This document shows, piece after piece, positions 1-64,000 of a DNA stretch of 64,000 bases. Numbering within the stretch: position 1 is the stretch's first letter; every line of letters starts with the position of its first letter. The notes beneath the pieces were generated by a model, which was not told the DNA's origin, searched no databases, and saw nothing but the letters and a program-made list of their open reading frames with translations. Origin of the DNA: Thermoanaerobaculia bacterium. Lineage in GTDB: Bacteria; Acidobacteriota; Thermoanaerobaculia; UBA5066. The DNA lies in NCBI GenBank assembly GCA_963821225.1, contig CAWGCY010000006.1:275217-339216 (forward strand), given 5' to 3'. A program made the translations under genes and the position numbers.

Positions 1-548
1 CCCGCGGGGAGCTTCGACGTCGAGGACAGGATCGAGAAGATCGTTCCGCCCTGTGCGCGGATCGTGTCGGCGACCTCGCGGATGCTTCCCGCGCGGTCGG
101 GGATCACGAGGTTCACGCGCGTGTGCGTCCTCGAGGCGCCTGTGATTTCGACGAGCGCCCGGAACACGTCGCCCTCGGTCAGGATTCCGACGAGATTCCC
201 CTTTCCGTCCAGGACGGGCAGGCCCTCGACTCGTTTTTCGAGCATGACCGCCGCGGCTTTCTCGATCGGGGTCTCGGGGGCGACCGTCCAGGGCTTCTTC
301 GTCATCACGTCTGCGATCTTGAGCTTGTCGAGGACCGCGTGAAGCTCCCAGATGTCGAGAGTCGTGGCGCGGGAAGGTGAGACGTCCTTCAGGTCGCGGT
401 CGGACACGATCCCGACGAGCTTTCCGTTCCCGTTCACGATCGGGATCCGGCGGATGCGCTTCTCCTTCATCAGGTGGATCGCGACCGAGATCGAGTCGGT
501 CGGCTGGAGCGTGACGACCTTCGGGGACATCCACTTCGAGACGCGCAT
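1..548 (-). CDS. CBS-pair + ACT-like domain protein (AcuB-like), 3' end of gene lies beyond window start (partial)
   Basis: Reverse-complement translation from ATG at 548-546 gives MRVSKWMSPKVVTLQPTDSISVAIHLMKEKRIRRIPIVNGNGKLVGIVSDRDL...GLPVLDGKGNLVGILTEGDVFRALVEITGASRTHTRVNLVIPDRAGSIREVADTIRA. This shows two CBS motifs followed by an ACT-like C-terminus. It has the same architecture as the ORFs at 61245-61895 and 61914-62543. It is not in the ORF track because it runs off the window edge. Confidence 0.6.
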   Translation of the reverse strand, partial: MRVSKWMSPKVVTLQPTDSISVAIHLMKEKRIRRIPIVNGNGKLVGIVSDRDLKDVSPSRATTLDIWELHAVLDKLKIADVMTKKPWTVAPETPIEKAAAVMLEKRVEGLPVLDGKGNLVGILTEGDVFRALVEITGASRTHTRVNLVIPDRAGSIREVADTIRAQGGTIFSILSSTSKLPA

Positions 549-613
549 GGCGAACCTCCGTCGGCCTTTCCATTCAACCGGGAAAGCCAGCGCCGAGCGA
601 TGATTCCCCTGAA

Positions 614-3094
614 TCAGGCGTCCGGCCGCGCAGGGCTCATGAGCTCGAGGCCCGGGCGCTGGGGACCGAGCCCCAGCGCCAGCTCGACCTCCTCGGCGGG
701 AACGGGCCGGCCGAAGAGGAAGCCCTGGACGTCCGGGCAGCCGAGAGCGCCGAGCAGGGCGGCCTGCTCCTCCGTCTCGACGCCCTCGGCCGTCACGTCG
801 AGGCCGAGGTTGCTCGCCATCGAGATGATCGTCGCGACGATGGCCTTGTCTTTCTCGTCGTGGGTCATCCCCGCCACGAAGGACTGGTCGATCTTCAGGC
901 GCCGGATGGGGAAGTGCTTGAGGTAGTTCAGCGACGAGTGGCCGGTTCCGAAGTCGTCCATCGAAATCTGGACTCCGAATTCCGTCAGCTCGGTGAGCAT
1001 CCTGCCCGTGTGCGTCACGTCCTTCATCGCGATGCTCTCGGTGATCTCGAGCTCCAGGGAAGCGGGGGAGAGGCTCGTCTGCTCGACGATGAGCCGCACG
1101 GCTTGGGCGAAATCGCGCTGCTGAAACTGGCGCGCCGACACGTTCACCGACACGCGGAGCTGCGGGACGCCGCGGAACTGCCAGGACCGGGCCTGCTCGC
1201 ACGCACGCCTCAGGACCCACTCTCCCACGCGTGCGATGAGGCCGACGTCCTCGGCAAGGGGAATGAACTCGCGCGGCGACAGGATGCCCTTCTCGGGATG
1301 GCGCCAGCGGACGAGCGCCTCGACGCCGATGGGAACGCGCGTGGCGAGGCGCAGGATGGGCTGGTAATGAAGCACGAATTCGCCCCGGGGCAGGGCGCGC
1401 CGGAGCCCGCTCTCCATCGCGGCGCGTTCCTGGGACTGCTCCTGCATCTTGCGCGTGAAGAACTGGAAGCTGTTGCGGCCGGTCTCCTTCGCGCGGTACA
1501 TCGCGGTGTCCACGTTCGCCACGAGCATCTCGGCGTCCTGGCCGTCGCCGGGGAAGAGGCCGATCCCGATGGACGCCTCGACGAACAGCTCGCGCTTCTG
1601 GATCAGGAAGGGCTCGGACAGGACCTCCAGGATCTTGCGGGCCATCGTGGCGGCGTCGGCCTCGCGTTCGATTCCATTCAGCAGAAGGAGGAACTCGTCT
1701 CCGCCAACGCGCGCCACGGTGTCGTCCGCCCGGATGCAGCGCCGGAGCCGGTCGGCGGCCTTGACGAGAAGCTCGTCGCCGGCCGAGTGGCCGAGCGTGT
1801 CGTTCACACGCTTGAAATGGTCGAGGTCGAGAAACATCACCGAGAGGGACTGTCGCCGGCGCTGCGCGTGCAGGATCGCGAGCGAGAGCCTGTCGTTGAA
1901 CAGCACCCTGTTCGGCAGGTCCGTCAGCGCATCGTGATTCGCCTGGTGCCAGCGCTGCTGCTCGGCGCGCTTGCGGTCGGTGATGTCGATGAGGCTGCCT
2001 TCCATCACGGGCTCCCCGCCGCCTTCGGGCTCGAGGAGCGTCTCGTTCGCGAGGACCCACACCGCCGCGCCGTCCCGCCGTTTCAAGCAGAGCTCGAAAT
2101 TGACGAGCACCCGCTGGTGGGAAAGCCGGGCCAGGAAGGACTCCCGATCGGACGGCTCGGCATAGAGCTCGAGCGCGGAGACCTTGAGGACGTCTTCGCG
2201 GGAGGAATAGCCGAGAATTCGGGCGAAGGCCGAATTGCAGTCGAGAATCCTGCCGTCGAGCGTCGTGCGGAAGAGGCCCGCGAGATTTCGTTCGAAGAGC
2301 AGCCGGTAGCGGCGCTCGGAGGAGCTGAGAGCCTCGTCGTGCCGGCGGAGCAGTCGCGCGATCAAAGCCGACGCCCCCACCGCGAGAGCCCCGAGGAGGC
2401 CCGTCATCACGAGAATCGCGGCGATCAGCCGGCTGCGAGCCCAGCGCGTGGCCTGGCCGATGGCCGCGGAAAAGGCGTCCTCGAGGACGGTGGCGCTGTC
2501 GTTGAGCCGGTCGATCTCCTTCGCGAACGCCGAGTGAGCCGGCGGGGGAAGCGGCACCGGGGCATCGTGAACCCGCGTGCCGAGATCGATCATCTCGTCG
2601 ACCAGAAGGTCGGCGCGCTCCCAGACCTCGATCGCGCGCGAGAAGGGCGGGATGTCCTTGTAACGCAGGAAGAGTCGGGACATCTCCTCCACGTTGGAAA
2701 GGCTGTTGCGGCCTTCGAGGAAGCCCTGCTCGGCCGCGTGAACGTCCGGCTCGGGTTGCTGCAGGGCGAGCCGGGCCTTCCGGTCGCCGAGCGGCACCGC
2801 GAGCCGGCCGAGGAAACGCCTGTAATCGGCCTCGTCGCCGCTATCGAGGTACCGTGAGAGCGCGAGAGAGGCGTCCTTCTGGCCCTTCGACCAGTGGGAC
2901 TCGGCGCTCACGAACGCCTGAAGGCCGGCCAGGACGTTCAATCCGGAGGTGCCGAGAGCCACGAGGGCGCCGATCACGATCAGGAACAGAACGACCAGGA
3001 TCGCGATCCACCGGCCGACGTTGAGGGGCTTTTCTGCGGCGAGGCCTACCCCCGCGCGGCCCCGGAAGGCGTTCGGGACAGCCGAGTTTGCCAC
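614..3094 (-). CDS. Membrane-anchored sensor diguanylate cyclase/phosphodiesterase (2 TM periplasmic sensor - PAS - GGDEF - EAL)
   Basis: The 826-aa ORF has two hydrophobic TM segments flanking a ~170-aa periplasmic region. A PAS domain (LFERNLAGLFRTTLDGRILDCNSAFARILGY) follows. The GGDEF motif reads RVGGDEFLLLL. EAL signatures read EALVRW and DDFGTGHSSLNYL. Confidence 0.85.
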   Translation of the reverse strand: MANSAVPNAFRGRAGVGLAAEKPLNVGRWIAILVVLFLIVIGALVALGTSGLNVLAGLQAFVSAESHWSKGQKDASLALSRYLDSGDEADYRRFLGRLAVPLGDRKARLALQQPEPDVHAAEQGFLEGRNSLSNVEEMSRLFLRYKDIPPFSRAIEVWERADLLVDEMIDLGTRVHDAPVPLPPPAHSAFAKEIDRLNDSATVLEDAFSAAIGQATRWARSRLIAAILVMTGLLGALAVGASALIARLLRRHDEALSSSERRYRLLFERNLAGLFRTTLDGRILDCNSAFARILGYSSREDVLKVSALELYAEPSDRESFLARLSHQRVLVNFELCLKRRDGAAVWVLANETLLEPEGGGEPVMEGSLIDITDRKRAEQQRWHQANHDALTDLPNRVLFNDRLSLAILHAQRRRQSLSVMFLDLDHFKRVNDTLGHSAGDELLVKAADRLRRCIRADDTVARVGGDEFLLLLNGIEREADAATMARKILEVLSEPFLIQKRELFVEASIGIGLFPGDGQDAEMLVANVDTAMYRAKETGRNSFQFFTRKMQEQSQERAAMESGLRRALPRGEFVLHYQPILRLATRVPIGVEALVRWRHPEKGILSPREFIPLAEDVGLIARVGEWVLRRACEQARSWQFRGVPQLRVSVNVSARQFQQRDFAQAVRLIVEQTSLSPASLELEITESIAMKDVTHTGRMLTELTEFGVQISMDDFGTGHSSLNYLKHFPIRRLKIDQSFVAGMTHDEKDKAIVATIISMASNLGLDVTAEGVETEEQAALLGALGCPDVQGFLFGRPVPAEEVELALGLGPQRPGLELMSPARPDA

Positions 3095-3100
3095 GGGGGA

Positions 3101-3850
3101 TTATAGGGGCCGGGGGGGTGCGGCGGGCGCTTCGGCGACGTTGAGGCCCATGGTGCCGAGCAGGCGGCTCTCGTAGCGCGCGCCGTCGAGACCCGCCTCA
3201 CGCATGAGCGCCTGAACGCCTCGCTGGGCCGGGAATCGCTCGAGCGACTCCGGAATGTAGAGGTAGGTCTCGGGATCCCCGTGGAAGAGCCAGCCGACGA
3301 GCGGCATCACCGTCCGGAGATAGGCTTGATAGACGACGCCCGCCGCGCGGCCGTCGGGCTTTCCGAAGTCGAGGACGACGACGCGGCCATGGGGCGCGAG
3401 AACGCGGCGCATCTCCCGCAGGGCCGCGAGCGGGTCGGCGATGTTCCTCAGGCCGTAGCCCACGGTCACGACGTCGAAACGCCCGTCGGGAAACGGGAGG
3501 CGAAGCGCGTCCCCCTGTACGAACGCGCTCCGGCTCGCCGCGACGGACCGCCGCCTGGAGGCGACGCCGAGCATGGGCAGAGTGAAATCGAGTCCCGTGA
3601 TCTTCGAGCCGGGCCGGGCGTTCGCCTCGGCGAGGAACGAGAGATCGCCCGTGCCGCAGCACAGGTCGAGGATGCGGACCGGACCGGTGCGTCCTTCGAG
3701 GGCGAGCCGGATGGTGTCCTTCTTCCAGCGCCTGTGGAGACCTAGGCTCATCACGTCGTTCACGACGTCGTAGCGGGCGGCGAGGCGCGAGAACATCGCG
3801 CGAACCTTCGGGGCCCGTTGGTCGTCGTAGGAGAGATACTTGTTCCCCAC
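3101..3850 (-). CDS. ubiE: Demethylmenaquinone/ubiquinone C-methyltransferase UbiE/MenG (class I SAM MTase)
   Basis: KVRAMFSRLAARYDVVNDVMSLGLHRRWKK plus the SAM motif VLDLCCGTGDLSF match UbiE. The ORF track extends to 4252, but that N-terminal 150 aa is R/P-rich and overlaps the divergent hydrolase gene. The start is more likely GTG 3850 or ATG 3796. Confidence 0.75.
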   Translation of the reverse strand: MGNKYLSYDDQRAPKVRAMFSRLAARYDVVNDVMSLGLHRRWKKDTIRLALEGRTGPVRILDLCCGTGDLSFLAEANARPGSKITGLDFTLPMLGVASRRRSVAASRSAFVQGDALRLPFPDGRFDVVTVGYGLRNIADPLAALREMRRVLAPHGRVVVLDFGKPDGRAAGVVYQAYLRTVMPLVGWLFHGDPETYLYIPESLERFPAQRGVQALMREAGLDGARYESRLLGTMGLNVAEAPAAPPRPL

Positions 3851-3863
3851 GGAGCGATTGTAG

Positions 3864-4514
3864 GTGGAGCGGTTTCTCTTCGACGGCCCGGCGAACGCGC
3901 GGCGCACGCTCGTTCTCGCGCACGGCGCGGGGGCTCCGATGGACTCTCCCTTCCTGGAGGCCATCGCGAAGGGGATCGCCTCTGCCGGTTTTCGCGTCGC
4001 GCGCTTCGAGTTTCCGTACATGCGCGCGCGCCGCGAGGGAGGGAAGAAGGGACCACCGGACCGCGGGCCCATTCTGTCCGGGAGCTGGCGCGAGGCGATT
4101 CGCGGCCTCTCTGGGAAGGATGGTCCAGGTGCCCTCGTCATCGGGGGAAAGTCGATGGGCGGCCGCATCGCCAGTATGGTGGCGGACGAGGCCGGCGTCG
4201 GCGGCCTCGTCTGTCTGGGATACCCCTTCCACCCGCCCGGCCAGCCGGACAAGCTCCGCGTCGCGCACCTCGAAAACCTAAGGACTCCCGCGCTGATCGT
4301 CCAAGGCGAGCGCGACGCTTTCGGAACGCGCGAGGAGGTCGCCCGCTATCGCCTTTCGAAGAACATCCGGATTCTCTTCCTCGAGGACGGCGACCACTCG
4401 TTCAAGCCGCGCTCGTCTTCGGGTCGCACTGAGGCGCAGAACCTCGCGGAGGCCGTGGCGCTCGTCACGGCGTTTCTCGAGGAATCGTTGCTCGGGTCTC
4501 CCCGATCCGCATAA
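3864..4514 (+). CDS. Alpha/beta-fold hydrolase, COG3571/KANL3-TEX30-like
   Basis: 216 aa. LVLAHGAGAPMDSPFLEAIAKGIASAGFRVARFEFPYM...GGKSMGGRIAS is the typical predicted alpha/beta-hydrolase family. Divergent from ubiE. Confidence 0.7.
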   Translation: MERFLFDGPANARRTLVLAHGAGAPMDSPFLEAIAKGIASAGFRVARFEFPYMRARREGGKKGPPDRGPILSGSWREAIRGLSGKDGPGALVIGGKSMGGRIASMVADEAGVGGLVCLGYPFHPPGQPDKLRVAHLENLRTPALIVQGERDAFGTREEVARYRLSKNIRILFLEDGDHSFKPRSSSGRTEAQNLAEAVALVTAFLEESLLGSPRSA

Positions 4515-5424
4515 CCCACGCCCGCCGGTCGGGAATTCCCGCCCGGCTGGCAGCGGCGCGAAACCGGCCGGGAGGCTCGAACGGGGGCTCGTCCGTCAGG
4601 ACGATCGTGCCCCAATGCATCGCGACGAGCGTCTTCGCGCCCACGTCGCGGCCGACATAGACGGCCTCCTCGGGGGTGCAGTGCACGGGCCGCATGATCG
4701 AGGCGGGCTCGTACGCGCCGATCGGCACGAGGGCGAGGTCGAACGGGCCGATGCGCCGTCCGATCTCGGTGAAGACAGGGCCGTAGCCGGTGTCGCCTGC
4801 GAAAAAGATCTTGCGCGCGCGCGAGGCGATCGCCCAGGAGGCCCAGAGCGTCGCGTTCCGGTCGAACGGCGTCCGGCCGGAGAAGTGGTTCGAGGGCAGC
4901 GCGGCGAGGATGAAGTCGTCGCCGAGGCGCGTCTCCTCCCACCAGTGGAGCTCGCGCACGTCGCGATAACCGCGCCGCCGGAAAAAGGCGCCCAGGCCCG
5001 CCGGCACCGCCGCGACGAGGCGATCCTTGCCGGGCAGCGCCTCGACGGTGGGAGCGTCGAGGTGGTCGTAGTGGTTGTGCGAGAGGACAACGACGTCGAT
5101 CGGCGGGAGGTCCCCGAGCCGCAGACCGGGCGGCAGGAAGCGCATCGGGCCGAAGCCCGCAAAGGGGCTCGCCCGGTCGGAGAGAAAGGGATCCGTGAGA
5201 ACGGTCAGGCCGCCCGTTCGCAGAAGGAACGACGCGTGGCCGATCCACGTGAGCGACTCTGGACCCGCGCCTCGAAGCTGCTCCCTCGCCTCGGAAAGAG
5301 GCACGACGTGGCCGGCCGCAACCGTCGGCTGGTGTCTGTTGCGAAGGCGTCGCAGGAAGAACGGCGCGAATTCGGCGAGCCCCGCAGTCCGGGGAAGGCT
5401 TCCCTCTGGGTTTCGGAACCGCAC
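4465..5424 (-). CDS. MBL-fold metallo-hydrolase (NAPE-PLD-like Zn-dependent hydrolase); start uncertain (ORF open to 5610)
   Basis: LTWIGHASFLLRTGGLTVLTDPF...VVLSHNHYDHLDAPTV...HWGTIVLTDEP is a beta-lactamase-fold signature. Upstream residues of the 381-aa ORF overlap the DUF2891 N-terminus on the other strand. An internal GTG start at 5424 is proposed. Confidence 0.65.
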   Translation of the reverse strand: MRFRNPEGSLPRTAGLAEFAPFFLRRLRNRHQPTVAAGHVVPLSEAREQLRGAGPESLTWIGHASFLLRTGGLTVLTDPFLSDRASPFAGFGPMRFLPPGLRLGDLPPIDVVVLSHNHYDHLDAPTVEALPGKDRLVAAVPAGLGAFFRRRGYRDVRELHWWEETRLGDDFILAALPSNHFSGRTPFDRNATLWASWAIASRARKIFFAGDTGYGPVFTEIGRRIGPFDLALVPIGAYEPASIMRPVHCTPEEAVYVGRDVGAKTLVAMHWGTIVLTDEPPFEPPGRFRAAASRAGIPDRRAWVMRIGETRATIPRETP

Positions 5425-5467
5425 GCGGACGGAGGATAGCGGAGGCGCGCGGTAGCATGAGCTCGTC

Positions 5468-6545
5468 GTGCTCGCTCTTGCCCTCGTCCTCCTCGCAGCG
5501 CCACGGTCTTCGGCTCTCGCACCGGCCTTCGACGGCGTGGCCGCGGAGCGGTTCGCGAATCTCGCGCTCGCGTGCGTGGCTCGCGAATATCCGAACAAGA
5601 TCGCGCACACGCTGGAAAGCGATGAGGACGCGAAGCCCCCGCGCCTCCTGACCCGCTGTCTTCTACGGCTGCTACGACTGGCACTCCGCCGTCCACGCTC
5701 ACTGGCTGCTGGTCCGGCTCGCCCGCACGTTTCCCGAAGCTCCCTTCGCGAGGAAGGCCAGGGAGGCCCTGGGGAAGAGCTTCACACCTGCAAACGTCGC
5801 GGGGGAAGTGCGGTACCTGGCCGGCCCGGGACGCGCGACGTTCGAGCGGCCCTACGGCCTCGCGTGGCTGCTTCAGCTCGCCGCTGAGCTCCGGGACTGG
5901 GACGAACCCGAGCCCCGGCGGTGGGCGGCGGCGCTGAGACCGCTCGAGGAAGCCGCCGAGGCCCGGCTCCGCGAATGGATCCCAAAACTCTCGTACCCGA
6001 TCCGCGAGGGCGAGCATGCGCAGTCGGCGTTCGCCTTCGGGCTCATCCTCGACTGGGGCAAGGTCACCGGGAACAAGGTCATGGTCGCCCTTCTCGAGAA
6101 GCGCGTCCGGGAGCTCTATCTGAACGATCGCGCTTGTCCGCTTTCGTACGAGCCCTCGGGGCAGGATTTCGTGTCGCCGTGTCTCGCAGAGGCCGACCTC
6201 ATGCGCCGTGTCCTCCCGCCCGAGCGCTTCGCCGGATGGCTCGAGGCGTTTCTCCCGTCGATTCCGAAGGAGAGATCCGTCGCGTGGCTGCCCCTGGGGG
6301 TCACGACCGATCCCTCCGACGGGAAGCTCGCGCACCTGGACGGTCTGAATCTCAGCCGCGCCTGGATGCTGGAAGGGATCGTCTCGGGGCTTCCGCCGAC
6401 GGACTTGCGGCTGCCCGCGCTGCTCGCCGCGGCCGCCGCGCACCGGGAATGCGGGCTCGCAGCCGCCACGGGCGCGCACTACGAAGGCGGCCACTGGCTC
6501 GGCACGTTCGCCGTCTACCTCACGACCGGGCGCGGCCTCCGATGA
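5468..6545 (+). pseudogene. DUF2891-family protein gene interrupted by a +1 frameshift near 5649-5655
   Basis: Frame 2 (5468..5648) encodes a signal-peptide-like N-terminus followed by ERFANLALACVAREYPNKIAHTLESDEDAKPPRLLT. It hits TGA at 5649-5651 in the downstream frame. Frame 0 continues immediately with PAVFYGCYDWHSAVHAHWLLVRLARTFPEA...through to 6545. Skipping one nucleotide in the cccgc run restores a continuous protein. Confidence 0.5.
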
Positions 6546-6548
6546 TGG

Positions 6549-6872
6549 TCAATCCTCCAGGTCCTGCCGGAACGCCGGCTGTGCGGGATCCACGCGGCCG
6601 TCGGTGACCGAGGCGAGAAGACGCTCGTAAGCGCGTGTCGCCTCCGGAAGCGACGGGTAGCCGCGTTCCCGTTGCAGCGTCCCGCCACCCGAGTAGACGA
6701 GCGTGAAATAGCGGCCAGACGCGTACTCGAGCTCGATCAGGTCGGCCGGCCCGTCCGGATCGCCCTCTTGACCGAGTACGTCCATCAGGGCGACGGTCCA
6801 CCGTCGTCCCTTCGGATCTGTGACGATCTGGCGCTCGAGGTACTGCCAATCGTCCAGGTGCCAGGGCGGCAT
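6549..6872 (-). CDS. Hypothetical protein, 107 aa
   Basis: The composition is balanced and protein-like (MPPWHLDDWQYLERQIVTDPKGRRWTVALMDVLGQEGDPDGPADLIELEYASGRYFTLVYSGG...). The ATG lies 6 nt downstream of the response-regulator stop (TGA TCG ATG), so it is translationally coupled. It is the last gene of OFOR operon 1. Confidence 0.5.
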   Translation of the reverse strand: MPPWHLDDWQYLERQIVTDPKGRRWTVALMDVLGQEGDPDGPADLIELEYASGRYFTLVYSGGGTLQRERGYPSLPEATRAYERLLASVTDGRVDPAQPAFRQDLED

Positions 6873-6878
6873 CGATGA

Positions 6879-7286
6879 TCAGGGCCGGGTGACGGCGTGA
6901 TCCGGCGACAGGGAGGCCGAGAGCAGCTGGTCGAGCGCGCGTGCGACCTGCGCACCGGTGAACGGTTTCGGGATCAGGAGGACATGGTCGGCCTGCCGCG
7001 ATCGAAGGCTGGCGTCCGCGGCCTCCGGCGTATCGCTGATGATGACGACCGGAAGGTCGGCGCAAGCCGGCTCGCATCGCACCATGTCGAAGAGCGATTC
7101 GCTCATGTCGAAGGCGGAACAATCGAGGACGAGCGCGTCGGCGCGCTCCTCGACGACCCGCTCGCCGACCGCGACCGTGTAGCCGGTGGCGACGACCTCA
7201 TACCCGTGGTCGCGCAGCGCGAAGCTCAGAAGTTCGGCGATCTCGGGCGTGTCGTCGATGAGCAGAATGCGCCGCGGCGTTTTCAC
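6879..7286 (-). CDS. Stand-alone response-regulator receiver domain protein (CheY-like)
   Basis: VKTPRRILLIDDTPEIAELLSFALRDHGYEVV...ALVLDCSAFDMSESL...VVIISDT...LLIPKPF carries the canonical DD, D, T/S and K-P receiver residues. The GTG start overlaps the upstream stop (GTGA). The ORF-track N-terminal extension is an artefact. There is no output domain. Confidence 0.75.
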   Translation of the reverse strand: MKTPRRILLIDDTPEIAELLSFALRDHGYEVVATGYTVAVGERVVEERADALVLDCSAFDMSESLFDMVRCEPACADLPVVIISDTPEAADASLRSRQADHVLLIPKPFTGAQVARALDQLLSASLSPDHAVTRP

Positions 7287-7663
7287 TTCTTGCCGGAGCC
7301 GCTGCCCGGCAGGCGGTTCTTCTCTCCCGCGGACGGCTCCAGGTCGAACACCCACGACCGTCCGCCGGCCGTGTAGTAGGCGCGTCGATCGCTCTCGACC
7401 ATCGCGCCGAATGCCTCCAGCGTGCGCATGGCGAACGTGTAGCCCGCGAACTTGCCGCGCACGTGGTTCAGCACCTCGGTCGTGTGCCAATTCTCGGTGA
7501 GGAGGGCGTCGCCGGCATGGACGCTGAGGACGGTGTAGAAGCGATCGTGAGCGGCCTCGGCCCGCACCTCGCGCGTCGCGCCGCGCTTCTTTCCTTCGGT
7601 GACGATGTAGCTTTCCTGAACCACGGCGGCAGGCGGATGGGTCGTGTCACTCATGAGCTTCAC
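7283..7663 (-). CDS. Hypothetical protein, 126 aa
   Basis: MKLMSDTTHPPAAVVQESYIVTEGKKRGATREVRAEAAHDRFYTVLSVHAGDALLTENWHTTEVLNHVRGKF... It lies between the OFOR beta gene and the response regulator. Its stop overlaps the regulator's start. Confidence 0.5.
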   Translation of the reverse strand: MKLMSDTTHPPAAVVQESYIVTEGKKRGATREVRAEAAHDRFYTVLSVHAGDALLTENWHTTEVLNHVRGKFAGYTFAMRTLEAFGAMVESDRRAYYTAGGRSWVFDLEPSAGEKNRLPGSGSGKK

Positions 7664-7666
7664 GTC

Positions 7667-8731
7667 CTAGACGGTCTGCGCAACTTCGCTGGCCGCTTCC
7701 GCAGCCGCCATGTCGGTCAGGTTCTTCGCTTCGGCCGTTCTCAGCAGGACCTCCGGCAGCTCGACACCCATCATTTTCCACTGGGCGTTGGCAAACTTCT
7801 GCAGCGTCGCGATGTGCTCGGCGTGGAGGTGGCCGAAGCGCCCCTGCAGCTTCAGGTACTCGGATACCGGCCGCATGGTCTGCGGGCGGAAGGTGTAATC
7901 GAACTCGCGTTGCTGGGGATCCCATTCCCAGATGGGATACAGCCCGCATTCGACCACGAGGCGGCCGAGATCGATCGAGCGCGGCGTCTCGTACACGAAA
8001 CCCTTCTGGCACGGCGTGTAGATCATCATGAACGCCGCGCCTCTGTGGTTGAGCGCCTTGCGCACCTTGTTCATCAGGTCGATGGGGTAGCCCACGCTCG
8101 CGGTTGCCACGTAGCAGTGCGGGTGGCCGGCCGCCATCATCCGGGCAAGGTCCTTGGGGAACAGGGTCTTGGCCTCCGGGACCATTTTTCCCGGAGGCGA
8201 GAAGGTGGTCATGCCGCCGTAAGGCGTCCGGGAAGAAGCCTGGATGCCCGTGTTCGCGTACTGCTCGTTGTCGTAGCAGATGATCAGGCAGTCGTGATTC
8301 CGGTAGAGGGCGCCCGAGATCGACGCGAGCCCGATGTCGGACGCGCTGCCGTCGCCCGCTTCGCAGATGATGTTCGGAAACGGGCCCTTCCACTTGCCCT
8401 TGCGGATCATCGCCTCGTACGCGGCGGCAACGCCCGCGGTGAAGCTGCCCGAGCTGCCGATCTGCGTGTGCGCCCAGGGCACGTTGTAGGGCGTGCAGAG
8501 ATAGGAGCTGTTGGCGACGTACATGCAGCCGGTCGGTCCGACCAGGATCGTGTTGTCGCCCGCGGCCTTGCTCGTCATCCGGTACTGGATGGATGGCCCG
8601 CAGCCGGCGCACGTCCGGTGACCGGGGACGAAGGGCTCCGTCGCCGGCAGGTCGGGATTGTAGAAACGCGCCCCCTGGTTCGGGCTCCCGAACATCGGCA
8701 GGAACTGCCGCTCCACTTTGACCGCTGACAT
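7667..8731 (-). CDS. 2-oxoacid:ferredoxin oxidoreductase beta subunit (TPP-binding), cluster 1
   Basis: MSAVKVERQFLPMFGSPNQG...[11 protein letters not shown]...GDGSASDIGL...YDNEQYANTGIQ matches PorB/KorB/VorB. The true ATG is at 8731, with a GGAGGA RBS. The ORF-track upstream extension is spurious. Confidence 0.85.
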   Translation of the reverse strand: MSAVKVERQFLPMFGSPNQGARFYNPDLPATEPFVPGHRTCAGCGPSIQYRMTSKAAGDNTILVGPTGCMYVANSSYLCTPYNVPWAHTQIGSSGSFTAGVAAAYEAMIRKGKWKGPFPNIICEAGDGSASDIGLASISGALYRNHDCLIICYDNEQYANTGIQASSRTPYGGMTTFSPPGKMVPEAKTLFPKDLARMMAAGHPHCYVATASVGYPIDLMNKVRKALNHRGAAFMMIYTPCQKGFVYETPRSIDLGRLVVECGLYPIWEWDPQQREFDYTFRPQTMRPVSEYLKLQGRFGHLHAEHIATLQKFANAQWKMMGVELPEVLLRTAEAKNLTDMAAAEAASEVAQTV

Positions 8732-8745
8732 CCTGTCCTCCGATC

Positions 8746-9987
8746 CTATTCCTCGAATCCGACCCAGTGGGTGCGCTTCTCGATCTTCCCGCGCTTCTTC
8801 GCTTCGAGCATCTTCTGCGTCATCCAGTAGAACTCTTTCAGCACGATCGCCTCGCCGCCCATTCCGGCCATGAACGAAACGACCAGCGGTCGCTGCGCGC
8901 TCTCGTAGAGCGCCGCGCAGGCCTCGGCGTACAGCACTCCGCCGCTCGACACGCTGCCGAGCCCCATGTTGGTTTCGATGACGCCGACGACCGCGAACCT
9001 CGAGAGCACGTCCTTGACGCGATCCGTCGGGTAGGGCCGGATCGTCCTGAGCCGCACGAGGCCGACTTTCGCGCCGCGCTGCCGCATGTGCTGAATCGCG
9101 TAGCGTGCCGTCACGCCGTGGGCGCCCTGCAGGAAGAAAACGACCTCGGCGTCCCCGGTCATGTATTCCTCGATCCACGGGTCGTACCGGCGCCCGAAGA
9201 TCCGGGCGAACTCCTCGTGCGCCTGCTCGATGACCGGCACGGCGCCTTCCATCGCGCGGGCCCGTTCGAGCTGCAGCGGCGGACCTTGCTCCGGCATGAT
9301 CTGCGGGCCGTGCGAGACGGGACGCCGCGGATCGAGCGGGTACGGATGCCTGTAGTCCGGCAGGAACTCCCTAACCTGGCCCGTGTCGGGCAGCTCGACG
9401 TCGGTCGTGATGTGCGAGACGAAGAACCCGTCCTGGCACACCATCTGCGGAAGGAGCACGCGCGGATCCTCGCCGATCCGGTAGCCGAGCAGATGATTGT
9501 CGAACGCTTCCTGCGCGTCGCACGCCCAGCCCATGAGCCAGCCCATGTCGCGCGTCGAGAGCGCGTCCGTGTGCTCGGACCCGAAATCGCCCGGCGGATC
9601 GAGCGTGCGATCGGCGATCATCATCTGCACGGGCATCCGCGTACCCGAGATCGGCGAATAGAGCTCGTACGCGAACTGCACGCCGACGCCCGAGCTGCCG
9701 GTGAACACGCGCGCCCCGCTCGAGGAGGCGCCGTGCGCGATGCTCAGCTGCGAGTGCTCGCTGTCCGCCACGATGTACTCGGCATCCAGCTCGCCGTTGG
9801 CCACCATCTGCGCGAGCGCGATCATCGTCGCCGTGTAGGGCCGGATCGGATAGGCCGTGATCACGTCGACGTCGGCGTACTTGGCGGCCTGCGCCGCCGC
9901 GACGCAGCCGTTGATCCGGACCTTCTTCTTCTGCATCACCGCGGTCGTCACGTGGGGCTTCTTCTTCGGTTCCACTGCGGTCGACAT
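8746..9987 (-). CDS. 2-oxoacid:ferredoxin oxidoreductase alpha subunit, cluster 1
   Basis: MSTAVEPKKKPHVTTAVMQKKKVRINGCVAAAQAAKYADVDVITAYPIRPYTA...GSSGVGV...DRTLDPPGDFGSEHTD is the PorA/KorA family. ATG at 9987. Confidence 0.85.
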   Translation of the reverse strand: MSTAVEPKKKPHVTTAVMQKKKVRINGCVAAAQAAKYADVDVITAYPIRPYTATMIALAQMVANGELDAEYIVADSEHSQLSIAHGASSSGARVFTGSSGVGVQFAYELYSPISGTRMPVQMMIADRTLDPPGDFGSEHTDALSTRDMGWLMGWACDAQEAFDNHLLGYRIGEDPRVLLPQMVCQDGFFVSHITTDVELPDTGQVREFLPDYRHPYPLDPRRPVSHGPQIMPEQGPPLQLERARAMEGAVPVIEQAHEEFARIFGRRYDPWIEEYMTGDAEVVFFLQGAHGVTARYAIQHMRQRGAKVGLVRLRTIRPYPTDRVKDVLSRFAVVGVIETNMGLGSVSSGGVLYAEACAALYESAQRPLVVSFMAGMGGEAIVLKEFYWMTQKMLEAKKRGKIEKRTHWVGFEE

Positions 9988-10001
9988 ATGAGCCCTCAGC
10001 C

Positions 10002-11846
10002 CTATTTCCAGTTCTCGATGTTCTTGGCCGGACGATCCGGCAGGTTCTTCAGCTCCTCGGCCTGCCGCCCGTGCAGCCCCGGCGTGATCGCGAACGCCGT
10101 GTCCATGCGGACGACGCCCGTGTCGAAGTCCATCTCGGGCACGCTCTCGAGGCAGCCCGTCGGACACTCCTCGATGCAGACGCGGCAGCCCTTGCAGTAG
10201 TCGGTGAGGATCCTGTAGAGGCCGTTCGACCGCACGGAGCGCACGATGCACGGTTCTGGACAGACCAGGTAGCAGTTGTCGCACGCGTTGCAGGTGCCGC
10301 AGCTGAAACAGCGACTGGCCTCCTCCGTCACCTGCTCCCTCGTGAACGCCTGAATGACCTCCTCCTGCGTGCGGCGCCGGTGAGCCGTCGGCAGCATCTG
10401 CTGCTGCACGCGAGGCCACTTCGGGAAATACGTCATGTTCATCCGTTCGAGGTCCGTGATGACGTCCGTCGCGACGACGCGCTCCTGCAGCGGCTCGCCC
10501 CGGAGCACCCTGTCGAGGCTGAACGCCACGCGTTTGCCGTCGCCCACGGCGTTCACGACCATCAGCGGCTGACCGGTGCCGGCCTGTGCGATGTCGCCGG
10601 CGGCGAAGAACATCGTGTCGCCGAGACGTCCGAACCGGTCGATCCTGATCGTGCCGCGCTCGTTCTTGAACTCGGCCGGCAGCCACGCGAGGGATGCATG
10701 CTGTCCCACGGCGATGATCACGTTGTCGACCTCGAAGCGCTCGGCCGGAGAGCCGCGATCGACGGCAATCGGCGAGGCGTTGACCGCGCCGGTGAAGCGC
10801 GCCGGATGGAGCTCGAGCGCCTCGATCCGTCCGTTGCCGAGCGCGGCGGTCATGGCCCGCCCGTGCATCAGCTCGACGCCTTCCGCGAGCATGTCGTGCA
10901 GGTCCTCCGGCACACACGGCATCTCGTCGGGACCGCCCTCGACGGTGATCATCGTCACGTCTTCGGCGCCTTGGCGAAGCGCTTCGCGGGCGCAGTCGAT
11001 GGCCGTGTTGCCGCCGCCGATTACGGCCACTCGCGAGCCCAGCTTCACATTCGACGTCCCCATGCCGATGTCGCGCAGGAAGGGCAGACCATAGAGGACG
11101 CCGTCCTTGTCTTCACCTTCCGCGCGCACGCTGTTCGGCTCCGTGAGACCGACCGCCAGGACGCAGGCGTCGTAGTTCTTTTTCAGGTCGTCCCAGGTAA
11201 CGTCTTTGCCCACTTCCGTTTTCGTCTTGATCGTGATGCCGAGCTCGACGAGGCGTTCGATCTCGCGATCGAGCACGTTCTGCGGGAGCACCCAGTCGGG
11301 AATGCCGCCGCGATTGAGGCCGCCGGGCTTCGGCGACTTCTCCAGAATCGTGACCTCGTAGCCGAGGCGCGCGAGCTGGTACGCCGCGCTGTGCCCGGCG
11401 GGCCCCGATCCGACGACGGCGACCTTCTTCCCGTTCGGCGCGCCGGCTTTCACGACGTCGCGCGGCAGGGACTGCCCGAGGTCGCCGAGAAACCGCTCGA
11501 CGGCGCGGATGGAGATCGCCTCGTCGTACTGTCCGCGATTGCAGGCCTGCTCGCACGGGTGGTAGCACACGCGGCCGGTCACGGACGGGAACGGCATGTC
11601 TTCCTTGATGAGCGCGTAGGCGTCGAGGTACTTGCCGCGCTTCACCAGGTCCAGGTAGCCCTGGATCTTTTCGTTGGTGCCGCACGCATTGTTGCAGGGC
11701 GGCATCTTGTCCCGGTACACGGGCCGCGTCGAGCGCCAGTTGCCCGTCGGAAACAGGTCCTGGCCTTTTTCCTGCGACGGCGCCGGTGTGATCCCGGCAA
11801 ACGGCACCGCCAGCCAATCGGGGATATGAGTACCTTTGGTCGACAT
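10002..11846 (-). CDS. Fusion protein: GltD-like NAD(P)H-dependent FAD oxidoreductase (N-terminal Fe-S + FAD/NAD(P) Rossmann domains) fused to PorD-type 2x[4Fe-4S] ferredoxin delta subunit
   Basis: The N-terminus carries CNNACGTNEKIQGYLDLVKRGKYLDAYALIKEDMPFPSVTGRVCYHPCEQAC, the GltD iron-sulfur motif. VAVVGSGPAGHSAAYQLARLGYEVTILEK and VAVIGGGNTAIDCAREALRQG are dinucleotide-binding motifs. The C-terminus carries CFSCGTCNACDNCYLVCPEP...CKGCRVCIEECPTGC, two CxxCxxCxxxCP motifs. ATG at 11846. Confidence 0.8.
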   Translation of the reverse strand: MSTKGTHIPDWLAVPFAGITPAPSQEKGQDLFPTGNWRSTRPVYRDKMPPCNNACGTNEKIQGYLDLVKRGKYLDAYALIKEDMPFPSVTGRVCYHPCEQACNRGQYDEAISIRAVERFLGDLGQSLPRDVVKAGAPNGKKVAVVGSGPAGHSAAYQLARLGYEVTILEKSPKPGGLNRGGIPDWVLPQNVLDREIERLVELGITIKTKTEVGKDVTWDDLKKNYDACVLAVGLTEPNSVRAEGEDKDGVLYGLPFLRDIGMGTSNVKLGSRVAVIGGGNTAIDCAREALRQGAEDVTMITVEGGPDEMPCVPEDLHDMLAEGVELMHGRAMTAALGNGRIEALELHPARFTGAVNASPIAVDRGSPAERFEVDNVIIAVGQHASLAWLPAEFKNERGTIRIDRFGRLGDTMFFAAGDIAQAGTGQPLMVVNAVGDGKRVAFSLDRVLRGEPLQERVVATDVITDLERMNMTYFPKWPRVQQQMLPTAHRRRTQEEVIQAFTREQVTEEASRCFSCGTCNACDNCYLVCPEPCIVRSVRSNGLYRILTDYCKGCRVCIEECPTGCLESVPEMDFDTGVVRMDTAFAITPGLHGRQAEELKNLPDRPAKNIENWK

Positions 11847-11866
11847 CTCTTGTTGGTCCTTATCCC

Positions 11867-12514
11867 TCAAGCCACCGCTTTTCCGAGCGGCATGATGTGT
11901 AACTGGTCGAGCGCGGCGTGGAACGCTCTTTTGTTCGTGAGCATGGGCTCGATCGACTCGATCTTGACGATGCCCGTCGTCTTGACGATCGCGGCGATGA
12001 TCGGGGCCGCGATGTCGGGCGCGATCGAGGTGCTGCGTTCCGCCGCGCCCTCGGTCGACAGCCGATCGAGGCCGAGCTCGCCCAGCCGGTAGTACAACCA
12101 CTTGTGGTGGGCGATGTGCGCGGCATCGACGCACACCAACTGGGCGAGCCGTTCGGGACCAGGCACGAAGCGGATCATGTACTCGGGCGTGTAATGCGTG
12201 TTGATCACGAGCGTGCCGCCGGGCGGCATCCCGCGCATGTAATCCCAGCCTTTGACCATCGTCTGTTCGACGAGCACCACGATGTTCGGCTGCTCGTTCT
12301 CGTAGGTGAGCTCGTTTTCGAGCACGCTCTCGCTCAGGCGGCAGTACTTGCGGGTCGGCGCGTTGGTGCGATCGGGATTGTCGACGTAGTTCTCCATCGC
12401 CTGCGCGAACTTGCCCTCGAGCCGTCCGGCGGCGGCGACCGAATTGACGATGTCGCGGCCTTCCTTGTCCATGATGATGCCGCGCGTCCACACGGTGAGC
12501 TCGGTGTAACTCAT
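11867..12514 (-). CDS. 2-oxoacid:ferredoxin oxidoreductase gamma subunit, cluster 1
   Basis: MSYTELTVWTRGIIMDKEGRDIVNSVAAAG... is homologous to the cluster-2 gamma subunit. ATG at 12514 with an AGGGGGA RBS. The start overlaps the upstream stop (ATGA). Confidence 0.8.
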   Translation of the reverse strand: MSYTELTVWTRGIIMDKEGRDIVNSVAAAGRLEGKFAQAMENYVDNPDRTNAPTRKYCRLSESVLENELTYENEQPNIVVLVEQTMVKGWDYMRGMPPGGTLVINTHYTPEYMIRFVPGPERLAQLVCVDAAHIAHHKWLYYRLGELGLDRLSTEGAAERSTSIAPDIAAPIIAAIVKTTGIVKIESIEPMLTNKRAFHAALDQLHIMPLGKAVA

Positions 12515-12852
12515 GTCGGGTCCCCCTGAAACCGGCTCTGGACGTGCCGGACGAAGCGCTCGAAGACGTCTGCGAGCTTCTGCCGCTCGGGATGGTCCGG
12601 CGGCTCGGCGGCGATTGCGACCTGGGTTCGTTCCTGGCCCGCCTCGATCAGCCGGATCGTGCCCAGGTTGGTGTGCTCGATCGCCCATCCGTCTCTCTTG
12701 ACGGCAGTGACCGCCATGCTCAGCGTCTTGCCGTCGCTCTCCCAGGGCACGACGATCGCGGCGACGTGGCCCTGGACACGGGCGTCCTCCTCGATCGCGC
12801 GGGACACGGCCTGCGGAGATCCGGTGGCGGTGAACGTGAGGAACTCGCCCAT
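12511..12852 (-). CDS. Hypothetical protein, 113 aa, first gene of OFOR operon 1
   Basis: MGEFLTFTATGSPQAVSRAIEEDARVQGHVAAIVVPWESDGKTLSMAVTAVKRDGWAIEHTNLGTIRLIEAGQ... ATG at 12852 preceded by GGAGG. It overlaps the gamma start by 4 nt. Confidence 0.45.
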   Translation of the reverse strand: MGEFLTFTATGSPQAVSRAIEEDARVQGHVAAIVVPWESDGKTLSMAVTAVKRDGWAIEHTNLGTIRLIEAGQERTQVAIAAEPPDHPERQKLADVFERFVRHVQSRFQGDPT

Positions 12853-12860
12853 GCCCGCGT

Positions 12861-13691
12861 TTGCCTCCGTGTTACACTGGACCAGTGGTCGAACCACTTA
12901 GGCGCGCGATCCTGACATCCGGGCGCCGTGGTGTCAAGCGACCGGGCGCCCTCCGGCGGCCGTCAGGCGCCCGCGACTCCAGCCTGATCGAACCGATCAG
13001 AAAGACGCGGGTGGCCGAGGACATCGCGGACCGCATCCGTGTGCTGATTCTCGACGGCACCTTCCCCGCGGGCCAGGCGCTGCCCGCCGAACGCGCGCTC
13101 GCAGAATGGTTCGGCGTCAGCCGCGGGTCGATCCGCGACGCGTTCCGTACGCTGGAGACCATCGGCCTGCTCGTCACGCGCCACGGCCAGGGCACGTTTC
13201 CTCAGGAGCTCGACATCAACCGGCTCGTCGCGCCGCTGGCTTCCGTCCTCAGCTACCACTATGAACTGCAGGACGAGCTGCTGGACGTGCGCCGCATCTT
13301 CGAACCGGCCGTCGCGCGCGTCGCGGCCACGCGCGTCACCGACGAGGACATCGCCGACCTGGAGCGGATCCTCGAGGCGCAGCGCAGGAAGCTCAAGACC
13401 GGCCGATCGACCATCGCCGAGGTCACGGCCTTTCACCACGTCGTCGCGCGCGCGACGCGCAATCGCGTCGTCGTCAGCATCATGGCCACGCTGAACGATC
13501 TCCTCGTGGAATCGCGCAAGCGAAGGCTGAAGCAGAAGGGACACCCGCACCGATCCATCCTCGGTCACGAGGCGGTCGTCGCGGCATTGCGGCAGCGTGA
13601 CGGCGCCGCCGCGGCGGAAGCCATGCGCGGGCATCTCGATCAGATCGCCGACTTCCTCCGGCACGCACCGACGCTCGTTCGTCATGGATGA
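12861..13691 (+). CDS. FadR/GntR-family transcriptional regulator (paralog 1); start uncertain (TTG 12861, GTG 12885 or GTG 13011)
   Basis: SLIEPIRKTRVAEDIADRIRVLILDGTFPAGQALPAERALAEWFGVSRGSIRDAFRTLETIGLL is a winged-HTH GntR N-domain followed by an FCD-like C-domain. It is about 85% identical to the regulator at 28263-29033. Confidence 0.8.
   Translation: MPPCYTGPVVEPLRRAILTSGRRGVKRPGALRRPSGARDSSLIEPIRKTRVAEDIADRIRVLILDGTFPAGQALPAERALAEWFGVSRGSIRDAFRTLETIGLLVTRHGQGTFPQELDINRLVAPLASVLSYHYELQDELLDVRRIFEPAVARVAATRVTDEDIADLERILEAQRRKLKTGRSTIAEVTAFHHVVARATRNRVVVSIMATLNDLLVESRKRRLKQKGHPHRSILGHEAVVAALRQRDGAAAAEAMRGHLDQIADFLRHAPTLVRHG
12875..12898. promoter_or_regulatory. Bipartite palindromic operator-like motif CACTGGaCCAGTGGTCGAACCACT (FadR-type TGGTC...ACCA half-sites) between divergent hyp113/OFOR operon and GntR-1
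   Basis: It contains the perfect inverted repeats CACTGG-a-CCAGTG and AGTGGT-cga-ACCACT. A near-identical motif occurs upstream of OFOR cluster 2 (28161-28182). Confidence 0.4.
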
Positions 13692-14439
13692 GAACCTGCG
13701 CCACCAGCGTGACGTTTCGCTCGCGCAGCTCGAGGCTTTGATCCGGCGCGGCCACCAGATCCGGAGCACGCCGGCGAACGATGCCGCCCGAGCCTGGCAA
13801 GAAGACTGCGCGGCCGCGATCAATCAGCTCTCCGGCGGAAGCAAGGCCCACTGGCTCTCCCGCGCGTACAGCGATGCCTTTCTCGTGCGCCCGGCCGGTG
13901 GCGGGGTGGTCGTCGAAGTGGACGCGACGGAGATCATCGACCGCATTCTCGCCGTCCTGGCGCAGGGCGCGACGTCCCTGACGCGCATGGACGTTGTCGC
14001 CGCCTCCTCCGCGGCGGGGCCGCAGCCGCGCCAATTCGACTTCGTGCACGACGCCGACCTTCGCCCCGTCCTGGAGCAGACGTTCGCGGACAGCCGCGAC
14101 GCCCTCGGGCGCGGCGAATTCGGCCTGGCGCTCATTCTTTCGTGTAGCGTGATCGAATCGGTGCTCACCGATGCGCTGGACCTCGCTCGACCCCGGGCTC
14201 CCGGCGCGCCCGAAGAACGCATCGCCGACTGGTCCTTCGAGAGGCGCATCGCCGCGGCCGAAAGTGCGGGACTCATTCGCAACGGATGCGCCCGCCTCCC
14301 GACCGTGGCGCGGAGGTACCGGGATCTGACGGATGCCGACGGCGAGCTGCGGGTGGACACGCCGGTGTCCGAGCGCGAGGCCCGACTCGCCGGTCAGGTC
14401 CTCCGCGTCGTCATGCGAGATCTCGACCCGGGCCGATAA
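13684..14439 (+). CDS. Hypothetical protein, 252 aa, translationally coupled to GntR-1
   Basis: The ATG at 13684 lies within ATGGATGA, which overlaps the GntR stop. MDENLRHQRDVSLAQLEALIRRGHQIRSTPANDAARAWQEDCAAAINQLSGG...LALILSCSVIESVLTDALDLAR... I recognise no domain in it. Confidence 0.55.
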   Translation: MDENLRHQRDVSLAQLEALIRRGHQIRSTPANDAARAWQEDCAAAINQLSGGSKAHWLSRAYSDAFLVRPAGGGVVVEVDATEIIDRILAVLAQGATSLTRMDVVAASSAAGPQPRQFDFVHDADLRPVLEQTFADSRDALGRGEFGLALILSCSVIESVLTDALDLARPRAPGAPEERIADWSFERRIAAAESAGLIRNGCARLPTVARRYRDLTDADGELRVDTPVSEREARLAGQVLRVVMRDLDPGR

Positions 14440-14471
14440 AAGCGCGCCGAGACCCCGCTCGCGGCGATCCG

Positions 14472-14490
14472 TGAGCCTCCCGTGCCGGGA
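14472..14490 (+). terminator. GC-rich hairpin GCCTCCCG-tgc-CGGGAGGC downstream of the 252-aa gene (no U-tract)
   Basis: Perfect 8-bp inverted repeat lying 33 nt after the stop at 14439. Confidence 0.3.
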
Positions 14491-14600
14491 GGCTGCGCCG
14501 CCGCGGCGCCTCGCCAGACCTTCAGACCCCGTCACGACGCCCGGCCGCACGACCCGCAGAAAATCTGCCAATATCCGGCCCGAAGCCAGGGAGGTTTGCC

Positions 14601-17339
14601 ATGCCGTCGACGCGCGCGAAGAAAGCGACCAGGGCTGCTCCGAGAGCGAAGGCCGGGAAGTGGGTGTACCTTTTCGCCGACGGAAAGGCCGAAGGCAACG
14701 CGAAGATGCGCTCGCTGCTCGGCGGCAAAGGCGCCGGTCTCGCGGAGATGACGAACGCGGGCCTCCCCGTCCCTCCCGGTTTCACCATCACCACCGCGGC
14801 CTGCAACGCGTTCTTCAAGGGCGGCCGGAAGCTGCCGCCGGGACTCTGGGACCAGGTGGAGCGCGGCCTCGCGGCGATCGAGCGATTCACGAAGAAGCGC
14901 CTCGGCGATCCAAGGGACCCGCTGCTCGTCTCCGTCCGCTCGGGTTCCGCGATGTCGATGCCCGGAATGATGGACACGGTCCTCAACCTGGGCCTCAACG
15001 ACCAGAGCCGCCAGGGCCTCGCGACGCTCACGAAGAACGAGCGCTTCGCGTGGGACGCCTACCGCCGGTTCATCTCGATGTTCGGCCGGATCGTCCTCGA
15101 TGTCCCCGCAGAGGAGTTCGACGCGGCGCTCGAGAAGCGCAAGCGCGCCAGGAACGCAAAATCGGACACGGAGCTCGACGCGAAAGACCTCGCCGGGCTG
15201 GTGGACGAGTTCAAGGCCATCGTCCAGAGGAAGACGGGAAAACCGTTCCCAATCGAGCCACGGGACCAGCTCCGCCTCGCGGTCGAAGCCGTCTTCCGCT
15301 CGTGGTTCGGCGCGCGCGCGAAGGATTATCGCAAGCAGTTCAAGATCTCGGACGACCTCGGCACGGCGTGCAGCGTCATGACGATGGTCTTCGGCAATAT
15401 GGGCGACGACTCCGGCACCGGTGTCGCGTTCACCCGCGACCCGAGGACCGGCGAGAAGAAGCTCTACGGCGAGTACCTCATGAACGCGCAGGGTGAGGAC
15501 GTCGTGGCCGGCATCCGAACCCCTTCGAAGATCGACCAGCTGAAGCGGGAGATGCCGAGGGCGTACGCCGAGTTTCAGAAGATCGCGCAACGGCTCGAGA
15601 AGCACTATCGCGACTCGCAGGACCTCGAGTTCACGATCGAGCGCGGCAAGCTCTTCATGCTCCAGACGCGCTCGGCAAAGCGGACTGCGCGCGCCGCGAT
15701 GAAGATGGCCACGGATATGGTGAAGGAGAAGCTCATCACCAAGGACGAGGCGATCCAGCGGATCGACCCGTTGCAGGTCGAGCAGCTCCTCGTGCCCGGC
15801 TTCGACCAGGCCGCAGTCGAGCGCGCGCGAAAGCAAGGCCGGTTCCTCGCGAAGGGCCTGAACGCGTCACCCGGAGCGGCCACCGGCCGCGCCGTGTTCG
15901 ACGCAGACCGCGCGGTCGCGCTCAAAGGCCAGAAGCAGCTCGTCGTCCTCGTCCGGCCGGAGACCTCGCCGGACGACTTCCACGGCATGATCGCGGCGAC
16001 CGGGATCCTCACCGCGCGGGGAGGCTCGACTTCACACGCGGCCGTCGTCGCGCGCGGTCTCGGGCTGCCGTGCGTCGCCGGCTGCGCCGAGCTCTCGATC
16101 GACCTCGGGAAGCGCGAGATGCGCGTCGGCAAGGCCGTCATCAAGGAAGGCGACTCGATCTCCATCGACGGCACGACGGGCGAGGTGTTCGCGGGCGAGC
16201 TGCCGACGAACCCGCCGAACTACGAGAAGGAGACCGAGCTCATCGAGCTCCTCTCGTGGGCCGACAGGCGGCGCCGGCTCGGCGTGTGGGTGAACGCCGA
16301 CACCCCGGGCGAGTGCATCGAGGCGCGCAAGCTCGGAGCGGAAGGCGTGGGGCTCGCGCGAACCGAACACATGTTCCGGCAGGCCGAGCGGCTCCCGCAC
16401 GTGCAAGACATGATCATGGCCGACACCGAGGCGGGCCGAAAAGCCGCGCTCGCGAAGCTCCTCCCGTTCCAGCAGGGCGACTTCCGCGAGATGTACAAAG
16501 CGATGGACGGCCTGCCGGTGGTCATCCGGCTCATCGACCCGCCGCTCCACGAGTTCCTTCGTGAGTTCGCGAACGTCGATCTCGAGATCGCCGTCGCCGA
16601 GGCGACCGGCAAGGACGGACCGGAGCTCGAGCAGAAGAGAAAGATCTGGCGGCGGCTCGAGCAGATCCACGAGGACAATCCGATGCTCGGCCTGCGCGGG
16701 TGCCGCCTGCTTCTCGTGTACCCGGAGATCCTCGAGATGCAGATCCGCGCGATCCTCGGAGCCGCCGCCGACTCCGCCGAGAAGGGCGTGAGCGCGAAGC
16801 CCGAGATCATGATGCCGCTCGTCGGCACGATGGGGGAGCTCGATCGCCTGCGCGACCAGGTGATGAGCGTCGCCGCGGCGGTCGAGAAGGAGCGCGGGCG
16901 GAAGATCCCGTTCAAGTTCGGGACGATGATCGAGATCCCGAGGGCCTGCATCATCGCCGACGAGATCGCCACGAAGACCGAGTTCTTCTCGTTCGGCACG
17001 AACGACCTCACCCAGACCGTGCTCGGCATCTCGCGCGACGATGCGCAGAAGAGCTTCCTCACGAAGTACGTCGAGCAGAAGATCATTCCCGACGACCCGT
17101 TCCAGGTGATCGACCGTGGGGGCGTCGGCGAGATGATGAAGATGGGTGTCGACCGCGGCCGCAAGACGAAGCCCGACCTGAAGATCGGCATCTGCGGCGA
17201 GCACGCCGGCGAGCCGAGCTCGGTGGCGTTCTGCCACCAGATCGGACTCACCTACGTGTCACCGTCGACGTACCGGGTGCCCGTGGCGCGGCTCGCGGCC
17301 GCACAGGCCGCGCTCGAGTCGGGCGAGCGCGACCGCTAG
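14601..17339 (+). CDS. ppdK: Pyruvate, phosphate dikinase
   Basis: 912 aa. KWVYLFADGKAEGNAKMRSLLGGKGAGLAEMTNAGLPVPPGFTITTAAC...GGSTSHAAVVARGLGLPCVAGC, with the catalytic His region, and a PEP-utilizing C-terminal domain. GGGAGG RBS. Confidence 0.9.
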   Translation: MPSTRAKKATRAAPRAKAGKWVYLFADGKAEGNAKMRSLLGGKGAGLAEMTNAGLPVPPGFTITTAACNAFFKGGRKLPPGLWDQVERGLAAIERFTKKRLGDPRDPLLVSVRSGSAMSMPGMMDTVLNLGLNDQSRQGLATLTKNERFAWDAYRRFISMFGRIVLDVPAEEFDAALEKRKRARNAKSDTELDAKDLAGLVDEFKAIVQRKTGKPFPIEPRDQLRLAVEAVFRSWFGARAKDYRKQFKISDDLGTACSVMTMVFGNMGDDSGTGVAFTRDPRTGEKKLYGEYLMNAQGEDVVAGIRTPSKIDQLKREMPRAYAEFQKIAQRLEKHYRDSQDLEFTIERGKLFMLQTRSAKRTARAAMKMATDMVKEKLITKDEAIQRIDPLQVEQLLVPGFDQAAVERARKQGRFLAKGLNASPGAATGRAVFDADRAVALKGQKQLVVLVRPETSPDDFHGMIAATGILTARGGSTSHAAVVARGLGLPCVAGCAELSIDLGKREMRVGKAVIKEGDSISIDGTTGEVFAGELPTNPPNYEKETELIELLSWADRRRRLGVWVNADTPGECIEARKLGAEGVGLARTEHMFRQAERLPHVQDMIMADTEAGRKAALAKLLPFQQGDFREMYKAMDGLPVVIRLIDPPLHEFLREFANVDLEIAVAEATGKDGPELEQKRKIWRRLEQIHEDNPMLGLRGCRLLLVYPEILEMQIRAILGAAADSAEKGVSAKPEIMMPLVGTMGELDRLRDQVMSVAAAVEKERGRKIPFKFGTMIEIPRACIIADEIATKTEFFSFGTNDLTQTVLGISRDDAQKSFLTKYVEQKIIPDDPFQVIDRGGVGEMMKMGVDRGRKTKPDLKIGICGEHAGEPSSVAFCHQIGLTYVSPSTYRVPVARLAAAQAALESGERDR

Positions 17340-17461
17340 CGGGGCCGCCATCCGGCGCAGTCCTTCCAGGGGCTGAAGCATCAGATACTGCCGCCGCTTC
17401 CGGAGGTGGTCGCCGCGCCGTGCTCATCACGATCTGGTCGCGGCGCAGCCGGCGGGCCGCA

Positions 17462-20296
17462 TCAGCGAGACATTTCGCCCTGTCCCCCGCCTCGACGTCC
17501 ACTCTTCCGGAAGTAAAACTTGACCAGTTCCATTGCAATTGGCGAAGCGAGGAAAAACGGGGTCATGAGCAGCCAGTCGTCCAGAGTCAACTGCACCGTG
17601 TCGAAGATCCGTCTCGTGAACGGCAGGTACACCACCGCCAGAACCAGCAGGAATGACGCTGACACGGCCCAGTTCATCCACTTGTTCGAAAACACGCCGA
17701 TGGAGAACACGCTGTGGTACTCCGATCGCGCCGTATAGGCCCGGATGAGCTCGGACGTGCATAGAGTCACGAAGGCAAGGGTCTGGGCGGCCTCGAGGTG
17801 GCCCGGATAGCGCTGCAAGGCGAAATGGAACGCCAACAAGACGGCGATGGCATCGACCACGGAGATGACGCCGATGCCAATCGCCATGTCGCGATTGATG
17901 ACCGGCTCCTTCGGGGGCCGCGGCTGATGCTTCATGATGTCGGGGTCGCCCTTTTCCATCCCCAGAGCCAGGGCCGGAGCGCCGTCGCTCACCAGGTTCA
18001 ACCACAGGAGCTGAATTGGCCTCAAGGGAATCGGCAGCCCGAACAGCATCGAGCCGAAGATGATCAGGATTTCCCCGACGTTGCACGCGAGCAGGAAGTA
18101 CACAAACTTGCGGATGTTGGAGTAGATGATCCGCCCCTGTTCGATGGCCGCGACGATGCTGGCGTAATTGTCGTCCGTGAGCACCATGTCCGCCGTCTGC
18201 TTGGTCACGTCGGTTCCGGTGATGCCCATGGCGACGCCGATGTTCGCCCGCTTCAAGGCCGGGGCGTCGTTGACGCCGTCGCCCGTCATCGCCACCACGT
18301 GGTCGCGCGACTTCAGGGCATCGACGATCCTGGTCTTGTGCGTAGGCGAAACCCGGCAACAGACTTCCAGCTTGTCCGCCTTGGCCGCCAGCTCCTGGTC
18401 GCTTAGCTTTTCGATTTCCGGCCCGGTAAGAACTACACCGTCCGCGCTCAACAAGCCGATATCCCGAGCGATCGCCTCCGCGGTTTCCTTGTGATCGCCG
18501 GTTACCATGATGCTCTTCAGCCCCGCACCCTTCGCGACCTTCACCGCCTCCATCACCTCCGGACGCGCCGGGTCGATCATGCCCAGGAGCCCCACGAAAG
18601 TGAGATCCTTTTCGATATTCTCGGACGTGCAGCTTTTGGAGACTTCTTTCAGGGGGCGATAGGCGACTCCTAACACCCGCAACGCGTTGCTCGCGAGATC
18701 GCAGTTCTGATCCAGCACTTCCTTGCGCTTCTCCTCCGTCAGAAGAACGGCTTGCCCGGCCTCCTGTATGTGTCCGCAAAGATCCAGGATGATGTCGGGG
18801 GCGCCCTTGACGAAGGCGACGAACTGCGCGTATTGGAAGCCCGCGGCCGAAGTCAGGCCGTTGGCGCCATCGAGCCTGTGGATGGTACTCATGCGCTTTC
18901 GGTCCGAGTCGAACGGAATCTCCTGAATACGGGGCAAAGCCCGTTCCAACTCGCCTCGTACGAAGCCGCCTTTCATCGCTACGACAGCCATGGCGCCCTC
19001 GGTGGGATCGCCGATGATCTGCCACGAGCGCTTGCCCGCTTCGTCGCTTCGTTCCTCCAGTTTCGCATCGTTGCAAAGTAGCGCCCCGTGAAGGAGCAAC
19101 GTGGCGTCCGGGTCCGCGTGCGTATCGAAGTGCTTCCCGTCAATCGTGAATTGCCCGATCGGACTGTATCCTTCTCCCGTGACCCGGAACCGCTTGGCCC
19201 CGGACCACCCCTGGACCACGGTCATCTCGTTCTGTGTCAGAGTCCCGGTCTTGTCGGAACAAATGACCGTGGCGCAGCCCAGCGTTTCCACGGCCGGAAG
19301 CTTGCGTATCAATGCGTGGCGCTTGACCATCTGCTGCATTCCCAGCGCGAGACAGATGGTTACGATGGCCGGCAGACCCTCCGGAACGGCAGCGATGGCA
19401 AGACTGACGGCGGTCATGAAGAGATTGATGATGTCCTTCTGCTCGGTCTGCAAGTAGTGGAGCCAACCGATCGTGAAGACATCCGTCAGGTGCGTATCCC
19501 GGATGAGACCGTAGACAAAGACAAACACGCAGATGGCGATGCAGCTCGTGCCGAGCACCTTCCCGAGATGCTCCAACTTCCGCTGCAGCGGCGTGTCTTC
19601 CTCCTCGAAAGACTGGATCATCTCCGCAATGAGCCCGATCTGTGTGCTCATCCCCGTGCCCGTCACCAGGCCCGTGCCGCGACCGTACGTCACCATGGTC
19701 CCCATGAAGGCGGAGTTCTTGCGGTCGCCCAGCGGGATCTCCTTGTCCAGCACCACGGCGGCATTCTTCTCCACGGGTACCGATTCGCCGGTGAGGGAGG
19801 CTTCTTCGACCTTGAGGTTGATGCTGGCGACCAGGCGGAGGTCGGCGGGAATGTAGTTGCCTGCTTCCACCAGAACGATGTCTCCCGGAACCAGCTCCCG
19901 GCCCGGGACCGTGACCTGATGGCCGTCACGGATGACCTGGGCACTGGGGGCGGCCATCTTCTTCAGGGCCGCGAGGGCCTGCTCGGCCTTCGATTCCTGG
20001 ATGACTCCGACCACGGCGTTCAGCACCACGATGAACATGATGGCGATGGAGTCGACCCACTCTCCCAGCGCCACCGAGACGAGTGCCGCGACGATCAGGA
20101 TGATCACGAGGTAATTGTTGAATTGACTCCAGAGCAACGAGAGGAAGCCGGGCCGGGGGCGCTCCGTCAGCTCATTGGCGCCGGATTTTCGGAGGCGATC
20201 CTGCGCCTCCTGCTGAGTCAGGCCTCGTTCGAGGTGTGTCTGAAAGTCGCTGACAAGCTCCTCGATCGGCTTGCCATGGGATTCCTTGTCTTGCAT
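17462..20296 (-). CDS. P-type cation-transporting ATPase (P2-type, Ca2+/Mg2+-like)
   Basis: 944 aa with [12 protein letters not shown] (phosphorylation site), [24 protein letters not shown] and about 10 TM helices. GAGGAGG RBS. Confidence 0.9.
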
Positions 20297-20412
20297 ACAA
20301 GCCTCCTCTGGGAGCCCGTCCGGGAAAGGGTCGACTGGGAAGCCATGGGCTTTGGTCCGGTCTCTCCACAGGCCGCTAACCGAAATTCCACATTCCAGGC
20401 CTCCATGAGCTG

Positions 20413-21366
20413 CTACAGGTTCTTTGCCTCGTTTTTCTTCATGCCCTTCCAGCAGGCGGAGATCGCGGCTCTCAGGGAACTTTTCGCCTCAGAAAGATCC
20501 ATGGGTCGGTATCCAAGGAGTTCCCGGGCGGCTGCGTCCGACAGCTCCCAGGGGTCCGCCAGGAAGGCGCTTCCGGTCCACTCCTCCCTGGGAACGCACC
20601 GGATCTCCGAGCGCGATCCGGTCGCATCCCTGACCATTTCCGCAACTTCTTCCCAGGTGACATAGAGCGTGGAGAGATTGAACGTCCGACCGAATGCCTT
20701 CGGATTTCCGAGACACAGGTCCAGTCCTTTCGCAAGGTCCTCCATGTGGAGGAAGCTGCCTCCGGAATCTCCGGGAACCTCCAGCGGATCGCCCGCAGCG
20801 GCGATCCGAAGCATCTCCCGGAGATGTTTCCCCCCGATTTCCTTCCCGAAGGCCCACCAGAACCGGAGGACGGTGGCCGGAGGCCCCTTCGTCTTCCCGT
20901 ACATGAGGCAGAGCTTCTCGGCTGCAGCCTTGGCGATCCCGTAGAGGGGCTTCCTCGCCTCGTCCACCATGAGGGGATGTTTTTCATCGACGGGGGAGTA
21001 TCCCGGCTTCCCGTATACCACCGCGGTGCTCGCGTAGACCATGTGTCCGACCTTCTGGGAAGCGGCCTCCTCCAGGAGGTAGAGATGGCCTTTCAGGTCG
21101 TGCTCGAGCACCTCGAGGGGATCCTCGGAAAAGGACCAGGCCAGGTGGACTACGGCGTCAACCCCCTCGACGGCCGACTTCAAGATTCTCCTGTCCTCGA
21201 TCCCCGCCTGGACAAGCGTCAGATTCTCGTCTTCCATCGCCCGGAGGGGCCCCACGTTCCTGTCGATCACCCGGACCGCGTGACCGCGCGCAAGCAGCCA
21301 GGCGGTCACGTATCTCCCGCACGATCCCGCCCCCCCGGTGATGAGGATCCTGCTTCCCGCTTTCAT
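20413..21366 (-). CDS. NAD-dependent epimerase/dehydratase family protein (extended SDR)
   Basis: ILITGGAGSCGRYVTAWLLARGHAVRVIDR is a Rossmann motif. YASTAVVYG...Y...K matches the catalytic motif. It lies downstream of tctA on the same strand. Confidence 0.8.
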   Translation of the reverse strand: MKAGSRILITGGAGSCGRYVTAWLLARGHAVRVIDRNVGPLRAMEDENLTLVQAGIEDRRILKSAVEGVDAVVHLAWSFSEDPLEVLEHDLKGHLYLLEEAASQKVGHMVYASTAVVYGKPGYSPVDEKHPLMVDEARKPLYGIAKAAAEKLCLMYGKTKGPPATVLRFWWAFGKEIGGKHLREMLRIAAAGDPLEVPGDSGGSFLHMEDLAKGLDLCLGNPKAFGRTFNLSTLYVTWEEVAEMVRDATGSRSEIRCVPREEWTGSAFLADPWELSDAAARELLGYRPMDLSEAKSSLRAAISACWKGMKKNEAKNL

Positions 21367-21412
21367 GGCAGTCTGGATTCCCGGCTGACCCGCGCCCGAG
21401 AAATCCCTTCCT

Positions 21413-22921
21413 TCAGGCCGGCCCTGCGCTCGGCCGTTTCTTCTTGAAGAGCGGCTGGATGGTGGGCAAGAAGAAGATGATGATCGCCGCGATCATGATC
21501 GGCAACGCGATGGGAGGCTTGAAGAAGATCAGGGGGTTGCCGTGTCCCATGATGAGGGCCTGCCTCATCGCCGCCTCGGCCATGTCTCCAAGGACGAGAG
21601 CCAACACCATCGGCGCAAGGGGATAGTCGAGCTTCTTGAAGACGTATCCGAGCACGCCGAAGATGATCATGTAATAGATGTCGATCATCCGGTTGTTCAC
21701 GGCGTAGGCGCCGATGGCACAGACGTACACGATCGCAGGCATCAGGACCGCGAACCGGATCTTCAGAACCGCGGCGAACAGGGGAGTGAAGGCCAGGACG
21801 ATGAAGAGGCCGATGAAGTTCCCCACCCAGCAGCTTCCGATGAGGCCCCAGACGAAGTCCGCGTGCTCCTTGAACAGCATCGGCCCCGGCAGGAGTCCGA
21901 AGATCATGAGGCCGCCCATGATGACGGCCATCGTCGGCGATCCCGGGATTCCAAGGGTGATCATGGGAAGCGTTGCTGAGGTTCCCGCGGCGTGGGCCGC
22001 GGCTTCGGGGGCGATGATTCCGGCCGAAGCCCCCTGCCCGAATTCATCCTTGTTCTTGGCGGCCTGTTTGGCGAAACCGTACGCCATGAAGGAAGCCGGC
22101 GTCGCGCCTCCGGGCTTGAGACCCATCCAGCATCCGACCGCCGCTCCCATGACGACAGTCTTCCAGTGCACGATGAGTGCCTTCGAACCTTCCGCGATAT
22201 CCTTCAACGTCACCTTCGCGGTGATCCCTTCCATCTTGAGGCCTTCCTCGACCGTGAGAAAGATTTCCCCCAGGCCGAACAGGCCGATGACGGCGACGAT
22301 GAAGTTGAACCCTCCCATCAATTCGACGGACCCGAAGGTCATCCGGAGCTGTCCGGTCACGATGTCCATCCCGACCGCCGCCAGGATGAAGCCGAAGAAG
22401 ATGGAAATGAGGGTTTTTGTGGGGGACTTCCCTCCCAGCCCCACGAACGCGCTGAACGTGAGCATCATCACGGAGAAGATCTCGGCCGGGCCGAACTTCA
22501 GGGCGAACTCCGCGATGATCGGTGCGAAGAAGCTCAGCATGATGATCCCGAATACCGCTCCCACGCCATGGGACAAGAACGCCATCACGAGCGCTTTCCC
22601 CGCCTTCCCCTTTTTTGCCAGGGGGTAACCGTCGAAGGTGGTTGCCACCGACCACGGCTCTCCGGGTATGTTGAAGAGTATCGAGGTGATGCTCCCCCCG
22701 TAGAGCGCTCCCCAGTAGATGCTCGACAACAGGATGATGCCCGGCACGGGACTCATCGTCACCGTCAGGGGGATGAGGATGGCCACCCCGTTTGCTCCGC
22801 CAAGGCCGGGCAGGACGCCGACGATCACCCCGAGAACCAGCCCGATCATCGCGATCATGAAATTCCCCGGCTGGATCGCGATGCTTATGCCCGCTAACAG
22901 ATGATGGAGATTCTCGACCAC
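21413..22921 (-). CDS. tctA: Tripartite tricarboxylate transporter permease TctA
   Basis: 502-aa polytopic membrane protein. LPGLGGANGVAILIPLT...GSITSILFNIPGE is typical of the TctA family. Confidence 0.85.
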   Translation of the reverse strand: MVENLHHLLAGISIAIQPGNFMIAMIGLVLGVIVGVLPGLGGANGVAILIPLTVTMSPVPGIILLSSIYWGALYGGSITSILFNIPGEPWSVATTFDGYPLAKKGKAGKALVMAFLSHGVGAVFGIIMLSFFAPIIAEFALKFGPAEIFSVMMLTFSAFVGLGGKSPTKTLISIFFGFILAAVGMDIVTGQLRMTFGSVELMGGFNFIVAVIGLFGLGEIFLTVEEGLKMEGITAKVTLKDIAEGSKALIVHWKTVVMGAAVGCWMGLKPGGATPASFMAYGFAKQAAKNKDEFGQGASAGIIAPEAAAHAAGTSATLPMITLGIPGSPTMAVIMGGLMIFGLLPGPMLFKEHADFVWGLIGSCWVGNFIGLFIVLAFTPLFAAVLKIRFAVLMPAIVYVCAIGAYAVNNRMIDIYYMIIFGVLGYVFKKLDYPLAPMVLALVLGDMAEAAMRQALIMGHGNPLIFFKPPIALPIMIAAIIIFFLPTIQPLFKKKRPSAGPA

Positions 22922-22939
22922 GTTGTTCTCGCTCCGCTT

Positions 22940-23521
22940 TCAGAAGGGGATCAGTTTGCTGCCCCACAATCCCGTCGGCAATGGAATGAGGAACAATTTG
23001 TCAAACACGACGAAAAGGGAAGCCGGAAGGAGGATGCTCACGAGGATCACCGTGACCCAGTGAATCTTCCCCACCGCCCGCATGTAGAACGCAAGGAATG
23101 TCGCGGCCGCGATGTGAAGGCCGACGAATTCCGTGAGGATCACCATCCCGGCCGACGGGAGCAACACCCATAGGATCGGCTTGAGCCCTCCTTCCGGGAT
23201 CAGACGGCCCTTCCCGGCGATCCGCCTGGCCTCGGCCTCCAAGAGGCGCACCCGCTCCTCGGGGACGCCACCCGCCGTCGTGACGACGACGCGCCGAATC
23301 CTCTCCATGGCGGCTTCGAGGTTCTCGGGTGTGGGCTCCTTGAACGCCTTGGTCAGGACGACTGCGCTGCAGATCAGCGTGCCCACCCCGAGATAGAAAG
23401 GGAAGAAGCCGGACTCGGGACCGCTCGGCCCCCATCCAAAGCGAAGCCGGACCGCGTCGACGATGACGATGATCGCGATCGCGATGAAGAAAAAGGCGAC
23501 GACGATCTGAGCCTTCCGCAT
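22940..23521 (-). CDS. tctB: Tripartite tricarboxylate transporter small subunit TctB
   Basis: 193 aa with 4 TM helices, located between tctC and tctA. Confidence 0.7.
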   Translation of the reverse strand: MRKAQIVVAFFFIAIAIIVIVDAVRLRFGWGPSGPESGFFPFYLGVGTLICSAVVLTKAFKEPTPENLEAAMERIRRVVVTTAGGVPEERVRLLEAEARRIAGKGRLIPEGGLKPILWVLLPSAGMVILTEFVGLHIAAATFLAFYMRAVGKIHWVTVILVSILLPASLFVVFDKLFLIPLPTGLWGSKLIPF

Positions 23522-23634
23522 CTTCCCTCCCCGTCCGAACCATCATGAAAAACAGCCGGACGATGAAGAAGGCGGGCCAGCCCGCCCTCCCCTCGTCCGG
23601 CGCTCTTTCTGGATTACTGAAATCAAAGGCCTTG

Positions 23635-24624
23635 TTACTTGATGAATCCACCCTTTTTCATGAGGTCCTGCGTCGTTTTGTCCTTCTCTTCCAACCATTT
23701 CACGTATTCCGGACCGGTCAGGTATGCATCCTTGAGCCCCATGTCGGACGTGTACTTCTTCCACTCGGGAGTCTCGGAGACCTTCTTGAAAACCCCGGCA
23801 TAGAACTCCTGTTGTTCCTTGGTGATGCCGGGCGCTGCAAAGAAGCCGCGAAGCATCAGGTAGCTCATGTCCTTGCCGGTCGCTTCCTTCACGGTGGGAA
23901 TCGCCTTCCAATCGGGCAGATTGATTCGCTCATGGTCGATCGTCGCCAGGGGGCGCAATCTCCCGGCCTTCCATTGGCTCACGGCCTCAGCCGGGTTGTT
24001 CACCGTGGAATCGATGTGCTTGCCGACGAGTTCCACGGCCACTTCTCCTCCGCCTTTGAACGGCACGTAGGAGAACTTCACGCCGAATATCTGCTCGAAC
24101 ATGACCGTGATGATCTGGTCCTCCTGCTTCGAGCCGGTGCCGCCCATGTTGAATTTTCCCGGCGCCTTCTTGACCGCATCGAGGTACTCCTGGGCAGTCT
24201 TGTACGGAGATTCGGCGTTCACCCAGAGGACGAAATAGTCGAGCGCAAGGCGCGAGACCGGGGTGAGGTCCTTCCAGCTGAAGGGCACGCCCGTCGCCAA
24301 TGGGGTCGTGAACACGTTGTCCAACGTGATGATGATGACGTTCGGATCGCCCTTCTTGCCCTTCACATACATGAAGCCTTCCGCTCCGGCGCCGCCGGAC
24401 TTGTTCACGACGATGAAAGGCTTCGGGGACAATTTGTACTTCTCGATGAGAGGTGAAGCGAACCGGGCGAGGACGTCGGCACCGCCGCCGGCGCCCGCCG
24501 GAACGATCAGCTCGACGGGCCTGTCCGGCTGCCACGCGTTCGCCGTGCCGGCCGATAAGAGAAGCAAAGCCAGGGAACAAACGAAGATCGTGCCGATCCT
24601 CGCTCGCGAAATCGGTCTACTCAT
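23635..24624 (-). CDS. tctC: Tripartite tricarboxylate transporter substrate-binding protein TctC (Bug family)
   Basis: Signal peptide followed by WQPDRPVELIVPAGAGGGADVLARFASPLIEKYKLSPKPFIVVNKSGGAGAEG, typical of Bug/TctC. GGGGAGGA RBS. Confidence 0.85.
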   Translation of the reverse strand: MSRPISRARIGTIFVCSLALLLLSAGTANAWQPDRPVELIVPAGAGGGADVLARFASPLIEKYKLSPKPFIVVNKSGGAGAEGFMYVKGKKGDPNVIIITLDNVFTTPLATGVPFSWKDLTPVSRLALDYFVLWVNAESPYKTAQEYLDAVKKAPGKFNMGGTGSKQEDQIITVMFEQIFGVKFSYVPFKGGGEVAVELVGKHIDSTVNNPAEAVSQWKAGRLRPLATIDHERINLPDWKAIPTVKEATGKDMSYLMLRGFFAAPGITKEQQEFYAGVFKKVSETPEWKKYTSDMGLKDAYLTGPEYVKWLEEKDKTTQDLMKKGGFIK

Positions 24625-24736
24625 GGTGCTGTCCTCCCCATGTTAAAAAACGTTTCCGTGTATCTGAGCAACGCCTCTTCTTGTTCGTTCCTCGCCCGGA
24701 CCTGTTCCAGAGTATCCTCTTCGCCTTCACGCCGGC

Positions 24737-25759
<1,023 letters not shown>

Positions 25760-26941
25760 CTACATTCCGAGCCAGTAGACGTATCGGTCGGTCCGTTTTT
25801 CCTTGACCATCTTCGTGAGAACTCCCGCCATGTAATCGAAGTCGGCGGGCCAGATGGTCTCGCCGCCAAGGCCGCCCATGAAGGACGTGACGAGAGGACG
25901 CTTATCCAGGTCATAGAGGCTGGCCCTGAGCTCGTGAATGAGGTTGCCGCCTCGCATGGCCGATCCGTAGGAGGTGCTGGTCTCGATGACGCCGACAGCC
26001 TTGACATGGCCGAGCGCCTCGGCGAGCTGATGGGTAGGCCATGGGCGGACCCAGCGCAGCCGGGCCAGGCCGGCCTTGACGCCTTCCTTACGGAGCTTGT
26101 CGACGGCCGTCCGGGCGGTGTTGGAATGAGCGCCCATGATGAAGAACGCGATCTCCGCGTCCTCGAGCTTGTACTGCTCGACGAACGGGTCGTACTTGCG
26201 TCCGAAGATGCGCCCGAAATCCGCCGTCGCCTCCTCGATGACCTTGGGAACCGCGAGGAACGTCTGGGCGCGCATCGCATCCATCGGAGCGCCCTGGTCG
26301 GGGCGGATCTGCGGACCGTGGGAAACCGGGTTGGTCAGGCTCAGGGGGTGGATCGGCCGGTAGGGAGGCAGGAACTCCTTCACCTGTGAGGCTTCTCCGA
26401 TGGTGACCTTGTCCGGAATGTGGGAGATGAAATAGCCGTCCTGGCAAACCATCTGGGGCAGCATCACGCGGTGGTCTTCGCCGATGCGGTAGGCCATCAG
26501 GGTGTTGTCGTAGACCTCCTGCGGAGTGGCGGCCCAGCCGAGAAGCCAGCCCTGGTCGCGGGTCGACATCGCGTCCGTGTGCTCGGAGCCGAAATCGCCC
26601 GGCGGGTCGAGCGTACGGTCGGCAATCGACATCTGAACGGGGTACCGGCCGCCGGCCATGGGGCTGTAGACCTCCATGGCATACGTCACGCCGACGCCCG
26701 AGCTTCCCGTATAAGCGCGGGCACCCGCAGCGGAGGCGCCGAGGACGACCGACACCTGCGCGTGCTCACCCTCGCCGTGGATGAACTCCGCGTTCAGCTC
26801 GCCGTTGGCGACCATCTTCGCGAGCTCCATCATGATCGCCGTGTAGGGACGGATGGGATAGGAACAGATCACTTCGACCTCGGCCGCCTTCGCGCCCTCT
26901 GCGGCTGCGCGGCAACCGGTCATCATGCTTTCTTTTGCCAT
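25760..26941 (-). CDS. 2-oxoacid:ferredoxin oxidoreductase alpha subunit, cluster 2
   Basis: VICSYPIRPYTAIMMELAKMVANGELNAEFIHGEGEHAQ...DRTLDPPGDFGSEHTD. Paralog of 8746-9987. Confidence 0.85.
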   Translation of the reverse strand: MAKESMMTGCRAAAEGAKAAEVEVICSYPIRPYTAIMMELAKMVANGELNAEFIHGEGEHAQVSVVLGASAAGARAYTGSSGVGVTYAMEVYSPMAGGRYPVQMSIADRTLDPPGDFGSEHTDAMSTRDQGWLLGWAATPQEVYDNTLMAYRIGEDHRVMLPQMVCQDGYFISHIPDKVTIGEASQVKEFLPPYRPIHPLSLTNPVSHGPQIRPDQGAPMDAMRAQTFLAVPKVIEEATADFGRIFGRKYDPFVEQYKLEDAEIAFFIMGAHSNTARTAVDKLRKEGVKAGLARLRWVRPWPTHQLAEALGHVKAVGVIETSTSYGSAMRGGNLIHELRASLYDLDKRPLVTSFMGGLGGETIWPADFDYMAGVLTKMVKEKRTDRYVYWLGM

Positions 26942-26953
26942 AGCGTTCTCCTT

Positions 26954-27328
26954 TTAGAAGGGTTTCTCCAACCGAACCACGCCACCCTCGAAATCGAGCT
27001 CGGGCACCGCGACGAGCGCTCCTTCCTCGGGGCACTGCGCGATGCAGACCTGGCAGCCCTTGCAGAAGTCGCCGACCCACTCCAGGGTGTCGTCCTGCTC
27101 CTTGTAGACCCAGCAGGCGTCCGGGCAGGCCATATAGCATTGCAGGCAGCGCGTGCATTTCTCCTCGTCCCTGACGGGGCGGACGACCCGCCAGTTCGAT
27201 GTCTGAAACAACGGCTGCGTCCCTACGGGGGCGGGGGTCACGGCGCCGAACGGCACGACGCGATCCTTGGGAACGTCTATGGTCCCGTAGCTGGGGAGCT
27301 TCTTCGCCATGATCTCCTCCTTGTTCAT
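26954..27328 (-). CDS. 2-oxoacid:ferredoxin oxidoreductase delta subunit (2x[4Fe-4S] ferredoxin), cluster 2
   Basis: 124 aa. CTRCLQCYMACPDAC...CKGCQVCIAQCPE. Its start overlaps the gamma stop. Confidence 0.8.
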   Translation of the reverse strand: MNKEEIMAKKLPSYGTIDVPKDRVVPFGAVTPAPVGTQPLFQTSNWRVVRPVRDEEKCTRCLQCYMACPDACWVYKEQDDTLEWVGDFCKGCQVCIAQCPEEGALVAVPELDFEGGVVRLEKPF

Positions 27329-27993
27329 TTGTGATGTTTGCTGCCGGCGGTGGCGGTGACCAGCTCGGGGGCGGTGCGCGATGGCGCGTCGAAGCGCTTG
27401 ATCTTCACCTCTTTGAAGCCCCGTTCCATGCCGGAGACGTCGCTGACGACCTTCGCCAGGTGTTCCTTCTTGATCAAGCCCGTGACCTTCGCGATGGCGC
27501 CGACGATGGGAGCCGCAATGCCCTTTCCGATGCCGGTCGCGTCGACGCCGCCCTCGGAGCCGGAGAAATCGACCGTCCGGACACCGGTGATGGCGTCCGC
27601 GTCGACCGTGGCGACCGTGCCGAGCAGGCTGGCATTCGGGATGAATTTCAGCATGTCGTCGATCGAGCGGTTGGTATTGATGATGAGGGTGCCGCCGGGC
27701 TCCATGCCCCTCAGGATGTCGATGCCCTTGACGATCGTCGCCTCACAGATGACGACCACTTCCGGCTTGTCGTTCGTGTAGACGTACTTGTGAGTGATCT
27801 CTTCGTCGCTGAGTCGGACGTATTTCCGGACGGTCACGAGCACGCGGTCCGGCAGGTCTTCGTAGTTGTCGAATGCCTGCGCGTGCTTGCCGTCCATCTG
27901 GGCGGCCTTCGCAAAGAGGTTGATGACGTCCCGACCCTCTTTGTCCATGAGGACGCCTCGCGCCCAAACCGTAATTTCGTGTACCTTTGCCAT
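27325..27993 (-). CDS. 2-oxoacid:ferredoxin oxidoreductase gamma subunit, cluster 2
   Basis: MAKVHEITVWARGVLMDKEGRDVINLFAKAAQ... ATG at 27993 with a perfect AAGGAGGTG RBS. The ORF-track GTG at 27999 is less likely. Confidence 0.8.
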   Translation of the reverse strand: MAKVHEITVWARGVLMDKEGRDVINLFAKAAQMDGKHAQAFDNYEDLPDRVLVTVRKYVRLSDEEITHKYVYTNDKPEVVVICEATIVKGIDILRGMEPGGTLIINTNRSIDDMLKFIPNASLLGTVATVDADAITGVRTVDFSGSEGGVDATGIGKGIAAPIVGAIAKVTGLIKKEHLAKVVSDVSGMERGFKEVKIKRFDAPSRTAPELVTATAGSKHHK

Positions 27994-28142
27994 AGACACC
28001 TCCTTAATCGCCGGGAAAATGGGAGCGGACTCGTTTCGAGCTTTCGTGACGAAAGGCGACCTCCTGGGACCGGAACGGTGACGGCCCCGCGGACCGCCGT
28101 CGCCTGGAGGCAGCCAAGTGCTTGATACGACGATGCTTAAAG

Positions 28143-28182
28143 CTAAGACACATCCGTCTTAGTGGTTCGACCATTGGACCAA
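28143..28182. promoter_or_regulatory. Operator-like region upstream of OFOR operon 2: hairpin CTAAGAC-acatcc-GTCTTAG followed by AGTGGTTCGACCATTGGaCCAAATG (homologous to 12875-12898 in reverse orientation)
   Basis: Reverse complement CATTTGGTCCAATGGTCGAACCACTA aligns with CACTGGACCAGTGGTCGAACCACTT from cluster 1. The 14-bp core matches at 13 of 14 positions. Confidence 0.4.
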
Positions 28183-28262
28183 ATGTAGAGCGTCCGGCCG
28201 CTCGGAGATATGACGCGAATGAATCAGTTAGCGGGCGACCGAAAGGCTGGCGGCGCCGCTCG

Positions 28263-29033
28263 TCAGTCATCACGAACGGGGGATGGCGTGTCCCTGAGGA
28301 GGTCCGCGATCTGATCGATGTGCTCTCGCATGGCTTCCGCGGCGGCGCCGGCGTCGCGCTGCCGCAAGGCGGAGACGACAGCCTCATGCCCCAGGATGGA
28401 TCGGCCTGGACGGCCCTTCTGCCTGAGCGTGCGCTTGCGCGATTCCACGAGCAGATCGTTCAGTGTGGCCATGATGCTGACGACCGCGCGATTGCGCGTG
28501 GCGCGCGCGAGGACATGGTGAAAGGCCGTGTCCTCGACGATGGCCGACCGGCCGGTCGTGAGCTTCTGCCGTTGCGCGTCGAGGATGCGCTCCAGGTCGG
28601 CGATGTCCTCGTCGGTGACGCGCGTGGCTGCCGCGCGCGCGACGGCGGGTTCGAACATCCGGCGCAGGTCCAGCAGCTCGTCCTGCAGCTCATGACGGTA
28701 GCTCAGGACGGAAGCCAGCGGTGCGATGAGCCGGTTGACGTCGAGCTCCTGGGGGAACGTGCCGTGACCGTGCCGTCTGACGAGCAGGCCGATCGTCTCC
28801 AGGGTACGGAGCGCGTCGCGGATCGACCCCCGACTGACGCCGAACCGCTCGGCCAGAGCGCGCTCGGCGGGCAGGGCCTGACCCTTGGCGAACGTGCCGT
28901 CGAGGATCAGGAGCCGGATGCGGTCGGCGATCTCTTCGACCAGTCGCGTCTTTCTGATTGGCTCGATCAGCCTTGAGCCGCGGGCACTCTCGCCTGCTTC
29001 AACGGAGCCTTTAGCGGCGACGAATCCCGACAC
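28263..29033 (-). CDS. FadR/GntR-family transcriptional regulator (paralog 2)
   Basis: SRLIEPIRKTRLVEEIADRIRLLILDGTFAKGQALPAERALAERFGVSRGSIRDALRTLETIGLL. About 85% identity to the 12861-13691 product along the whole length. Confidence 0.8.
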   Translation of the reverse strand: MSGFVAAKGSVEAGESARGSRLIEPIRKTRLVEEIADRIRLLILDGTFAKGQALPAERALAERFGVSRGSIRDALRTLETIGLLVRRHGHGTFPQELDVNRLIAPLASVLSYRHELQDELLDLRRMFEPAVARAAATRVTDEDIADLERILDAQRQKLTTGRSAIVEDTAFHHVLARATRNRAVVSIMATLNDLLVESRKRTLRQKGRPGRSILGHEAVVSALRQRDAGAAAEAMREHIDQIADLLRDTPSPVRDD

Positions 29034-29052
29034 TCGCTTCAGTCTAGGATCC

Positions 29053-29094
29053 AGCCGCTCACAAGAAATGAGGCGAATGTATCAGTGAGCGGCT
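29053..29094 (-). terminator. Stem-loop AGCCGCTCAC-(22 nt)-GTGAGCGGCT 6 nt downstream of the CDC48-like gene stop
   Basis: Perfect 10-bp inverted repeat. There is no U-tract, which is common in high-GC genomes. Confidence 0.3.
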
Positions 29095-29099
29095 AGGCT

Positions 29100-31244
29100 T
29101 CAGGTCAGCCTGGCCTCGCGGCTCTTTCTGAGCTCTTCGACCGCTGCCCTGAAGTGTGCCGCGGACAAGGAGAGCTTTCCCTCGTTCTTCCCCCGCTGTC
29201 CATGAATCAGCTCGGCAATGGCCAGCATCGTCGCCCTCTTGCACAGGAAAGCGATGTGAGAGCCGACGAGTCCGTCCGTCATTCGCGCGAGCTCGCCAAG
29301 GTCGACGTCGCTGTTCAACGGCCTCCCGGAAGAGTGGATTTGGAGTATCTCGAGCCGTTCCTTCTCGTCCGGAGCGTGGAAATGGAGAACGTAATCGAGA
29401 CGCCCGGGCCTCACGAGGGCCGGGTCGAGGAGCTCTTGCCGGTTCGTTGCCCCGATGACGATCACCTGGGAGAGATCGCTCAGAGAATCGAGCTCGTTGA
29501 AGAACTGGCTTGCCACGCGCTCCGTAGCCGCCGATCCCGTCTCGTCGCCCCGCTTTGGCGCGAGGGCGTCGATTTCGTCGAAAAAAAGGATCGTCGGGGC
29601 GGACTGCTTCGCCTTCTTGAAGATCCCGTGGAGCGCCTTCTCCGACTCTCCCAGCCATTTCGAGAAGAGGATCGAGCTGCTGATCGGGATGAAATTGATG
29701 CCCGTCTCCCCGGCGAGAGCCCTGACCATGACGGTCTTGCCGGTGCCGGAAGGGCCGGATAGAAGGATGCCGCGCGACGAGATCTTGCCCGAGGCGAAGA
29801 GCTCGGGATACTTCAGCGGCCAATCGACGATCGAGAGAAGCGTCTCTTTGATCTCAGCCAGCCCGCCGATGTCGCAGAGCTTCAACGTGGACCTTTCGTT
29901 GAAGAATTCCCGGGTCGCCGTCGGTTCGACCTCTCGAAGGGCAGTCAGAAAATCCTCGTGAGAAATTCTCATGCTCTCCGGAGAGAGGGGCAGGCGGTCG
30001 GGGTTGCCCAATGCACCCACCGGCAGATATCGCCGCACGGCGGCCATCCCCGCCTCCTTGCAGAGCGCTTCCAGATCCGCCCCGACGAAACCGTGGGTGA
30101 TCTGCGCAACCTGATCGAGATCGACGTCGGCGTCGAGAGGCATCCGACGGCTGTGAATCTTCAAGATGGCCCGGCGTCCGTCGGCGTGGGGAGCGGAGAT
30201 GCCGATTTCCCGGTCGAACCGGCCCGGTCTGCGCAGCGCGGGGTCAATCATTTCCGGGACGTTGGTCGCGCCGATCACGAGAACATGACCGCGAGGAACC
30301 GTGCCGTCCATGAGGGCGAGAAGTTGCGCCACGACCCTCTTCTCCACATCCCCCACGACCTCGGCACGCTTCGGGGCGATGGCATCGATTTCATCGATGA
30401 AGATGACGCTCGGCGCCTTGCGCGTCGCCTCTTCGAAGATCTCGCGCAATCTGGCTTCGCTGTCGCCATAATATTTCTGGATGATTTCCGGCCCGTTGAT
30501 CTTGATGAAGTGGAGCTTCGTCTCCGCTGCGATTGCGCGGGCGATGAGAGTCTTTCCGGTTCCCGGCGGCCCATAGAGAAGCAGCCCCTTCGGCGCCTCG
30601 ATCCCCAGTCTGTCGAAGAGCTCCCCGTACCGCAGCGGAATCTCCACCATCTCCCGGATGGATCTCAGCTCCCGTTCCAATCCGCCGATGTCCTCATACG
30701 AAATGCGGGAGTCCGCTTTTTCGACATAGTCGGGTTTGTTGACCTTGAATTTTGTGTGCTGATTGATGATGACCGCGCCGGAGGGTGAAGTACCCTCCAC
30801 GGAAAAGAAGCGATCCTTGCCTCCAAAGAGCGGAATGTTCACTCTGTCGCCGGAAATGACGGCCAGCCCTTGCAGGATCTTTCCGATATATCCGACCTCG
30901 TTTTCGTCGGGCCACCAGTTTGCGGAGTCGATCGGGGTGAGCACGATGGTGGTCGCGGTTTGCCGGGCCGCCTTCTTGAGCGTCACCGTTCCGCCGATCT
31001 GCACCCCGGCGTTCGCGCGGGTGTAGCCGTCGAGCTGGACCAGTTTTTGGCCAAGATGTTCCGGGAAAATTCCGGAGATTCTGGCGACGGTGCGCTGTTC
31101 GCCGATAACCTCGACAACGTCGCCAAGAGTAGCGCCCAGGGCCTCGACGTCTTCAGGGTCAAAGCGCGCCAAGCCCTTGCCGACGTCGTCGATGAACACC
31201 TCCGCGACCCTCAACTCGACTTCGGGGACGGGCTTCTGAGACAT
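29100..31244 (-). CDS. CDC48/VCP-like AAA+ ATPase (N-domain + two AAA modules)
   Basis: 714 aa. LLYGPPGTGKT...IIFIDEIDAIAPKR is followed by a second copy LLSGPSGTGKT...ILFFDEIDALAPKRG. The N-terminal double-psi/beta-barrel-like region VAEVFIDDVGKGLARFDPEDVEALGATLGDVVEV is also present. Confidence 0.85.
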   Translation of the reverse strand: MSQKPVPEVELRVAEVFIDDVGKGLARFDPEDVEALGATLGDVVEVIGEQRTVARISGIFPEHLGQKLVQLDGYTRANAGVQIGGTVTLKKAARQTATTIVLTPIDSANWWPDENEVGYIGKILQGLAVISGDRVNIPLFGGKDRFFSVEGTSPSGAVIINQHTKFKVNKPDYVEKADSRISYEDIGGLERELRSIREMVEIPLRYGELFDRLGIEAPKGLLLYGPPGTGKTLIARAIAAETKLHFIKINGPEIIQKYYGDSEARLREIFEEATRKAPSVIFIDEIDAIAPKRAEVVGDVEKRVVAQLLALMDGTVPRGHVLVIGATNVPEMIDPALRRPGRFDREIGISAPHADGRRAILKIHSRRMPLDADVDLDQVAQITHGFVGADLEALCKEAGMAAVRRYLPVGALGNPDRLPLSPESMRISHEDFLTALREVEPTATREFFNERSTLKLCDIGGLAEIKETLLSIVDWPLKYPELFASGKISSRGILLSGPSGTGKTVMVRALAGETGINFIPISSSILFSKWLGESEKALHGIFKKAKQSAPTILFFDEIDALAPKRGDETGSAATERVASQFFNELDSLSDLSQVIVIGATNRQELLDPALVRPGRLDYVLHFHAPDEKERLEILQIHSSGRPLNSDVDLGELARMTDGLVGSHIAFLCKRATMLAIAELIHGQRGKNEGKLSLSAAHFRAAVEELRKSREARLT

Positions 31245-31559
31245 GGGCCCTGGTCCGCTACCGACCGGCGCTCGGTGGGCCGGGCTGGCCGCCGGGAATG
31301 ACGGGCCGGAAGGGGTACGGACGGACGAAAACCGATCTCGAATGCCGGGACGTGACGTCAGGACAGACCACGATCTTTAATTCTACCAGTTCCCGAACGT
31401 CCGAACACCGTTGGACGGCGCCTCAATGGAGCGCCTTGTAGAGCATGTAACCCGCCAGAGCGAGCATGGTGCGCGCGAACGCGCGTCTCAGAGCCTTCAC
31501 CGGCGAGCGATGCGGGTGCTAGGCTGCGGCCGCGGGCTGCCGCGGAGGGCCGTGCACGG

Positions 31560-33290
31560 ATGAAGACGTTCTCGTTCAAGATCGACGCGCTCACGGGTGA
31601 AGAGTTCCTCGAGGTCTACATCCGGGGTCGCCAGCTCCTGAACGACCCGCTCCTGAACAAGGGGTCGGGCTTCACCCGGGAGGAACGGCTCGCGTTCGGC
31701 CTCGACGGGTACGTCCGTTCGGGGTATTCCCCGATGGAGGTGCAGGTCGAGAGGACGCTCGAAGCGTATCGCCGCAAACCCGACGCCATGGAGCGTTACA
31801 TCTTCCTGAACAGTCTGCTCGACAGGAGCGAGCCGCTCTTCTATCGGCTCCTCCGCGACAACCTGACCGAGATGGTGCCCATCGTCTACACGCCCACCGT
31901 CGGGCAGGCGTGCCTCGAGCTGAGCCACATCCAGCGGCGTTTCCGGGGCGTCTACGTGAGCCCAGAAAACATCGATCGGATCGACCAGATCTTCCAGTCG
32001 ATCAGCCGGCCGCACGTTTATCTGATCGTGGTGACGGACGGCGAACGGATCCTCGGCCTCGGCGACCTCGGCTCCGACGGAATGGGGATCCCGGTCGGAA
32101 AGGTCAGCCTCTACGTGGCCGCCGGAGGCCTCCATCCGGCTGTCTGCCTTCCCATGTGCCTCGACATCGGCACGAACAACGAACGGCTCCTCGGCGACCC
32201 GCTTTATCTGGGCTACCGCCACCGGCGCCTCGAGGGGGAGGCGTACGCGGAGATCGTCGAGCGGTTCGTCCTCGGCGTGAAGCGAAACTTCCCCGACGCC
32301 CTGCTTCAGTGGGAGGACTTCGCCAAGAACAAGGCCCTCCAGAACCTCGAGCGGTACCGCGAGCGGATCCTCTCCTTCAACGACGACATCCAGGGGACCG
32401 GCGCCGCCGCGCTTGCCGCCCTGATGACGGCCATGCGCATCAAGGAGACCACATTCCACGAGCAGCGGTTCGTCGTCGTCGGGATGGGGCAGGCCGGCTC
32501 GGGGATCTGCTACATGATCCGGACGATGCTCCGGCAGGAAGGGCTCTCCGAGGCCGAGGCTCGCCGCCGACTCTTCGCGCTCGACATGCAGGGTCTTCTC
32601 CTGGAGGACGACCCCTCTCTCGAGCCCCAGCAGAAGATGTACGCCCAGCCCCGGGCCGCGGTAGAGGGCTGGCGCCTCCAGTCCTCTTCGGGCGTCGGTC
32701 TTCTCGACGTCGTGAGGAACGCCAAGCCGACCGTCCTGATCGGCGTCACGGCGCAGCGAGGCCTCTTCTCGGCCGAGATCCTCGAGGAGGTGGCCCGGAA
32801 TACCGACCGTCCGGTCGTGATGGCTCTGTCGAACCCCACGTCACGGACCGAGTGCACCCCGGAGGAGCTGGCTCGCGCCACTGGCGGGCGGGGACTCCTG
32901 GCGACCGGGAGCCCGTTTCCGCCGCTCGAGTGGAACGGCCGGACGATCAAGACGTCGCAGGGGAACAACCTCTTCATCTTCCCGGGCGTCGGTCTCGGCG
33001 CGCTCGTGAGCAGGGCGGCCAAAGTCACGGACGGGATGTTCCTCGCCGCGACGCGCGCCGTCAGCGCGATGGTGACGCCCGGGGAAGAGGAGCAGGGGCT
33101 GCTCCTCCCGGACATGGAGGCCATTCGCGACGTGTCTGCCCGCGTGGCCACGGCCGTGGCGATCGAGGCTCGCGACGCCGGTCTGGGCCGACTCCTCGAC
33201 GACCGGGAGCTCGAGGGCCTCGTCCGCAAGGCCCAGTGGGAGCCGCGGTTCAGCCCTTATCGGCCGGGGCCCGCGGCCGCCGCCGGCTGA
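31560..33290 (+). CDS. NAD(P)-dependent malic enzyme (oxaloacetate-decarboxylating malate dehydrogenase)
   Basis: 576 aa. LNDPLLNKGSGFTREERLAFGLDG...IVYTPTVGQACL...FNDDIQGTGAAALAAL is the eukaryote-type large malic enzyme family. Confidence 0.9.
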   Translation: MKTFSFKIDALTGEEFLEVYIRGRQLLNDPLLNKGSGFTREERLAFGLDGYVRSGYSPMEVQVERTLEAYRRKPDAMERYIFLNSLLDRSEPLFYRLLRDNLTEMVPIVYTPTVGQACLELSHIQRRFRGVYVSPENIDRIDQIFQSISRPHVYLIVVTDGERILGLGDLGSDGMGIPVGKVSLYVAAGGLHPAVCLPMCLDIGTNNERLLGDPLYLGYRHRRLEGEAYAEIVERFVLGVKRNFPDALLQWEDFAKNKALQNLERYRERILSFNDDIQGTGAAALAALMTAMRIKETTFHEQRFVVVGMGQAGSGICYMIRTMLRQEGLSEAEARRRLFALDMQGLLLEDDPSLEPQQKMYAQPRAAVEGWRLQSSSGVGLLDVVRNAKPTVLIGVTAQRGLFSAEILEEVARNTDRPVVMALSNPTSRTECTPEELARATGGRGLLATGSPFPPLEWNGRTIKTSQGNNLFIFPGVGLGALVSRAAKVTDGMFLAATRAVSAMVTPGEEEQGLLLPDMEAIRDVSARVATAVAIEARDAGLGRLLDDRELEGLVRKAQWEPRFSPYRPGPAAAAG

Positions 33291-33357
33291 CGCGCCGGAG
33301 CGGAGCGGGCGCGGGACGTCGTCAGGAACGAGCGCGCCCTCGGGACCTTGAAAGGGC

Positions 33358-35508
33358 TCACCAGAGGCCCAGGTCGAGCGTCACGGACACGCTGCGGGTC
33401 GCCGCCGCGTAGTAGTACGGAATCCCCGAGACCGTGTCCTGTCCCGCATCGCGCGTCACGTAGAGGTACGAGTACCCGCTCGGGAAGATGCGCCGGTTGT
33501 CGAGGAGGTTGTTGACGCGCACCGAGAGCCGCGGCTTTCCGGCCGCGACGAGGCGCGAAAGGTCGAGCCGGAAGGAGGCGTCGAGCTGGAAGAAGCGCGG
33601 CGCCTCGAGGCCTTCCGTGTTCGTGTTGTCGAGCCACGAGGCGGCGACGTAGCGGCCAGTGAGGCCGACCGTCACGTCCTTCAGGGCCGTCGTCTCGAGG
33701 CCGGCCGTCGCGACGAATGGGGGAGTCCCCACGGGCGCCACGTCGTGGAACGTGCGCGGCAGAGAACCCGTGAAGTTGCCGTCCGCGTCGTACACGTCGT
33801 AGAACTGCGTCCACTCGCTGATCCGGCTGCGGTTCAGGTTCACCGCGGCCGTGACCCGGAGCGCGGGCAGCGCCTGCCACGCGGCGTCCAGCTCGAGCCC
33901 GCGGCGGAAGCTCCTCGCCACGTTCCGCCGGAGCGCGAGCCCGATCGGCGAGAGCTCGCCCGTGAGCGCGATTTCGTCGTGAAACTCCATGTCGTAGAGG
34001 TTCGCCCTGAGAACGAGGTCCTTCGTCCGCCACTCGGCACCCAGCTCCACGTCCCAGACGCTCTCGGGCTTGACCGCGTCGAAGTCGGGGAGCGTCGAGG
34101 CGTTGTCCTCGCCGAGGAGAATGTCCGAGCGAGCAGGTTCGCGCTCGGTGCGGCCGATCGACACGTAGGCGCTCGAGCGGTCCGAGACGTCGACGCGCAA
34201 GCCGGCCTTCGGGTTGAAGAACGTCCACCCGCGCCCGGCCTCCCCGACGTCGCCCGCGTAGGACAGGTGCGCGTACCGCACCTGCGCGTCGAGGAACGGA
34301 TGCCACGCGCCGAGGCCGCCCAGGAGCTTCACGAAACCGCTGACTTCGTTCTTGTACCCGTGGTTCAGGTAATTGCGCTGTCCTCCGTCCACTTCGTCCT
34401 GGGTATGCGTGCTGCGGTAGCCGTACGCGTGCGCGCCCGCGGTCAGGTGGAAGGTGCCGAAATCGCGCGTGTAAGTCGCGAGGCCTCCGCCGAAGAGCCA
34501 CGACAGGCCGTATTCCTGCAGGTCCGCGCGGTTCGCCTCGTCCGCGAAGAGGCGGTACCAGCCGCCCGCGCCCACCACATAGCCCTGCAGGGAGAAGCTC
34601 GCTTTGGCTCCGAGTGCCTTCGTCCATTGCCCCGTGACGAGATATTCGTGGAAGTGATCCCTCTCCTCGGGCGCGAGAGGATTGAACGTGAGGTCCTTCT
34701 CGAGGATGTCGGGTTCCACGGCATAAAATGCCTGCTGGATGCGCTCTTCGCCCGCGAAGCCCGAGAACCGGAGCGTCGAGGACTCGAAGTCGCGTGCGGC
34801 CGAGAAAAAGACGCTGTCCTGCTTCACGCCCGAGCTCTCGCGGAACCCGTCCGTCGTCTGCCAGGACGGACGCAGCGACAGCCGCCACCCGCCGCCGAGC
34901 GTCCCGGTGTTCCAGTTCGCGCTCGCCCGAGCCGTGCCGAAAGAGCCCGCGCCGAGCTGAAGGTCCAGCGACGGCGAGCGGGCCGGGTCGAGGCTCTCGA
35001 AGTTGACCGAGCCGGCGAAGGATGCGGCGCCCACGGTGGACGTCCCGACGCCGCGCTGGACCTGGACGCTCCCGACGTTGCCCGCGAGGTTCGCGAAGTC
35101 GGCCGTGTAGACGGCCGAATCCTCCGGCTCGTTCAGCGGCACGCCGTCGAACGTCATGTTCACGCGCGTCTGTCCGATGCCGCGCATTTGCAGGTACGCG
35201 TATCCCTGCCCCGAGCCCGTCTCGGAGTACGCCGTCACGGACGGCGACTCCTGAAGCAGCATCGGCATTTCCTGCCCCCAGCTCTTCGCGGCGAGCTCGG
35301 GCTGGTCCAGGTTCGTCTTCGTGACGGGTGCGACGTCGTCGGCGCGGAGCGCCTTCACGACGACGTTCTCCGACACGTGCGGCGTGGAAGCCAAGCTCTG
35401 CGTGGGCGTCGGTGTCGGAGTGGGTGCGGGGGAGGCCTGCTGCGCGCGTGCGGTTGCCGTCCAGAGGAAAACCAGAAGTGAGAGGGTCCGGAAGATTTTC
35501 GGCGACAT
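33358..35508 (-). CDS. TonB-dependent outer-membrane receptor (putative thiamin/TPP-related uptake, riboswitch-controlled)
   Basis: 716 aa with a signal peptide, a plug domain (ETGSGQGYAYLQMRGIGQTRVNMTFDGVPLNEPED), a 22-strand barrel and a C-terminal ...TLDLGLW aromatic terminus. Its 5' leader carries a TPP riboswitch. Confidence 0.85.
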   Translation of the reverse strand: MSPKIFRTLSLLVFLWTATARAQQASPAPTPTPTPTQSLASTPHVSENVVVKALRADDVAPVTKTNLDQPELAAKSWGQEMPMLLQESPSVTAYSETGSGQGYAYLQMRGIGQTRVNMTFDGVPLNEPEDSAVYTADFANLAGNVGSVQVQRGVGTSTVGAASFAGSVNFESLDPARSPSLDLQLGAGSFGTARASANWNTGTLGGGWRLSLRPSWQTTDGFRESSGVKQDSVFFSAARDFESSTLRFSGFAGEERIQQAFYAVEPDILEKDLTFNPLAPEERDHFHEYLVTGQWTKALGAKASFSLQGYVVGAGGWYRLFADEANRADLQEYGLSWLFGGGLATYTRDFGTFHLTAGAHAYGYRSTHTQDEVDGGQRNYLNHGYKNEVSGFVKLLGGLGAWHPFLDAQVRYAHLSYAGDVGEAGRGWTFFNPKAGLRVDVSDRSSAYVSIGRTEREPARSDILLGEDNASTLPDFDAVKPESVWDVELGAEWRTKDLVLRANLYDMEFHDEIALTGELSPIGLALRRNVARSFRRGLELDAAWQALPALRVTAAVNLNRSRISEWTQFYDVYDADGNFTGSLPRTFHDVAPVGTPPFVATAGLETTALKDVTVGLTGRYVAASWLDNTNTEGLEAPRFFQLDASFRLDLSRLVAAGKPRLSVRVNNLLDNRRIFPSGYSYLYVTRDAGQDTVSGIPYYYAAATRSVSVTLDLGLW

Positions 35509-35519
35509 GTGCGCTCTTT

Positions 35520-35600
35520 CTGCCTTTCCCTACGCCGGTTCGAACCGGATCAGGTTCCGGGGTGTGATCTCAGGCCCTCTCGGGCCACCCCCAGGCAGGA
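35520..35600 (-). ncRNA. TPP (thiamine pyrophosphate) riboswitch, THI element, in 5' leader of the TonB-dependent receptor gene
   Basis: The reverse-complement RNA reads CCUGCCUGGGGGUGGCCCGAGAGGGCCUGAGAUCACACCCCGGAACCUGAUCCGGUUCGAACCGGCGUAGGGAAAGGCAG. Every conserved THI-box block is present: GGGGUG(G)CCC, GGCCUGAGA, ACACCC, GAACCUGAUC, GGUU..AACC (the P3 hairpin), and GCGUAGGGAA. A CUGCC/GGCAG P1 helix closes the element. It ends 12 nt before the start codon. Confidence 0.8.
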
Positions 35601-35698
35601 ATAAATGTGGGCCCGAAACCGCCCGGAGTCAAGCGCAGCCTTTCTGCGGCGTTCCTGAGGAGGTTTCGTTGCAGAATCCGCCCGGAAGGAGACGTCAC

Positions 35699-36124
35699 AT
35701 GCCGGTACGCAGCGCCAGCGCCGTCTGGCAAGGAGACCTGAAGGCGGGCAAAGGCACGATGCGCCTCGGGAGCGGAGCTTTCGAGGGCCAGTTCTCGTTC
35801 GCCTCGCGCTTCGAGGAGGGCAACGGCACGAACCCGGAGGAGCTCGCTGGCGCGGCCCACGCCGGGTGCTTCTCGATGGCCTTCTCGAACGAGCTGTCCA
35901 CGGCGGGCTTCGTTCCGACCCGCGTCGCCACGAGCGCGAAGGTGCACCTCGAAAAAGGGGAGGGCGGCTTCGCGATCTCGCGCATCGACCTCGATTGCGA
36001 GGCGCAGGTGCCCAGGATCGACAACGCGAAGTTCCAGGAGATCGCAGCCGCCGCCAAGAAAGGCTGCCCGATCTCGAAACTCTTCACCGGGGCTCAGATC
36101 AACCTCGTCGCGAAGCTGGTCTGA
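35699..36124 (+). CDS. osmC: OsmC-family peroxiredoxin-like protein
   Basis: 141 aa. TNPEELAGAAHAGCFSMAFSNEL...AAKKGCPISKL carries the two conserved Cys of OsmC/Ohr. GGAAGGAGA RBS. The ORF-track upstream extension is rejected. Confidence 0.85.
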   Translation: MPVRSASAVWQGDLKAGKGTMRLGSGAFEGQFSFASRFEEGNGTNPEELAGAAHAGCFSMAFSNELSTAGFVPTRVATSAKVHLEKGEGGFAISRIDLDCEAQVPRIDNAKFQEIAAAAKKGCPISKLFTGAQINLVAKLV

Positions 36125-36242
36125 CCTAGAAAACTGGAAAGGACGGCGCTTCGCGCCGTGCTCAGAACAGGAAGAGAAGGAAACCAAGACGCGTACGTTG
36201 CGTATCCCGGAATCAGATCGACGGAAAAAGGAGGAGAAAACG

Positions 36243-36911
36243 ATGAAGCGCTTCCGAAACTCCGCTCTTGTCCTCTCAGCAGCTCTTTCTCTTCTCGTCC
36301 TCTCTTTGGTTCCCTCGGCGGCGTCCGCCGACGAGAAGCCCAAGGAAGCCGCGAAGGCCGCGGCGCCCGCGACGAAGGCCGCCGCGCCGGCCGGCATGCC
36401 CAGCCAGGAAGAAATGATGAAGGCCTGGATGGCGGCCGCCACCCCCGGCGAGGCTCACAAGAAGCTGGAGCCAGTCGTCGGGTCCTTCACGGTCCAGACG
36501 AAGATGTGGATGGATCCCTCGAAGCCCCCGGAAGAGTCCGGAGGCACCAGCGAGAGCAAGTGGGTGCTCGGCGGACGCTTCGTCGAGCAGCACGTGGAAG
36601 GCACCGCGATGGGCCAGCCCTTCTCCGGCATCGGGTACACCGGCTACGACAACTACAAGAAGAAGTACGTCGGCTCGTGGGTGGACAGCATGGGGACGAT
36701 GATCATGACCTCGACCGGCACGGCGGATGCCTCGGGGAAGAAGCTCACGTTCTGGTCCACGATGGACGACGTCGTGATGAAGAAGACGATGAAGGTCAAG
36801 AGCCAGGTGACGATCGTGGACAACGACCACCACACCTACGAGATGTGGGGACCTGGTCCCGACGGGAAGATGTTCAAGACGCTGGAAATCCATTACACGC
36901 GGAAGAAGTAG
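36243..36911 (+). CDS. DUF1579-family secreted protein
   Basis: MKRFRNSALVLSAALSLLVLSLVPSAASA is a signal peptide. ...PGEAHKKLEPVVGSFTVQTKMWMDP...HHTYEMWGPGPDGKMFKTLEIHYTRK. AAGGAGGAG RBS at the internal ATG 36243. Confidence 0.65.
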   Translation: MKRFRNSALVLSAALSLLVLSLVPSAASADEKPKEAAKAAAPATKAAAPAGMPSQEEMMKAWMAAATPGEAHKKLEPVVGSFTVQTKMWMDPSKPPEESGGTSESKWVLGGRFVEQHVEGTAMGQPFSGIGYTGYDNYKKKYVGSWVDSMGTMIMTSTGTADASGKKLTFWSTMDDVVMKKTMKVKSQVTIVDNDHHTYEMWGPGPDGKMFKTLEIHYTRKK

Positions 36912-36912
36912 C

Positions 36913-38661
36913 TCAGAGCTTCTTCAGCGCCTCCATCGCCTTTTTCAACGACTGCCGGCTCCGGAAGAACCCGGCCCACGGGTCGGGCTTCCGGAGCCGC
37001 TCTGCGAAGTTGCCGAGGTTGAAGTCGGCCGCCTTCAGGGACGCCTTCACCTCGGACCATTCGAGCGGCGTCGAGACGGGGGCGTGCGCGCGCCGCCTCA
37101 CCGAGTAGGGCGTCACCACGGTCTGGCCGAGCGCGTTCCGGAAGGAGTCGAGGAAGACGCGTCCCTCCCTCGCCGCGATGCGCATCTCGACCGTCAACTC
37201 CCTCGGGTACGCCGCCGTGAGGCGCGTCCCCAGCTCCTTCGCGAACCACGTGACTTCCTTCGTGCTGGGGCCGGGCTTGATCGGCAGGAAGATGTGCAGC
37301 CCCTTTCCTCCGGAGGTCTTCACGAAGGCCTCGAGGTCGAGCGCGTCCAGGGCCCGCTTCACTTTCAGCGCCGCGTTCACCGCGTCGACCATCTGGCCCG
37401 AGTCCGGATCGAGGTCGAAGCAGACCCAGTCGGGCCGGTCGAGATCGCCGACTCGGCTGTTCCAGACGTGGACGGCGATGCAGCCGAGATTCGCGAGCGC
37501 GAGCTGGGTCTCGAGCTTTCCACCCACGACGGTGTTCGTGATTCCGCGGTCGTGCTTCACGGGGATCGTGGGGGTGTCTTTCGGCATCCCGGCGGGTCTC
37601 TCCTTCTGGTAAAAGCACTCGCCGCCCATCCCGTCCGGACAGCGCTCCAGGGAGAGGGGGCGATCGTCGACGTAGGGCTTCAGGCTTGGAAAGATGCCCT
37701 GATAGAAGGCGACGAGATCCGCCTTCGTGTACCCCTCCTCGGGCCAGAACACCTTGTCGGGGTTCGAGACGGGGACTGGGAATGAGTGTTTTGAGGAGGA
37801 CGAAGAGGAAGACGAGGAGAAAGACGAAGGTTTCTTAGAAGGGGGTTGGGGTTCGGCTGCGCGCGTCGATTTTTCGTCGCGCGTCGAGCTGGCCCGTGCG
37901 GCGCCCCTCTTACCCTTCGAAGAAATCTTCTCTTCGTGCTCTTCGGACCCGACATTCTCGGCGACAGTTTTATTCGAATGCCAGACCGCGGGCGCTTTCT
38001 TCCTCTTGCGCTCCAGGAGCTTCGGTTCCTTGAGCAGCTTTTCGACCTCGCCAACCGGATCTCCCGTCGACGCCTTTTCGACGTCGCCGCCCTCGTCGAT
38101 CGCGATCTCGGTCAGCAGGCGATTCGAGACGACCGAGCGCGGCTGGTCCTCTGCGATGTCCTCGTCCGATGCGAAACCGTCGCGATGCTTGATGAGGAGC
38201 CACGCGGGGCGCTTCGACGAGCCCCAGCCCTTCGTGCGCACGAGGACCCACCCGCCCTTCAGCTTTTCGCCCGACAGCGTGAACTTGAGCTCGCCTTTCG
38301 CGAGAGCCGCGTCGACGTCGGGCGACTCCGGACTCCAGGTGCCGCGGTCCCATACCATGACCGTCCCGCCGCCGTACTCGCCTGCGGGGATGATCCCCTC
38401 GAACGCCGCGTACTCGATCGGGTGATCCTCGACGTGGGTCGCCATGCGCTTGACCGCCGGGTCGAGGGACGGCCCCTTCGGGACCGCCCACGACAACAGG
38501 ACACCGTTCCACTCGAGGCGGAAGTCGTAGTGCAACGCGGTCGCGCGGTGCTTCTGGACGACGTAGGCGAGCGCCGTCTTTCGCTTTTTCGGCGCCTTCG
38601 CGCCCGCGGGCTCCTTCGTGACGTCGAAGCGGCGCTTCTTGCGGTAGTCCTCGAGCGGCAT
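36913..38661 (-). CDS. ligD: LigD-type NHEJ protein: N-terminal 3'-phosphoesterase (PE) domain + poly-Ser linker + C-terminal primase-polymerase (Pol) domain; no ATP-dependent ligase domain
   Basis: The PE domain reads LEDYRKKRRFDVTKEPAG...HYDFRLEWNGVLLSWAVPKGPS. The linker reads PSKKPSSFSSSSSSSSSKHSF. The Pol domain reads KVFWPEEGYTKADLVAFYQGIFPSLKPYVDDRPLSLERCPDG...VVTPYSVRRRAHAPVSTPLEW. ATG at 38661. Confidence 0.8.
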   Translation of the reverse strand: MPLEDYRKKRRFDVTKEPAGAKAPKKRKTALAYVVQKHRATALHYDFRLEWNGVLLSWAVPKGPSLDPAVKRMATHVEDHPIEYAAFEGIIPAGEYGGGTVMVWDRGTWSPESPDVDAALAKGELKFTLSGEKLKGGWVLVRTKGWGSSKRPAWLLIKHRDGFASDEDIAEDQPRSVVSNRLLTEIAIDEGGDVEKASTGDPVGEVEKLLKEPKLLERKRKKAPAVWHSNKTVAENVGSEEHEEKISSKGKRGAARASSTRDEKSTRAAEPQPPSKKPSSFSSSSSSSSSKHSFPVPVSNPDKVFWPEEGYTKADLVAFYQGIFPSLKPYVDDRPLSLERCPDGMGGECFYQKERPAGMPKDTPTIPVKHDRGITNTVVGGKLETQLALANLGCIAVHVWNSRVGDLDRPDWVCFDLDPDSGQMVDAVNAALKVKRALDALDLEAFVKTSGGKGLHIFLPIKPGPSTKEVTWFAKELGTRLTAAYPRELTVEMRIAAREGRVFLDSFRNALGQTVVTPYSVRRRAHAPVSTPLEWSEVKASLKAADFNLGNFAERLRKPDPWAGFFRSRQSLKKAMEALKKL

Positions 38662-38776
38662 GCCGGGAAGATACGTGGCCGGGACGCCGGAAGCCAACTT
38701 AGGTGTCCGAGGCCGACGAAGAAGGCGCCCTCAGCGTGCTAGCATCTTGGTGTTTCGAGGTCACCACGGAGCTCCG

Positions 38777-41410
38777 ATGCCTCGGCGGACGGGAGGCCTC
38801 AGGGGAGCGTTTTCCAGCGTGTCGAGGGAAGAGGAACAGCCACCGCTCGATCCGGATGTTCGCGAGGCGCTCTTCGAGCTCCAACGCTACCTTTCCGACA
38901 CGCTGGCGCCGCTCATGGTCGCCGACGCGGTCAATCTTCTGCTCGACTATCCGGCCGATCTCGCGGTGAACGAGATCCAGGCCTGGACGACCGCGCAGTT
39001 CAGGAGCGCGAAGCCGGTGCCGGTCTCGGACTACCTCTATCACGCACTGGAAAAGCTGCACGCCATGGGGCAATACCAGCTCGTGCCGAAGGATGCGCTC
39101 CAGCGATACCTCGACGACCTGAAGCCTCTCGTCCTCGAGCTATGCCCGGCTGCCGACCGCGAACTTCTCGCCCAGAACCTCAATCGGCTCGGCAGTACGG
39201 AGAGCATTCTCTCGGCCCCTGTGGAGTTCCTGAGGCGGCAAGGGGGCCTCGCGGGCGCCGACAGCCTCTCGGCGAGCGGCCCGAGAGGCGAGGGAGGCTT
39301 TCCCGAAGGCTCCTCGCACTTGCGCGAGCTCTCGCTTCTCATCGACCGCCTCGGCCCCATCCTCGCGGCGGGCGGCGCTGCCGCACCCGCGGCGCGGGGT
39401 GAGGCGGGTGGGGGCCATGGCGCGAGCGCGGCGGCGGTGGCGCGAGGCGCGGCGGCTGCAACCGGCGCCGCCCTCGTGGGAGGGGCAGCCGCGGCGGCTC
39501 TGCCCGGGGCAAGCGCGGAGCGACGCGACGTCCTTCTGTCGCAGATCCTCTCGGTGGCGGCGATGGCGGCCCGAACCGACCTCGAGCTCCGCGCCGCCCT
39601 CGACAAGCTTCGAAGCATCGGAGTCGACGTACCGACAGCCGAGGTCTTTCGGGCGCTCGGCCGTTCGGTTCCCCCCTGGTCCGTCTCGGCGCCCTCGGCA
39701 CCCCTCGAGCAGGCTCTCATGGCCGCGAAGGGGGCACCGACGGCGGCGATGCGCCGCGTCGTCACCCTGCCCGAGAATCCCGAAGAGGTCGGCCGCCGTT
39801 TCAGCGAGATGGTGACCGCCGCCGTCGAGCAGCTCAACCAGGGCTCCCTCTCGCGGGCGGCGCGGATGTTCGCCGTCGCCGACAAGCTGGTTGCCGAGAA
39901 TCGGGTCGATTCCGTCCTGGCCGAGAGCGCGCGCCGGCGGGCGCAGGAAAGCGTGGACCTCGAGCACGTCCGCTCGCTCGGCGAGGATTCCCGGAATCAC
40001 GAGCCCCTCGCCCGGATCCTGTCGTTTTTTCCGGCCCTGAGGGCGCCCGCGCTCATCGACGAGCTGCACGTCGAGGAGAAGCGCGAGCGCCGGCGTCTGC
40101 TCCTTTCGCTTCTCGAAATTCACGGCCCGGAAGCCCGCGCGACCGCGCTCGGCCTCCTGGCGGGGTCGCTGGCGGGCGAGCCCGCGCAAGACTGGCACTT
40201 CAAGCGCAATCTGCTCTATCTGCTGCGTCGCATTCCGCGCGCGGGGGAGGAGCCGACCAGCGCGGAGCTCGACGTCCTCATCTCCTTCGCGGAGCCTTCG
40301 CTGCCTCCGCCCCTCGTGAAGGAGGCGATCGCGGGGCTCGGTGTCGCCCGGCACGAGAGGTCCGAGGCGGCGCTCGTCTCGATCGTCCAGGGGCTCGAGT
40401 CGATGCTCGCCAAGAGAGGCGACGCCCCGTTCGACGAGGCGGAGCTGCAGCCGCTCCTCGATCGCGCAGTCTCGGCGCTCGCCCGGTTCGGAAGCGGCAC
40501 CGCGCGGCGGGTGGTCGTGGAGCACGGGCTGCGCCGAAAAGGGGGCCTCGGAGACGCGCGGGCGCGCCTGACGGAGCTCGCGGGGCAGGATCTCTCCGAC
40601 GACGCCGACCTCGTGGCCGTCCTCCTCAGGGGGCTGAAGGCCGAGCTGCCGTTCAAGGTGTTCGGCCTCACCCTCAAAAAGCGTGACGACAAGATCGGCC
40701 CGATCATCGACGCCCTTTCCTCGACGCCGCTGCCTCAGGTGAGGAGCGCGTTCGAGGACATCGTCGAGCGCCATCCGGGGACGGAGTTCGCGAAAACAGC
40801 GGCGCGCGCGCTCACGGCCTTCGACGCGCCCAAGGCCGACGAGAGCGCGGGGGCTGCGAGCCTTTCGGGCGATCTCGCGATCTTCGAGCTGCCCTCCCTT
40901 CTCCAGAGCCTCGCGGCCTCGGAGGTGACGGGAACGCTGACGCTTCGAAACGCATCCGGTTCCGTCATGGGCCGCCTGCTCGTCGAATCCGGCCGGATCC
41001 GAACGGCCGAAAGCGGAGCTTTGCGCGGAGACGAGGCGTGCTACCAGCTCTTCGAGCGGCCCGGTGGGGCGACGTTCGCGTTCGTCAGGCAGACCGGCCT
41101 CGCGCCCCGGGCCGAAGGAGAGCCGCCGCTCCGGGAGGTCGTCTCCATCCTCCTCGAAGGCATGCGCCGTTACGACGAGCTCCAGCGCTGTGCGGCGCTC
41201 GTGCCGGACAACGCGGTCTTCAAGCCGACCAGCTCGAAACCCTCGACCGAGCCTGAAGAGCCCGACCCCGGTTTCCAGCAGTCGGTCTACTCGAAGGCGG
41301 TTTCAGGGCTCAATGCGCAGGCCATCGAGGCCGCGGTCGTGACCGACTCGTTCCGCGTCCGGAGATTGCTCGCGCGGTGGGTCGAGGACGGAAGCCTGAA
41401 GGTGGCCTGA
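38777..41410 (+). CDS. Large (877 aa) helical-repeat protein with Ala/Gly-rich disordered segment and C-terminal DUF4388 domain
   Basis: C-terminal LSGDLAIFELPSLLQSLAASEVTGTLTLRNASGSVMGRLLVESGRIRTAESGALRGDEACYQLF matches the DUF4388 pattern. ATG at 38777 with a GGAG RBS. The ORF-track start at 38660 overlaps the ligD start. Confidence 0.6.
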   Translation: MPRRTGGLRGAFSSVSREEEQPPLDPDVREALFELQRYLSDTLAPLMVADAVNLLLDYPADLAVNEIQAWTTAQFRSAKPVPVSDYLYHALEKLHAMGQYQLVPKDALQRYLDDLKPLVLELCPAADRELLAQNLNRLGSTESILSAPVEFLRRQGGLAGADSLSASGPRGEGGFPEGSSHLRELSLLIDRLGPILAAGGAAAPAARGEAGGGHGASAAAVARGAAAATGAALVGGAAAAALPGASAERRDVLLSQILSVAAMAARTDLELRAALDKLRSIGVDVPTAEVFRALGRSVPPWSVSAPSAPLEQALMAAKGAPTAAMRRVVTLPENPEEVGRRFSEMVTAAVEQLNQGSLSRAARMFAVADKLVAENRVDSVLAESARRRAQESVDLEHVRSLGEDSRNHEPLARILSFFPALRAPALIDELHVEEKRERRRLLLSLLEIHGPEARATALGLLAGSLAGEPAQDWHFKRNLLYLLRRIPRAGEEPTSAELDVLISFAEPSLPPPLVKEAIAGLGVARHERSEAALVSIVQGLESMLAKRGDAPFDEAELQPLLDRAVSALARFGSGTARRVVVEHGLRRKGGLGDARARLTELAGQDLSDDADLVAVLLRGLKAELPFKVFGLTLKKRDDKIGPIIDALSSTPLPQVRSAFEDIVERHPGTEFAKTAARALTAFDAPKADESAGAASLSGDLAIFELPSLLQSLAASEVTGTLTLRNASGSVMGRLLVESGRIRTAESGALRGDEACYQLFERPGGATFAFVRQTGLAPRAEGEPPLREVVSILLEGMRRYDELQRCAALVPDNAVFKPTSSKPSTEPEEPDPGFQQSVYSKAVSGLNAQAIEAAVVTDSFRVRRLLARWVEDGSLKVA

Positions 41411-41424
41411 GCTCCGGGGCTCAC

Positions 41425-41445
41425 GCGGGGCGCACGGCGCCCCGC
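41425..41445. terminator. Bidirectional GC hairpin GCGGGGCGC-acg-GCGCCCCGC between convergent genes
   Basis: Perfect 9-bp inverted repeat. It lies 15 nt after the 41410 stop and 20 nt after the porin stop at 41466. Confidence 0.4.
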
Positions 41446-41465
41446 GGAGCCACGCGGAGAGGGAT

Positions 41466-42605
41466 TCAGAAGTAGAAGACCTGGACCTGGACCGTGTACT
41501 GGTTCGTCGAGGCCACGTTCCTGTTGTCCGGGGCTTCGGTGCGCGTGAACCCGGCCTTGATGTTGAAGTTATAGCCGTAGGGGTACCAGCCTACGCCCCC
41601 CTGGTACTTATTCCTGTTGAGGCCCTTGTTCACGTCGTCCGAGTACTTCAGCTGCTCGTAGCGGATGAACGGCATGATCTTGGGTCCGCCCATGTAGAAC
41701 CCGGCTTCGGCGTACAGGTCGTCCTGCTTGAAGAGCGCCGCCGTGTTGAAGGTGACGCCGCCATCGTAGTGGATGTAGTCGGCTTGCACCGTGATGCCGT
41801 TGCCCGCTCCGACGGGATAGTCGAAGAAGGCGTCGCCGGCGTACGCGATGTAATCGCTCTGCGCGTCGATGCCCGCCCCGATCGCGAGAATCTTCTTCTT
41901 GCCGAGGTACGTGCCCGGGTAGAACGGGCCCACCTCGACGTCGAACACGTTGTACTGGAGACGCCCGGCGTACCGGAACGAGTTTTTCACCCCGGGAGCG
42001 CGGAAGCCGGAATAGACGCCCGCGCGGTACTCGAGGTGGTTGTCCGCGAGGTAGCCCTTCGCCTGGAATCCGGTATCGCGTCCGACGGAGGACTGCGTCG
42101 AAGCGCTTTCCTGGAACGACCAGGTTCCGTAATCCATCGTGAGCAGGTTCACGGCGCTCGAGTTGCAGTTGCGGCAGAGCGGAATGAGGATGAGGCCGCC
42201 GTCGATCCGGAACTCGTTCGCGATCGCCCACTCCACGAACGCGTCCTGGACGATGAAGCCCGTGCCCGGCGCCTTGCCGCCGGCACCGCCCGCAACGGTC
42301 TGCGTGGACTTTCCGAGGTTCGGGTTGTCGGTCATGAAGAAGAACGTGACGTTCTTCGCGACCTGCCCGCCGAGGAAGAACCTGGCCCGGCGCAGGAACA
42401 GGTTCTGCTGGAAGCCGGCCGTATCCCCCGTGGCAGTGGACTGGCCGGTCCAGTCGGCCCACGCCTGAAGCAGGATGCCGAGCTTGAAGTTAACGGTATC
42501 GTTGACCTTGATGACGGCCTGAGCATTCGCGACTGCTGGCAACAGCGCGATGAGCAGGGCAAGGGAAACGAGGGCGAATCGATTCGAACGAATCTTTGAA
42601 CGCAC
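41466..42605 (-). CDS. Outer-membrane beta-barrel porin (phosphate-selective porin O/P-like)
   Basis: Signal peptide FALVSLALLIALLPAVANA. The composition is beta-strand rich and the C-terminus is ...YTVQVQVFYF. GTG start at 42605 preceded by GAAGGAGGAAG. Confidence 0.75.
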   Translation of the reverse strand: MRSKIRSNRFALVSLALLIALLPAVANAQAVIKVNDTVNFKLGILLQAWADWTGQSTATGDTAGFQQNLFLRRARFFLGGQVAKNVTFFFMTDNPNLGKSTQTVAGGAGGKAPGTGFIVQDAFVEWAIANEFRIDGGLILIPLCRNCNSSAVNLLTMDYGTWSFQESASTQSSVGRDTGFQAKGYLADNHLEYRAGVYSGFRAPGVKNSFRYAGRLQYNVFDVEVGPFYPGTYLGKKKILAIGAGIDAQSDYIAYAGDAFFDYPVGAGNGITVQADYIHYDGGVTFNTAALFKQDDLYAEAGFYMGGPKIMPFIRYEQLKYSDDVNKGLNRNKYQGGVGWYPYGYNFNIKAGFTRTEAPDNRNVASTNQYTVQVQVFYF

Positions 42606-42875
42606 ACCTTCCTCCTTCAAGTCAGCACGCCGATGAGCGGCACGGCTGGAGCGCATCTATGGTGAAAACGATAGACATCTAATGGTTTCCACGTCAACAG
42701 GAATCTTCCGCTCGAGGCTGATGCATCTGCATTAACACAGGGCCAGTATTTCGCTTGACATGGAACGCCAGAGTGAAAGACTCGCGCCCAGTCTTGTTTG
42801 CCATGAATTCAGGATTTGGAGTCCGCTTCGCGCGATGGCGCAGCGGCGGCCCGGCCACTTCCGAGGCGCGGCCGC

Positions 42876-42896
42876 ACTCCCGGAAATCCCGGGAGT
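42876..42896. promoter_or_regulatory. 21-bp palindrome ACTCCCGG-aaatc-CCGGGAGT upstream of the MFS/CoA-transferase cluster
   Basis: Perfect 8-bp arms, about 130 nt upstream of the MFS start. It lies in a 420-nt divergent intergenic region of locally lower GC. Confidence 0.35.
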
Positions 42897-43025
42897 CTTC
42901 TCCCATCTCTGCGTTAACGCGGTACAAATGACTGGATCGAACTGAAAAAGGAGACTTAAGACCAGGTCGTCGTCGTTCCCCAGTTTTCTGGAACGCCATG
43001 AACCGAAAGGAAGGGAGGCTCTAAT

Positions 43026-44288
43026 ATGTCAAGTTCTGCTGGAACCGCGGGGGCCGCTGCCGTGGATGTCGGGTTGAATCGATGGTGGCGCGTGGTAGGC
43101 GGGCTTCTGATGAATCTGGCTCTGGGCTCGCTCTACGCCTGGAGCGTCTTCGTGGCGCCTCTGGAGAAGGAATTCGGCTGGAAGCGAGCGGACACGTCCG
43201 AGGTGTTCACGTGGGCCGTCGTCGTATTTGCCATCGCCTTCATCGTCGCCGGACGCCTCCAGGACAAGCTGGGTCCCTTCATGGTCTCGATGATCGGCTG
43301 CATCCTCCTGACGGCGGGCTTCATCCTGTGCATGTGGACGAGCAGCCTGACGTACCTGATCATCTGCTTCGGAATCCTCGTCGGTATCGGTAACGGATTC
43401 GGCTACGCGACGCCGATCCCGGTCATGTCGAAATGGTTCCCGGACAAGCGCGGCCTGGCCGTCGGCCTGGCCGTTGCCGGCTACGGCGGCGGCTCGGCGA
43501 TCTTCGGGCCGCTCGCGAACCTCTGGCTGATCCCGACGTACGGGTGGCGCGCCACGTTCGCCATCCTCGGCGTCATCTTCTTCGTGATGACCCTCGTCGG
43601 AGCGTTCCTGCTGAAGAACCCTCCCGCCGGGTACACGGTGTCGGGCTGGGTGCCGGCGTCGAAACCGAAGTCCCTGGCGACGACCTACGAGTTCACGCCC
43701 GGCGAGATGTGGAAAACCCCGCCGGCCTATTTCATGTGGATCGCCTACTGCCTGGGCTGCGCCGCCGGCCTCATGGTCATCAGCCAGCTGATCCCGTTCG
43801 CCAAGAGCGTGGGGATTCCCGGGTCGGCTCTCCCCGTCATCGGACTCGTCATCGGCGCGGCGGGCAATGCCTCTGGCCGAATCCTGTCGGGCTGGATGTC
43901 CGACGCGATGGGACGCCTCAACGTCCTGCGTTTGATGATCGGCATCTCGGCCGTCTCCATGCCCATCCTCTACCTCACCGGCAGCAACGTCGCGATGCTC
44001 TACATCATGGTGTTCATCGTCTACTGGTGCTACGGCACGCAGCTTTCGGTGAACGCCTCCACGACCGCCGACTTCTGGGGCACGAAGAACGTCGGCATCA
44101 ACTACGGAATACTGTTCACCGCCTGGGGCGTCGCGGGCTTCATCGGACCGAGGATCGGCGGCGTGCTCTTCGACAAGTACAAGAACTACCAGGCAGCTTT
44201 CTACACGGCCGCTGCGCTGGCGGTGGTCGCGCTCATCGCTGAGTTCCTGGCGCGGCGGCCGTCGCCGCCGACGGCGGCGCGCGCGTAG
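43026..44288 (+). CDS. MFS transporter, oxalate/formate antiporter (OFA) family
   Basis: 420 aa with 12 TM helices. LMNLALGSLYAWSVFVAPLEKEFGW...GIGNGFGYATPIPVMSKWFPDKRGLAVGLAVAGYGGGSAIFGPL is typical of the OFA/OxlT-like subfamily. GGAAGGGAGG RBS. Confidence 0.85.
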   Translation: MSSSAGTAGAAAVDVGLNRWWRVVGGLLMNLALGSLYAWSVFVAPLEKEFGWKRADTSEVFTWAVVVFAIAFIVAGRLQDKLGPFMVSMIGCILLTAGFILCMWTSSLTYLIICFGILVGIGNGFGYATPIPVMSKWFPDKRGLAVGLAVAGYGGGSAIFGPLANLWLIPTYGWRATFAILGVIFFVMTLVGAFLLKNPPAGYTVSGWVPASKPKSLATTYEFTPGEMWKTPPAYFMWIAYCLGCAAGLMVISQLIPFAKSVGIPGSALPVIGLVIGAAGNASGRILSGWMSDAMGRLNVLRLMIGISAVSMPILYLTGSNVAMLYIMVFIVYWCYGTQLSVNASTTADFWGTKNVGINYGILFTAWGVAGFIGPRIGGVLFDKYKNYQAAFYTAAALAVVALIAEFLARRPSPPTAARA

Positions 44289-44340
44289 CGGACGCAGATC
44301 GTGACACGGAACCCTTTTCGATAACGGACAGGAGAAGAGA

Positions 44341-45756
44341 ATGGCAGACACGACGTTTCCCAAACACAAGGTCCTGCCTTGGCCGGCGGTCCCGATCCCG
44401 ACACCCGACGAGGTCTACGCTGGCCTCACGGACCAGGCCAAGGAATATCCCCTCTCGCTCGAGAAGCAACTCAGGCAGAGCGAGAACTTCAAGAAGCCCG
44501 AGAACCTGACGACGGTTCGGGTCCTCGATCTGACCAAAGGGATGATCATCGGCAACTGGGCCTCCTCGATGCTTTCCGAGCTGGGCTCCGACACCATCAA
44601 GTGCGAGCCGCCCGACGGCGACCCGCTGCGGTGGCAGACGCCGTTCGGGCGCAAGGAGTACATGATCAAGGACGCCGAGACCGGCGAGCCGATCGGCCTC
44701 CACTTCCTCCACGAGATGAGGAACAAGCAGTCCATCACTCTCAATCTCGAGAAGCCGGAGGGCCGCGAGCTTCTCAAGAAGCTCGCCGTCCACGTCGACG
44801 TCCTGATCGAAAACTACGCGCCGGGGCAATTCGACGCGTGGGGAATCGGCTATCGGCAGCTCAAGGAGATCAACCCGAGGCTCGTCTATTGCTGGGTCGG
44901 GCAGAAGGGCCAGTGGGGCCCGTCCAAGGACAAGCCCGGTAACCTCGACCCGACCGCTCAGGCTTCCTGCGGATTCATCCACGGCACGGGCCTCCCGAAG
45001 GAGTTCGGCGGACGGCCCACCCGCTCGGCCATGTGGATGGCCGACCAGGTCGGCGGGACCACGGCGGCCATCGGGATCCTCGCCGCGCTCCTCTACCGCG
45101 ACAAGGTCTCGGGCAAAGGCCAGTTCGTAGAAGCGACGGCCGCGGAAGCCGTCATTCGCATCCTGGACTACAACTGGGGCTGGTACGGGTTCGACGGGAG
45201 CATCCGCCCCCGCTACGGCAACTGGGACCTGGCCATCAACATCTACGCCGTCAACCCATGCAAGGACGGCTATTTCATGGTAGGCGGCGGACACGATCGC
45301 CTCTGGTACCGGATCTGGCGGACGGTGGGGCAGACGCGTCCCGACCTCGAGGACGAGATTCTCGACGACAAGAGCCTCCGGGTGGTCACGGCGCGGCTTC
45401 CACACCTGAAGCAGGTGAAGACGTACACGGTCCTCGCCGACTGGCAGAAGGATCATTCCCGGGCAGACGCCATGCACCAGCTGCTCGCACAGCAGGTTGC
45501 GTCCGGCGGCGTGAACTACATCGACGAGGTCGCCGAAGACCCGCATTTCAAGTACAGAGGCCACGTCGACGAGTTCGACGACCGGCTCTACGGGAAAGTC
45601 CTCTATGGCACGTCGCCTTTGCTCGAGGACAAGGCTCCCGCGCGCCTGAAATGGATCGGCCGGCCGCTGGGATACGACAACGGAGAGATCTACCTGAAGC
45701 TGCTGGGACTTGGGCCCGCTGAGGTTGCGGGGCTCAAGAAGCGCGGCGTGGTTTAG
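44341..45756 (+). CDS. Family III CoA-transferase (CaiB/BaiF/Frc-like), subunit A
   Basis: 471 aa. RVLDLTKGMIIGNWASSMLSELGSDTIKCEPPDGDPLR...LIENYAPGQFDAWGIGYRQLKEINPRLVYCWVG...D is the family-III signature. Confidence 0.85.
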   Translation: MADTTFPKHKVLPWPAVPIPTPDEVYAGLTDQAKEYPLSLEKQLRQSENFKKPENLTTVRVLDLTKGMIIGNWASSMLSELGSDTIKCEPPDGDPLRWQTPFGRKEYMIKDAETGEPIGLHFLHEMRNKQSITLNLEKPEGRELLKKLAVHVDVLIENYAPGQFDAWGIGYRQLKEINPRLVYCWVGQKGQWGPSKDKPGNLDPTAQASCGFIHGTGLPKEFGGRPTRSAMWMADQVGGTTAAIGILAALLYRDKVSGKGQFVEATAAEAVIRILDYNWGWYGFDGSIRPRYGNWDLAINIYAVNPCKDGYFMVGGGHDRLWYRIWRTVGQTRPDLEDEILDDKSLRVVTARLPHLKQVKTYTVLADWQKDHSRADAMHQLLAQQVASGGVNYIDEVAEDPHFKYRGHVDEFDDRLYGKVLYGTSPLLEDKAPARLKWIGRPLGYDNGEIYLKLLGLGPAEVAGLKKRGVV

Positions 45757-45768
45757 GAGGCAGAAGAG

Positions 45769-47112
45769 ATGGCCACACCCGATTTCGAAACTTACTGTCA
45801 GCAGCTCTTCGACCACAAGACGGCTGCCGGCAAGCCGGAGGTCCTGAAGGGTTATCGCGTTCTTTCGTGCACGCAGTACATCCTCGGTCCTTCCTGCGCG
45901 AGCTATCTGGCCGAGCTGGGAGCCGAGGTCATCAAGATCGAGACGCCGAGGCGCGGCGAGCCGATGCGTCACACGACGCCGTTCAACGAGCCTCTCCTCT
46001 ACCCGCTTTCCCGCTGGGTGCCTGAGGCGGGGACGGGCCTCGGCTTCTTCGGGGCCAACCCGAACGAGGAGTTCATCAGTCTCGACTTCCACCGGCCGGA
46101 GGCGAGGCAAGCCATGTTGGAGCTGGCGGCCAAGTCGGACGTCATGGTCCAGAACTTCCGGCCCGGGACGTTCGACCGGTGGGGGATGGGATATCAGCAC
46201 TTTTCCAAGGTGAACCCCCGCCTCGTCTACCAATGGCTGGGGGGGTTCGGCGGCTGGGGGCCGGGACGCGTGCGTGCCTCCTACGACATCCTGGGCCAGG
46301 CAATGGGCGGCGCCTTCGGGATCACGGGCGAAGCCGCAGACCGGGGCGGGACGCCCTCCAAGCACACGATCTGGCTCGCCGACTACTGGGGCGGCATGAT
46401 GGCCGCGGTCGGCATCCTGGCCGCTCTCTACTATCGCGACACGGTCTCCGGCCAGGGTTGCTTCATCGAGTACTCGCAGGTGCACGGCGTCACGCGGATG
46501 CTCGAGTACGCTCTTCCGCTCTATGGCCGGTTCGGGGTTCGCCGGGAGCGGTGGGGTAACTGGGACACGGAGCTCTGCCCGCACGGGATCGTCCAGTGCG
46601 GCAAGTCGTCCTATCCAGGCTCCAAGAACCCGCAGGAGGCCGAGGTGGGGTACATCCTCGTCTCTGCCCATACGGACGAGGACTTCAAGAAGCTGTGCGG
46701 CGTGATCGGGGCGAAGGACCTCGGGACGTCACTCGCGAAGCACGACGAGCGCGTCAAGGCCGAGAATCAGAGCACCGTCTACGATGCCATCGAGGCCTGG
46801 GCGAAGGACAAAACCAAGGAAGACGTTGCAACCCTCCTCGACAAGGCCGGCCTCAACAACCAGCCCGTTTGGAACGCGAAGGAGGTTTCCGAGCATCCCC
46901 ACTGGAAGCTGCGCGGCGCGGTCCAGTGGATCGACGACCCGATCTACGGCGACCTCCACCATCAGGGTCCGGCCTTCAAGATGTCCGACACGCCTCCGCG
47001 CCTGAAGTGGGCGCTGAAGCCCGTGGGCACCGACAACGAGAGGGTCTACGGCCGGCTTCTCGGGTGGACGAAATCGAAGCTCGCGAAGATGGAAGAGATG
47101 GAGGTGATCTGA
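45769..47112 (+). CDS. Family III CoA-transferase, subunit B (paralog of upstream gene)
   Basis: 447 aa. RVLSCTQYILGPSCASYLAELGAEVIKIETPRRGEPMR...VMVQNFRPGTFDRWGMGYQHFSKVNPRLVYQWLGGFG. The adjacent paralog pair resembles heteromeric BbsEF-type CoA-transferases. Confidence 0.85.
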   Translation: MATPDFETYCQQLFDHKTAAGKPEVLKGYRVLSCTQYILGPSCASYLAELGAEVIKIETPRRGEPMRHTTPFNEPLLYPLSRWVPEAGTGLGFFGANPNEEFISLDFHRPEARQAMLELAAKSDVMVQNFRPGTFDRWGMGYQHFSKVNPRLVYQWLGGFGGWGPGRVRASYDILGQAMGGAFGITGEAADRGGTPSKHTIWLADYWGGMMAAVGILAALYYRDTVSGQGCFIEYSQVHGVTRMLEYALPLYGRFGVRRERWGNWDTELCPHGIVQCGKSSYPGSKNPQEAEVGYILVSAHTDEDFKKLCGVIGAKDLGTSLAKHDERVKAENQSTVYDAIEAWAKDKTKEDVATLLDKAGLNNQPVWNAKEVSEHPHWKLRGAVQWIDDPIYGDLHHQGPAFKMSDTPPRLKWALKPVGTDNERVYGRLLGWTKSKLAKMEEMEVI

Positions 47113-47113
47113 G

Positions 47114-47530
47114 ATGGCCACCGAGTCTGGCGTCATCAAACAGGGCCTGGTGCTCACGTGCGCCAAGTGCTCCACGAAGAACTTCCTCGACCCGTATCCG
47201 TTCTGGAACTTCAGCGGCAATACGAAGTGCGCCGGTTGCGACGCCATTTATGCCGTGACGTTCGTCAAAGGCCAGCAGACGAGCGGGCCGACGGCCGCCA
47301 CGGGGAAAGCCGATCTGCTGCCGGGCTACGCCGAGGACAAGACCGGAGCCGCCATCACCGGGGAAGGGAAGATCCGCCCGGCGCCGCAGGCGCGGCCGGA
47401 TCCTTTCACCGGGCAGCAGAAGCAGATCACGAAGAGCCTCAGGGGCAATCCGGTCAGCGGCAGCCGTCTCAAGAAGGAAGATCTCGTGGGAAGCCGGCCC
47501 AGGTTCATCGTGGACCTGCACAAGGCCTGA
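47114..47530 (+). CDS. Zn-ribbon (CxxC-x17-CxxC) protein with disordered C-terminal tail, 138 aa
   Basis: LVLTCAKCSTKNFLDPYPFWNFSGNTKCAGCDAIYAV. It starts 1 nt after the CoA-transferase stop. GGAGG RBS. Confidence 0.55.
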   Translation: MATESGVIKQGLVLTCAKCSTKNFLDPYPFWNFSGNTKCAGCDAIYAVTFVKGQQTSGPTAATGKADLLPGYAEDKTGAAITGEGKIRPAPQARPDPFTGQQKQITKSLRGNPVSGSRLKKEDLVGSRPRFIVDLHKA

Positions 47531-47546
47531 AGAAGGAGAAACAGCC

Positions 47547-47741
47547 GTGGCAGAGACTGAAAAGAAAAAACAAGAGTCGACCTACAAGTGCTGCGAACAC
47601 TTCGAAGCGGCGCTGGATCCGAACATCCTGAGGGCGTACGTCGGCTACTGCAAAGCGCGCGCGTGGCCCTTCACCGTGATGGTTCCGATCGGCGGGCTGG
47701 AGGGCGAGTGTCCGAAGCCCCCGATCAAGAAGAAGGCCTGA
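47547..47741 (+). CDS. Cys-rich microprotein, 64 aa
   Basis: MAETEKKKQESTYKCCEHFEAALDPNILRAYVGYCKARAWPFTVMVPIGGLEGECPKPPIKKKA. GTG start with an AAGGAG RBS 9 nt upstream. Confidence 0.45.
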   Translation: MAETEKKKQESTYKCCEHFEAALDPNILRAYVGYCKARAWPFTVMVPIGGLEGECPKPPIKKKA

Positions 47742-47758
47742 GACGGCCGGGAACAGGC

Positions 47759-48091
47759 ATGGCGAGCCTCCGAGAGGAGTTCGAGCAGCGGTACGGACGA
47801 CTCTGGTCCGGCGCGTCGTCGCTCGAAATCGGGGGCGTCACCTACGAGCTTGAAGAGGTGATGCACAAGATCGGCTTCGGCTTCGAGGGGCTCAAGCTCA
47901 TCGACGCCCCTCGGGTCGAAGCCGGCCGTTCCGCCATCCGTTTCTTCGACGGCGAGGTTCGGAGCATCGTGTGCCTCGAGCTGGGGGAGGACCTAACGAT
48001 TCTAGAAGAGCATCGGGTCCACATCGCCGAGTGGCTTGGGGACGCCTACTTCGAGACGGAATGGCAGGTTAACTGCCCCATGGATTTCTGA
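47759..48091 (+). CDS. Hypothetical protein, 111 aa
   Basis: MASLREEFEQRYGRLWSGASSLEIGGVTYELEEVMHKIGFGFEGLKLIDAPRVEAGRSAIRFFDGEVRSIVCLELGEDLTILEEHRVHIAEWLGDAYFETEWQVNCPMDF. The composition is protein-like. It lies in an operon context. Confidence 0.5.
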   Translation: MASLREEFEQRYGRLWSGASSLEIGGVTYELEEVMHKIGFGFEGLKLIDAPRVEAGRSAIRFFDGEVRSIVCLELGEDLTILEEHRVHIAEWLGDAYFETEWQVNCPMDF

Positions 48092-48102
48092 GAGGAGACA
48101 GC

Positions 48103-48507
48103 ATGAAAGTCAAGTTCTACTATTCCAGCAAGGACAAACCGGGCGAGCAATACCCGTGCAACATTGCGGACTGCCTGGAAAAGATCAAGGCGCTGAAGGG
48201 ATACGGAGTCGACGCCGAGGCGATCGACGTGGCCGGCGTGGCGGACGTTTTTCGCTTCTACCACTCGGCCCTGACGGGCCCGCCCGCGACCGTTCGGGCG
48301 GTCTTCGGCATGAAAGGCGCGCTCGAGGCGGACTTCGGCCGCGTGACGCCCGCCGTCCTCATCTTCGGCGACCCGAAGGATCGGTATCCCACCGACGCCT
48401 ATCCGCGGCAGGATCAGGCCCGCGGCGGCCTCGTCGGATGCGATAAGGCGCTGGGCGACCTCATCAAGACGCCGGAAACGGGGGACGTTCCGGGAGGTTG
48501 GCGATGA
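48103..48507 (+). CDS. Hypothetical protein, 134 aa, possible thioredoxin-like fold (KVKFYYSS...YPCNIADC)
   Basis: GAGAGGAGA RBS. A beta-strand followed by paired Cys 4 residues apart, then a helix. The fold assignment is speculative. Confidence 0.55.
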   Translation: MKVKFYYSSKDKPGEQYPCNIADCLEKIKALKGYGVDAEAIDVAGVADVFRFYHSALTGPPATVRAVFGMKGALEADFGRVTPAVLIFGDPKDRYPTDAYPRQDQARGGLVGCDKALGDLIKTPETGDVPGGWR

Positions 48508-48556
48508 ACGTTGTCGCGGAACGGCGGCCAGGGAGCACCCGCGAGGAGGCGCCCCG

Positions 48557-50224
48557 TTGAGTACGATTCCCGCGGACTACCTTCCGCCGAAGGAATTTCA
48601 ACCCGATCGGATCTACAAGCTCAAGGAGTTCGCGAGCTATCCGGATTCGCTGAACAGCACCGAGGAGCTGCTCGACAAGCAGATCGCGGCAGGCCGGGGC
48701 GACCGCCCCGCGATCCTGTTCGGTGACAAGGTCATCACGTACAAGCAGCTTCTAGGGGCCGCCTGCAAGATCGGAAATGCCCTCAGAAAGCTCGGCGTCG
48801 AGGAGACGGACCGGGTCATGCTCCGGTCGCCGAACGTTCCGCCCGCGCTGTTCACGAATTTCGGCGTCCTGAGGCTTGGGGCCGTGATGGTCCCGACCTC
48901 GCACATGCTCTCTCCGAACGAGATCGCGCACATCGCCAACAACGCCGAGGCGAAAGTGATCGTCGTGGCGGCCGCGTTCGCGGAGGGGGTCGTCAAGGCG
49001 CGGGCGAATCTCAAGACGACCAAGCACGTCATCGTCTTCGGCGGTAAGCCGGAGGAGCTGAAGGCGCAGGGGCTTCTCTGCTACGAGGAGCTCGTCGCGA
49101 ACGAGTCGCCGGCTCTCGATCCGGTCCGCCGTCCGCGCACGGCGGTCTCCGTCCTGCTCTACACATCGGGAACGACGGGCATGCCGAAGGGAACGGCGCA
49201 CTACATGGAAGAGGCGCTGATCGTCCCGGACACGATGGGAAAGTACGGGTGGAACGTACAGCCCGAGGACGTTCTCTGCGGCCCAGCTCCCATCTCGCTT
49301 GCCGGCGGGTACTCGACCGTGGCGACAATTCCATTCCGGTTCGGCGCCGCGGCTTCCCTGATCGCGAAGTTCACTCCCGAGGGGCTCTTCGAGCAGATCC
49401 AGAGCCACAAGGTGACGATCCTGAGTGCTCTCCCCACGGCCTACCGGAAGATGCTCGAGTTCGCGGGCACGGACAAGAAGTTCGATCTGTCGAGCCTTCG
49501 CGTGCTGACAGGGGGCGGCGAATCGCTGACGGCCAAGACGTATCTGGACTGGAAGGCCCGCTTCGGCCAGGAGATCTACGAGGGCCTCGGAACGACGGAG
49601 ATGATGTACGTCTTCGTCTCCAGCGTGGTCACCCGCAAAGTGAAGCCGGGGGCGATCGGCACCGCGGTCCCCGGGTACGAAATCCAGGTCATCACGGAAG
49701 AAGGCAAGGTCGCGAAACCGGGAGAGCTGGGAAGGCTCTACGCTCGCGGCCCCACGGGGACCCTCTATTGGCGTCCCCTCGAGGAGGGTGGAAATCTCCT
49801 CGAGAAACAGAAATCGCTCATCCGCGAAGGGTGGGTGCTGGTCGGCGACTTCTGCACGATGGACGAGGAGGGGTACCTCAGCTTCGTCTCCCGCCAGGAG
49901 GATCTGATCAAGAGCTCCGGCTACCGCATCGGTCCTGAGGAAATCGAAGACGCGCTTCTCAAGCATCCCGCCGTGGCCGACGCGGGCGTGATCGGCATCC
50001 CGGACCCCGTCCGGGGACAGAACGTCAAGGCCGCCGTCATCCTGAAACCCGGGATCACGCCGAGCGAGGAGCTGAAGAAGCAGCTCATCGACAGCTGCCG
50101 GGATCACGTCGCGATTTACAAGCTGCCGCGGATCGTGGAGTTCGTCACGGAGCTTCCGCGCACGCTGCAGGGGAAACTCCTGCGGCGGGTTCTGCGGGAC
50201 AAGGAGCCGGCGCCCACGAAGTAG
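48557..50224 (+). CDS. AMP-forming acyl/aryl-CoA ligase (benzoate/4-hydroxybenzoate-CoA ligase-like)
   Basis: 555 aa. LLYTSGTTGMPKGTAHY is the AMP-binding motif. YGTTE is approximated by EGLGTTEMMYVF. Also present are GWVLVGDFCTMDEEGYLSFVSRQEDLIKSSGYRIGPEEIE and the conserved C-terminal K (PRTLQGKLLR). TTG start with a GAGGAGG RBS. Confidence 0.85.
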   Translation: MSTIPADYLPPKEFQPDRIYKLKEFASYPDSLNSTEELLDKQIAAGRGDRPAILFGDKVITYKQLLGAACKIGNALRKLGVEETDRVMLRSPNVPPALFTNFGVLRLGAVMVPTSHMLSPNEIAHIANNAEAKVIVVAAAFAEGVVKARANLKTTKHVIVFGGKPEELKAQGLLCYEELVANESPALDPVRRPRTAVSVLLYTSGTTGMPKGTAHYMEEALIVPDTMGKYGWNVQPEDVLCGPAPISLAGGYSTVATIPFRFGAAASLIAKFTPEGLFEQIQSHKVTILSALPTAYRKMLEFAGTDKKFDLSSLRVLTGGGESLTAKTYLDWKARFGQEIYEGLGTTEMMYVFVSSVVTRKVKPGAIGTAVPGYEIQVITEEGKVAKPGELGRLYARGPTGTLYWRPLEEGGNLLEKQKSLIREGWVLVGDFCTMDEEGYLSFVSRQEDLIKSSGYRIGPEEIEDALLKHPAVADAGVIGIPDPVRGQNVKAAVILKPGITPSEELKKQLIDSCRDHVAIYKLPRIVEFVTELPRTLQGKLLRRVLRDKEPAPTK

Positions 50225-50286
50225 AACCGACTTCACGTCACGTCGCGCGCGCGGGGCGGCGGAGATCTGAACTAACATTCCGCGCC

Positions 50287-51144
50287 ATGAGTCCGATGGT
50301 CTTGCAGGCCGTCGCATCCGGCCTCGTGCTCGGTCTGGTCTATGCCGGAATCGGGGCCGGCTTTTCGCTCATCATGGCCACCGGACGCCTGATGAATCTC
50401 GCCCACGGCGAGTTCGTTCTCGTCGGGGGCTACATCCTCTTCGTTCTGTGCCAAGGGATCGGCTGGCCGTGGCCGGCGGCCCTCGCGCTGACGCTTCTCG
50501 GAGGGGCGCTCCTCGGAGCCGCCCTGCCCCCTCTCGTCCGCCGTCTGCCGCGCCGCGAGTCGGACGGGCTGGCATTGACGCTTGGCGTCGGCTTCGTGCT
50601 GCAGAGCCTTCTCCTGCAAGGGGCGAGTGCGACGTATCGCGTGATTCCCGGCGGGGCCTGGCCGGAGACGATGGCATTCGGGCCGGTCACTCTCAGTCGG
50701 ATCACGCTGGCAGCGGCCGGCGCGGCGGCTGCGGCCCTCGTCGGCCTCGACCTCTGGCTCCACGTTTCCTGGACGGGTACAGGGCTGAGGGCGGTCAGCC
50801 AGTCCCGGCCCGCCGCGGCCAGTCTCGGGATCTCTCCTGCCCGGATGGAATGGGTCGCCTTCCTCACCGGGGGAGCGATCGCGGCCGGCGCCGGGGGACT
50901 CGTGCTCCTGACCCGCTTTCTCACTCCGGCAGAAGGCCCGGCCTGGACGCTCGTGGCGCTCGCCGTCGTCTTCCTTGGAGGGCGACCCCGGGCGGGAACC
51001 CTCGTCGCGGCGGGAGTCGCGCTTGGAATCCTCGAATCTCTCGCAACCGTGCTCGTGGGAGGCGGCTGGCGCGAAATCGTCGCGAGCGCTTGCGTCCTCC
51101 TTTGGCTTCTCGTCCCCGGGAGGACGGAGCTCGCCGATGCATGA
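50287..51144 (+). CDS. Branched-chain amino acid-type ABC transporter permease (LivH-like)
   Basis: 285 aa with about 8 TM helices. The LivH/LivM family signature around GGALLGAALPPLVRRL...LTLGVGFVLQSL. Confidence 0.8.
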   Translation: MSPMVLQAVASGLVLGLVYAGIGAGFSLIMATGRLMNLAHGEFVLVGGYILFVLCQGIGWPWPAALALTLLGGALLGAALPPLVRRLPRRESDGLALTLGVGFVLQSLLLQGASATYRVIPGGAWPETMAFGPVTLSRITLAAAGAAAAALVGLDLWLHVSWTGTGLRAVSQSRPAAASLGISPARMEWVAFLTGGAIAAGAGGLVLLTRFLTPAEGPAWTLVALAVVFLGGRPRAGTLVAAGVALGILESLATVLVGGGWREIVASACVLLWLLVPGRTELADA

Positions 51145-52756
51145 GGGGAGGCCGTTCTTTCTCGCGTGGGCGGTCGTTCTGGGAGCCAGCGGGATCGCCA
51201 TCGCGACCCTGGGCCGATACGGCGTGAACGTCGTGGCCTTCGGGCTTCTCTACGCCGCCCTCGCGACGAGCTGGAGCTTCATGCGGGCCACCGGGCTCTT
51301 TTCCTTCGGGCAGGCGGCGTTTTTCGGGGTGGGGGCGCTGACTCAAGCCTGGCTCGTCGCGGTCGGACGGACCTCTCCGTGGCTGGCCCTCTCCGCGAGC
51401 GCGGCGGCAGGCGCTCTGGCTGCCGTTCCGTTGATCCCCGGCCTCCGCCTTTCTCCACCGGGCTTCGGCCTTGCAACTCTCGCCTACGCGATCCTTTTGA
51501 GAGGCCTGGCCGGGAACGTGCCGGACTTCGGAATGGAGGGATTCCTTCTCCCCACGACGCCGGGCTTCGACGGGCCGGCCGCCCCGGTCGTGGGGACGCT
51601 GGCTGTGCTCGTCCTCGTCAGCGGCCTCGGTTACGAAGTTTTTCTCGGCCGGCCAGGCGGCCGCGCCGCCGCCGCCCTTCGCCAGTCACCCGAGACGACG
51701 CTCAGCCTCGGCATCGACCCCGTCTCGGCGCGATGGCGCCCGTTGACGTTGAGCGCGGCGACGACCGCGATGGCGGGCGCTCTTTACGCCCACCTCGTCG
51801 GGAGCGTCGAGACGACCGTCGTTTTCTCATCGACCTTCTCCGTCGTGCCGCTGGTACTGGGAATGCTCGGAGGCGCCCTCAGCCCGCTTGGCGGGCTGGT
51901 CGGGACGCTCGCTCTCTACCCGGTCGACGAGCTCTTCTTCAGGCCTGCTCTTCCCCTCGCGCACACGCTGGCCTATGGCCTCGCCCTGTGCGGGTTGCTC
52001 CTCTTCAAACCGGAAGGACTCCTCGGAGCCCGGACGCCACGGATTCCCGCCTCCGCCGCTCTGCGGCGGATCCCGCATGGACCCTGTAGCCTGGCCGTTC
52101 GCGACCTGACCGTGCGCCGCAATGGGACTCCGGTACTCCAGGACGTCAGTTTCGCGATCGAGCCCGGGCAGATTCTCAGGGTTCTCGGCCCCAACGGCGC
52201 TGGGAAAACGTCGCTTCTCCTGGCGATTGCGGGAAGGATTCCTGTCGCACGAGGAGCGATCCTTCTGGGCGGTACGCCGTCACCGCGTGGCCCGGCCGCG
52301 CGGGTCCGGCGCGGCGTGGGGCGGACGTTTCAGGCGCCCCGGCCGTTCCCGGAGTGGACCGTACGAGAGAACGTCGCGCTCGCTTCGGAACGCGGGAACG
52401 CCTCGGGCGAAGTGGAGGAACTCCTCCGGGAACTCGACCTTTCCGCACTTTCAGGTCGCCCGGCCGGGCAGCTGAGCGTGGGGGAGGGGAAACGCCTGGA
52501 CCTCGCGCGGGTGCTCGCCCTCGAACCCGCGCTCCTGCTGCTCGACGAGCCCCTCGCCGGGCTCAGCCCGGCAGCCGCCGAGCGCGTGTCCGGCGCCATC
52601 GAGCGGAAGCGCCGCGAGGGCACAGCCGTCGTCTGGGTCGAGCATGGCCCGGCCGCCGGCGATCTGACCAACCAGCTTCTCGTCCTCGACGGCGGACAGG
52701 TTCGTTTCCTCGGGTCGCCCGGCGACTGGGAGGCGGCGCGCAAGGCGCAATCGTGA
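51137..52756 (+). CDS. Fused LivM-like permease + LivG-like ABC ATPase
   Basis: The N-terminal ~330 aa form a polytopic permease. They run without a stop into LAVRDLTVRRNGTPVLQDVSFAIEPGQILRVLGPNGAGKTSLLLAIAG (Walker A), LSVGEGKRLDLARVL (signature) and LLLLDEPLAGL (Walker B). The start overlaps the livH stop by 8 nt. Confidence 0.75.
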   Translation: MHEGRPFFLAWAVVLGASGIAIATLGRYGVNVVAFGLLYAALATSWSFMRATGLFSFGQAAFFGVGALTQAWLVAVGRTSPWLALSASAAAGALAAVPLIPGLRLSPPGFGLATLAYAILLRGLAGNVPDFGMEGFLLPTTPGFDGPAAPVVGTLAVLVLVSGLGYEVFLGRPGGRAAAALRQSPETTLSLGIDPVSARWRPLTLSAATTAMAGALYAHLVGSVETTVVFSSTFSVVPLVLGMLGGALSPLGGLVGTLALYPVDELFFRPALPLAHTLAYGLALCGLLLFKPEGLLGARTPRIPASAALRRIPHGPCSLAVRDLTVRRNGTPVLQDVSFAIEPGQILRVLGPNGAGKTSLLLAIAGRIPVARGAILLGGTPSPRGPAARVRRGVGRTFQAPRPFPEWTVRENVALASERGNASGEVEELLRELDLSALSGRPAGQLSVGEGKRLDLARVLALEPALLLLDEPLAGLSPAAAERVSGAIERKRREGTAVVWVEHGPAAGDLTNQLLVLDGGQVRFLGSPGDWEAARKAQS

Positions 52757-53457
52757 CGGCGGACCTCGTCGCACGCGAGCTCACGGGCGGCTATCCCGGT
52801 GCGATCGTCTTCTCGGGGGCGAGCTTGTCCGTGAAATCGGGGGAGATCCTGGTCGTTTTGGGCGCCAACGGCTCGGGGAAATCCGCGCTGCTCGAGACTC
52901 TGCAGGGCCTTCTGGTGCACCGTGGCGGTGAGGTCCTTCTCGATGGCGAGAGCGTCCAGGACCTCGCGCCGGAAGCCCGCGCGGTACGCGGGATGAGCCT
53001 CGTCTCCGACCGGCGACGGCTCTTCGGGAATATGACGGTCGACGAGCATCTCCGGGTCGGCGCGTTTCGCGCTGCAGCTCGGCTCGGCTGGCGCCGTCGC
53101 GCGCTCGAGGTTCGCGGCCTCTTCACGGGCTTGACGCTGCATCGCGGCGCGCGACCGGCGGGCTTGAGCGGCGGCCTCCAGCAGCAGTTGGCGCTCGCGA
53201 GGTTTGGGATGTCCTCCCCGCGAGTCTGGCTGCTGGACGATCCTCTTCAGGGGCTCGATGAGGAGACGACCGGAGGTGTCCTCGACTGGATCCAGACGGC
53301 AGCGAGTGCCGGCGCAGCCGTGATCCTGACGGGACAGCACATCCGCGCCCTTCTCGGTGTTGCGACGAAGGCGATGTTCCTCGAAGGGGGCTCCCTCTCG
53401 GCGCTCTCCGTCGGCGCCGAAGGCCTTGAGGATCCGCGCGTGCGCGGGCTGCTCTGA
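52753..53457 (+). CDS. ABC transporter ATP-binding protein (LivF-like)
   Basis: The GTG start overlaps the upstream stop (GTGA). GANGSGKSALLETL is Walker A. LSGGLQQQLALARF is the signature. VWLLDDPLQGLD is Walker B. Confidence 0.8.
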   Translation: MTADLVARELTGGYPGAIVFSGASLSVKSGEILVVLGANGSGKSALLETLQGLLVHRGGEVLLDGESVQDLAPEARAVRGMSLVSDRRRLFGNMTVDEHLRVGAFRAAARLGWRRRALEVRGLFTGLTLHRGARPAGLSGGLQQQLALARFGMSSPRVWLLDDPLQGLDEETTGGVLDWIQTAASAGAAVILTGQHIRALLGVATKAMFLEGGSLSALSVGAEGLEDPRVRGLL

Positions 53458-53506
53458 GAGGGCCGCCCGCGGATGCGCGCCCGAACGCATGAAAGGGTTC
53501 CGCCGC

Positions 53507-53998
53507 CTACGGAACCTGATATTCTCCCTCGATCTGTTCCGTGACGCTGCCGTCGGCGTTAATCGTGCCCTTGTAAGTGCCCCTTCCTTTCAGACCTTTC
53601 AACTTCCCGGTGCCCGCCGTGAAGGTCCATGAACCCTGGGCGCTCTGAAGGACTCCGTCCTTCGATTTCGCGGATCCATGAAAACTCGTGGCGAAGGTGT
53701 CTCCGTTGACCATCGTTCCCGCGTGGAACCCATGGTTCGCCACATTCTCGCCGGTCACCTCGGCAAAGGCGGTGCTGACGCCGTCCTTCGTCAGCACGCC
53801 AGCCATCTCGATCGGCTTGCTCCAGGTGCACTGAGCTTTCTCGATGGCGAAGACGTGGTTGGGTTTGTCGGTGAGAGGAATGTTGTAGGCCGGGTCCGGC
53901 TTGCCACACTTCAAGGTGCCGGAGATCTTCGTCTGCGCGGCCGCCGGCGCGGCGAGTGTTGCGGCGAACAGGAACACCAGAAGACGCTTGTCGCTCAT
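53507..53998 (-). CDS. Secreted hypothetical protein, 163 aa
   Basis: Signal peptide MSDKRLLVFLFAATLAAPAAAQ, followed by a Gly/Thr/Lys-rich beta-type sequence. Confidence 0.6.
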   Translation of the reverse strand: MSDKRLLVFLFAATLAAPAAAQTKISGTLKCGKPDPAYNIPLTDKPNHVFAIEKAQCTWSKPIEMAGVLTKDGVSTAFAEVTGENVANHGFHAGTMVNGDTFATSFHGSAKSKDGVLQSAQGSWTFTAGTGKLKGLKGRGTYKGTINADGSVTEQIEGEYQVP

Positions 53999-54165
53999 GA
54001 ATCCTTCCTTCCTCGGCTTCTACCGACGTCGCTTTCCTTGAAACAGACCACGTGGGCCGGTTGTCGGTGGGGAGTCTCCGTCTGCTGCCGGGGCTCGTCA
54101 AGGGCAAGAGGGGGCCGATCAACGACCGCCGCGGCCGAAAGCCGTGTCGTATAGTCCCCGCCGCC

Positions 54166-54576
54166 ATGAGCGAACCCGAAGTGAACTCCACCGCGTCCGC
54201 ACACTTCATCGTGGCGCCGTCCGATCTCGCGAGCGCCCTCAACCTCGAGCCCGAGGACGCGTTCCCGCCGGTGTTCGCGACGTCCCGCATGGTGGCCCTG
54301 ATGGAGCTCGCGGCCGCCCGCCTTCTCCGTCCCCATCTTCGGGCGGGCGAGCTCTCCGTCGGAGTCACCCTCGACGTCGTCCATACGGCCGCCACCCCTC
54401 CCGGCGCCACCGTCTCGGCCACGGCGAAATTCCTCGGGCGCGAGGGGAAGCTCTTCGTCTTCGAGGTCCTCGCCAACGACGACGCGGGCGAGATCGGCCG
54501 CTGCACGCACAAGCGGGCGGTCGTCACGACCGAGAGGCTCGTCGCGGGCGCGGCTCGCCGTGGAGAAAAGGCCTGA
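54166..54576 (+). CDS. Hotdog-fold acyl-CoA thioesterase (FlK/PaaI-like)
   Basis: 136 aa. FATSRMVALMELAAARLL...VGVTLDVVHTAATPPGATVSATAKFLGREGKLFVFEVLANDDAGEIGRCTHKRAVV. Confidence 0.75.
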   Translation: MSEPEVNSTASAHFIVAPSDLASALNLEPEDAFPPVFATSRMVALMELAAARLLRPHLRAGELSVGVTLDVVHTAATPPGATVSATAKFLGREGKLFVFEVLANDDAGEIGRCTHKRAVVTTERLVAGAARRGEKA

Positions 54577-55357
54577 CGCCTCGTTGACGAGCCTCGAGAT
54601 CCTCGGGCGGCGCCTCGAATACCGCTGGATAGGGCCGCGTCCCGGCGACGCGCCGTCGATCGTGTTCCTGCACGAGGGCCTCGGTTGTGTGGGAACGTGG
54701 CGGGAGTTCCCCGAGCGCCTGGCGTCCGCGACCGGCTGCGGCGCTCTCGTTTACAGCCGGATGGGCTACGGCGGGTCCGATCCCCTGATCGGAAAGCGGC
54801 CGGTCCGTTACATGCACGACGAAGCGCTGGGGGCGCTCCCGGCGGTCCTCGAGCACCTCAAGCTCGAGAATGTCGTCCTCTTCGGGCACAGCGACGGCGC
54901 GTCGATCGCGCTCATCCACGCAGGCGCCCAGGGGGGCTCCGTCCGCGGGCTGATCGTCGAGGCGCCGCACGTCTTCGTGGAGTCCATCAGTATCGAGGGG
55001 ATCCGGCGGACCACGGCGGATTACGAGACGACGCGCCTGAAAGAACGCCTCGCCCGATATCACGGCAGCAACACCGATTCGATGTTCCGGGGGTGGTCCG
55101 ACGTTTGGCTCAGCCCCGAGTTCCTGGAGTGGAACATCGAGGAGTACCTGCCGGCGATCAAGTGCCCCGTGCTCGTCGTCCAGGGTGAAGACGACCGGTA
55201 CGGCACTCTCAAGCAGGTCGACGCCGTGGTGGCGCAGGCCGGGGGTTCGGTCGAATCACTGATCCTTCCCCGTTGCGGCCACTCCCCGCACTCGGAAAGG
55301 CCGGACGAGGTACTCAAAGCTGCGACCCGGTTCATCAAGAACGCAATCGACATCTAG
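54560..55357 (+). CDS. Alpha/beta hydrolase (GHSDG nucleophile elbow)
   Basis: SIVFLHEGLGCVGTWREF...VVLFGHSDGASIALIHA...GHSPH. The listed GTG overlaps the thioesterase end by 17 nt. A TTG at 54584 is an alternative start. Confidence 0.75.
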   Translation: MEKRPDASLTSLEILGRRLEYRWIGPRPGDAPSIVFLHEGLGCVGTWREFPERLASATGCGALVYSRMGYGGSDPLIGKRPVRYMHDEALGALPAVLEHLKLENVVLFGHSDGASIALIHAGAQGGSVRGLIVEAPHVFVESISIEGIRRTTADYETTRLKERLARYHGSNTDSMFRGWSDVWLSPEFLEWNIEEYLPAIKCPVLVVQGEDDRYGTLKQVDAVVAQAGGSVESLILPRCGHSPHSERPDEVLKAATRFIKNAIDI

Positions 55358-55375
55358 GTTCAGAAGGAGCACAAA

Positions 55376-57256
55376 ATGCTCCCATCCATGGCCCGTCCGG
55401 CTGTCCTTTTCGCCGCTCTTGTTTCCTCGGCCCTGATGCAGGGAGATGCGCAATCGCCTGCAGCCCGCGCGGCGAATCTGCCGCGCGAACGGATCATGTA
55501 TACGACCCGTCGTCCAGCGAGCCTAAGGCTGTATCTCTTTGAGGCCGGATTCCCGCCGAAACCGATCACAGACGATCGGGCTCTCAATTACGATGCGACG
55601 TTTTCTCCTGATGGCCAGTGGGTCGTGTTTTGCTCGGAGCGTTCCGGAGATCCCCACCTCTACGCGATCGACCCGACCCATCCCGATCCGCCGAGCCAGT
55701 TGACGCGCGGACATTTCATGGACGCTGCGCCCGCGTTCACGCCCGACGGTAAGTCGCTGCTATTTGTGAGCGATCGCGAGGGAAACGCGGATCTGTTCAC
55801 GATGCCGTTCCGGCCGGACGATCCGGCGGCGGGAGATGAAGCCAGGATCTTGACCCGCAACCCGGCGGGCGATTTCCGTCCCGCCGTTTCCCCCGACGGC
55901 AAGAGGGTCGCCTTCAGCAGCGATCGCGATAGCGGAAAGAGCGGGAATATTTATCCGTATAAGGCCGAGATCTACGTGATGAACCTGAACGGATCGGACG
56001 AGCGACGGTTGACGAGGACCGATGCAATGAATGGTTCGCCCGCCTGGTCCCGCGATGGCAGCACGCTTTTCTTCTACTCGGACCGCGAAGACCGCAAAGG
56101 CGAAAGCTACCGTATCTGGGCGATGGACTCCGCTGGCAAGAACCAACGCGCGCTCACGCCGCGAGAGCTGTCGGCCTTCTCGCCCGCGGTCATGCCGAAC
56201 GGCCGCGTCGCGTTTACCGCGAAAAAGCCCGGCGGCTTCCAGGTCATGTCGGCGGCGGCGGATGGCTCGGACGTCCGCCTGGAAAGCGGGACACAGCCGC
56301 AATGCCAGGGCCCCGCTTTCGACCGTCAGAGCGACCGGATGGTCTGCGCGGGAAGGGGACCGGTCTCGAACGTGCTGCCGGTTGTCGCGCTCGGCGCTCA
56401 CGGTGAGGTGCGGTTGCCTGACCGCATCCTTGATGTTCAGGGGGTGCACTCCCTGTTCTGCTCGATCAGCCCCGACGGTCTCGAATTCGTGACAGGGCAT
56501 TCGAAGACGCCAGGCGATTTGAGCGACATGCGCTTGGTTGCTCATCGTCTCGAAGGCTCCGGTGACCGCGAGGTATTCCGTCCCGCGAAGGCCGCACCCG
56601 TGTGGGCGATGAGCTGGGCCCGCCACGCGGATTTGATCGCGTTCACGGTGGGACCGCCATTCGCTCCAGAAAACGCCGTCGTGGACATCTGGACAGTTCA
56701 CGGCGACGGGTCGGCCCCAACAAATTTGACGAAAGGAAAATTTCGCAACAACGCGTTTCCCGAACTGACTGCCGACGGTCGGGAGATCGTCTTTCGCAGC
56801 ACCCGTGACGGGAAGAAGGGCATTTACATGATGAGTTCGGACGGCACGAACGTGCGGCGCGTCGCGACGGATCCAGCGGGGGCCCTCGCCACGATGCCTT
56901 CGATTTCCCCGAATGGGGACATGATCGCGTTCTCGACTTTTCAGATTTTCGTCCAACCCCTGATCAACGGCAAACCGGACGGCAGCCCGCGGCTACTTCA
57001 GAAGTATTCACCGAGCGTCCATGCTCGCTTCTCACCGGATGGAAAATGGATCGTGTTCGCGTCGAGGCGCGCCTGGCTGAACGATGAGGCTCCGCTCTCA
57101 AACGGCGAGTCGCAGCCATACGGCGAGATCTTCGTCGCGCCGGTGGATGGGAAGTCCGAGGCGATCCGACTGACCCACAACAAGTGGGAAGACAGCGTCC
57201 CGTGCTGGGGTGTCATGCCGCCTTCCTCGATCGCGGCTCACGCGGGCGGTAACTAG
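55376..57256 (+). CDS. Periplasmic TolB-like beta-propeller (PD40/WD40-like repeat) protein
   Basis: Signal peptide. Repeated FSPDGQWVVFCSERSGDPHLY, FTPDGKSLLFVSDREGNADLF, VSPDGKRVAFSSDRD and FSPDGKWIVFASRR modules. Confidence 0.75.
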   Translation: MLPSMARPAVLFAALVSSALMQGDAQSPAARAANLPRERIMYTTRRPASLRLYLFEAGFPPKPITDDRALNYDATFSPDGQWVVFCSERSGDPHLYAIDPTHPDPPSQLTRGHFMDAAPAFTPDGKSLLFVSDREGNADLFTMPFRPDDPAAGDEARILTRNPAGDFRPAVSPDGKRVAFSSDRDSGKSGNIYPYKAEIYVMNLNGSDERRLTRTDAMNGSPAWSRDGSTLFFYSDREDRKGESYRIWAMDSAGKNQRALTPRELSAFSPAVMPNGRVAFTAKKPGGFQVMSAAADGSDVRLESGTQPQCQGPAFDRQSDRMVCAGRGPVSNVLPVVALGAHGEVRLPDRILDVQGVHSLFCSISPDGLEFVTGHSKTPGDLSDMRLVAHRLEGSGDREVFRPAKAAPVWAMSWARHADLIAFTVGPPFAPENAVVDIWTVHGDGSAPTNLTKGKFRNNAFPELTADGREIVFRSTRDGKKGIYMMSSDGTNVRRVATDPAGALATMPSISPNGDMIAFSTFQIFVQPLINGKPDGSPRLLQKYSPSVHARFSPDGKWIVFASRRAWLNDEAPLSNGESQPYGEIFVAPVDGKSEAIRLTHNKWEDSVPCWGVMPPSSIAAHAGGN

Positions 57257-57264
57257 AGGGCGGG

Positions 57265-59295
57265 CTACAAAGCATCTCGAGCGGACAGGACGATCCTGCT
57301 GTCCACGACCGTCAGACCCTTTTCGTGCACGATGACCGGATTCAGGTCCATCTCGTCGATCTCGGGATGTCGCGTCACGAGGCCGGAGACCTGAACGAGC
57401 AGCCGGCGGAGCGCCGCGACGTCGGCAGGCTTTCGTCCGCGCACACCCTCGAGCAGCTTCGCTCCCCGGGTTTCTCCGATCATCTCCGAGGCGTCCTTCT
57501 CGGAGAGGGGAACGATCCGGAAGGCGACGTCGCGGAAGACCTCGACGAGGGTGCCGCCGATTCCGAACATCACGGCATGGCCGAACTGGAGGTCGCGCGT
57601 CACGCCTACAATGATCTCGAGTCCGGGCGCAGCCATCGCGCTCACGAGCACGCCGGCGGATCGCGCCCCGACCCGTCGCACGACGCCCTCGAGGTCGTGA
57701 AAGGCCTTTCGGACTCCCGCCTCGTCTTTCACGTTCAGAAGGACACCTCCAACGTCGCTCTTGTGCGTCACGTCCGGAGAATTCATCTTGACGGCGACGG
57801 GATAGCCGATTGCGCGGGCGGCGGCGACAGCCTCGTCCTCGCTAACCGCCTGCCGTGAAGGCACGACACCCATCCCCTCTCGGGCGAGAAATGCCATGGA
57901 ATCGGCAGGGGTGAGCGACTTCCCCGTTCCTGGCGGAGCCGCGGGAGCGGAAGGCTGCTCGGGTTCCTGCGGGAAGCGATCCCGGGCGAAGCGGACATGG
58001 CAGGAATAGGCTTTGACGGCTCGGTCCGGCGTGGGAAAGACGGCGATCCCCTTCTCGTGAAGGAGTAACCGCTCGGCGCGCTCGACGTCAGCGCCGCCGA
58101 GATACGCCACGAGGTCGGGCTGTCCCGGCTCCAGGGCGTTCGAGGCGCCCGGGATCGGGTCCCCGAAGATCGTCAGGACGACGTCGTAGTGATTCCGCGC
58201 CTTCGCGATGACTTTGCGGAAGCACTCCGCATCGCCGTCGCCCGTGAGGTCGAGCGGGTTTCCGACGATGAAGTGGGAGGGCAGAAACTCCCGCAGCTGC
58301 GCTGCAAGGGGAGAGGGCAGCTGGCTGATCCGGAACCCGTTGTCCGCCGCGACGTCCGTGGCGATGATCGCGGATCCCCCGGAGCTCGTGACGATGAGCA
58401 TCCGGGGTCCGGCGGGAGCCGGCACGTAGGCCAGAGCTTTGGAGAAGTCGTAGAGCTCCTCGAGGGACGTCGCGCGGTGGATGCCGAATTGCCGGAAGAC
58501 GGCGTCGAAGATCTCATCCTTTCCGGCGAGCGAGCGGGTGTGCGATTCGGCGGCCTTACGCCCCTGCTCGGTCCTTCCTGACTTGAAGACCACGATGGGC
58601 TTCCGGCATGCCCGGACGGCGGACAGGAAGCGCGGAGCGTCCTTCACGCCTTCGATGTACAGCGTGATCACTTTCGTGTTCGGATCAGCGCCGAAGAACT
58701 CGATCAGGTCGGCCTCGTCGACGTCGATTCTGTTCCCCATGCTCACGAACGCCGAGAAGCCGAGTCTCTCCTCGGCAGCCCAGTCGATCAGGGCCGCCCC
58801 GACGGTCCCGCTCTGCGAGGCGATGGCCATGGCGCCCTTTCGGGTGATCAGCGGCCACGACGCGCAGAGGCCGTGGTGCGGATAGTTCACGCCCTGACAG
58901 TTCGGCCCGACCACGCGGATTCCGCACCGAGCTGCGTTCTGCTTGACCTCCTCCTGCAGGCGGGCGCCTTCCGACCCCGATTCGGCGAAGCCTCCTGTGA
59001 TCACGATGGCCGCCCGAACCTTCCGCTCGCCGAGCTGGAGGATGGTTCCGGGGACGGATGCCGCCGGAACGATGACGACGGCCAGATCGGTGCCGGACGG
59101 GATGTCGTTCACCGATTTGACGGACGGGACTCCGAGGATCGTCTCTCCCTTGGGATTCACGGGGATGACCGGACCGCCGAAGCCCGCGTCGAGGATGTTC
59201 TTGAAGATTGTGAACCCCAGTTTGCCCGGCTTTGCGGAGGCGCCGATGACCGCCATGGCATTGGGGCGAAAAAGCGCCTGCAGGGAGTCACTCAT
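57265..59295 (-). CDS. ADP-forming acetyl-CoA synthetase (NDP-forming acyl-CoA synthetase, fused alpha/beta domains; CoA-binding + ATP-grasp)
   Basis: 676 aa. The N-terminus MAVIGASAKPGKLGFTIFKNILDAGFGGPVIPVNP is a CoA-binding Rossmann. SQSGTVGAALIDWAAE is the catalytic His-loop region. The C-terminal ATP-grasp segment reads AIGYPVAVKMNSPDVTHKSDVGGVLLNV. GAGGAG RBS. Confidence 0.85.
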   Translation of the reverse strand: MSDSLQALFRPNAMAVIGASAKPGKLGFTIFKNILDAGFGGPVIPVNPKGETILGVPSVKSVNDIPSGTDLAVVIVPAASVPGTILQLGERKVRAAIVITGGFAESGSEGARLQEEVKQNAARCGIRVVGPNCQGVNYPHHGLCASWPLITRKGAMAIASQSGTVGAALIDWAAEERLGFSAFVSMGNRIDVDEADLIEFFGADPNTKVITLYIEGVKDAPRFLSAVRACRKPIVVFKSGRTEQGRKAAESHTRSLAGKDEIFDAVFRQFGIHRATSLEELYDFSKALAYVPAPAGPRMLIVTSSGGSAIIATDVAADNGFRISQLPSPLAAQLREFLPSHFIVGNPLDLTGDGDAECFRKVIAKARNHYDVVLTIFGDPIPGASNALEPGQPDLVAYLGGADVERAERLLLHEKGIAVFPTPDRAVKAYSCHVRFARDRFPQEPEQPSAPAAPPGTGKSLTPADSMAFLAREGMGVVPSRQAVSEDEAVAAARAIGYPVAVKMNSPDVTHKSDVGGVLLNVKDEAGVRKAFHDLEGVVRRVGARSAGVLVSAMAAPGLEIIVGVTRDLQFGHAVMFGIGGTLVEVFRDVAFRIVPLSEKDASEMIGETRGAKLLEGVRGRKPADVAALRRLLVQVSGLVTRHPEIDEMDLNPVIVHEKGLTVVDSRIVLSARDAL

Positions 59296-59367
59296 GTCGC
59301 TCCTCGAGATCGTGCTCGGCGAAGTCTATCCCGGCGGGGTGGTACGAGCGGCTAGACTCGTCGTCTG

Positions 59368-61260
59368 GTGTTGAGAGACCAGAGTCGCGCGGGTGAGAGT
59401 CCCTCTCCTGTCTCGATCTCGAGGCAGGAGATCCTCCGGGACCTGGAGAAGCTGATCCGGGATGGCGCTCTCTTCGGTGCCGACCGCGATCCGTCGATCA
59501 TGGACGCCGCCGAGTTCGACCGGGCGGTCGTCAAGAAGAAGGGGAAGGGAAGCCGGTTTCTCATCAGGAAGGTTCCCCGGAAGTCGAAGCTGCTGAGGCG
59601 GTGGGCGCGCCTCTTCGAGAACGCGGTCTCGCCCTGTGCGCTCCTCGACGCGCTCTCCGCCAGGATCCACGAGTTCGAGCACCGGGAGAAACTGCTCCTC
59701 TTCAGCAGGGACCGGATCATCTATGACACGGAGATCTTCCAGGCGGAGGAGAGCGTCGGCGAGCTGACGGTCAGTTTCGCATCCCTGCGGGACCCGGCCG
59801 CCGGGTTGCGCGGTTACTTTTCGGGCGAAAGGCTGCGGATCGTCTACATCGAGCACATCCACCTGACGGCGCAGAAGTCGGGATACGCCTCGGCTCTCTT
59901 CCGGCACTACGAGCGGCTTTTTCACGACCTCGGGTTCAACCAGTTCCGGCTCAGCGCCGCCCTCTCCGTCGGCAGGTATTACTGGGCCCAGGAGGGATTC
60001 GATTTCTCGGACAAATCGGAGGCCGGCAGGAGGAAGGCGGAGCTGAGAGCTCTCGTGAAGGAAAGGGACCTTCCCGTCCGGGAGGTTGAGATCGGACGTC
60101 TCAACCACGCCTACGATTTCGCCCGCTTCAGGAGAGAGCTAAAGATTCCCGCCTACCGCGACGCGGAAGGCGCTTACTCGTCGAAGGCCGACGCCCGCTT
60201 TAGCGAGGAAGTCTCCCTGCCGCTCGGGAAGGCGTTTCTTCTCTGCTCGGCGCCCTGGGAGGGGTACAAGACGATTTACACGAACACTCCGCGGATAACC
60301 GGCTTCGTGACCTCCAGGGATTATCTCTCGCACCGAACGCGCAGGGGCCACGTCGAGAGCCCCGGGCGGCTCCGCACGCTCCTCAAGGCGATCGACAAGC
60401 AGCGCCCGAGAAGGAGCCTCGTCGAGCTTTCGCCATACGTTCCCGACCTCGAGTTCCTCCAGGGGATCCACTCGGCGGAGTACCTGGCGAAATTTCGTGA
60501 GAGTGTCCGGAGGGGCGAGAAGGTTTTCTCCACGGCGGACTGCTCGATTTCCGCAGCGAGCTTCGACGTTGCGCTCCTGGCGGCGGGCGGGGTGATGGCG
60601 GGCGTGGACGCGGTCCTGAACGGGAGGGTCGACAACGTGTTCTGCGCCGTCCGGCCTCCCGGCCATCACGCGGGACGGGATTCCGCGATGGGCTTCTGTT
60701 TCATCAACAACGTCGCGGTGGGCGCGCTCTACGCGAGGGCGGTCTACGGCGTGGAGAAAATCTTCATCCTGGACTGGGACGTCCATCACGGAAACGGAAC
60801 GCAGGAGATCTTCGAGGGCGACCCCCTGACCTACTACTGCAGCCTCCACGAGCATCCGACGTTCTGCTTTCCCGGTACGGGCCGGAGGACGGAGCGAGGG
60901 ACGGGGGCGGGCGCGGGCTTCACAATGAACCTGCCTCTGAAGCCGCACACCAGGGACGAGGAGCTGATGGAGATCTTCGAGCGAGAAGTCGTCCCGGAGA
61001 TCGAGCGCTTCGAGCCCGACCTGATCATGATCTCGGCGGGCTTCGACGCGCACGAAAGGGACCCCATCGCCGACCTCGATCTCACGGAGAAGTCCTTTGT
61101 CCACATGACACGAAGAGTCTGCGAGCTGGCGGATCGATATTGCGGGGGCCGGATCGTGTCGGTCCTGGAAGGAGGGTACGACGGTCCCGCCCTCGCCTCG
61201 TCGGCCCTCGTTCACCTGAAGATTCTTCAGGGAAGGAGTGAAGAATGTTCGTCGGAATAA
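59368..61260 (+). CDS. Fusion protein: N-terminal GNAT-like (AcuA-like) acetyltransferase domain + C-terminal histone-deacetylase-superfamily (AcuC-like) deacetylase domain
   Basis: The N-domain RIVYIEHIHLTAQKSGYASALFRHYERLFHDLGFNQFRLSAALSVGRYYWAQEGFDF has a GNAT motif-A-like segment and the YYW element seen in AcuA. The C-domain carries the HDAC hallmarks RPPGHHA, DWDVHHGNGTQ and SAGFDAHERDP. The GTG start is uncertain; an ATG at 59500 is possible. Confidence 0.75.
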   Translation: MLRDQSRAGESPSPVSISRQEILRDLEKLIRDGALFGADRDPSIMDAAEFDRAVVKKKGKGSRFLIRKVPRKSKLLRRWARLFENAVSPCALLDALSARIHEFEHREKLLLFSRDRIIYDTEIFQAEESVGELTVSFASLRDPAAGLRGYFSGERLRIVYIEHIHLTAQKSGYASALFRHYERLFHDLGFNQFRLSAALSVGRYYWAQEGFDFSDKSEAGRRKAELRALVKERDLPVREVEIGRLNHAYDFARFRRELKIPAYRDAEGAYSSKADARFSEEVSLPLGKAFLLCSAPWEGYKTIYTNTPRITGFVTSRDYLSHRTRRGHVESPGRLRTLLKAIDKQRPRRSLVELSPYVPDLEFLQGIHSAEYLAKFRESVRRGEKVFSTADCSISAASFDVALLAAGGVMAGVDAVLNGRVDNVFCAVRPPGHHAGRDSAMGFCFINNVAVGALYARAVYGVEKIFILDWDVHHGNGTQEIFEGDPLTYYCSLHEHPTFCFPGTGRRTERGTGAGAGFTMNLPLKPHTRDEELMEIFEREVVPEIERFEPDLIMISAGFDAHERDPIADLDLTEKSFVHMTRRVCELADRYCGGRIVSVLEGGYDGPALASSALVHLKILQGRSEECSSE

Positions 61261-61895
61261 GGATGACGCGGAACGTGATCACGGTCTCCCGAGGGGACAC
61301 CTTGAAGTTTGCGAGCAATCTTCTGCACGAAAACCGGATCCACCAGCTCCCGGTCGTCGAAGGCGAGGAGTTGATCGGTTTCGTGTCGGGTACCGATATA
61401 CGCAACTCGACGTTCGAGGAGACGACGGTTTCCGGGACCGGCAAGATCGTCGTGAAGAACAAGACCGTCGAGGAGATCATGACGCGCGAGGTGATCACGG
61501 TGAGCCCGTGGGACACGGTCGAGGACGCGCTCCTGATCTTCCACAAGAGGAGACTGGGCGCCGTGCCGGTCGTGGAAGGAAAGAAGCTGGTGGGGATCAT
61601 CACGAAGGCGGACGTGCTCGCGGCGTTCTGCGACACCCTCAGGATCCAAGAGCCCGGGGTGAGAATCGAGGTGCTCCTCCCTCGCGAAGCCGGCTCCCTC
61701 ATTCACCTCGTGAAGAAGCTCGGGGAACTGAAGACCGAGATCCGGAGCCTGATCCTCTCTCCATTGAGGGACGGCTTCGTTGCCTTCATCCGGATCTCGA
61801 CGATCGACGTGGCGGCGGTGAAGAATGCGCTCAAAGACGCGGGCTTCACCGTTCCGGAACTCGCGGATTTTCTCGGGGGGACCGGCGAACGATAG
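61245..61895 (+). CDS. CBS-pair + ACT-like protein (AcuB-like) copy 1
   Basis: 216 aa. Two CBS motifs (ENRIHQLPVVEGEELIGFVSGTDI and KRRLGAVPVVEGKKLVGIITKADV), then an ACT-like C-terminus. GGAAGGAG RBS. It overlaps the upstream stop. Confidence 0.75.
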   Translation: MFVGIRMTRNVITVSRGDTLKFASNLLHENRIHQLPVVEGEELIGFVSGTDIRNSTFEETTVSGTGKIVVKNKTVEEIMTREVITVSPWDTVEDALLIFHKRRLGAVPVVEGKKLVGIITKADVLAAFCDTLRIQEPGVRIEVLLPREAGSLIHLVKKLGELKTEIRSLILSPLRDGFVAFIRISTIDVAAVKNALKDAGFTVPELADFLGGTGER

Positions 61896-61913
61896 AGAGA
61901 CTCGAGGTGTTAC

Positions 61914-62543
61914 ATGTTGATTCGAGACATCATGCGGAGCCCGGCCCTGGCCATCTCCGCGGATACGACGCTCCAGGATGCCTACCGGACGATGCGGGAG
62001 CACGGCATCCGGCACTTGCCGGTGCTCGAGGGCGAAAAGCTCGTCGGGGTGGTCACGGACCGCGATCTGAGGCTGGCGACCAGCTCGCTCGCGCCCTCAC
62101 CATTCTCGCCTGACAGCCGGGTCTCCGCGGTCATGTCTCAAGCGCCGCTGACGGCGGATGCCGCCGACCCGGTCGAGGACGCCGCACGCACGATGCGGGA
62201 GCGGAAGATCGGCTGCCTCCCGGTCCTGGACGACGGGCGGTTGATCGGGATCGTCACGGGCCTCGATCTGCTGGACGCGTTGGTGCGACTGACGGGCGTG
62301 CACAAGCCCTCGGGCCGCCTGGAAGTGCGCCTTCCCGACCATCCAGGCGAGCTCGCCCGGCTCACGAGCTTCGTCAGCCACCGCGATCTGAACGTCCACT
62401 CGATCTTGACCTATCCCGATGGTCCCGACTCGATTCGGACGGTCCTGCGCATCGGCTCGATCGAGACCGGGCTGCTCGCGCAGGACCTGCGCCGAGCCGG
62501 GTTCGACGTGCTTTGGCCCCCGGAGAAGCCGTGCCCTCGGTGA
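61914..62543 (+). CDS. CBS-pair + ACT-like protein (AcuB-like) copy 2
   Basis: 209 aa. EHGIRHLPVLEGEKLVGVVTDRDL and ERKIGCLPVLDDGRLIGIVTGLDL. GAGGTG RBS. Confidence 0.75.
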   Translation: MLIRDIMRSPALAISADTTLQDAYRTMREHGIRHLPVLEGEKLVGVVTDRDLRLATSSLAPSPFSPDSRVSAVMSQAPLTADAADPVEDAARTMRERKIGCLPVLDDGRLIGIVTGLDLLDALVRLTGVHKPSGRLEVRLPDHPGELARLTSFVSHRDLNVHSILTYPDGPDSIRTVLRIGSIETGLLAQDLRRAGFDVLWPPEKPCPR

Positions 62544-63670
62544 TCTACGCTCCCGCCTACCGGACGTACTCCTTCGGCGACGAGCATCCGTTCAGCCCTG
62601 TGCGAACCGACATGGTGCTCGATCTCCTGGGTGCGCTCGGGCACCGCGTCGAGACCGTCGAACCAAAGCCGGCGACGCGGGAGGATCTCCTCGACGTGCA
62701 CCAGGATGTGTACGTCTGCCGGGTGGAGAAACTGAGCGCGGGCGCTCTGGTCGTCGACGGACAGGAATACGGGCTGGGCACACAGGACACCCCCTCGTTT
62801 CCGGGTATGGACGAGGCGGCCAGGTGGATCGTCGGGGGCACCCTGCATGGCGCGCGCCTGATCTCGGAAGGGCGAGAGAAGCGCGTCCTTCAGCTCGGAG
62901 GGGGGCTGCATCACGCGCGCGGCAGGTTTGCGTCGGGTTTCTGCATCTACAACGACCTCGCAATCGCGATCAACTCCCTCACGCGGAAGGGACTGAAGGT
63001 GGCCTATCTCGACATCGACGTCCACCACGCCGACGGCGTTCAAGAGATCCTCTACGAGGATCCACGCGTCTTGACCGTGAGCCTTCACGAGTCGGGCAAA
63101 TACCTCTTCCCGGGGACCGGCGAGATTCGCGAGCTCGGCTCAGGAGCCGCCCGTGGCCTGAAGCTGAACCTGCCGCTGGAGCCGTTCACCGAAGGCGAGA
63201 GCTACCTGGAAGTTCTCGAGAAGGTGACCCCGGCCGCCCTGCGGTACTTTCGCCCCGACGTGCTCGTGGTCCAGGCGGGAGCGGACGCGCATTTCGACGA
63301 TCCGCTCTCCGATCTCATGCTGACCACGCGCGATTACGAGGTGATCTTCAGGCGAATCCTGGCCTGGGCGGACGAGTTCACCGCGGGCCGGGTGCTGTTC
63401 ACGCTGGGAGGCGGCTACTCCTTCCGCGCGGCGCCGCGCGTGTGGGCGATCCTCTACCTCGTGATGCACGACGTCGATGTGGTGCAGGAGCTTCCGGAGT
63501 CCTGGCGAAGCAGATGGAGCCACACTTCCGAAAGCGGGCTCCCGCGCACATTGCACGATCCGAATCCGTCGCACGCCGACATTGCCAACCGCTACGAGAT
63601 TTCACACCGCAACCGGCAGGTGGCCGAGAGGCTCCTGGACCTGACGCGGCAATACTGGTTCCCCAAGTAA
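62531..63670 (+). CDS. acuC: AcuC-like class-I-type deacetylase (acetoin utilization protein AcuC/histone deacetylase family)
   Basis: VIYAPAYRTYSFGDEHPFSPVRTDMVLDLL...GGGLHHARGRFASGFCIYNDLAIAI...DIDVHHADGVQ...AGADAHFDDPLSDL. A likely GTG start at 62531 overlaps the upstream stop. The ORF track lists TTG 62513. Confidence 0.8.
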   Translation: MPSVIYAPAYRTYSFGDEHPFSPVRTDMVLDLLGALGHRVETVEPKPATREDLLDVHQDVYVCRVEKLSAGALVVDGQEYGLGTQDTPSFPGMDEAARWIVGGTLHGARLISEGREKRVLQLGGGLHHARGRFASGFCIYNDLAIAINSLTRKGLKVAYLDIDVHHADGVQEILYEDPRVLTVSLHESGKYLFPGTGEIRELGSGAARGLKLNLPLEPFTEGESYLEVLEKVTPAALRYFRPDVLVVQAGADAHFDDPLSDLMLTTRDYEVIFRRILAWADEFTAGRVLFTLGGGYSFRAAPRVWAILYLVMHDVDVVQELPESWRSRWSHTSESGLPRTLHDPNPSHADIANRYEISHRNRQVAERLLDLTRQYWFPK

Positions 63671-63696
63671 GACAAGACGCGAACCGGTGCGCGCGC

Positions 63697-64000
63697 TCAA
63701 GACTTCGGCGCGATCACCCGTCCCGCGGCCCTCTCGCGTGGATAGAGAAGGACGTGTCGTCCACTCTGGATCTGGAAGATGCCCACTTCGTAACGCCGAG
63801 GGTCCCCGTGCTCGTCGAACTGCAGCCGCTCGAGTGGAAGCAGGAGGTCGGTTTTGCGAAGCGCGTCGCGGACCGCCTCCCGTTCCGGAGGGGCCGACGT
63901 GCGAGAAGCCCTCTCCAGCGCCGCCAGAACCGCGCGCGCCGCCGTGTATCCGTACATGCTGAGCGGCGCCGGAGGATGTTTGAACTCCCGGACGAATCCG
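63697..64000 (-). CDS. Branched-chain amino acid-type ABC substrate-binding protein (LivK family), C-terminal fragment, gene continues beyond window end
   Basis: The C-terminal peptide ...MYGYTAARAVLAALERASRTSAPPEREAVRDALRKTDLLLPLERLQFDEHGDPRRYEVGIFQIQSGRHVLLYP is a typical type-I periplasmic binding-protein ending. The frame is open to the window edge. Confidence 0.6.
   Translation of the reverse strand, partial: GFVREFKHPPAPLSMYGYTAARAVLAALERASRTSAPPEREAVRDALRKTDLLLPLERLQFDEHGDPRRYEVGIFQIQSGRHVLLYPRERAAGRVIAPKS

What the first reader, a model, noticed from the sequence alone, without database searches (positions are those of the whole stretch)
57265..63670. AcuABC-like lysine-acetylation switch placed divergently to an ADP-forming (not AMP-forming) acetyl-CoA synthetase
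In Bacillus subtilis the acuABC operon is transcribed divergently from acsA. AcuA is a GNAT acetyltransferase that inactivates AMP-forming acetyl-CoA synthetase. AcuC is a deacetylase that reactivates it. AcuB is a CBS-CBS-ACT protein of unknown role. The same divergent layout is seen here: an enzyme gene on the minus strand, and a GNAT-like domain, two CBS-ACT genes and an AcuC on the plus strand, 72 nt apart. The enzyme, however, is an ADP-forming acyl-CoA synthetase. That is a different fold (CoA-binding plus ATP-grasp) with a different mechanism (a phospho-His intermediate). Control of ADP-forming acyl-CoA synthetases by reversible acetylation is not, to my knowledge, described. This arrangement predicts it.
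Basis: partly seen in the sequence, partly recalled or inferred. Interest (0 to 1): 0.75.

Follow-up and report, generated by a model that had tools for sequence, protein, structure and literature searches.

The report
Acetylation switch beside ADP-forming CoA synthetase
Next to a gene for an ATP-yielding acyl-CoA synthetase lies an operon for a previously undescribed fused acetyl "writer-eraser" protein and its energy-sensing brakes; the pairing recurs in related genomes and predicts, but does not prove, that this enzyme class is controlled by reversible acetylation.

Summary
57265-59295(-) encodes a catalytically intact ADP-forming acyl-CoA synthetase (ACD). Seventy-two nt away, 59368-63670(+) encodes four proteins:
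- two AcuB homologues (CBS-CBS-ACT);
- a class-I AcuC-like deacetylase.

The N-domain matches no Pfam, NCBIfam or PDB sequence and is not AcuA-like (hhalign probability 0.09%). Its AlphaFold model matches almost only GNATs, and it keeps the acetyl-CoA P-loop (Q169-x-x-G-x-A174).

In the Acidobacteriota clade, 19 of 19 evaluable loci place the N-domain gene divergent to ACD. These include forms that lack any deacetylase or AcuB gene. A second lineage places ACD convergently. However, the conserved core is the fusion plus one AcuB-like gene (52/52), usually without ACD. About half of close ACD orthologues lack the N-domain gene.

Verdict: an Acu-like module built from non-orthologous parts and linked to ACD in one clade. 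Acetylation of ACD remains an untested inference. It is a new variant of a known kind, of moderate to high interest.

The parts
57265..59295 (-). ADP-forming acyl-CoA synthetase (ACD), alpha and beta parts fused, 676 aa. Acyl specificity is unresolved.
   Evidence: Pfam finds CoA_binding_2, Succ_CoA_lig, Ligase_CoA_2 and ATP-grasp_5. NCBIfam acetate-, 4-hydroxybutyrate- and 3-hydroxypropionate-CoA ligase equivalogs all score far below their cut-offs (508 vs 1200 bits). Best PDB match is 8wzu, E 8.5e-117.
58540..58542 (-). Codon of His252, the phospho-histidine of the swinging loop (AAESHTRSLAG). The second conserved His, H511, is at 57763-57765.
   Evidence: It aligns with SHTGAL of solved ADP-forming ligases. 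The position is absent in PatZ 9it0 and in the Pat-like protein of L001.
59296..59367 (.). 72-nt divergent control region. It holds two back-to-back TAGACT (-10-like) hexamers, AGTCTA-N24-TAGACT, at 59323-59358.
   Evidence: The pattern occurs once in the window against 0.00 expected. It occurs once in each of 24 related loci, always in this gap. The ACD-side hexamer persists about 28 nt before the ACD ATG in loci without the N-domain gene.
59368..61260 (+). 630-aa fusion protein: novel GNAT-fold domain, linker, then class-II-type Zn deacetylase.
   Evidence: It is one uninterrupted ORF. The same fusion is found in more than 50 species-level genomes.
59368..60282 (+). N-domain (aa 1-305). It has a divergent GNAT fold and belongs to a family with no Pfam or NCBIfam model.
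59872..59889 (+). Q169-K-S-G172-Y-A174, which matches the GNAT acetyl-CoA P-loop R/Q-x-x-G-x-G/A.
   Evidence: Q169, G172, Y173, A174 and S175 are at least 90% conserved in the family alignment. The motif definition is from PMC8556138.
60349..61224 (+). Deacetylase domain of the fusion (aa 328-619), class IIb/HDAH-like, with a complete active site.
   Evidence: Pfam Hist_deacetyl scores E 2e-93. Best PDB matches are HDAC6 and bacterial HDAH and deacetylases; APAH matches much more weakly. The motifs GHHA 432-435, DWDVHH 469-474, GFDAH 558-562 and EGGY 601-604 are present.
61245..61895 (+). AcuB-like protein 1 (CBS-CBS-ACT, 216 aa). It is the constant partner of the fusion gene.
   Evidence: Matches PDB AcuB 9s4w at E 1.9e-25 over residues 7-203. 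It is present directly downstream in 52 of 52 fused loci with enough sequence. A GGAAGGAG Shine-Dalgarno sequence precedes the start, and the gene overlaps the end of the fusion gene by 16 nt.
61914..62543 (+). AcuB homologue 2 (CBS-CBS-ACT, 209 aa).
   Evidence: Matches PDB AcuB 9s4w at E 8.3e-41 over the full length. Pfam finds CBS x2 and ACT. It keeps the equivalents of the AcuC-contact residues D89, E92 and W206 (one search read). It is found only in the window's own subclade.
62513..63670 (+). AcuC-like class-I-type Zn deacetylase. It is 385 aa from TTG 62513; an alternative GTG start lies at 62540.
   Evidence: Pfam Hist_deacetyl scores E 8.9e-81. The single-domain class-I HDAC2/HDAC8/Rpd3 are the closest solved relatives (the two-domain HDAC6 tops the list only by summed score). 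The motifs LHHA, DIDVHH, GADAH and GGGY are present. GTGA at 62540-62543 overlaps the stop of the preceding AcuB gene, like the ATGA junction of Bacillus acuB-acuC.

Best explanation
The locus is an Acu-type reversible lysine-acetylation module assembled from partly non-orthologous parts. In this clade it is dedicated to an ADP-forming acyl-CoA synthetase.

Shown here:
- ACD is catalytically intact.
- The divergent operon encodes a GNAT-fold domain with an intact acetyl-CoA P-loop, fused to a complete class-II-type Zn deacetylase.
- It also encodes an AcuB-like CBS-CBS-ACT protein that always follows the fusion gene.
- In this sublineage it further encodes a canonical, translationally coupled AcuB-AcuC pair.

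Inferred:
- The GNAT domain uses acetyl-CoA, which is ACD's own substrate or product, to acetylate ACD or an ACD complex and lower its activity.
- The fused deacetylase and the AcuC-like enzyme remove the mark.
- Each AcuB-like protein binds adenine nucleotides in its Bateman module and blocks 'its' deacetylase with its ACT domain, as AcuB does to AcuC in Bacillus.
- Acetyl-CoA level (the writer) and energy charge (gating of the erasers) would then together set flux through acid + CoA + ATP <-> acyl-CoA + ADP + Pi. Gating would also stop the fused writer and eraser from cycling futilely.
For: - ACD is intact: it has all the domains and both catalytic His residues.
- The N-domain is a GNAT by fold and by its P-loop and YYW..GF motifs, which are conserved at 90% or more.
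- Distant family members overlap Pfam Acetyltransf_1 in the same register.
- Both deacetylases keep the His-His dyad, the Zn ligands and the catalytic Tyr.
- Both CBS proteins align full-length to solved AcuB. AcuB's inhibitory role is experimentally established (PMC13121692, PMC13039410).
- Linkage: in N-domain-centred searches, 19 of 19 evaluable Acidobacteriota loci have ACD divergent upstream, 11 of them within 125 nt.
- A subclade keeps only the solo N-domain gene beside ACD, with no deacetylase or AcuB gene nearby. This points to ACD as the N-domain's partner.
- In a second lineage, ACD at 53-57% identity sits in a different, convergent position right after the AcuB-like gene (L034, L038, L042, L075).
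- The dependency is asymmetric, as expected for an accessory regulator and its target: in this clade the N-domain gene always comes with ACD, whereas ACD often occurs without it.
- The two genes share a compact 72-nt control region with conserved back-to-back -10-like hexamers.
Against: - There is no biochemical or acetylome evidence, and no ACD lysine could be singled out. The one discriminating column, K153 versus R, largely follows phylogeny.
- The core module (fusion plus AcuB-like gene) occurs without ACD within 8 kb in most loci outside Acidobacteriota. Of 32 evaluable loci, 3 have ACD and 20 have a lactate-type MFS transporter.
- 10-27 of about 49 evaluable ACD orthologues at 68% identity or more lack the N-domain gene.
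- If ACD works in the acetate-forming direction in vivo, as reported for haloarchaeal ADP-ACS (PMC11784441), inhibition by an acetyl-CoA-driven writer is not an obvious regulatory logic.
Confidence: 0.42

Rival explanations
1. The module is a general or differently targeted acetylation switch. Its substrates would be, for example, AMP-forming acyl-CoA ligases with the classical PxxxxGK lysine, or many proteins, as for Bacillus AcuC. ACD would lie beside it only because all belong to one co-regulated organic-acid/CoA-thioester regulon.
For: - An AMP-forming ligase 7 kb upstream (48557-50224) ends in LPRTLQGK, a PxxxxGK motif.
- The whole region 44-57 kb is a CoA-thioester island: two family III CoA-transferases, the ligase, an FlK-type thioesterase and a Liv-type ABC transporter.
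- Most clade-B modules have no ACD nearby.
- Bacillus AcuC has several substrates.
Against: - The AMP-ligase is within 8 kb in only some clade-A loci, while ACD is there in 19 of 19.
- Solo N-domain genes stay glued to ACD at 66-123 nt while the other flanking genes vary.
- ACD adjacency arose in two different gene orders.
Confidence: 0.2
2. The N-domain is a non-catalytic acyl-CoA sensor with a GNAT fold. In cis it would tune the fused deacetylase. As a solo protein it would bind ACD and regulate it allosterically. No acetyl transfer would be involved.
For: - Foldseek hits include the GNAT-like acetyl-CoA-binding regulatory domain of M. tuberculosis ICL2.
- A fused writer and eraser would otherwise risk a futile cycle.
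- There is precedent for CoA-sensing pseudo-enzyme domains in acetylation systems: the His-less ACD-like domain of Pat (PMC8556138).
Against: - The P-loop is conserved together with many polar residues around the GNAT core (Y119, D120, E128, Y204/Y205, E209, K288). This pattern looks enzymatic.
- Gating by AcuB gives a way to avoid futile cycling.
- Most structural neighbours are active protein acetyltransferases such as GCN5, Elp3, Naa50/60, NatD and HAT1.
Confidence: 0.15
3. The coupling is metabolic, not regulatory. The deacetylases would release acetate from N-acetylated small molecules or proteins. ACD would re-activate that acetate at the cost of one ATP -> ADP, or the MFS transporter would move it. 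The GNAT domain would re-use the acetyl-CoA. Together this would form an acetyl-group salvage or small-molecule (de)acetylation pathway.
For: - The commonest neighbours, ACD and an MFS transporter that passes the NCBIfam SfMCT L-lactate transporter cut-off (412 vs 320 bits), both handle short monocarboxylates.
- Class II bacterial HDAC homologues include small-molecule amidohydrolases such as dimethoate and propanil hydrolases.
- Acetate recycling after deacetylation is discussed for Acs.
Against: - The solo N-domain/ACD pairs have no deacetylase at all.
- The fused deacetylase is far closer to HDAC6 and HDAH-type lysine deacylases than to acetylpolyamine amidohydrolase (E 1e-99..1e-61 versus 5.5e-35).
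- AcuB-type gating is so far known only for a protein deacetylase.
Confidence: 0.13

Closest known systems
Bacillus subtilis / Geobacillus acsA-acuABC system
   Same: - A CoA-thioester-forming synthetase gene lies divergent to an operon with a GNAT-fold protein, CBS-CBS-ACT protein(s) and a Zn deacetylase.
- The second CBS protein and the last gene are true AcuB and AcuC homologues.
- Those two genes share the 4-nt stop/start overlap seen in Bacillus.
   Different: - The synthetase is ADP-forming, with a CoA-binding plus ATP-grasp fold and a phospho-His mechanism. It is not AMP-forming AcsA with its A10 lysine.
- The writer is not AcuA (hhalign probability 0.09%). It belongs to an unannotated family.
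- The writer is fused to its own class-II-type deacetylase.
- There are two deacetylases and two AcuB-like proteins.
- The module is found in Acidobacteriota and Deferrimicrobia-type MAGs, not in Bacilli.
Pat/PatZ (type I) and PatA (type II) protein acetyltransferases
   Same: A GNAT is associated with an NDP-forming acyl-CoA-synthetase-type module that binds acetyl-CoA. The window's ACD matches PatZ 9it0 at E 6e-92. Type II Pat-like genes lie 3-5 kb away in several related loci.
   Different: - In Pat the ACD-like part is fused to the GNAT and is catalytically dead, with no phospho-His (for the local example).
- Here ACD is a separate gene, keeps both His residues, and carries no GNAT.
- The GNAT here is of another family and is fused to a deacetylase.
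AcuB-AcuC inhibitory complex (PMC13121692, PMC13039410)
   Same: - The Bateman plus ACT architecture is shared.
- Equivalents of contact residues D89 and E92 are kept in both window proteins, and W206 in the second.
- Each AcuB-like gene is immediately adjacent to, and overlaps, a deacetylase gene.
   Different: - The first AcuB-like protein follows its deacetylase gene rather than preceding it.
- That deacetylase is class-II-type, not class-I AcuC.
- The first AcuB-like protein lacks the W206 equivalent.
- Nucleotide binding and inhibition were not tested here.
Characterised ADP-forming acyl-CoA synthetases (Ca. Korarchaeum ACD 4xyl; Nitrosopumilus 4-hydroxybutyrate-CoA ligase 8wzu)
   Same: Domain set, phospho-His loop, SQSGT power-helix motif and ATP-grasp His are shared.
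   Different: - No post-translational control is described for these enzymes in the literature searched.
- The window enzyme scores below every NCBIfam equivalog cut-off, so its acyl substrate is open.

Membership tests
AcuABC system | [quoted passage not shown] | tested here: not met
   The divergent gene has CoA_binding_2, Succ_CoA_lig and ATP-grasp_5 domains and no AMP-binding domain. The layout (divergent, 72 nt apart) is the same, but the enzyme class differs.
AcuABC system | The writer is an AcuA-family GNAT. | tested here: not met
AcuABC system | An AcuB protein: tandem CBS (Bateman) module plus a C-terminal ACT domain, homologous to solved AcuB. | tested here: met
   Both 61245-61895 and 61914-62543 align nearly end to end with G. 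stearothermophilus AcuB 9s4w (E 1.9e-25 and 8.3e-41). Pfam finds ACT in the second.
AcuABC system | An AcuC protein: class-I-type Zn deacetylase with an intact active site, translationally coupled to acuB. | tested here: met
   The 62513-63670 product matches Hist_deacetyl at E 8.9e-81. The single-domain class-I HDAC2/HDAC8/Rpd3 are the closest solved relatives. The catalytic motifs are present. A GTGA overlap at 62540-62543 parallels the ATGA junction in Bacillus.
AcuABC system | Nucleotide-dependent inhibition of the deacetylase by AcuB, and acetylation/deacetylation of the synthetase. | not testable with these tools
   This needs biochemistry. The role is taken only by homology from PMC13121692 and PMC13039410.
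GNAT superfamily | GNAT fold: mixed beta-sheet with the beta4-alpha3 and beta5-alpha4 motifs. | tested here: met
GNAT superfamily | Acetyl-CoA pyrophosphate-binding P-loop R/Q-x-x-G-x-G/A. | tested here: met
   The motif is Q169-K-S-G172-Y-A174. Q169, G172 and A174 are conserved at 90% or more across 32 family members. The motif definition is from PMC8556138.
GNAT superfamily | A significant match to a curated GNAT sequence model. | tested here: not met
   Pfam at E<=10 gives only IDM1_C at E 0.23. NCBIfam gives nothing. The PDB profile search gives nothing relevant. The only link is transitive: distant profile hits P0120 and P0150 carry Acetyltransf_1 over the matched stretch.
GNAT superfamily | Acyl transfer from acyl-CoA to an amine. 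| not testable with these tools
   This needs an enzyme assay.
ADP(NDP)-forming acyl-CoA synthetase (ACD) | The five-domain set of the alpha and beta subunits. | tested here: met
ADP(NDP)-forming acyl-CoA synthetase (ACD) | The catalytic phospho-histidine, and the second His in the ATP-grasp part. | tested here: met
   H252 in ESHTRS aligns with SHTG of solved enzymes. H511 lies in THKSDVGGV.
ADP(NDP)-forming acyl-CoA synthetase (ACD) | Acetate as the physiological substrate, i.e. an 'acetyl-CoA synthetase' in the strict sense. | tested here: inconclusive
   The best NCBIfam equivalogs are all far below their cut-offs: acetate 508/1200, 4-hydroxybutyrate 477/1300 and 3-hydroxypropionate 462/1300 bits.
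Pat-type (type I/II) acetyltransferase | A GNAT fused to a catalytically dead NDP-forming acyl-CoA-synthetase-like domain. | tested here: not met
   The 676-aa protein ends with the ATP-grasp domain, has no GNAT, and keeps the catalytic His. Genuine His-less Pat-like genes exist separately in related loci.
Classical Zn-dependent deacetylase, class II type (fused domain) | A Hist_deacetyl domain with the His-His dyad, the D/H/D Zn ligands and the catalytic Tyr. | tested here: met
   Pfam E 2e-93. Closest are HDAC6, HDAH and bacterial deacetylases. The motifs GHHA, DWDVHH, GFDAH and EGGY are present.

The most novel reading that the evidence does not exclude
The N-domain would found a new family of bacterial protein acetyltransferases whose cognate substrate is an active ADP-forming acyl-CoA synthetase. 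That would be the first reversible-acetylation control of the NDP-forming synthetase superfamily.

The family usually occurs as a single-chain writer-eraser, a GNAT fused to a class II deacetylase and held in check by an AcuB-type energy sensor. No such architecture appears among the described GNAT types I-V.

The free GNAT-plus-active-ACD pairs could also represent the kind of partnership from which Pat-type enzymes (a GNAT fused to a dead ACD domain) evolved.
Probability: 0.3. Interest if true: 0.8.

Novelty: new variant of a known kind. Interest (0 to 1): 0.6.

Why it matters
Reversible lysine acetylation of AMP-forming acyl-CoA synthetases is the textbook example of metabolic control by acetylation in bacteria. 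ADP-forming enzymes do the same chemistry with a different fold and conserve ATP, and no such control is known for them. If the prediction holds, four things follow:
- It adds a new target class.
- It adds a new acetyltransferase family that current HMM libraries miss and that databases label 'hypothetical' or just 'histone deacetylase'.
- It gives the first natural writer-eraser fusion.
- It extends the AcuB energy-sensor mechanism, published only in 2026, from class I AcuC in Bacilli to class II deacetylases in Acidobacteriota and Desulfobacterota-type lineages.

The prediction is directly testable with four or five recombinant proteins.

Tried and rejected
- Direct HMM or sequence identification of the N-domain gave nothing usable. 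I tried Pfam at E<=10, NCBIfam, PDB phmmer and PDB hmmsearch with the family profile.
- AcuA kinship is rejected. A shared 'YYW' after beta5 looked suggestive, but hhalign gives probability 0.09%.
- 'Split Pat', with the ACD as a dead regulatory domain, is rejected because both catalytic His residues are kept.
- The striking inverted repeat AGTCTA-N24-TAGACT in the 72-nt gap is rejected as an operator specific to the pair. The ACD-side TAGACT stays about 28 nt before the ATG in ACD loci that lack the N-domain gene. It is better read as two back-to-back -10-like boxes.
- ACD K153 as the acetylation site is only a lead. It is Lys in 31 of 34 N-domain-linked ACDs and Arg in 18 of 25 unlinked ones, but the pattern is largely clade-structured, with exceptions on both sides. 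From the alignment, the residue sits seven positions before the SQSGT motif and is not a known catalytic lysine.
- My first neighbourhood clustering, which took the longest ORFs, was spoiled by antisense ORFs in this high-GC DNA. I replaced it with a GC3-based caller.
- The afdb50 fold library was unavailable.
- Literature searches for acetylation of ADP-forming synthetases or for GNAT-deacetylase fusions found nothing relevant. The library holds open-access papers only.

Full report
**What is there**

- 57265-59295(-) encodes a 676-aa fused alpha-beta ADP-forming acyl-CoA synthetase (ACD). Pfam finds CoA_binding_2, Succ_CoA_lig, Ligase_CoA_2 and ATP-grasp_5.
- Its closest solved relatives are the ADP-forming 4-hydroxybutyrate- and 3-hydroxypropionate-CoA ligases and the Korarchaeum ACD.
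- The alignments show the phospho-histidine (H252, AAESHTRSLAG) and the ATP-grasp histidine (H511, THKSDVGGV).
- The acetyltransferase PatZ also matches the protein but lacks the first histidine at that position. So this is an enzyme and not a Pat-type sensor domain.
- Its acyl substrate is open. All NCBIfam equivalogs score far below their cut-offs.
- Exactly 72 nt separate its ATG from the GTG of a four-gene plus-strand operon.

**The operon**

Residues 328-619 are a complete Hist_deacetyl domain (E 2e-93).
  - The domain is of the class IIb/HDAH type, and all catalytic motifs are present.
- Two CBS-CBS-ACT proteins follow. Their best solved match is AcuB itself, over nearly the full length (E 1.9e-25 and 8.3e-41).
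- The last gene is a class-I-type AcuC-like deacetylase.
- The first AcuB-like gene has a strong Shine-Dalgarno sequence and overlaps the end of the fusion gene by 16 nt.
- The second AcuB gene's stop overlaps a GTG of the AcuC-like gene as GTGA. This mirrors the ATGA junction reported for Bacillus acuB-acuC (PMC13039410).
- The second AcuB homologue keeps the equivalents of the AcuC-contact residues D89, E92 and W206. The first keeps D89 and E92 but lacks the tryptophan (alignments, read).
- I infer a one-to-one pairing. The first AcuB-like protein would pair with the fused class II domain, and the second with the AcuC-like enzyme.

**Is the N-terminal domain a GNAT?**

By sequence models, no.

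- Pfam at E<=10 returns only IDM1_C at 0.23.
- NCBIfam returns nothing.
- PDB sequence and profile searches return nothing relevant.
- The domain is also not AcuA-like. hhalign of the family profile against two solved AcuA sequences gives a probability of 0.09%.

By fold and motif, yes.

- Foldseek's top 50 are all GNAT-fold proteins or domains: Elp3, KKT23, GCN5, Naa50/60, and also the acetyl-CoA-sensing domain of ICL2. Probabilities reach 1.0.
- The family alignment shows a nearly invariant Q169-x-x-G172-x-A174. This is the GNAT P-loop R/Q-x-x-G-x-G/A (PMC8556138). A YYW..EGF segment follows after the next strand.
- An exhaustive profile search links positions 165-306 to distant proteins. 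In two of the ten scanned (P0120 and P0150), Pfam Acetyltransf_1 covers the same stretch in register.
- The family has about 106 close members. All come from metagenomes or MAGs and are named 'hypothetical protein' or, for fusions, 'histone deacetylase'.

**Conservation of the neighbourhood, searched from the N-domain**

A scan of one genome per species found 74 loci. I mapped the window's proteins onto them. Three results stand out.

1. The conserved core is the fusion plus the first AcuB-like gene. All 52 fused loci with enough downstream sequence have that gene.
2. In the Acidobacteriota (Thermoanaerobaculia-type) clade, 19 of 19 evaluable loci have ACD divergent upstream.
   - Eleven have it within 125 nt.
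   - The others have it 0.5-3.2 kb away, in most of them with a Crp-family regulator and/or an MFS transporter in between.
   - A subclade has only a solo about 310-aa N-domain gene, still 66-123 nt from ACD and with no deacetylase or AcuB gene nearby. This is the strongest pointer to ACD as the N-domain's partner.
3. In the other large clade (Deferrimicrobia and 'Deltaproteobacteria' MAGs), most loci have no ACD within 8 kb.
   - Four loci have a 53-57% identical ACD in a different, convergent position right after the AcuB-like gene.
   - Twenty of 32 evaluable loci instead have an MFS transporter. It passes the NCBIfam cut-off for the SfMCT L-lactate transporter.

The full five-gene layout of the window is confined to its own subclade (L005-L009, L079, L080).

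**Conservation searched from ACD**

Among metagenomic ACD orthologues at 68% identity or more, 22 have the N-domain gene beside them. Between 10 (strict flanks) and 27 (at least 1.2 kb upstream) do not. The dependency is therefore one-sided. Within this clade the N-domain gene always travels with ACD, but ACD often does without it. That fits an accessory regulator, and it also limits the claim.

**Mechanism**

Shown here: an intact ACD, a GNAT-fold domain with a CoA-binding signature, two intact deacetylases, two AcuB homologues, and conserved linkage.

Taken from published work: AcuB binds AMP or Ap4A in its Bateman module and blocks AcuC with its ACT domain (PMC13121692, PMC13039410).

Inferred:
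- The N-domain acetylates ACD with acetyl-CoA.
- The deacetylases reverse the mark.
- The AcuB-like proteins gate the erasers by energy charge, which would also prevent futile cycling in the writer-eraser fusion.

I put this at about 0.4. I found no report of acetylation control of ADP-forming synthetases or of GNAT-deacetylase fusions in the searchable literature. That includes a survey of bacterial deacylases and a review listing GNAT types I-V.

**Rivals**

- The module serves other targets.
  - An AMP-forming ligase 7 kb upstream ends in a PxxxxGK motif.
  - The whole 44-57 kb region is a CoA-thioester island: two family III CoA-transferases, that ligase, an FlK-type thioesterase and a Liv-type ABC transporter.
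  - ACD adjacency would then reflect co-regulation only.
- The N-domain is a non-catalytic acyl-CoA sensor, like the GNAT-like domain of ICL2.
- The link is metabolic: acetate released by the deacetylases is re-activated by ACD or moved by the monocarboxylate transporter.

The solo N-domain/ACD pairs argue against the first and third rivals. The conserved polar core argues, weakly, against the second.

**Leads that did not hold**

- The 72-nt gap holds a conserved inverted repeat, AGTCTA-N24-TAGACT (59323-59358). It is unique in the window and present in 24 related loci. The ACD-side TAGACT persists in ACD loci without the N-domain gene. I therefore read the repeat as two back-to-back -10-like boxes. 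The N-domain GTG lies only 9 nt after its box, which suggests a leaderless transcript.
- ACD residue 153 is Lys in 31 of 34 linked enzymes and Arg in 18 of 25 unlinked ones. The split largely follows the tree, so this is a lead and not evidence.

**Verdict**

The acetylation of ACD itself is unproven. Novelty: a new variant of a known kind. Interest: 0.6.

Noticed in passing
window 59323-59358: A conserved inverted repeat, AGTCTA-N24-TAGACT, lies in the 72-nt gap. I read it as two back-to-back -10-like hexamers. The plus-strand TAGACT ends 9 nt before the GTG of the fusion gene, which suggests a leaderless mRNA. The ACD side has a GGAG Shine-Dalgarno sequence before its ATG.
   Followed up: yes
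window 58837-58839 (ACD residue K153): This is the only ACD alignment column that separates enzymes with an adjacent N-domain gene (Lys in 31/34) from those without (Arg in 18/25). A Lys/Arg swap is what a regulatory acetyl-lysine site might show, but the pattern largely follows the ACD tree.
   Followed up: partly
L024, L025, L043, L047-L056, L059, L061, L062, L069 and others; window 43077-44150: An MFS transporter that passes the NCBIfam cut-off for the SfMCT L-lactate transporter is the commonest neighbour of the fusion/AcuB-like module outside Acidobacteriota. In L010, L015 and L086 it sits between ACD and the module. The window has a 40% identical homologue 14 kb upstream.
   Followed up: partly
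window 44341-55357: A CoA-thioester island lies upstream of ACD. It holds two family III CoA-transferases, three small proteins with no Pfam match, an AMP-forming acyl-CoA ligase (48557-50224) ending in LPRTLQGK (PxxxxGK, the classical acetylation motif), a Liv-type ABC transporter, an FlK-type acyl-CoA thioesterase and an alpha/beta hydrolase.
   Followed up: partly
L001 11163-13943, L002 11492-14332; also L010, L015, L016, L021, L073: Type II Pat-like genes (N-terminal Acetyltransf_1 plus an ACD-like part) lie 3-5 kb from the N-domain gene and are followed by a PAS protein. In the L001 copy, the only one examined, the ACD-like part lacks the catalytic His. These genomes therefore carry a canonical Pat-type writer as well.
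   Followed up: partly
P0120, P0122, P0124, P0133, P0156, P0204 and others: The C-terminal half of the N-domain (positions about 165-306) has distant relatives inside very large proteins of 1,000-7,600 aa, often in several copies. One of these proteins is labelled 'GNAT superfamily N-acetyltransferase'. What these giant proteins are is unknown.
   Followed up: no
L003, L064, L065, L067, L070: Solo paralogues of the N-domain at about 45-48% identity sit in unrelated contexts with no ACD, deacetylase or AcuB gene. In L003 and L070 the neighbours are a CopD-like membrane protein and a pyridine-nucleotide oxidoreductase.
   Followed up: no
window 24-548 (-): A third CBS-pair protein, about 30% identical to the two AcuB-like proteins, lies at the left edge of the window.
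   Followed up: no
window 18001-32000: G+C drops to 0.60-0.64 here, against 0.66-0.70 on either side. I did not examine this.
   Followed up: no

What the first reader, a model, noticed from the sequence alone, without database searches (positions are those of the whole stretch)
59368..61260. Single polypeptide fusing an AcuA-like GNAT acetyltransferase domain to an AcuC-like zinc deacetylase domain
One continuous 630-aa ORF encodes opposing writer and eraser activities. Residues about 1-300 show a GNAT-like core (HLTAQKSGYASALF...YYWAQEGF). Residues about 305-630 carry the full HDAC catalytic set (PPGHHA, DWDVHHGNG, GFDAHERDP). A second stand-alone AcuC lies 1.3 kb downstream. A writer-eraser fusion is unusual. 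It could act as a bifunctional toggle gated by the adjacent CBS-ACT proteins, which typically sense adenylate, SAM or amino acids. Alternatively the GNAT-like domain may be a degenerate substrate-recognition module.
Basis: partly seen in the sequence, partly recalled or inferred. Interest (0 to 1): 0.7.

Follow-up and report, generated by a model that had tools for sequence, protein, structure and literature searches.

The report
Acetyltransferase-fold domain fused to a deacetylase
One conserved 630-residue protein joins a previously unnamed kind of acetyltransferase-fold domain to an intact zinc deacetylase and is always followed by an energy-sensing partner gene, so it may add and remove acetyl marks from a single polypeptide; no biochemistry exists yet.

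Summary
ORF 59368-61260 (+) is a real 630-aa gene. The two halves are joined in frame in about 60 species-level genomes of Thermoanaerobaculia/Acidobacteriota and Deferrimicrobia, so a frameshift or misassembly is excluded.

- **C-terminal half (about 311-622):** a complete zinc deacetylase, but class II (HDAC6 CD2 / PA3774-like). It is not class I AcuC. The true AcuC-type enzyme is the separate gene downstream.
- **Family of the N-domain:** not AcuA (hhalign probability 0.14%). It belongs to an unnamed GNAT clade that also occurs as stand-alone proteins and inside phage proteins.
- **Partner gene:** an AcuB-family Bateman-ACT gene always follows with overlapping stop and start. AcuB is known to inhibit AcuC when AMP-bound.
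- **Second link:** an ADP-forming acyl-CoA synthetase gene is adjacent in two different arrangements.

Best reading (confidence about 0.5): a single-polypeptide writer-eraser for N-acetylation, with the eraser half gated by the AcuB-like sensor and tied to acyl-CoA metabolism. Both activities and the substrate are inferred, not shown. I rate it a new variant of a known kind.

The parts
59368..61260 (+). Full 630-aa fusion gene: divergent GNAT-fold domain joined to a class II zinc deacetylase
   Evidence: ORF. Full-length homologues. In-frame fusion in about 60 genomes. Full-length AF2 model has pLDDT 83.7 and pTM 0.84.
59419..60282 (+). N-terminal GNAT-fold domain (residues about 18-305). Beta4 spans 155-166, motif A is Q169-K-S-G172-Y-A174, alpha3 spans 173-187, and motif B-like YYWAQEGF spans 204-211. 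PLGKAFLL lies at 285-292.
59488..59553 (+). Lysine- and glycine-rich loop (residues 41-62, ...VVKKKGKGSRF...), predicted flexible, with invariant K57
   Evidence: pLDDT is below 50 in both models. K57 is invariant in A1 and A2. G59, K60 and G61 are at least 90% conserved in A1, and K56 in A2. Its function is unknown.
60274..60300 (+). Short conserved linker (residues about 303-311, IYTNTPRIT) between the two domains
   Evidence: Residues are nearly invariant in A2. pLDDT is about 80-95 across the junction. There is no stop and no alternative frame.
60298..61233 (+). Class II HDAC-type zinc deacetylase domain (residues about 311-622). It carries the His dyad H433/H434, the zinc ligands D471, H473 and D560, and the catalytic Y604.
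   Evidence: Pfam Hist_deacetyl at 2e-93 over residues 328-619. Best PDB sequence hits are HDAC6 CD2 and PA3774/HdaH. All catalytic residues are invariant in 66 sequences.
61245..61895 (+). AcuB-family Bateman (2 x CBS) plus ACT-like protein, 216 aa. It overlaps the fusion gene's stop by 16 nt and has a GGAAGGAG ribosome-binding site inside the end of the fusion gene.
   Evidence: Best PDB hit is G. stearothermophilus AcuB at 1.9e-25 over residues 7-203. The gene sits directly downstream in every fused locus with enough flank.
61914..62543 (+). Second AcuB-family protein (CBS pair plus ACT), 209 aa
   Evidence: Pfam CBS plus ACT. AcuB at 8.3e-41 over the full length. Found only in the closest relatives, L007-L010.
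62540..63670 (+). Class I AcuC-type deacetylase. The likely start is GTG 62540, which overlaps the upstream TGA stop as GTGA. The listed TTG at 62513 is probably too far upstream.
   Evidence: Pfam Hist_deacetyl at 8.9e-81. Single-domain PDB matches are class I (HDAC2, HDAC8, Clr6/Rpd3); two-domain HDAC6 chains top the list on summed score. Junction sequence. The acuB-acuC 4-nt overlap in Bacillus is described in PMC13039410.
57265..59295 (-). Divergently transcribed ADP-forming (NDP-forming) acyl-CoA synthetase, 676 aa, 72 bp from the fusion gene
   Evidence: Pfam CoA_binding, Succ_CoA_lig and ATP-grasp_5. Best PDB hit is ADP-forming 4-hydroxybutyrate-CoA ligase at 8.5e-117, with the SHT histidine motif retained. 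Linked to the N-domain gene in two different gene arrangements.

Best explanation
The gene encodes a conserved two-enzyme protein.

- **N-half:** a divergent GNAT-fold acyl-CoA-dependent N-acyltransferase. It belongs to an unnamed clade, not to the AcuA family.
- **C-half:** a catalytically intact class II (HDAC6/HdaH-like) zinc deacylase.
- **Linker:** the two are held together by a short, conserved and probably rigid linker.
- **Partner:** the gene is translationally coupled to an AcuB-family Bateman-ACT protein.

The most likely mechanism is a writer-eraser switch on one polypeptide.
- The GNAT half acetylates one or more protein lysines using acetyl-CoA.
- The deacetylase half removes the mark.
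- The AcuB-like partner, loaded with adenine nucleotide, binds and inhibits the deacetylase half. The net direction would then follow energy charge and acetyl-CoA supply.
- The gene context points to acyl-CoA-forming enzymes as the likely targets.

**What is shown:** gene integrity, the conserved fusion, a GNAT fold for the predicted N-domain model, the conserved acetyl-CoA loop motif, the complete deacetylase catalytic set, AcuB-family membership of the partner, and the gene linkages.

**What is inferred:** that both halves are active, that they act on the same substrate, that the substrate is a protein lysine, and that the partner gates the eraser half.
For: **Fusion**
- Conserved in frame in about 60 species-level genomes of two phyla.

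**GNAT half**
- Motif A, (Q/R)xxGx(G/A), is kept in fused forms, stand-alone forms and distant phage-type relatives.
- The stand-alone N-domain remains well conserved where the deacetylase is absent at this locus. Those forms nest within the fused clade. This argues that the domain has a function of its own.

**Deacetylase half**
- All zinc ligands, the His dyad and the catalytic Tyr are invariant.
- Closest solved relatives are lysine deacetylases: HDAC6 CD2 and PA3774.

**Domain arrangement**
- pTM is 0.84 for the two-domain model, and the linker is confident.

**Partner**
- The gene is AcuB-family, always adjacent, and overlaps the fusion gene by 16 nt.
- AMP-bound AcuB inhibits AcuC, through its ACT domain (PMC13121692; PMC13039410).

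**Context**
- An ADP-forming acyl-CoA synthetase lies divergent upstream in all 17 assessable Acidobacteriota loci. It lies convergent downstream in 4 Deferrimicrobia loci.
- The window also holds an AMP-forming acyl-CoA synthetase with the PX4GK acetylation-site motif, two CoA-transferases and an acyl-CoA thioesterase.
Against: - There is no biochemical evidence for either activity or for any substrate.
- The N-domain matches no curated GNAT model at sequence level. A general base cannot be assigned with confidence, because E162/H163 are at least 90% conserved only in the stand-alone-rich alignment.
- A pseudo-acetyltransferase (the O-GlcNAcase C-domain, 3zj0) is among the structural matches.
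- AcuB is known to regulate a class I enzyme, not a class II one, so the gating step is an extrapolation.
- About 31 of about 35 assessable Deferrimicrobia loci have no adjacent acyl-CoA synthetase, so that link is not universal.
- Class II bacterial HDAC-like enzymes also include small-molecule amidohydrolases (one search lists acetylpolyamine, propanil and dimethoate hydrolases).
Confidence: 0.5

Rival explanations
1. The GNAT-fold half is not a transferase. It acts as an acetyl-CoA/CoA sensor, or as a substrate-docking module, that controls or targets the deacetylase half. The protein would then be a regulated eraser only.
For: - No curated GNAT profile matches the domain.
- No unambiguous general base is invariant in the fused set.
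- A sensor would also conserve the acetyl-CoA loop.
- The rigid linker would suit allosteric coupling.
Against: - The domain persists alone, with 63-72% identity and the same motifs, in genomes that lack the deacetylase at this locus. A targeting module for that deacetylase would have no role there.
- The clade also occurs in phage proteins and as repeated modules in very large multi-domain proteins. In such settings, effector domains are usually enzymes (inference).
- Tyr204/Tyr205 in the motif-B helix are invariant, as expected for an active GNAT.
Confidence: 0.22
2. The two halves act on a small molecule rather than on proteins. One version is polyamine or another amine acetylation and deacetylation. 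Another is an acyl-swap step, in which the deacetylase removes an acetyl group and the GNAT installs a different acyl group.
For: - Solved relatives of the deacetylase half include HDAC10 polyamine deacetylase, acetylpolyamine amidohydrolase and xenobiotic amide hydrolases.
- Many GNATs are small-molecule enzymes.
- The neighbourhood is rich in acyl-CoA metabolism: CoA-transferases, a thioesterase, an alpha/beta hydrolase and a Liv-type ABC transporter.
Against: - The best matches are lysine deacetylases (HDAC6 CD2 at 1e-99, PA3774). The polyamine enzymes score much lower.
- The residue after the conserved D-P is Ile (GFDAHERDPI). From my own knowledge, HDAC6 has a hydrophobic Leu there and HDAC10 has the polyamine gatekeeper Glu.
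- The conserved partner is an AcuB-type regulator, known from a protein-acetylation system.
- No biosynthetic cluster is conserved around the gene across phyla.
Confidence: 0.15
3. The fusion is an artefact: two adjacent genes joined by a sequencing frameshift, a missed stop codon or a misassembly.
For: None was found. One relative (L059) shows a frame break at the junction, and that is more likely an error in that assembly.
Against: - In-frame junctions occur in about 60 independent species-level assemblies, and more than 100 protein clusters are full length.
- The linker residues are nearly invariant.
- GC3 is uniform across the junction, and only one frame is open.
Confidence: 0.01

Closest known systems
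Bacillus subtilis AcuABC system with divergent acsA (AcuA GNAT, AcuB Bateman-ACT sensor, AcuC class I deacetylase)
   Same: - The functional logic is the same: an acetyltransferase-fold module, a zinc deacetylase and an AcuB-family nucleotide sensor in one operon.
- The operon is divergent from an acetyl/acyl-CoA-forming enzyme gene.
- Stops and starts overlap, as for acuB-acuC.
- The window even contains a canonical AcuB-AcuC pair downstream.
   Different: - Writer and eraser are one polypeptide here.
- The GNAT is not of the AcuA family.
- The fused deacetylase is class II, not class I.
- The gene order is writer-eraser-sensor rather than writer-sensor-eraser.
- The divergent neighbour is an ADP-forming, not an AMP-forming, synthetase.
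Class II bacterial HDAC-like deacylases (P. aeruginosa PA3774, Bordetella/Alcaligenes FB188 HdaH) and HDAC6 catalytic domain 2
   Same: The C-half shares the RPPGHHA, DWDVHHGNG, GFDAH..DP and EGGY motifs and aligns over its whole length.
   Different: The solved and reviewed enzymes I checked are not described with a GNAT-fold N-domain or an AcuB-type partner. The loop at residues 499-517 is glycine-rich and poorly predicted.
[quoted passage not shown]
   Same: A GNAT-fold module is associated with an NDP-forming acyl-CoA synthetase-type protein. Pat structures match the neighbour at 6e-92. Pat-like genes lie 3-5 kb away in several relatives.
   Different: - Here the synthetase is a separate, divergently transcribed gene.
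- It keeps the catalytic histidine motif and is closer to true ADP-forming ligases (8.5e-117) than to Pat.
- The GNAT belongs to a different clade.
- The fusion partner is a deacetylase. The published KAT types I-V include no such architecture (PMC6456759).
Bifunctional opposing-activity regulators (GlnE adenylyltransferase/removase, AceK kinase/phosphatase, HPr kinase/phosphorylase, Rel synthetase/hydrolase)
   Same: The design principle is the same: modifying and demodifying activities sit on one protein, and a metabolite signal sets the direction. This comparison rests on established knowledge and was not tested here.
   Different: The chemistry differs (acetylation) and the folds are unrelated. 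Bifunctionality here is predicted, not demonstrated.
Uncharacterised phage protein families phrog_25452 and phrog_27103
   Same: Residues 172-304 of the N-domain match these families (E 2.1e-07 and 2.1e-04). The shared signature is (Q/R)xxGx(G/A) ... A-x4-G-x-Y-x-W-A-x2-G-F ... P-L-G-K-A-F-L.
   Different: The phage proteins have no known function. Related non-phage hits range from about 250 to over 5,000 aa, some with repeated modules. None of those examined has a deacetylase domain.

Membership tests
GNAT (Gcn5-related N-acetyltransferase) superfamily, N-half | Mixed alpha/beta GNAT fold (beta1-alpha1-alpha2-beta2-4-alpha3-beta5-alpha4-beta6/7) | tested here: met
   - The AF2 model has pLDDT 83.5.
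- All top 50 Foldseek matches are GNATs or proteins containing a GNAT-fold domain, with probability about 0.99 for most.
GNAT (Gcn5-related N-acetyltransferase) superfamily, N-half | Motif A pyrophosphate-binding loop (Q/R)-x-x-G-x-(G/A) between beta4 and alpha3 | tested here: met
   Q169-K-S-G172-Y-A174 follows strand 155-166. G172, Y173 and A174 are invariant in 66 fused sequences. The motif recurs in distant relatives.
GNAT (Gcn5-related N-acetyltransferase) superfamily, N-half | Significant match to a curated GNAT sequence model | tested here: not met
   There is no Pfam or NCBIfam hit. The only weak hit is IDM1_C at E 0.22. One distant relative (P0261) reaches Acetyltransf_1 at 23 bits.
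GNAT (Gcn5-related N-acetyltransferase) superfamily, N-half | Acyl-CoA binding and acyl transfer | not testable with these tools
   This needs binding and activity assays.
AcuA family (B. subtilis AcuA, PDB 9g7f_C / 2q04) | Sequence or profile similarity to AcuA | tested here: not met
Zinc-dependent HDAC/arginase-deacetylase family, class II, C-half | His-His dyad, Asp-His-Asp zinc ligands and catalytic Tyr in an (E)GGY motif | tested here: met
   H433, H434, D471, H473, D560 and Y604 are all invariant. Pfam Hist_deacetyl scores 2e-93.
Zinc-dependent HDAC/arginase-deacetylase family, class II, C-half | Closer to class II (HDAC6, HdaH, PA3774) than to class I (AcuC, HDAC1/2/8) | tested here: met
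   The listed PDB hits are class II HDACs and bacterial HDAC-like amidohydrolases, with HDAC6 at 1e-99 and PA3774 at 3e-61. The domain is only 30-40% identical to the window's own class I AcuC in tblastn.
   The fused domain is class II. The feature is met instead by the separate gene at 62540-63670.
AcuB family (partner genes 61245-61895 and 61914-62543) | Bateman domain (two CBS motifs) plus C-terminal ACT domain, about 210 aa, similar to solved AcuB | tested here: met
   AcuB from G. stearothermophilus is the best PDB hit for both proteins, over residues 7-203 and 2-202. Pfam finds CBS in both and ACT in the second.
AcuB family (partner genes 61245-61895 and 61914-62543) | Nucleotide-dependent binding and inhibition of the cognate deacetylase | not testable with these tools
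   This is known for Bacillus and Geobacillus AcuB-AcuC (PMC13121692, PMC13039410). It needs pull-down and activity assays here.
Pat/PatZ class I-alpha acetyltransferase | GNAT domain fused in one chain to an NDP-forming acyl-CoA synthetase-like domain | tested here: not met
   The synthetase is a separate gene on the opposite strand. It is closer to true ADP-forming ligases than to Pat.

The most novel reading that the evidence does not exclude
This would be the first acetylation counterpart of bifunctional switch enzymes such as GlnE or AceK.

- A single protein both writes and erases lysine acetylation on the same metabolic targets, most plausibly acyl-CoA synthetases.
- Its direction is set by acetyl-CoA at the GNAT half and by adenylate charge through the AcuB-like partner at the deacetylase half.
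- A further possibility is that the invariant lysine in the flexible KKKGKG loop (K57) is an internal acetyl-lysine switch that is read by the protein's own deacetylase site.
Probability: 0.3. Interest if true: 0.8.

Novelty: new variant of a known kind. Interest (0 to 1): 0.6.

Why it matters
Reversible lysine acetylation in bacteria is described as the work of separate writers and erasers. The standard classification of bacterial acetyltransferases (types I-V, PMC6456759) has no writer-eraser fusion. How the two opposing activities are coordinated was only recently addressed, for AcuB-AcuC in Bacillus.

A conserved natural fusion with its own AcuB-type sensor offers several things:
- A compact system for testing how cells avoid a futile acetylation cycle.
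- Evidence that AcuB-type control extends to class II deacetylases and to phyla with no cultured model.
- A definition of an unnamed GNAT clade that also occurs in phage proteins.

Public records that carry a name call these proteins only 'histone deacetylase' or 'AcuC-like', so the N-terminal half is currently invisible to annotation.

Tried and rejected
**Searches that found nothing for the N-half**
- Pfam and NCBIfam gave nothing significant.
- A profile search of PDB sequences gave only a chance lipocalin hit at E 0.23.
- The direct AcuA comparison was negative.

**Lookups that failed**
- An exact-sequence lookup of the window protein's contig found no record.
- The afdb50 fold library was not available.

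**Literature**
- Searches for a described GNAT-deacetylase fusion found none.
- The bacterial deacylase survey (PMC11532494) and both AcuB papers do not mention one.

**Context checks with no result**
- The distant stand-alone paralogues (P0216, P0218) showed no conserved neighbours.
- The promoter and terminator scan of 57000-64000 was uninformative: 0 promoter-like sites, and terminator-like sites at or below the shuffle expectation.

**Ideas considered and rejected**
- *Split Pat:* the idea was that the neighbouring synthetase serves as the Pat-like regulatory domain in trans. I rejected it as the main reading. The neighbour keeps the catalytic histidine motif and is closer to true ligases. 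Most Deferrimicrobia loci lack it.
- *Antisense ORFs 59326-60108 and 60139-61215:* rejected as genes on codon-position GC.
Full report

ORF 59368-61260 (+) is present exactly as described: GTG start, 630 codons.

Third-position GC is 0.84 in both halves and matches the flanking genes. The two long antisense ORFs carry their high GC at codon position 1, so they are mirror-image artefacts of a GC-rich gene. Only one frame is open across 60200-60400.

Comparative data remove it:
- More than 100 protein clusters cover at least 97% of the full length, down to 58% identity.
- A scan of species-representative genomes returned 71 loci. In about 60 of them the N-domain and the deacetylase domain lie in the same frame, 0-6 nt apart. 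Only L059 has a frame break.
- The linker residues (about 303-311, IYTNTPRIT) are nearly invariant.

All loci come from uncultured Thermoanaerobaculia/Acidobacteriota and Deferrimicrobia-type ('Deltaproteobacteria') genomes. The window's closest relatives are Thermoanaerobaculia.

**2. The C-terminal half**

Pfam finds Hist_deacetyl over residues 328-619 (E 2e-93). The following residues are invariant in 66 homologues:
- the His dyad, H433 and H434;
- the zinc ligands D471, H473 and D560;
- the catalytic Tyr604, in the EGGY motif.

The domain is class II. Its best solved relatives are HDAC6 (1e-99, strongest on catalytic domain 2), P. aeruginosa PA3774 and FB188 HdaH.

The separate 385-aa protein downstream is class I-like (HDAC2, HDAC8, Rpd3), which is the AcuC type. 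So 'AcuC-like' fits the downstream gene, not the fused domain.

**3. The N-terminal half**

Sequence searches find nothing. Pfam and NCBIfam give no hit apart from a weak IDM1_C match at E 0.22. A profile search of PDB sequences finds no relative.

Structure prediction is informative:
- An AlphaFold model built on 78 sequences is confident (pLDDT 83.5, pTM 0.80).
- Foldseek also returns only GNATs, including Elp3, NatD, Gcn5/PCAF and Naa50/60.
- Strand 155-166 is followed by Q169-K-S-G172-Y-A174 and helix 173-187. This is the GNAT motif A that holds the pyrophosphate of acetyl-CoA.
- YYWAQEGF (204-211) fits the motif-B helix and strand.
- G172, Y173, A174, Y204, Y205 and W206 are invariant in the fused proteins.

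It is not an AcuA. The profile does not match AcuA (probability 0.14%; the AcuA sequence was verified against PDB 9g7f_C). AcuA structures are not among the listed structural matches.

**4. A wider unnamed clade**

An exhaustive HMMER search of 1.84 billion representatives found 362 proteins.
- Beyond the close family, distant relatives match only profile positions about 167-308.
- They range from about 250 to over 5,000 aa, and some carry repeated modules.
- Most have no Pfam domain. One reaches Acetyltransf_1 weakly.
- The window's N-domain itself matches two phage families of unknown function: phrog_25452 (2.1e-07) and phrog_27103 (2.1e-04).
- An alignment shows a shared signature: (Q/R)xxGx(G/A), then A-x4-G-x-Y-x-W-A-x2-G-F-D-F, then P-L-G-K-A-F-L-L ... 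W.

The N-half therefore belongs to a broad, unannotated GNAT clade that keeps the cofactor loop.

**5. Stand-alone forms**

The N-domain also exists as a 290-335-aa protein.
- In related Acidobacteriota (L001, L002, L020, L073) it sits at the same place next to the same synthetase gene. No deacetylase or CBS gene follows it.
- A neighbour-joining tree puts the fused Deferrimicrobia forms at the base and nests these stand-alone forms among fused Acidobacteriota forms. That suggests the deacetylase part was lost secondarily.
- One caveat applies: some 'stand-alone' entries on short contigs may be truncated.
- A more distant stand-alone paralogue group (45-49% identity) coexists with a fused copy in the same genomes. 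It has no conserved neighbours.

Persistence of the domain alone argues against a role purely as a targeting module for the fused deacetylase.

**6. Partner and neighbours**

*The immediate partner.* The next gene (61245-61895) overlaps the fusion gene's stop by 16 nt. A GGAAGGAG ribosome-binding site lies inside the end of the fusion gene. Its best solved relative over the full length is AcuB (1.9e-25). A gene of this type follows every fused locus that has enough flank.

*What AcuB does.* Two 2026 papers show that AcuB is a Bateman-ACT dimer. It binds adenine nucleotides and Ap4A, and it inhibits AcuC through its ACT domain (PMC13121692; PMC13039410).

*A second pair.* In the window and its four closest relatives, a second AcuB-type gene (8.3e-41 to AcuB) and a class I AcuC follow. 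They are joined by a GTGA stop/start overlap at 62540-62543. This mirrors the ATGA junction of Bacillus acuB-acuC.

*The upstream neighbour.* A 676-aa ADP-forming acyl-CoA synthetase is transcribed divergently, 72 bp away.
- Its best PDB hit is 4-hydroxybutyrate-CoA ligase at 8.5e-117, and the SHT histidine motif is retained.
- It is upstream in all 17 assessable Acidobacteriota loci.
- In 4 of about 35 assessable Deferrimicrobia loci, a 53-57% identical homologue lies convergent, directly after the CBS gene.
- Two different arrangements support a functional link, but the link is not universal.

*Further upstream in the window*:
- two family III CoA-transferases;
- an AMP-forming acyl-CoA synthetase whose C-terminus carries PRTLQGK, the PX4GK motif that holds the regulatory lysine of such enzymes;
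- a Liv-type ABC transporter;
- a FlK-like thioesterase.

**7. Structure of the whole protein**

The full-length model has pLDDT 83.7 and pTM 0.84, and the junction is confident. This suggests a fixed arrangement of the two domains.

Two segments are poorly predicted:
- residues 41-62, a KKKGKG loop with invariant K57;
- residues 499-517, a glycine-rich loop of the deacetylase.

I could not read coordinates, so the distance between the two active sites is unknown.

**8. Interpretation**

The best-supported reading is a writer-eraser protein for N-acetylation, probably of protein lysines.
- Its eraser half is likely gated by the AcuB-type partner.
- It is functionally tied to acyl-CoA metabolism.
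- In logic it resembles the Bacillus acsA/acuABC unit.
- Its parts differ: a different GNAT clade, a class II deacetylase, fusion of the two, and an ADP-forming synthetase neighbour.

The main rivals are a non-catalytic, acetyl-CoA-sensing or docking GNAT-fold domain, and a small-molecule role.

Literature searches found no description of such a fusion. The standard bacterial KAT classification has no such type.

I rate it a new variant of a known kind. It is of moderate to high interest, and everything past the architecture remains to be tested.

Noticed in passing
window 62513-62543: The mechanical ORF start for the class I AcuC gene (TTG 62513) is probably too far upstream. A GTG at 62540 overlaps the TGA stop of the preceding AcuB-like gene as GTGA. 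This is the same 4-nt coupling reported for Bacillus acuB-acuC.
   Followed up: partly
window 59488-59553 (residues 41-62 of the fusion protein): A lysine- and glycine-rich loop (VVKKKGKGSRF) with invariant K57 is predicted disordered in both models. It loosely resembles a histone-tail-like acceptor sequence and could be a self-modification or regulatory site.
   Followed up: no
window 59881-60279 (residues 172-304); proteins P0236-P0368: The C-terminal two-thirds of the GNAT-fold domain defines an unannotated clade. Members also occur in phage families phrog_25452 and phrog_27103 and in very large proteins (up to more than 5,000 aa) with repeated copies. Two small relatives (P0261, P0267) weakly match a phage 'minor head protein' family (phrog_4611).
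   Followed up: partly
window 48557-50224 (+): An AMP-forming acyl-CoA synthetase (555 aa) has a C-terminal PRTLQGK motif. This is the PX4GK site at which enzymes of this family are regulated by lysine acetylation, so it is a candidate substrate about 9 kb upstream.
   Followed up: partly
window 55376-57256 (+): A 626-aa PD40/beta-propeller protein with an N-terminal hydrophobic segment sits between the alpha/beta hydrolase and the synthetase gene. In close relatives (L006, L008) the hydrolase and synthetase matches are only about 30 nt apart, so this gene looks like an insertion specific to this genome.
   Followed up: no
L001 11163-13943; L002 11492-14332; also L011, L015, L021, L073: A 926-946-aa Pat-like protein (N-terminal GNAT plus NDP-forming acyl-CoA synthetase-like domain) followed by a PAS protein lies 3-5 kb from the N-domain gene in several Acidobacteriota relatives. 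Whether the window's genome has it beyond position 64000 is unknown.
   Followed up: no
window 44341-47112 (+): Two tandem family III CoA-transferase genes lie upstream. With the thioesterase, the ABC transporter and the two synthetases, they make the region a dense acyl-CoA metabolism island.
   Followed up: no
window 60862-60918 (residues 499-517): The deacetylase loop CFPGTGRRTERGTGAGAGF is glycine-rich and poorly predicted (pLDDT below 50). The equivalent HDAC6 segment aligns in the sequence match. It could be a family-specific substrate-binding or partner-binding loop.
   Followed up: no
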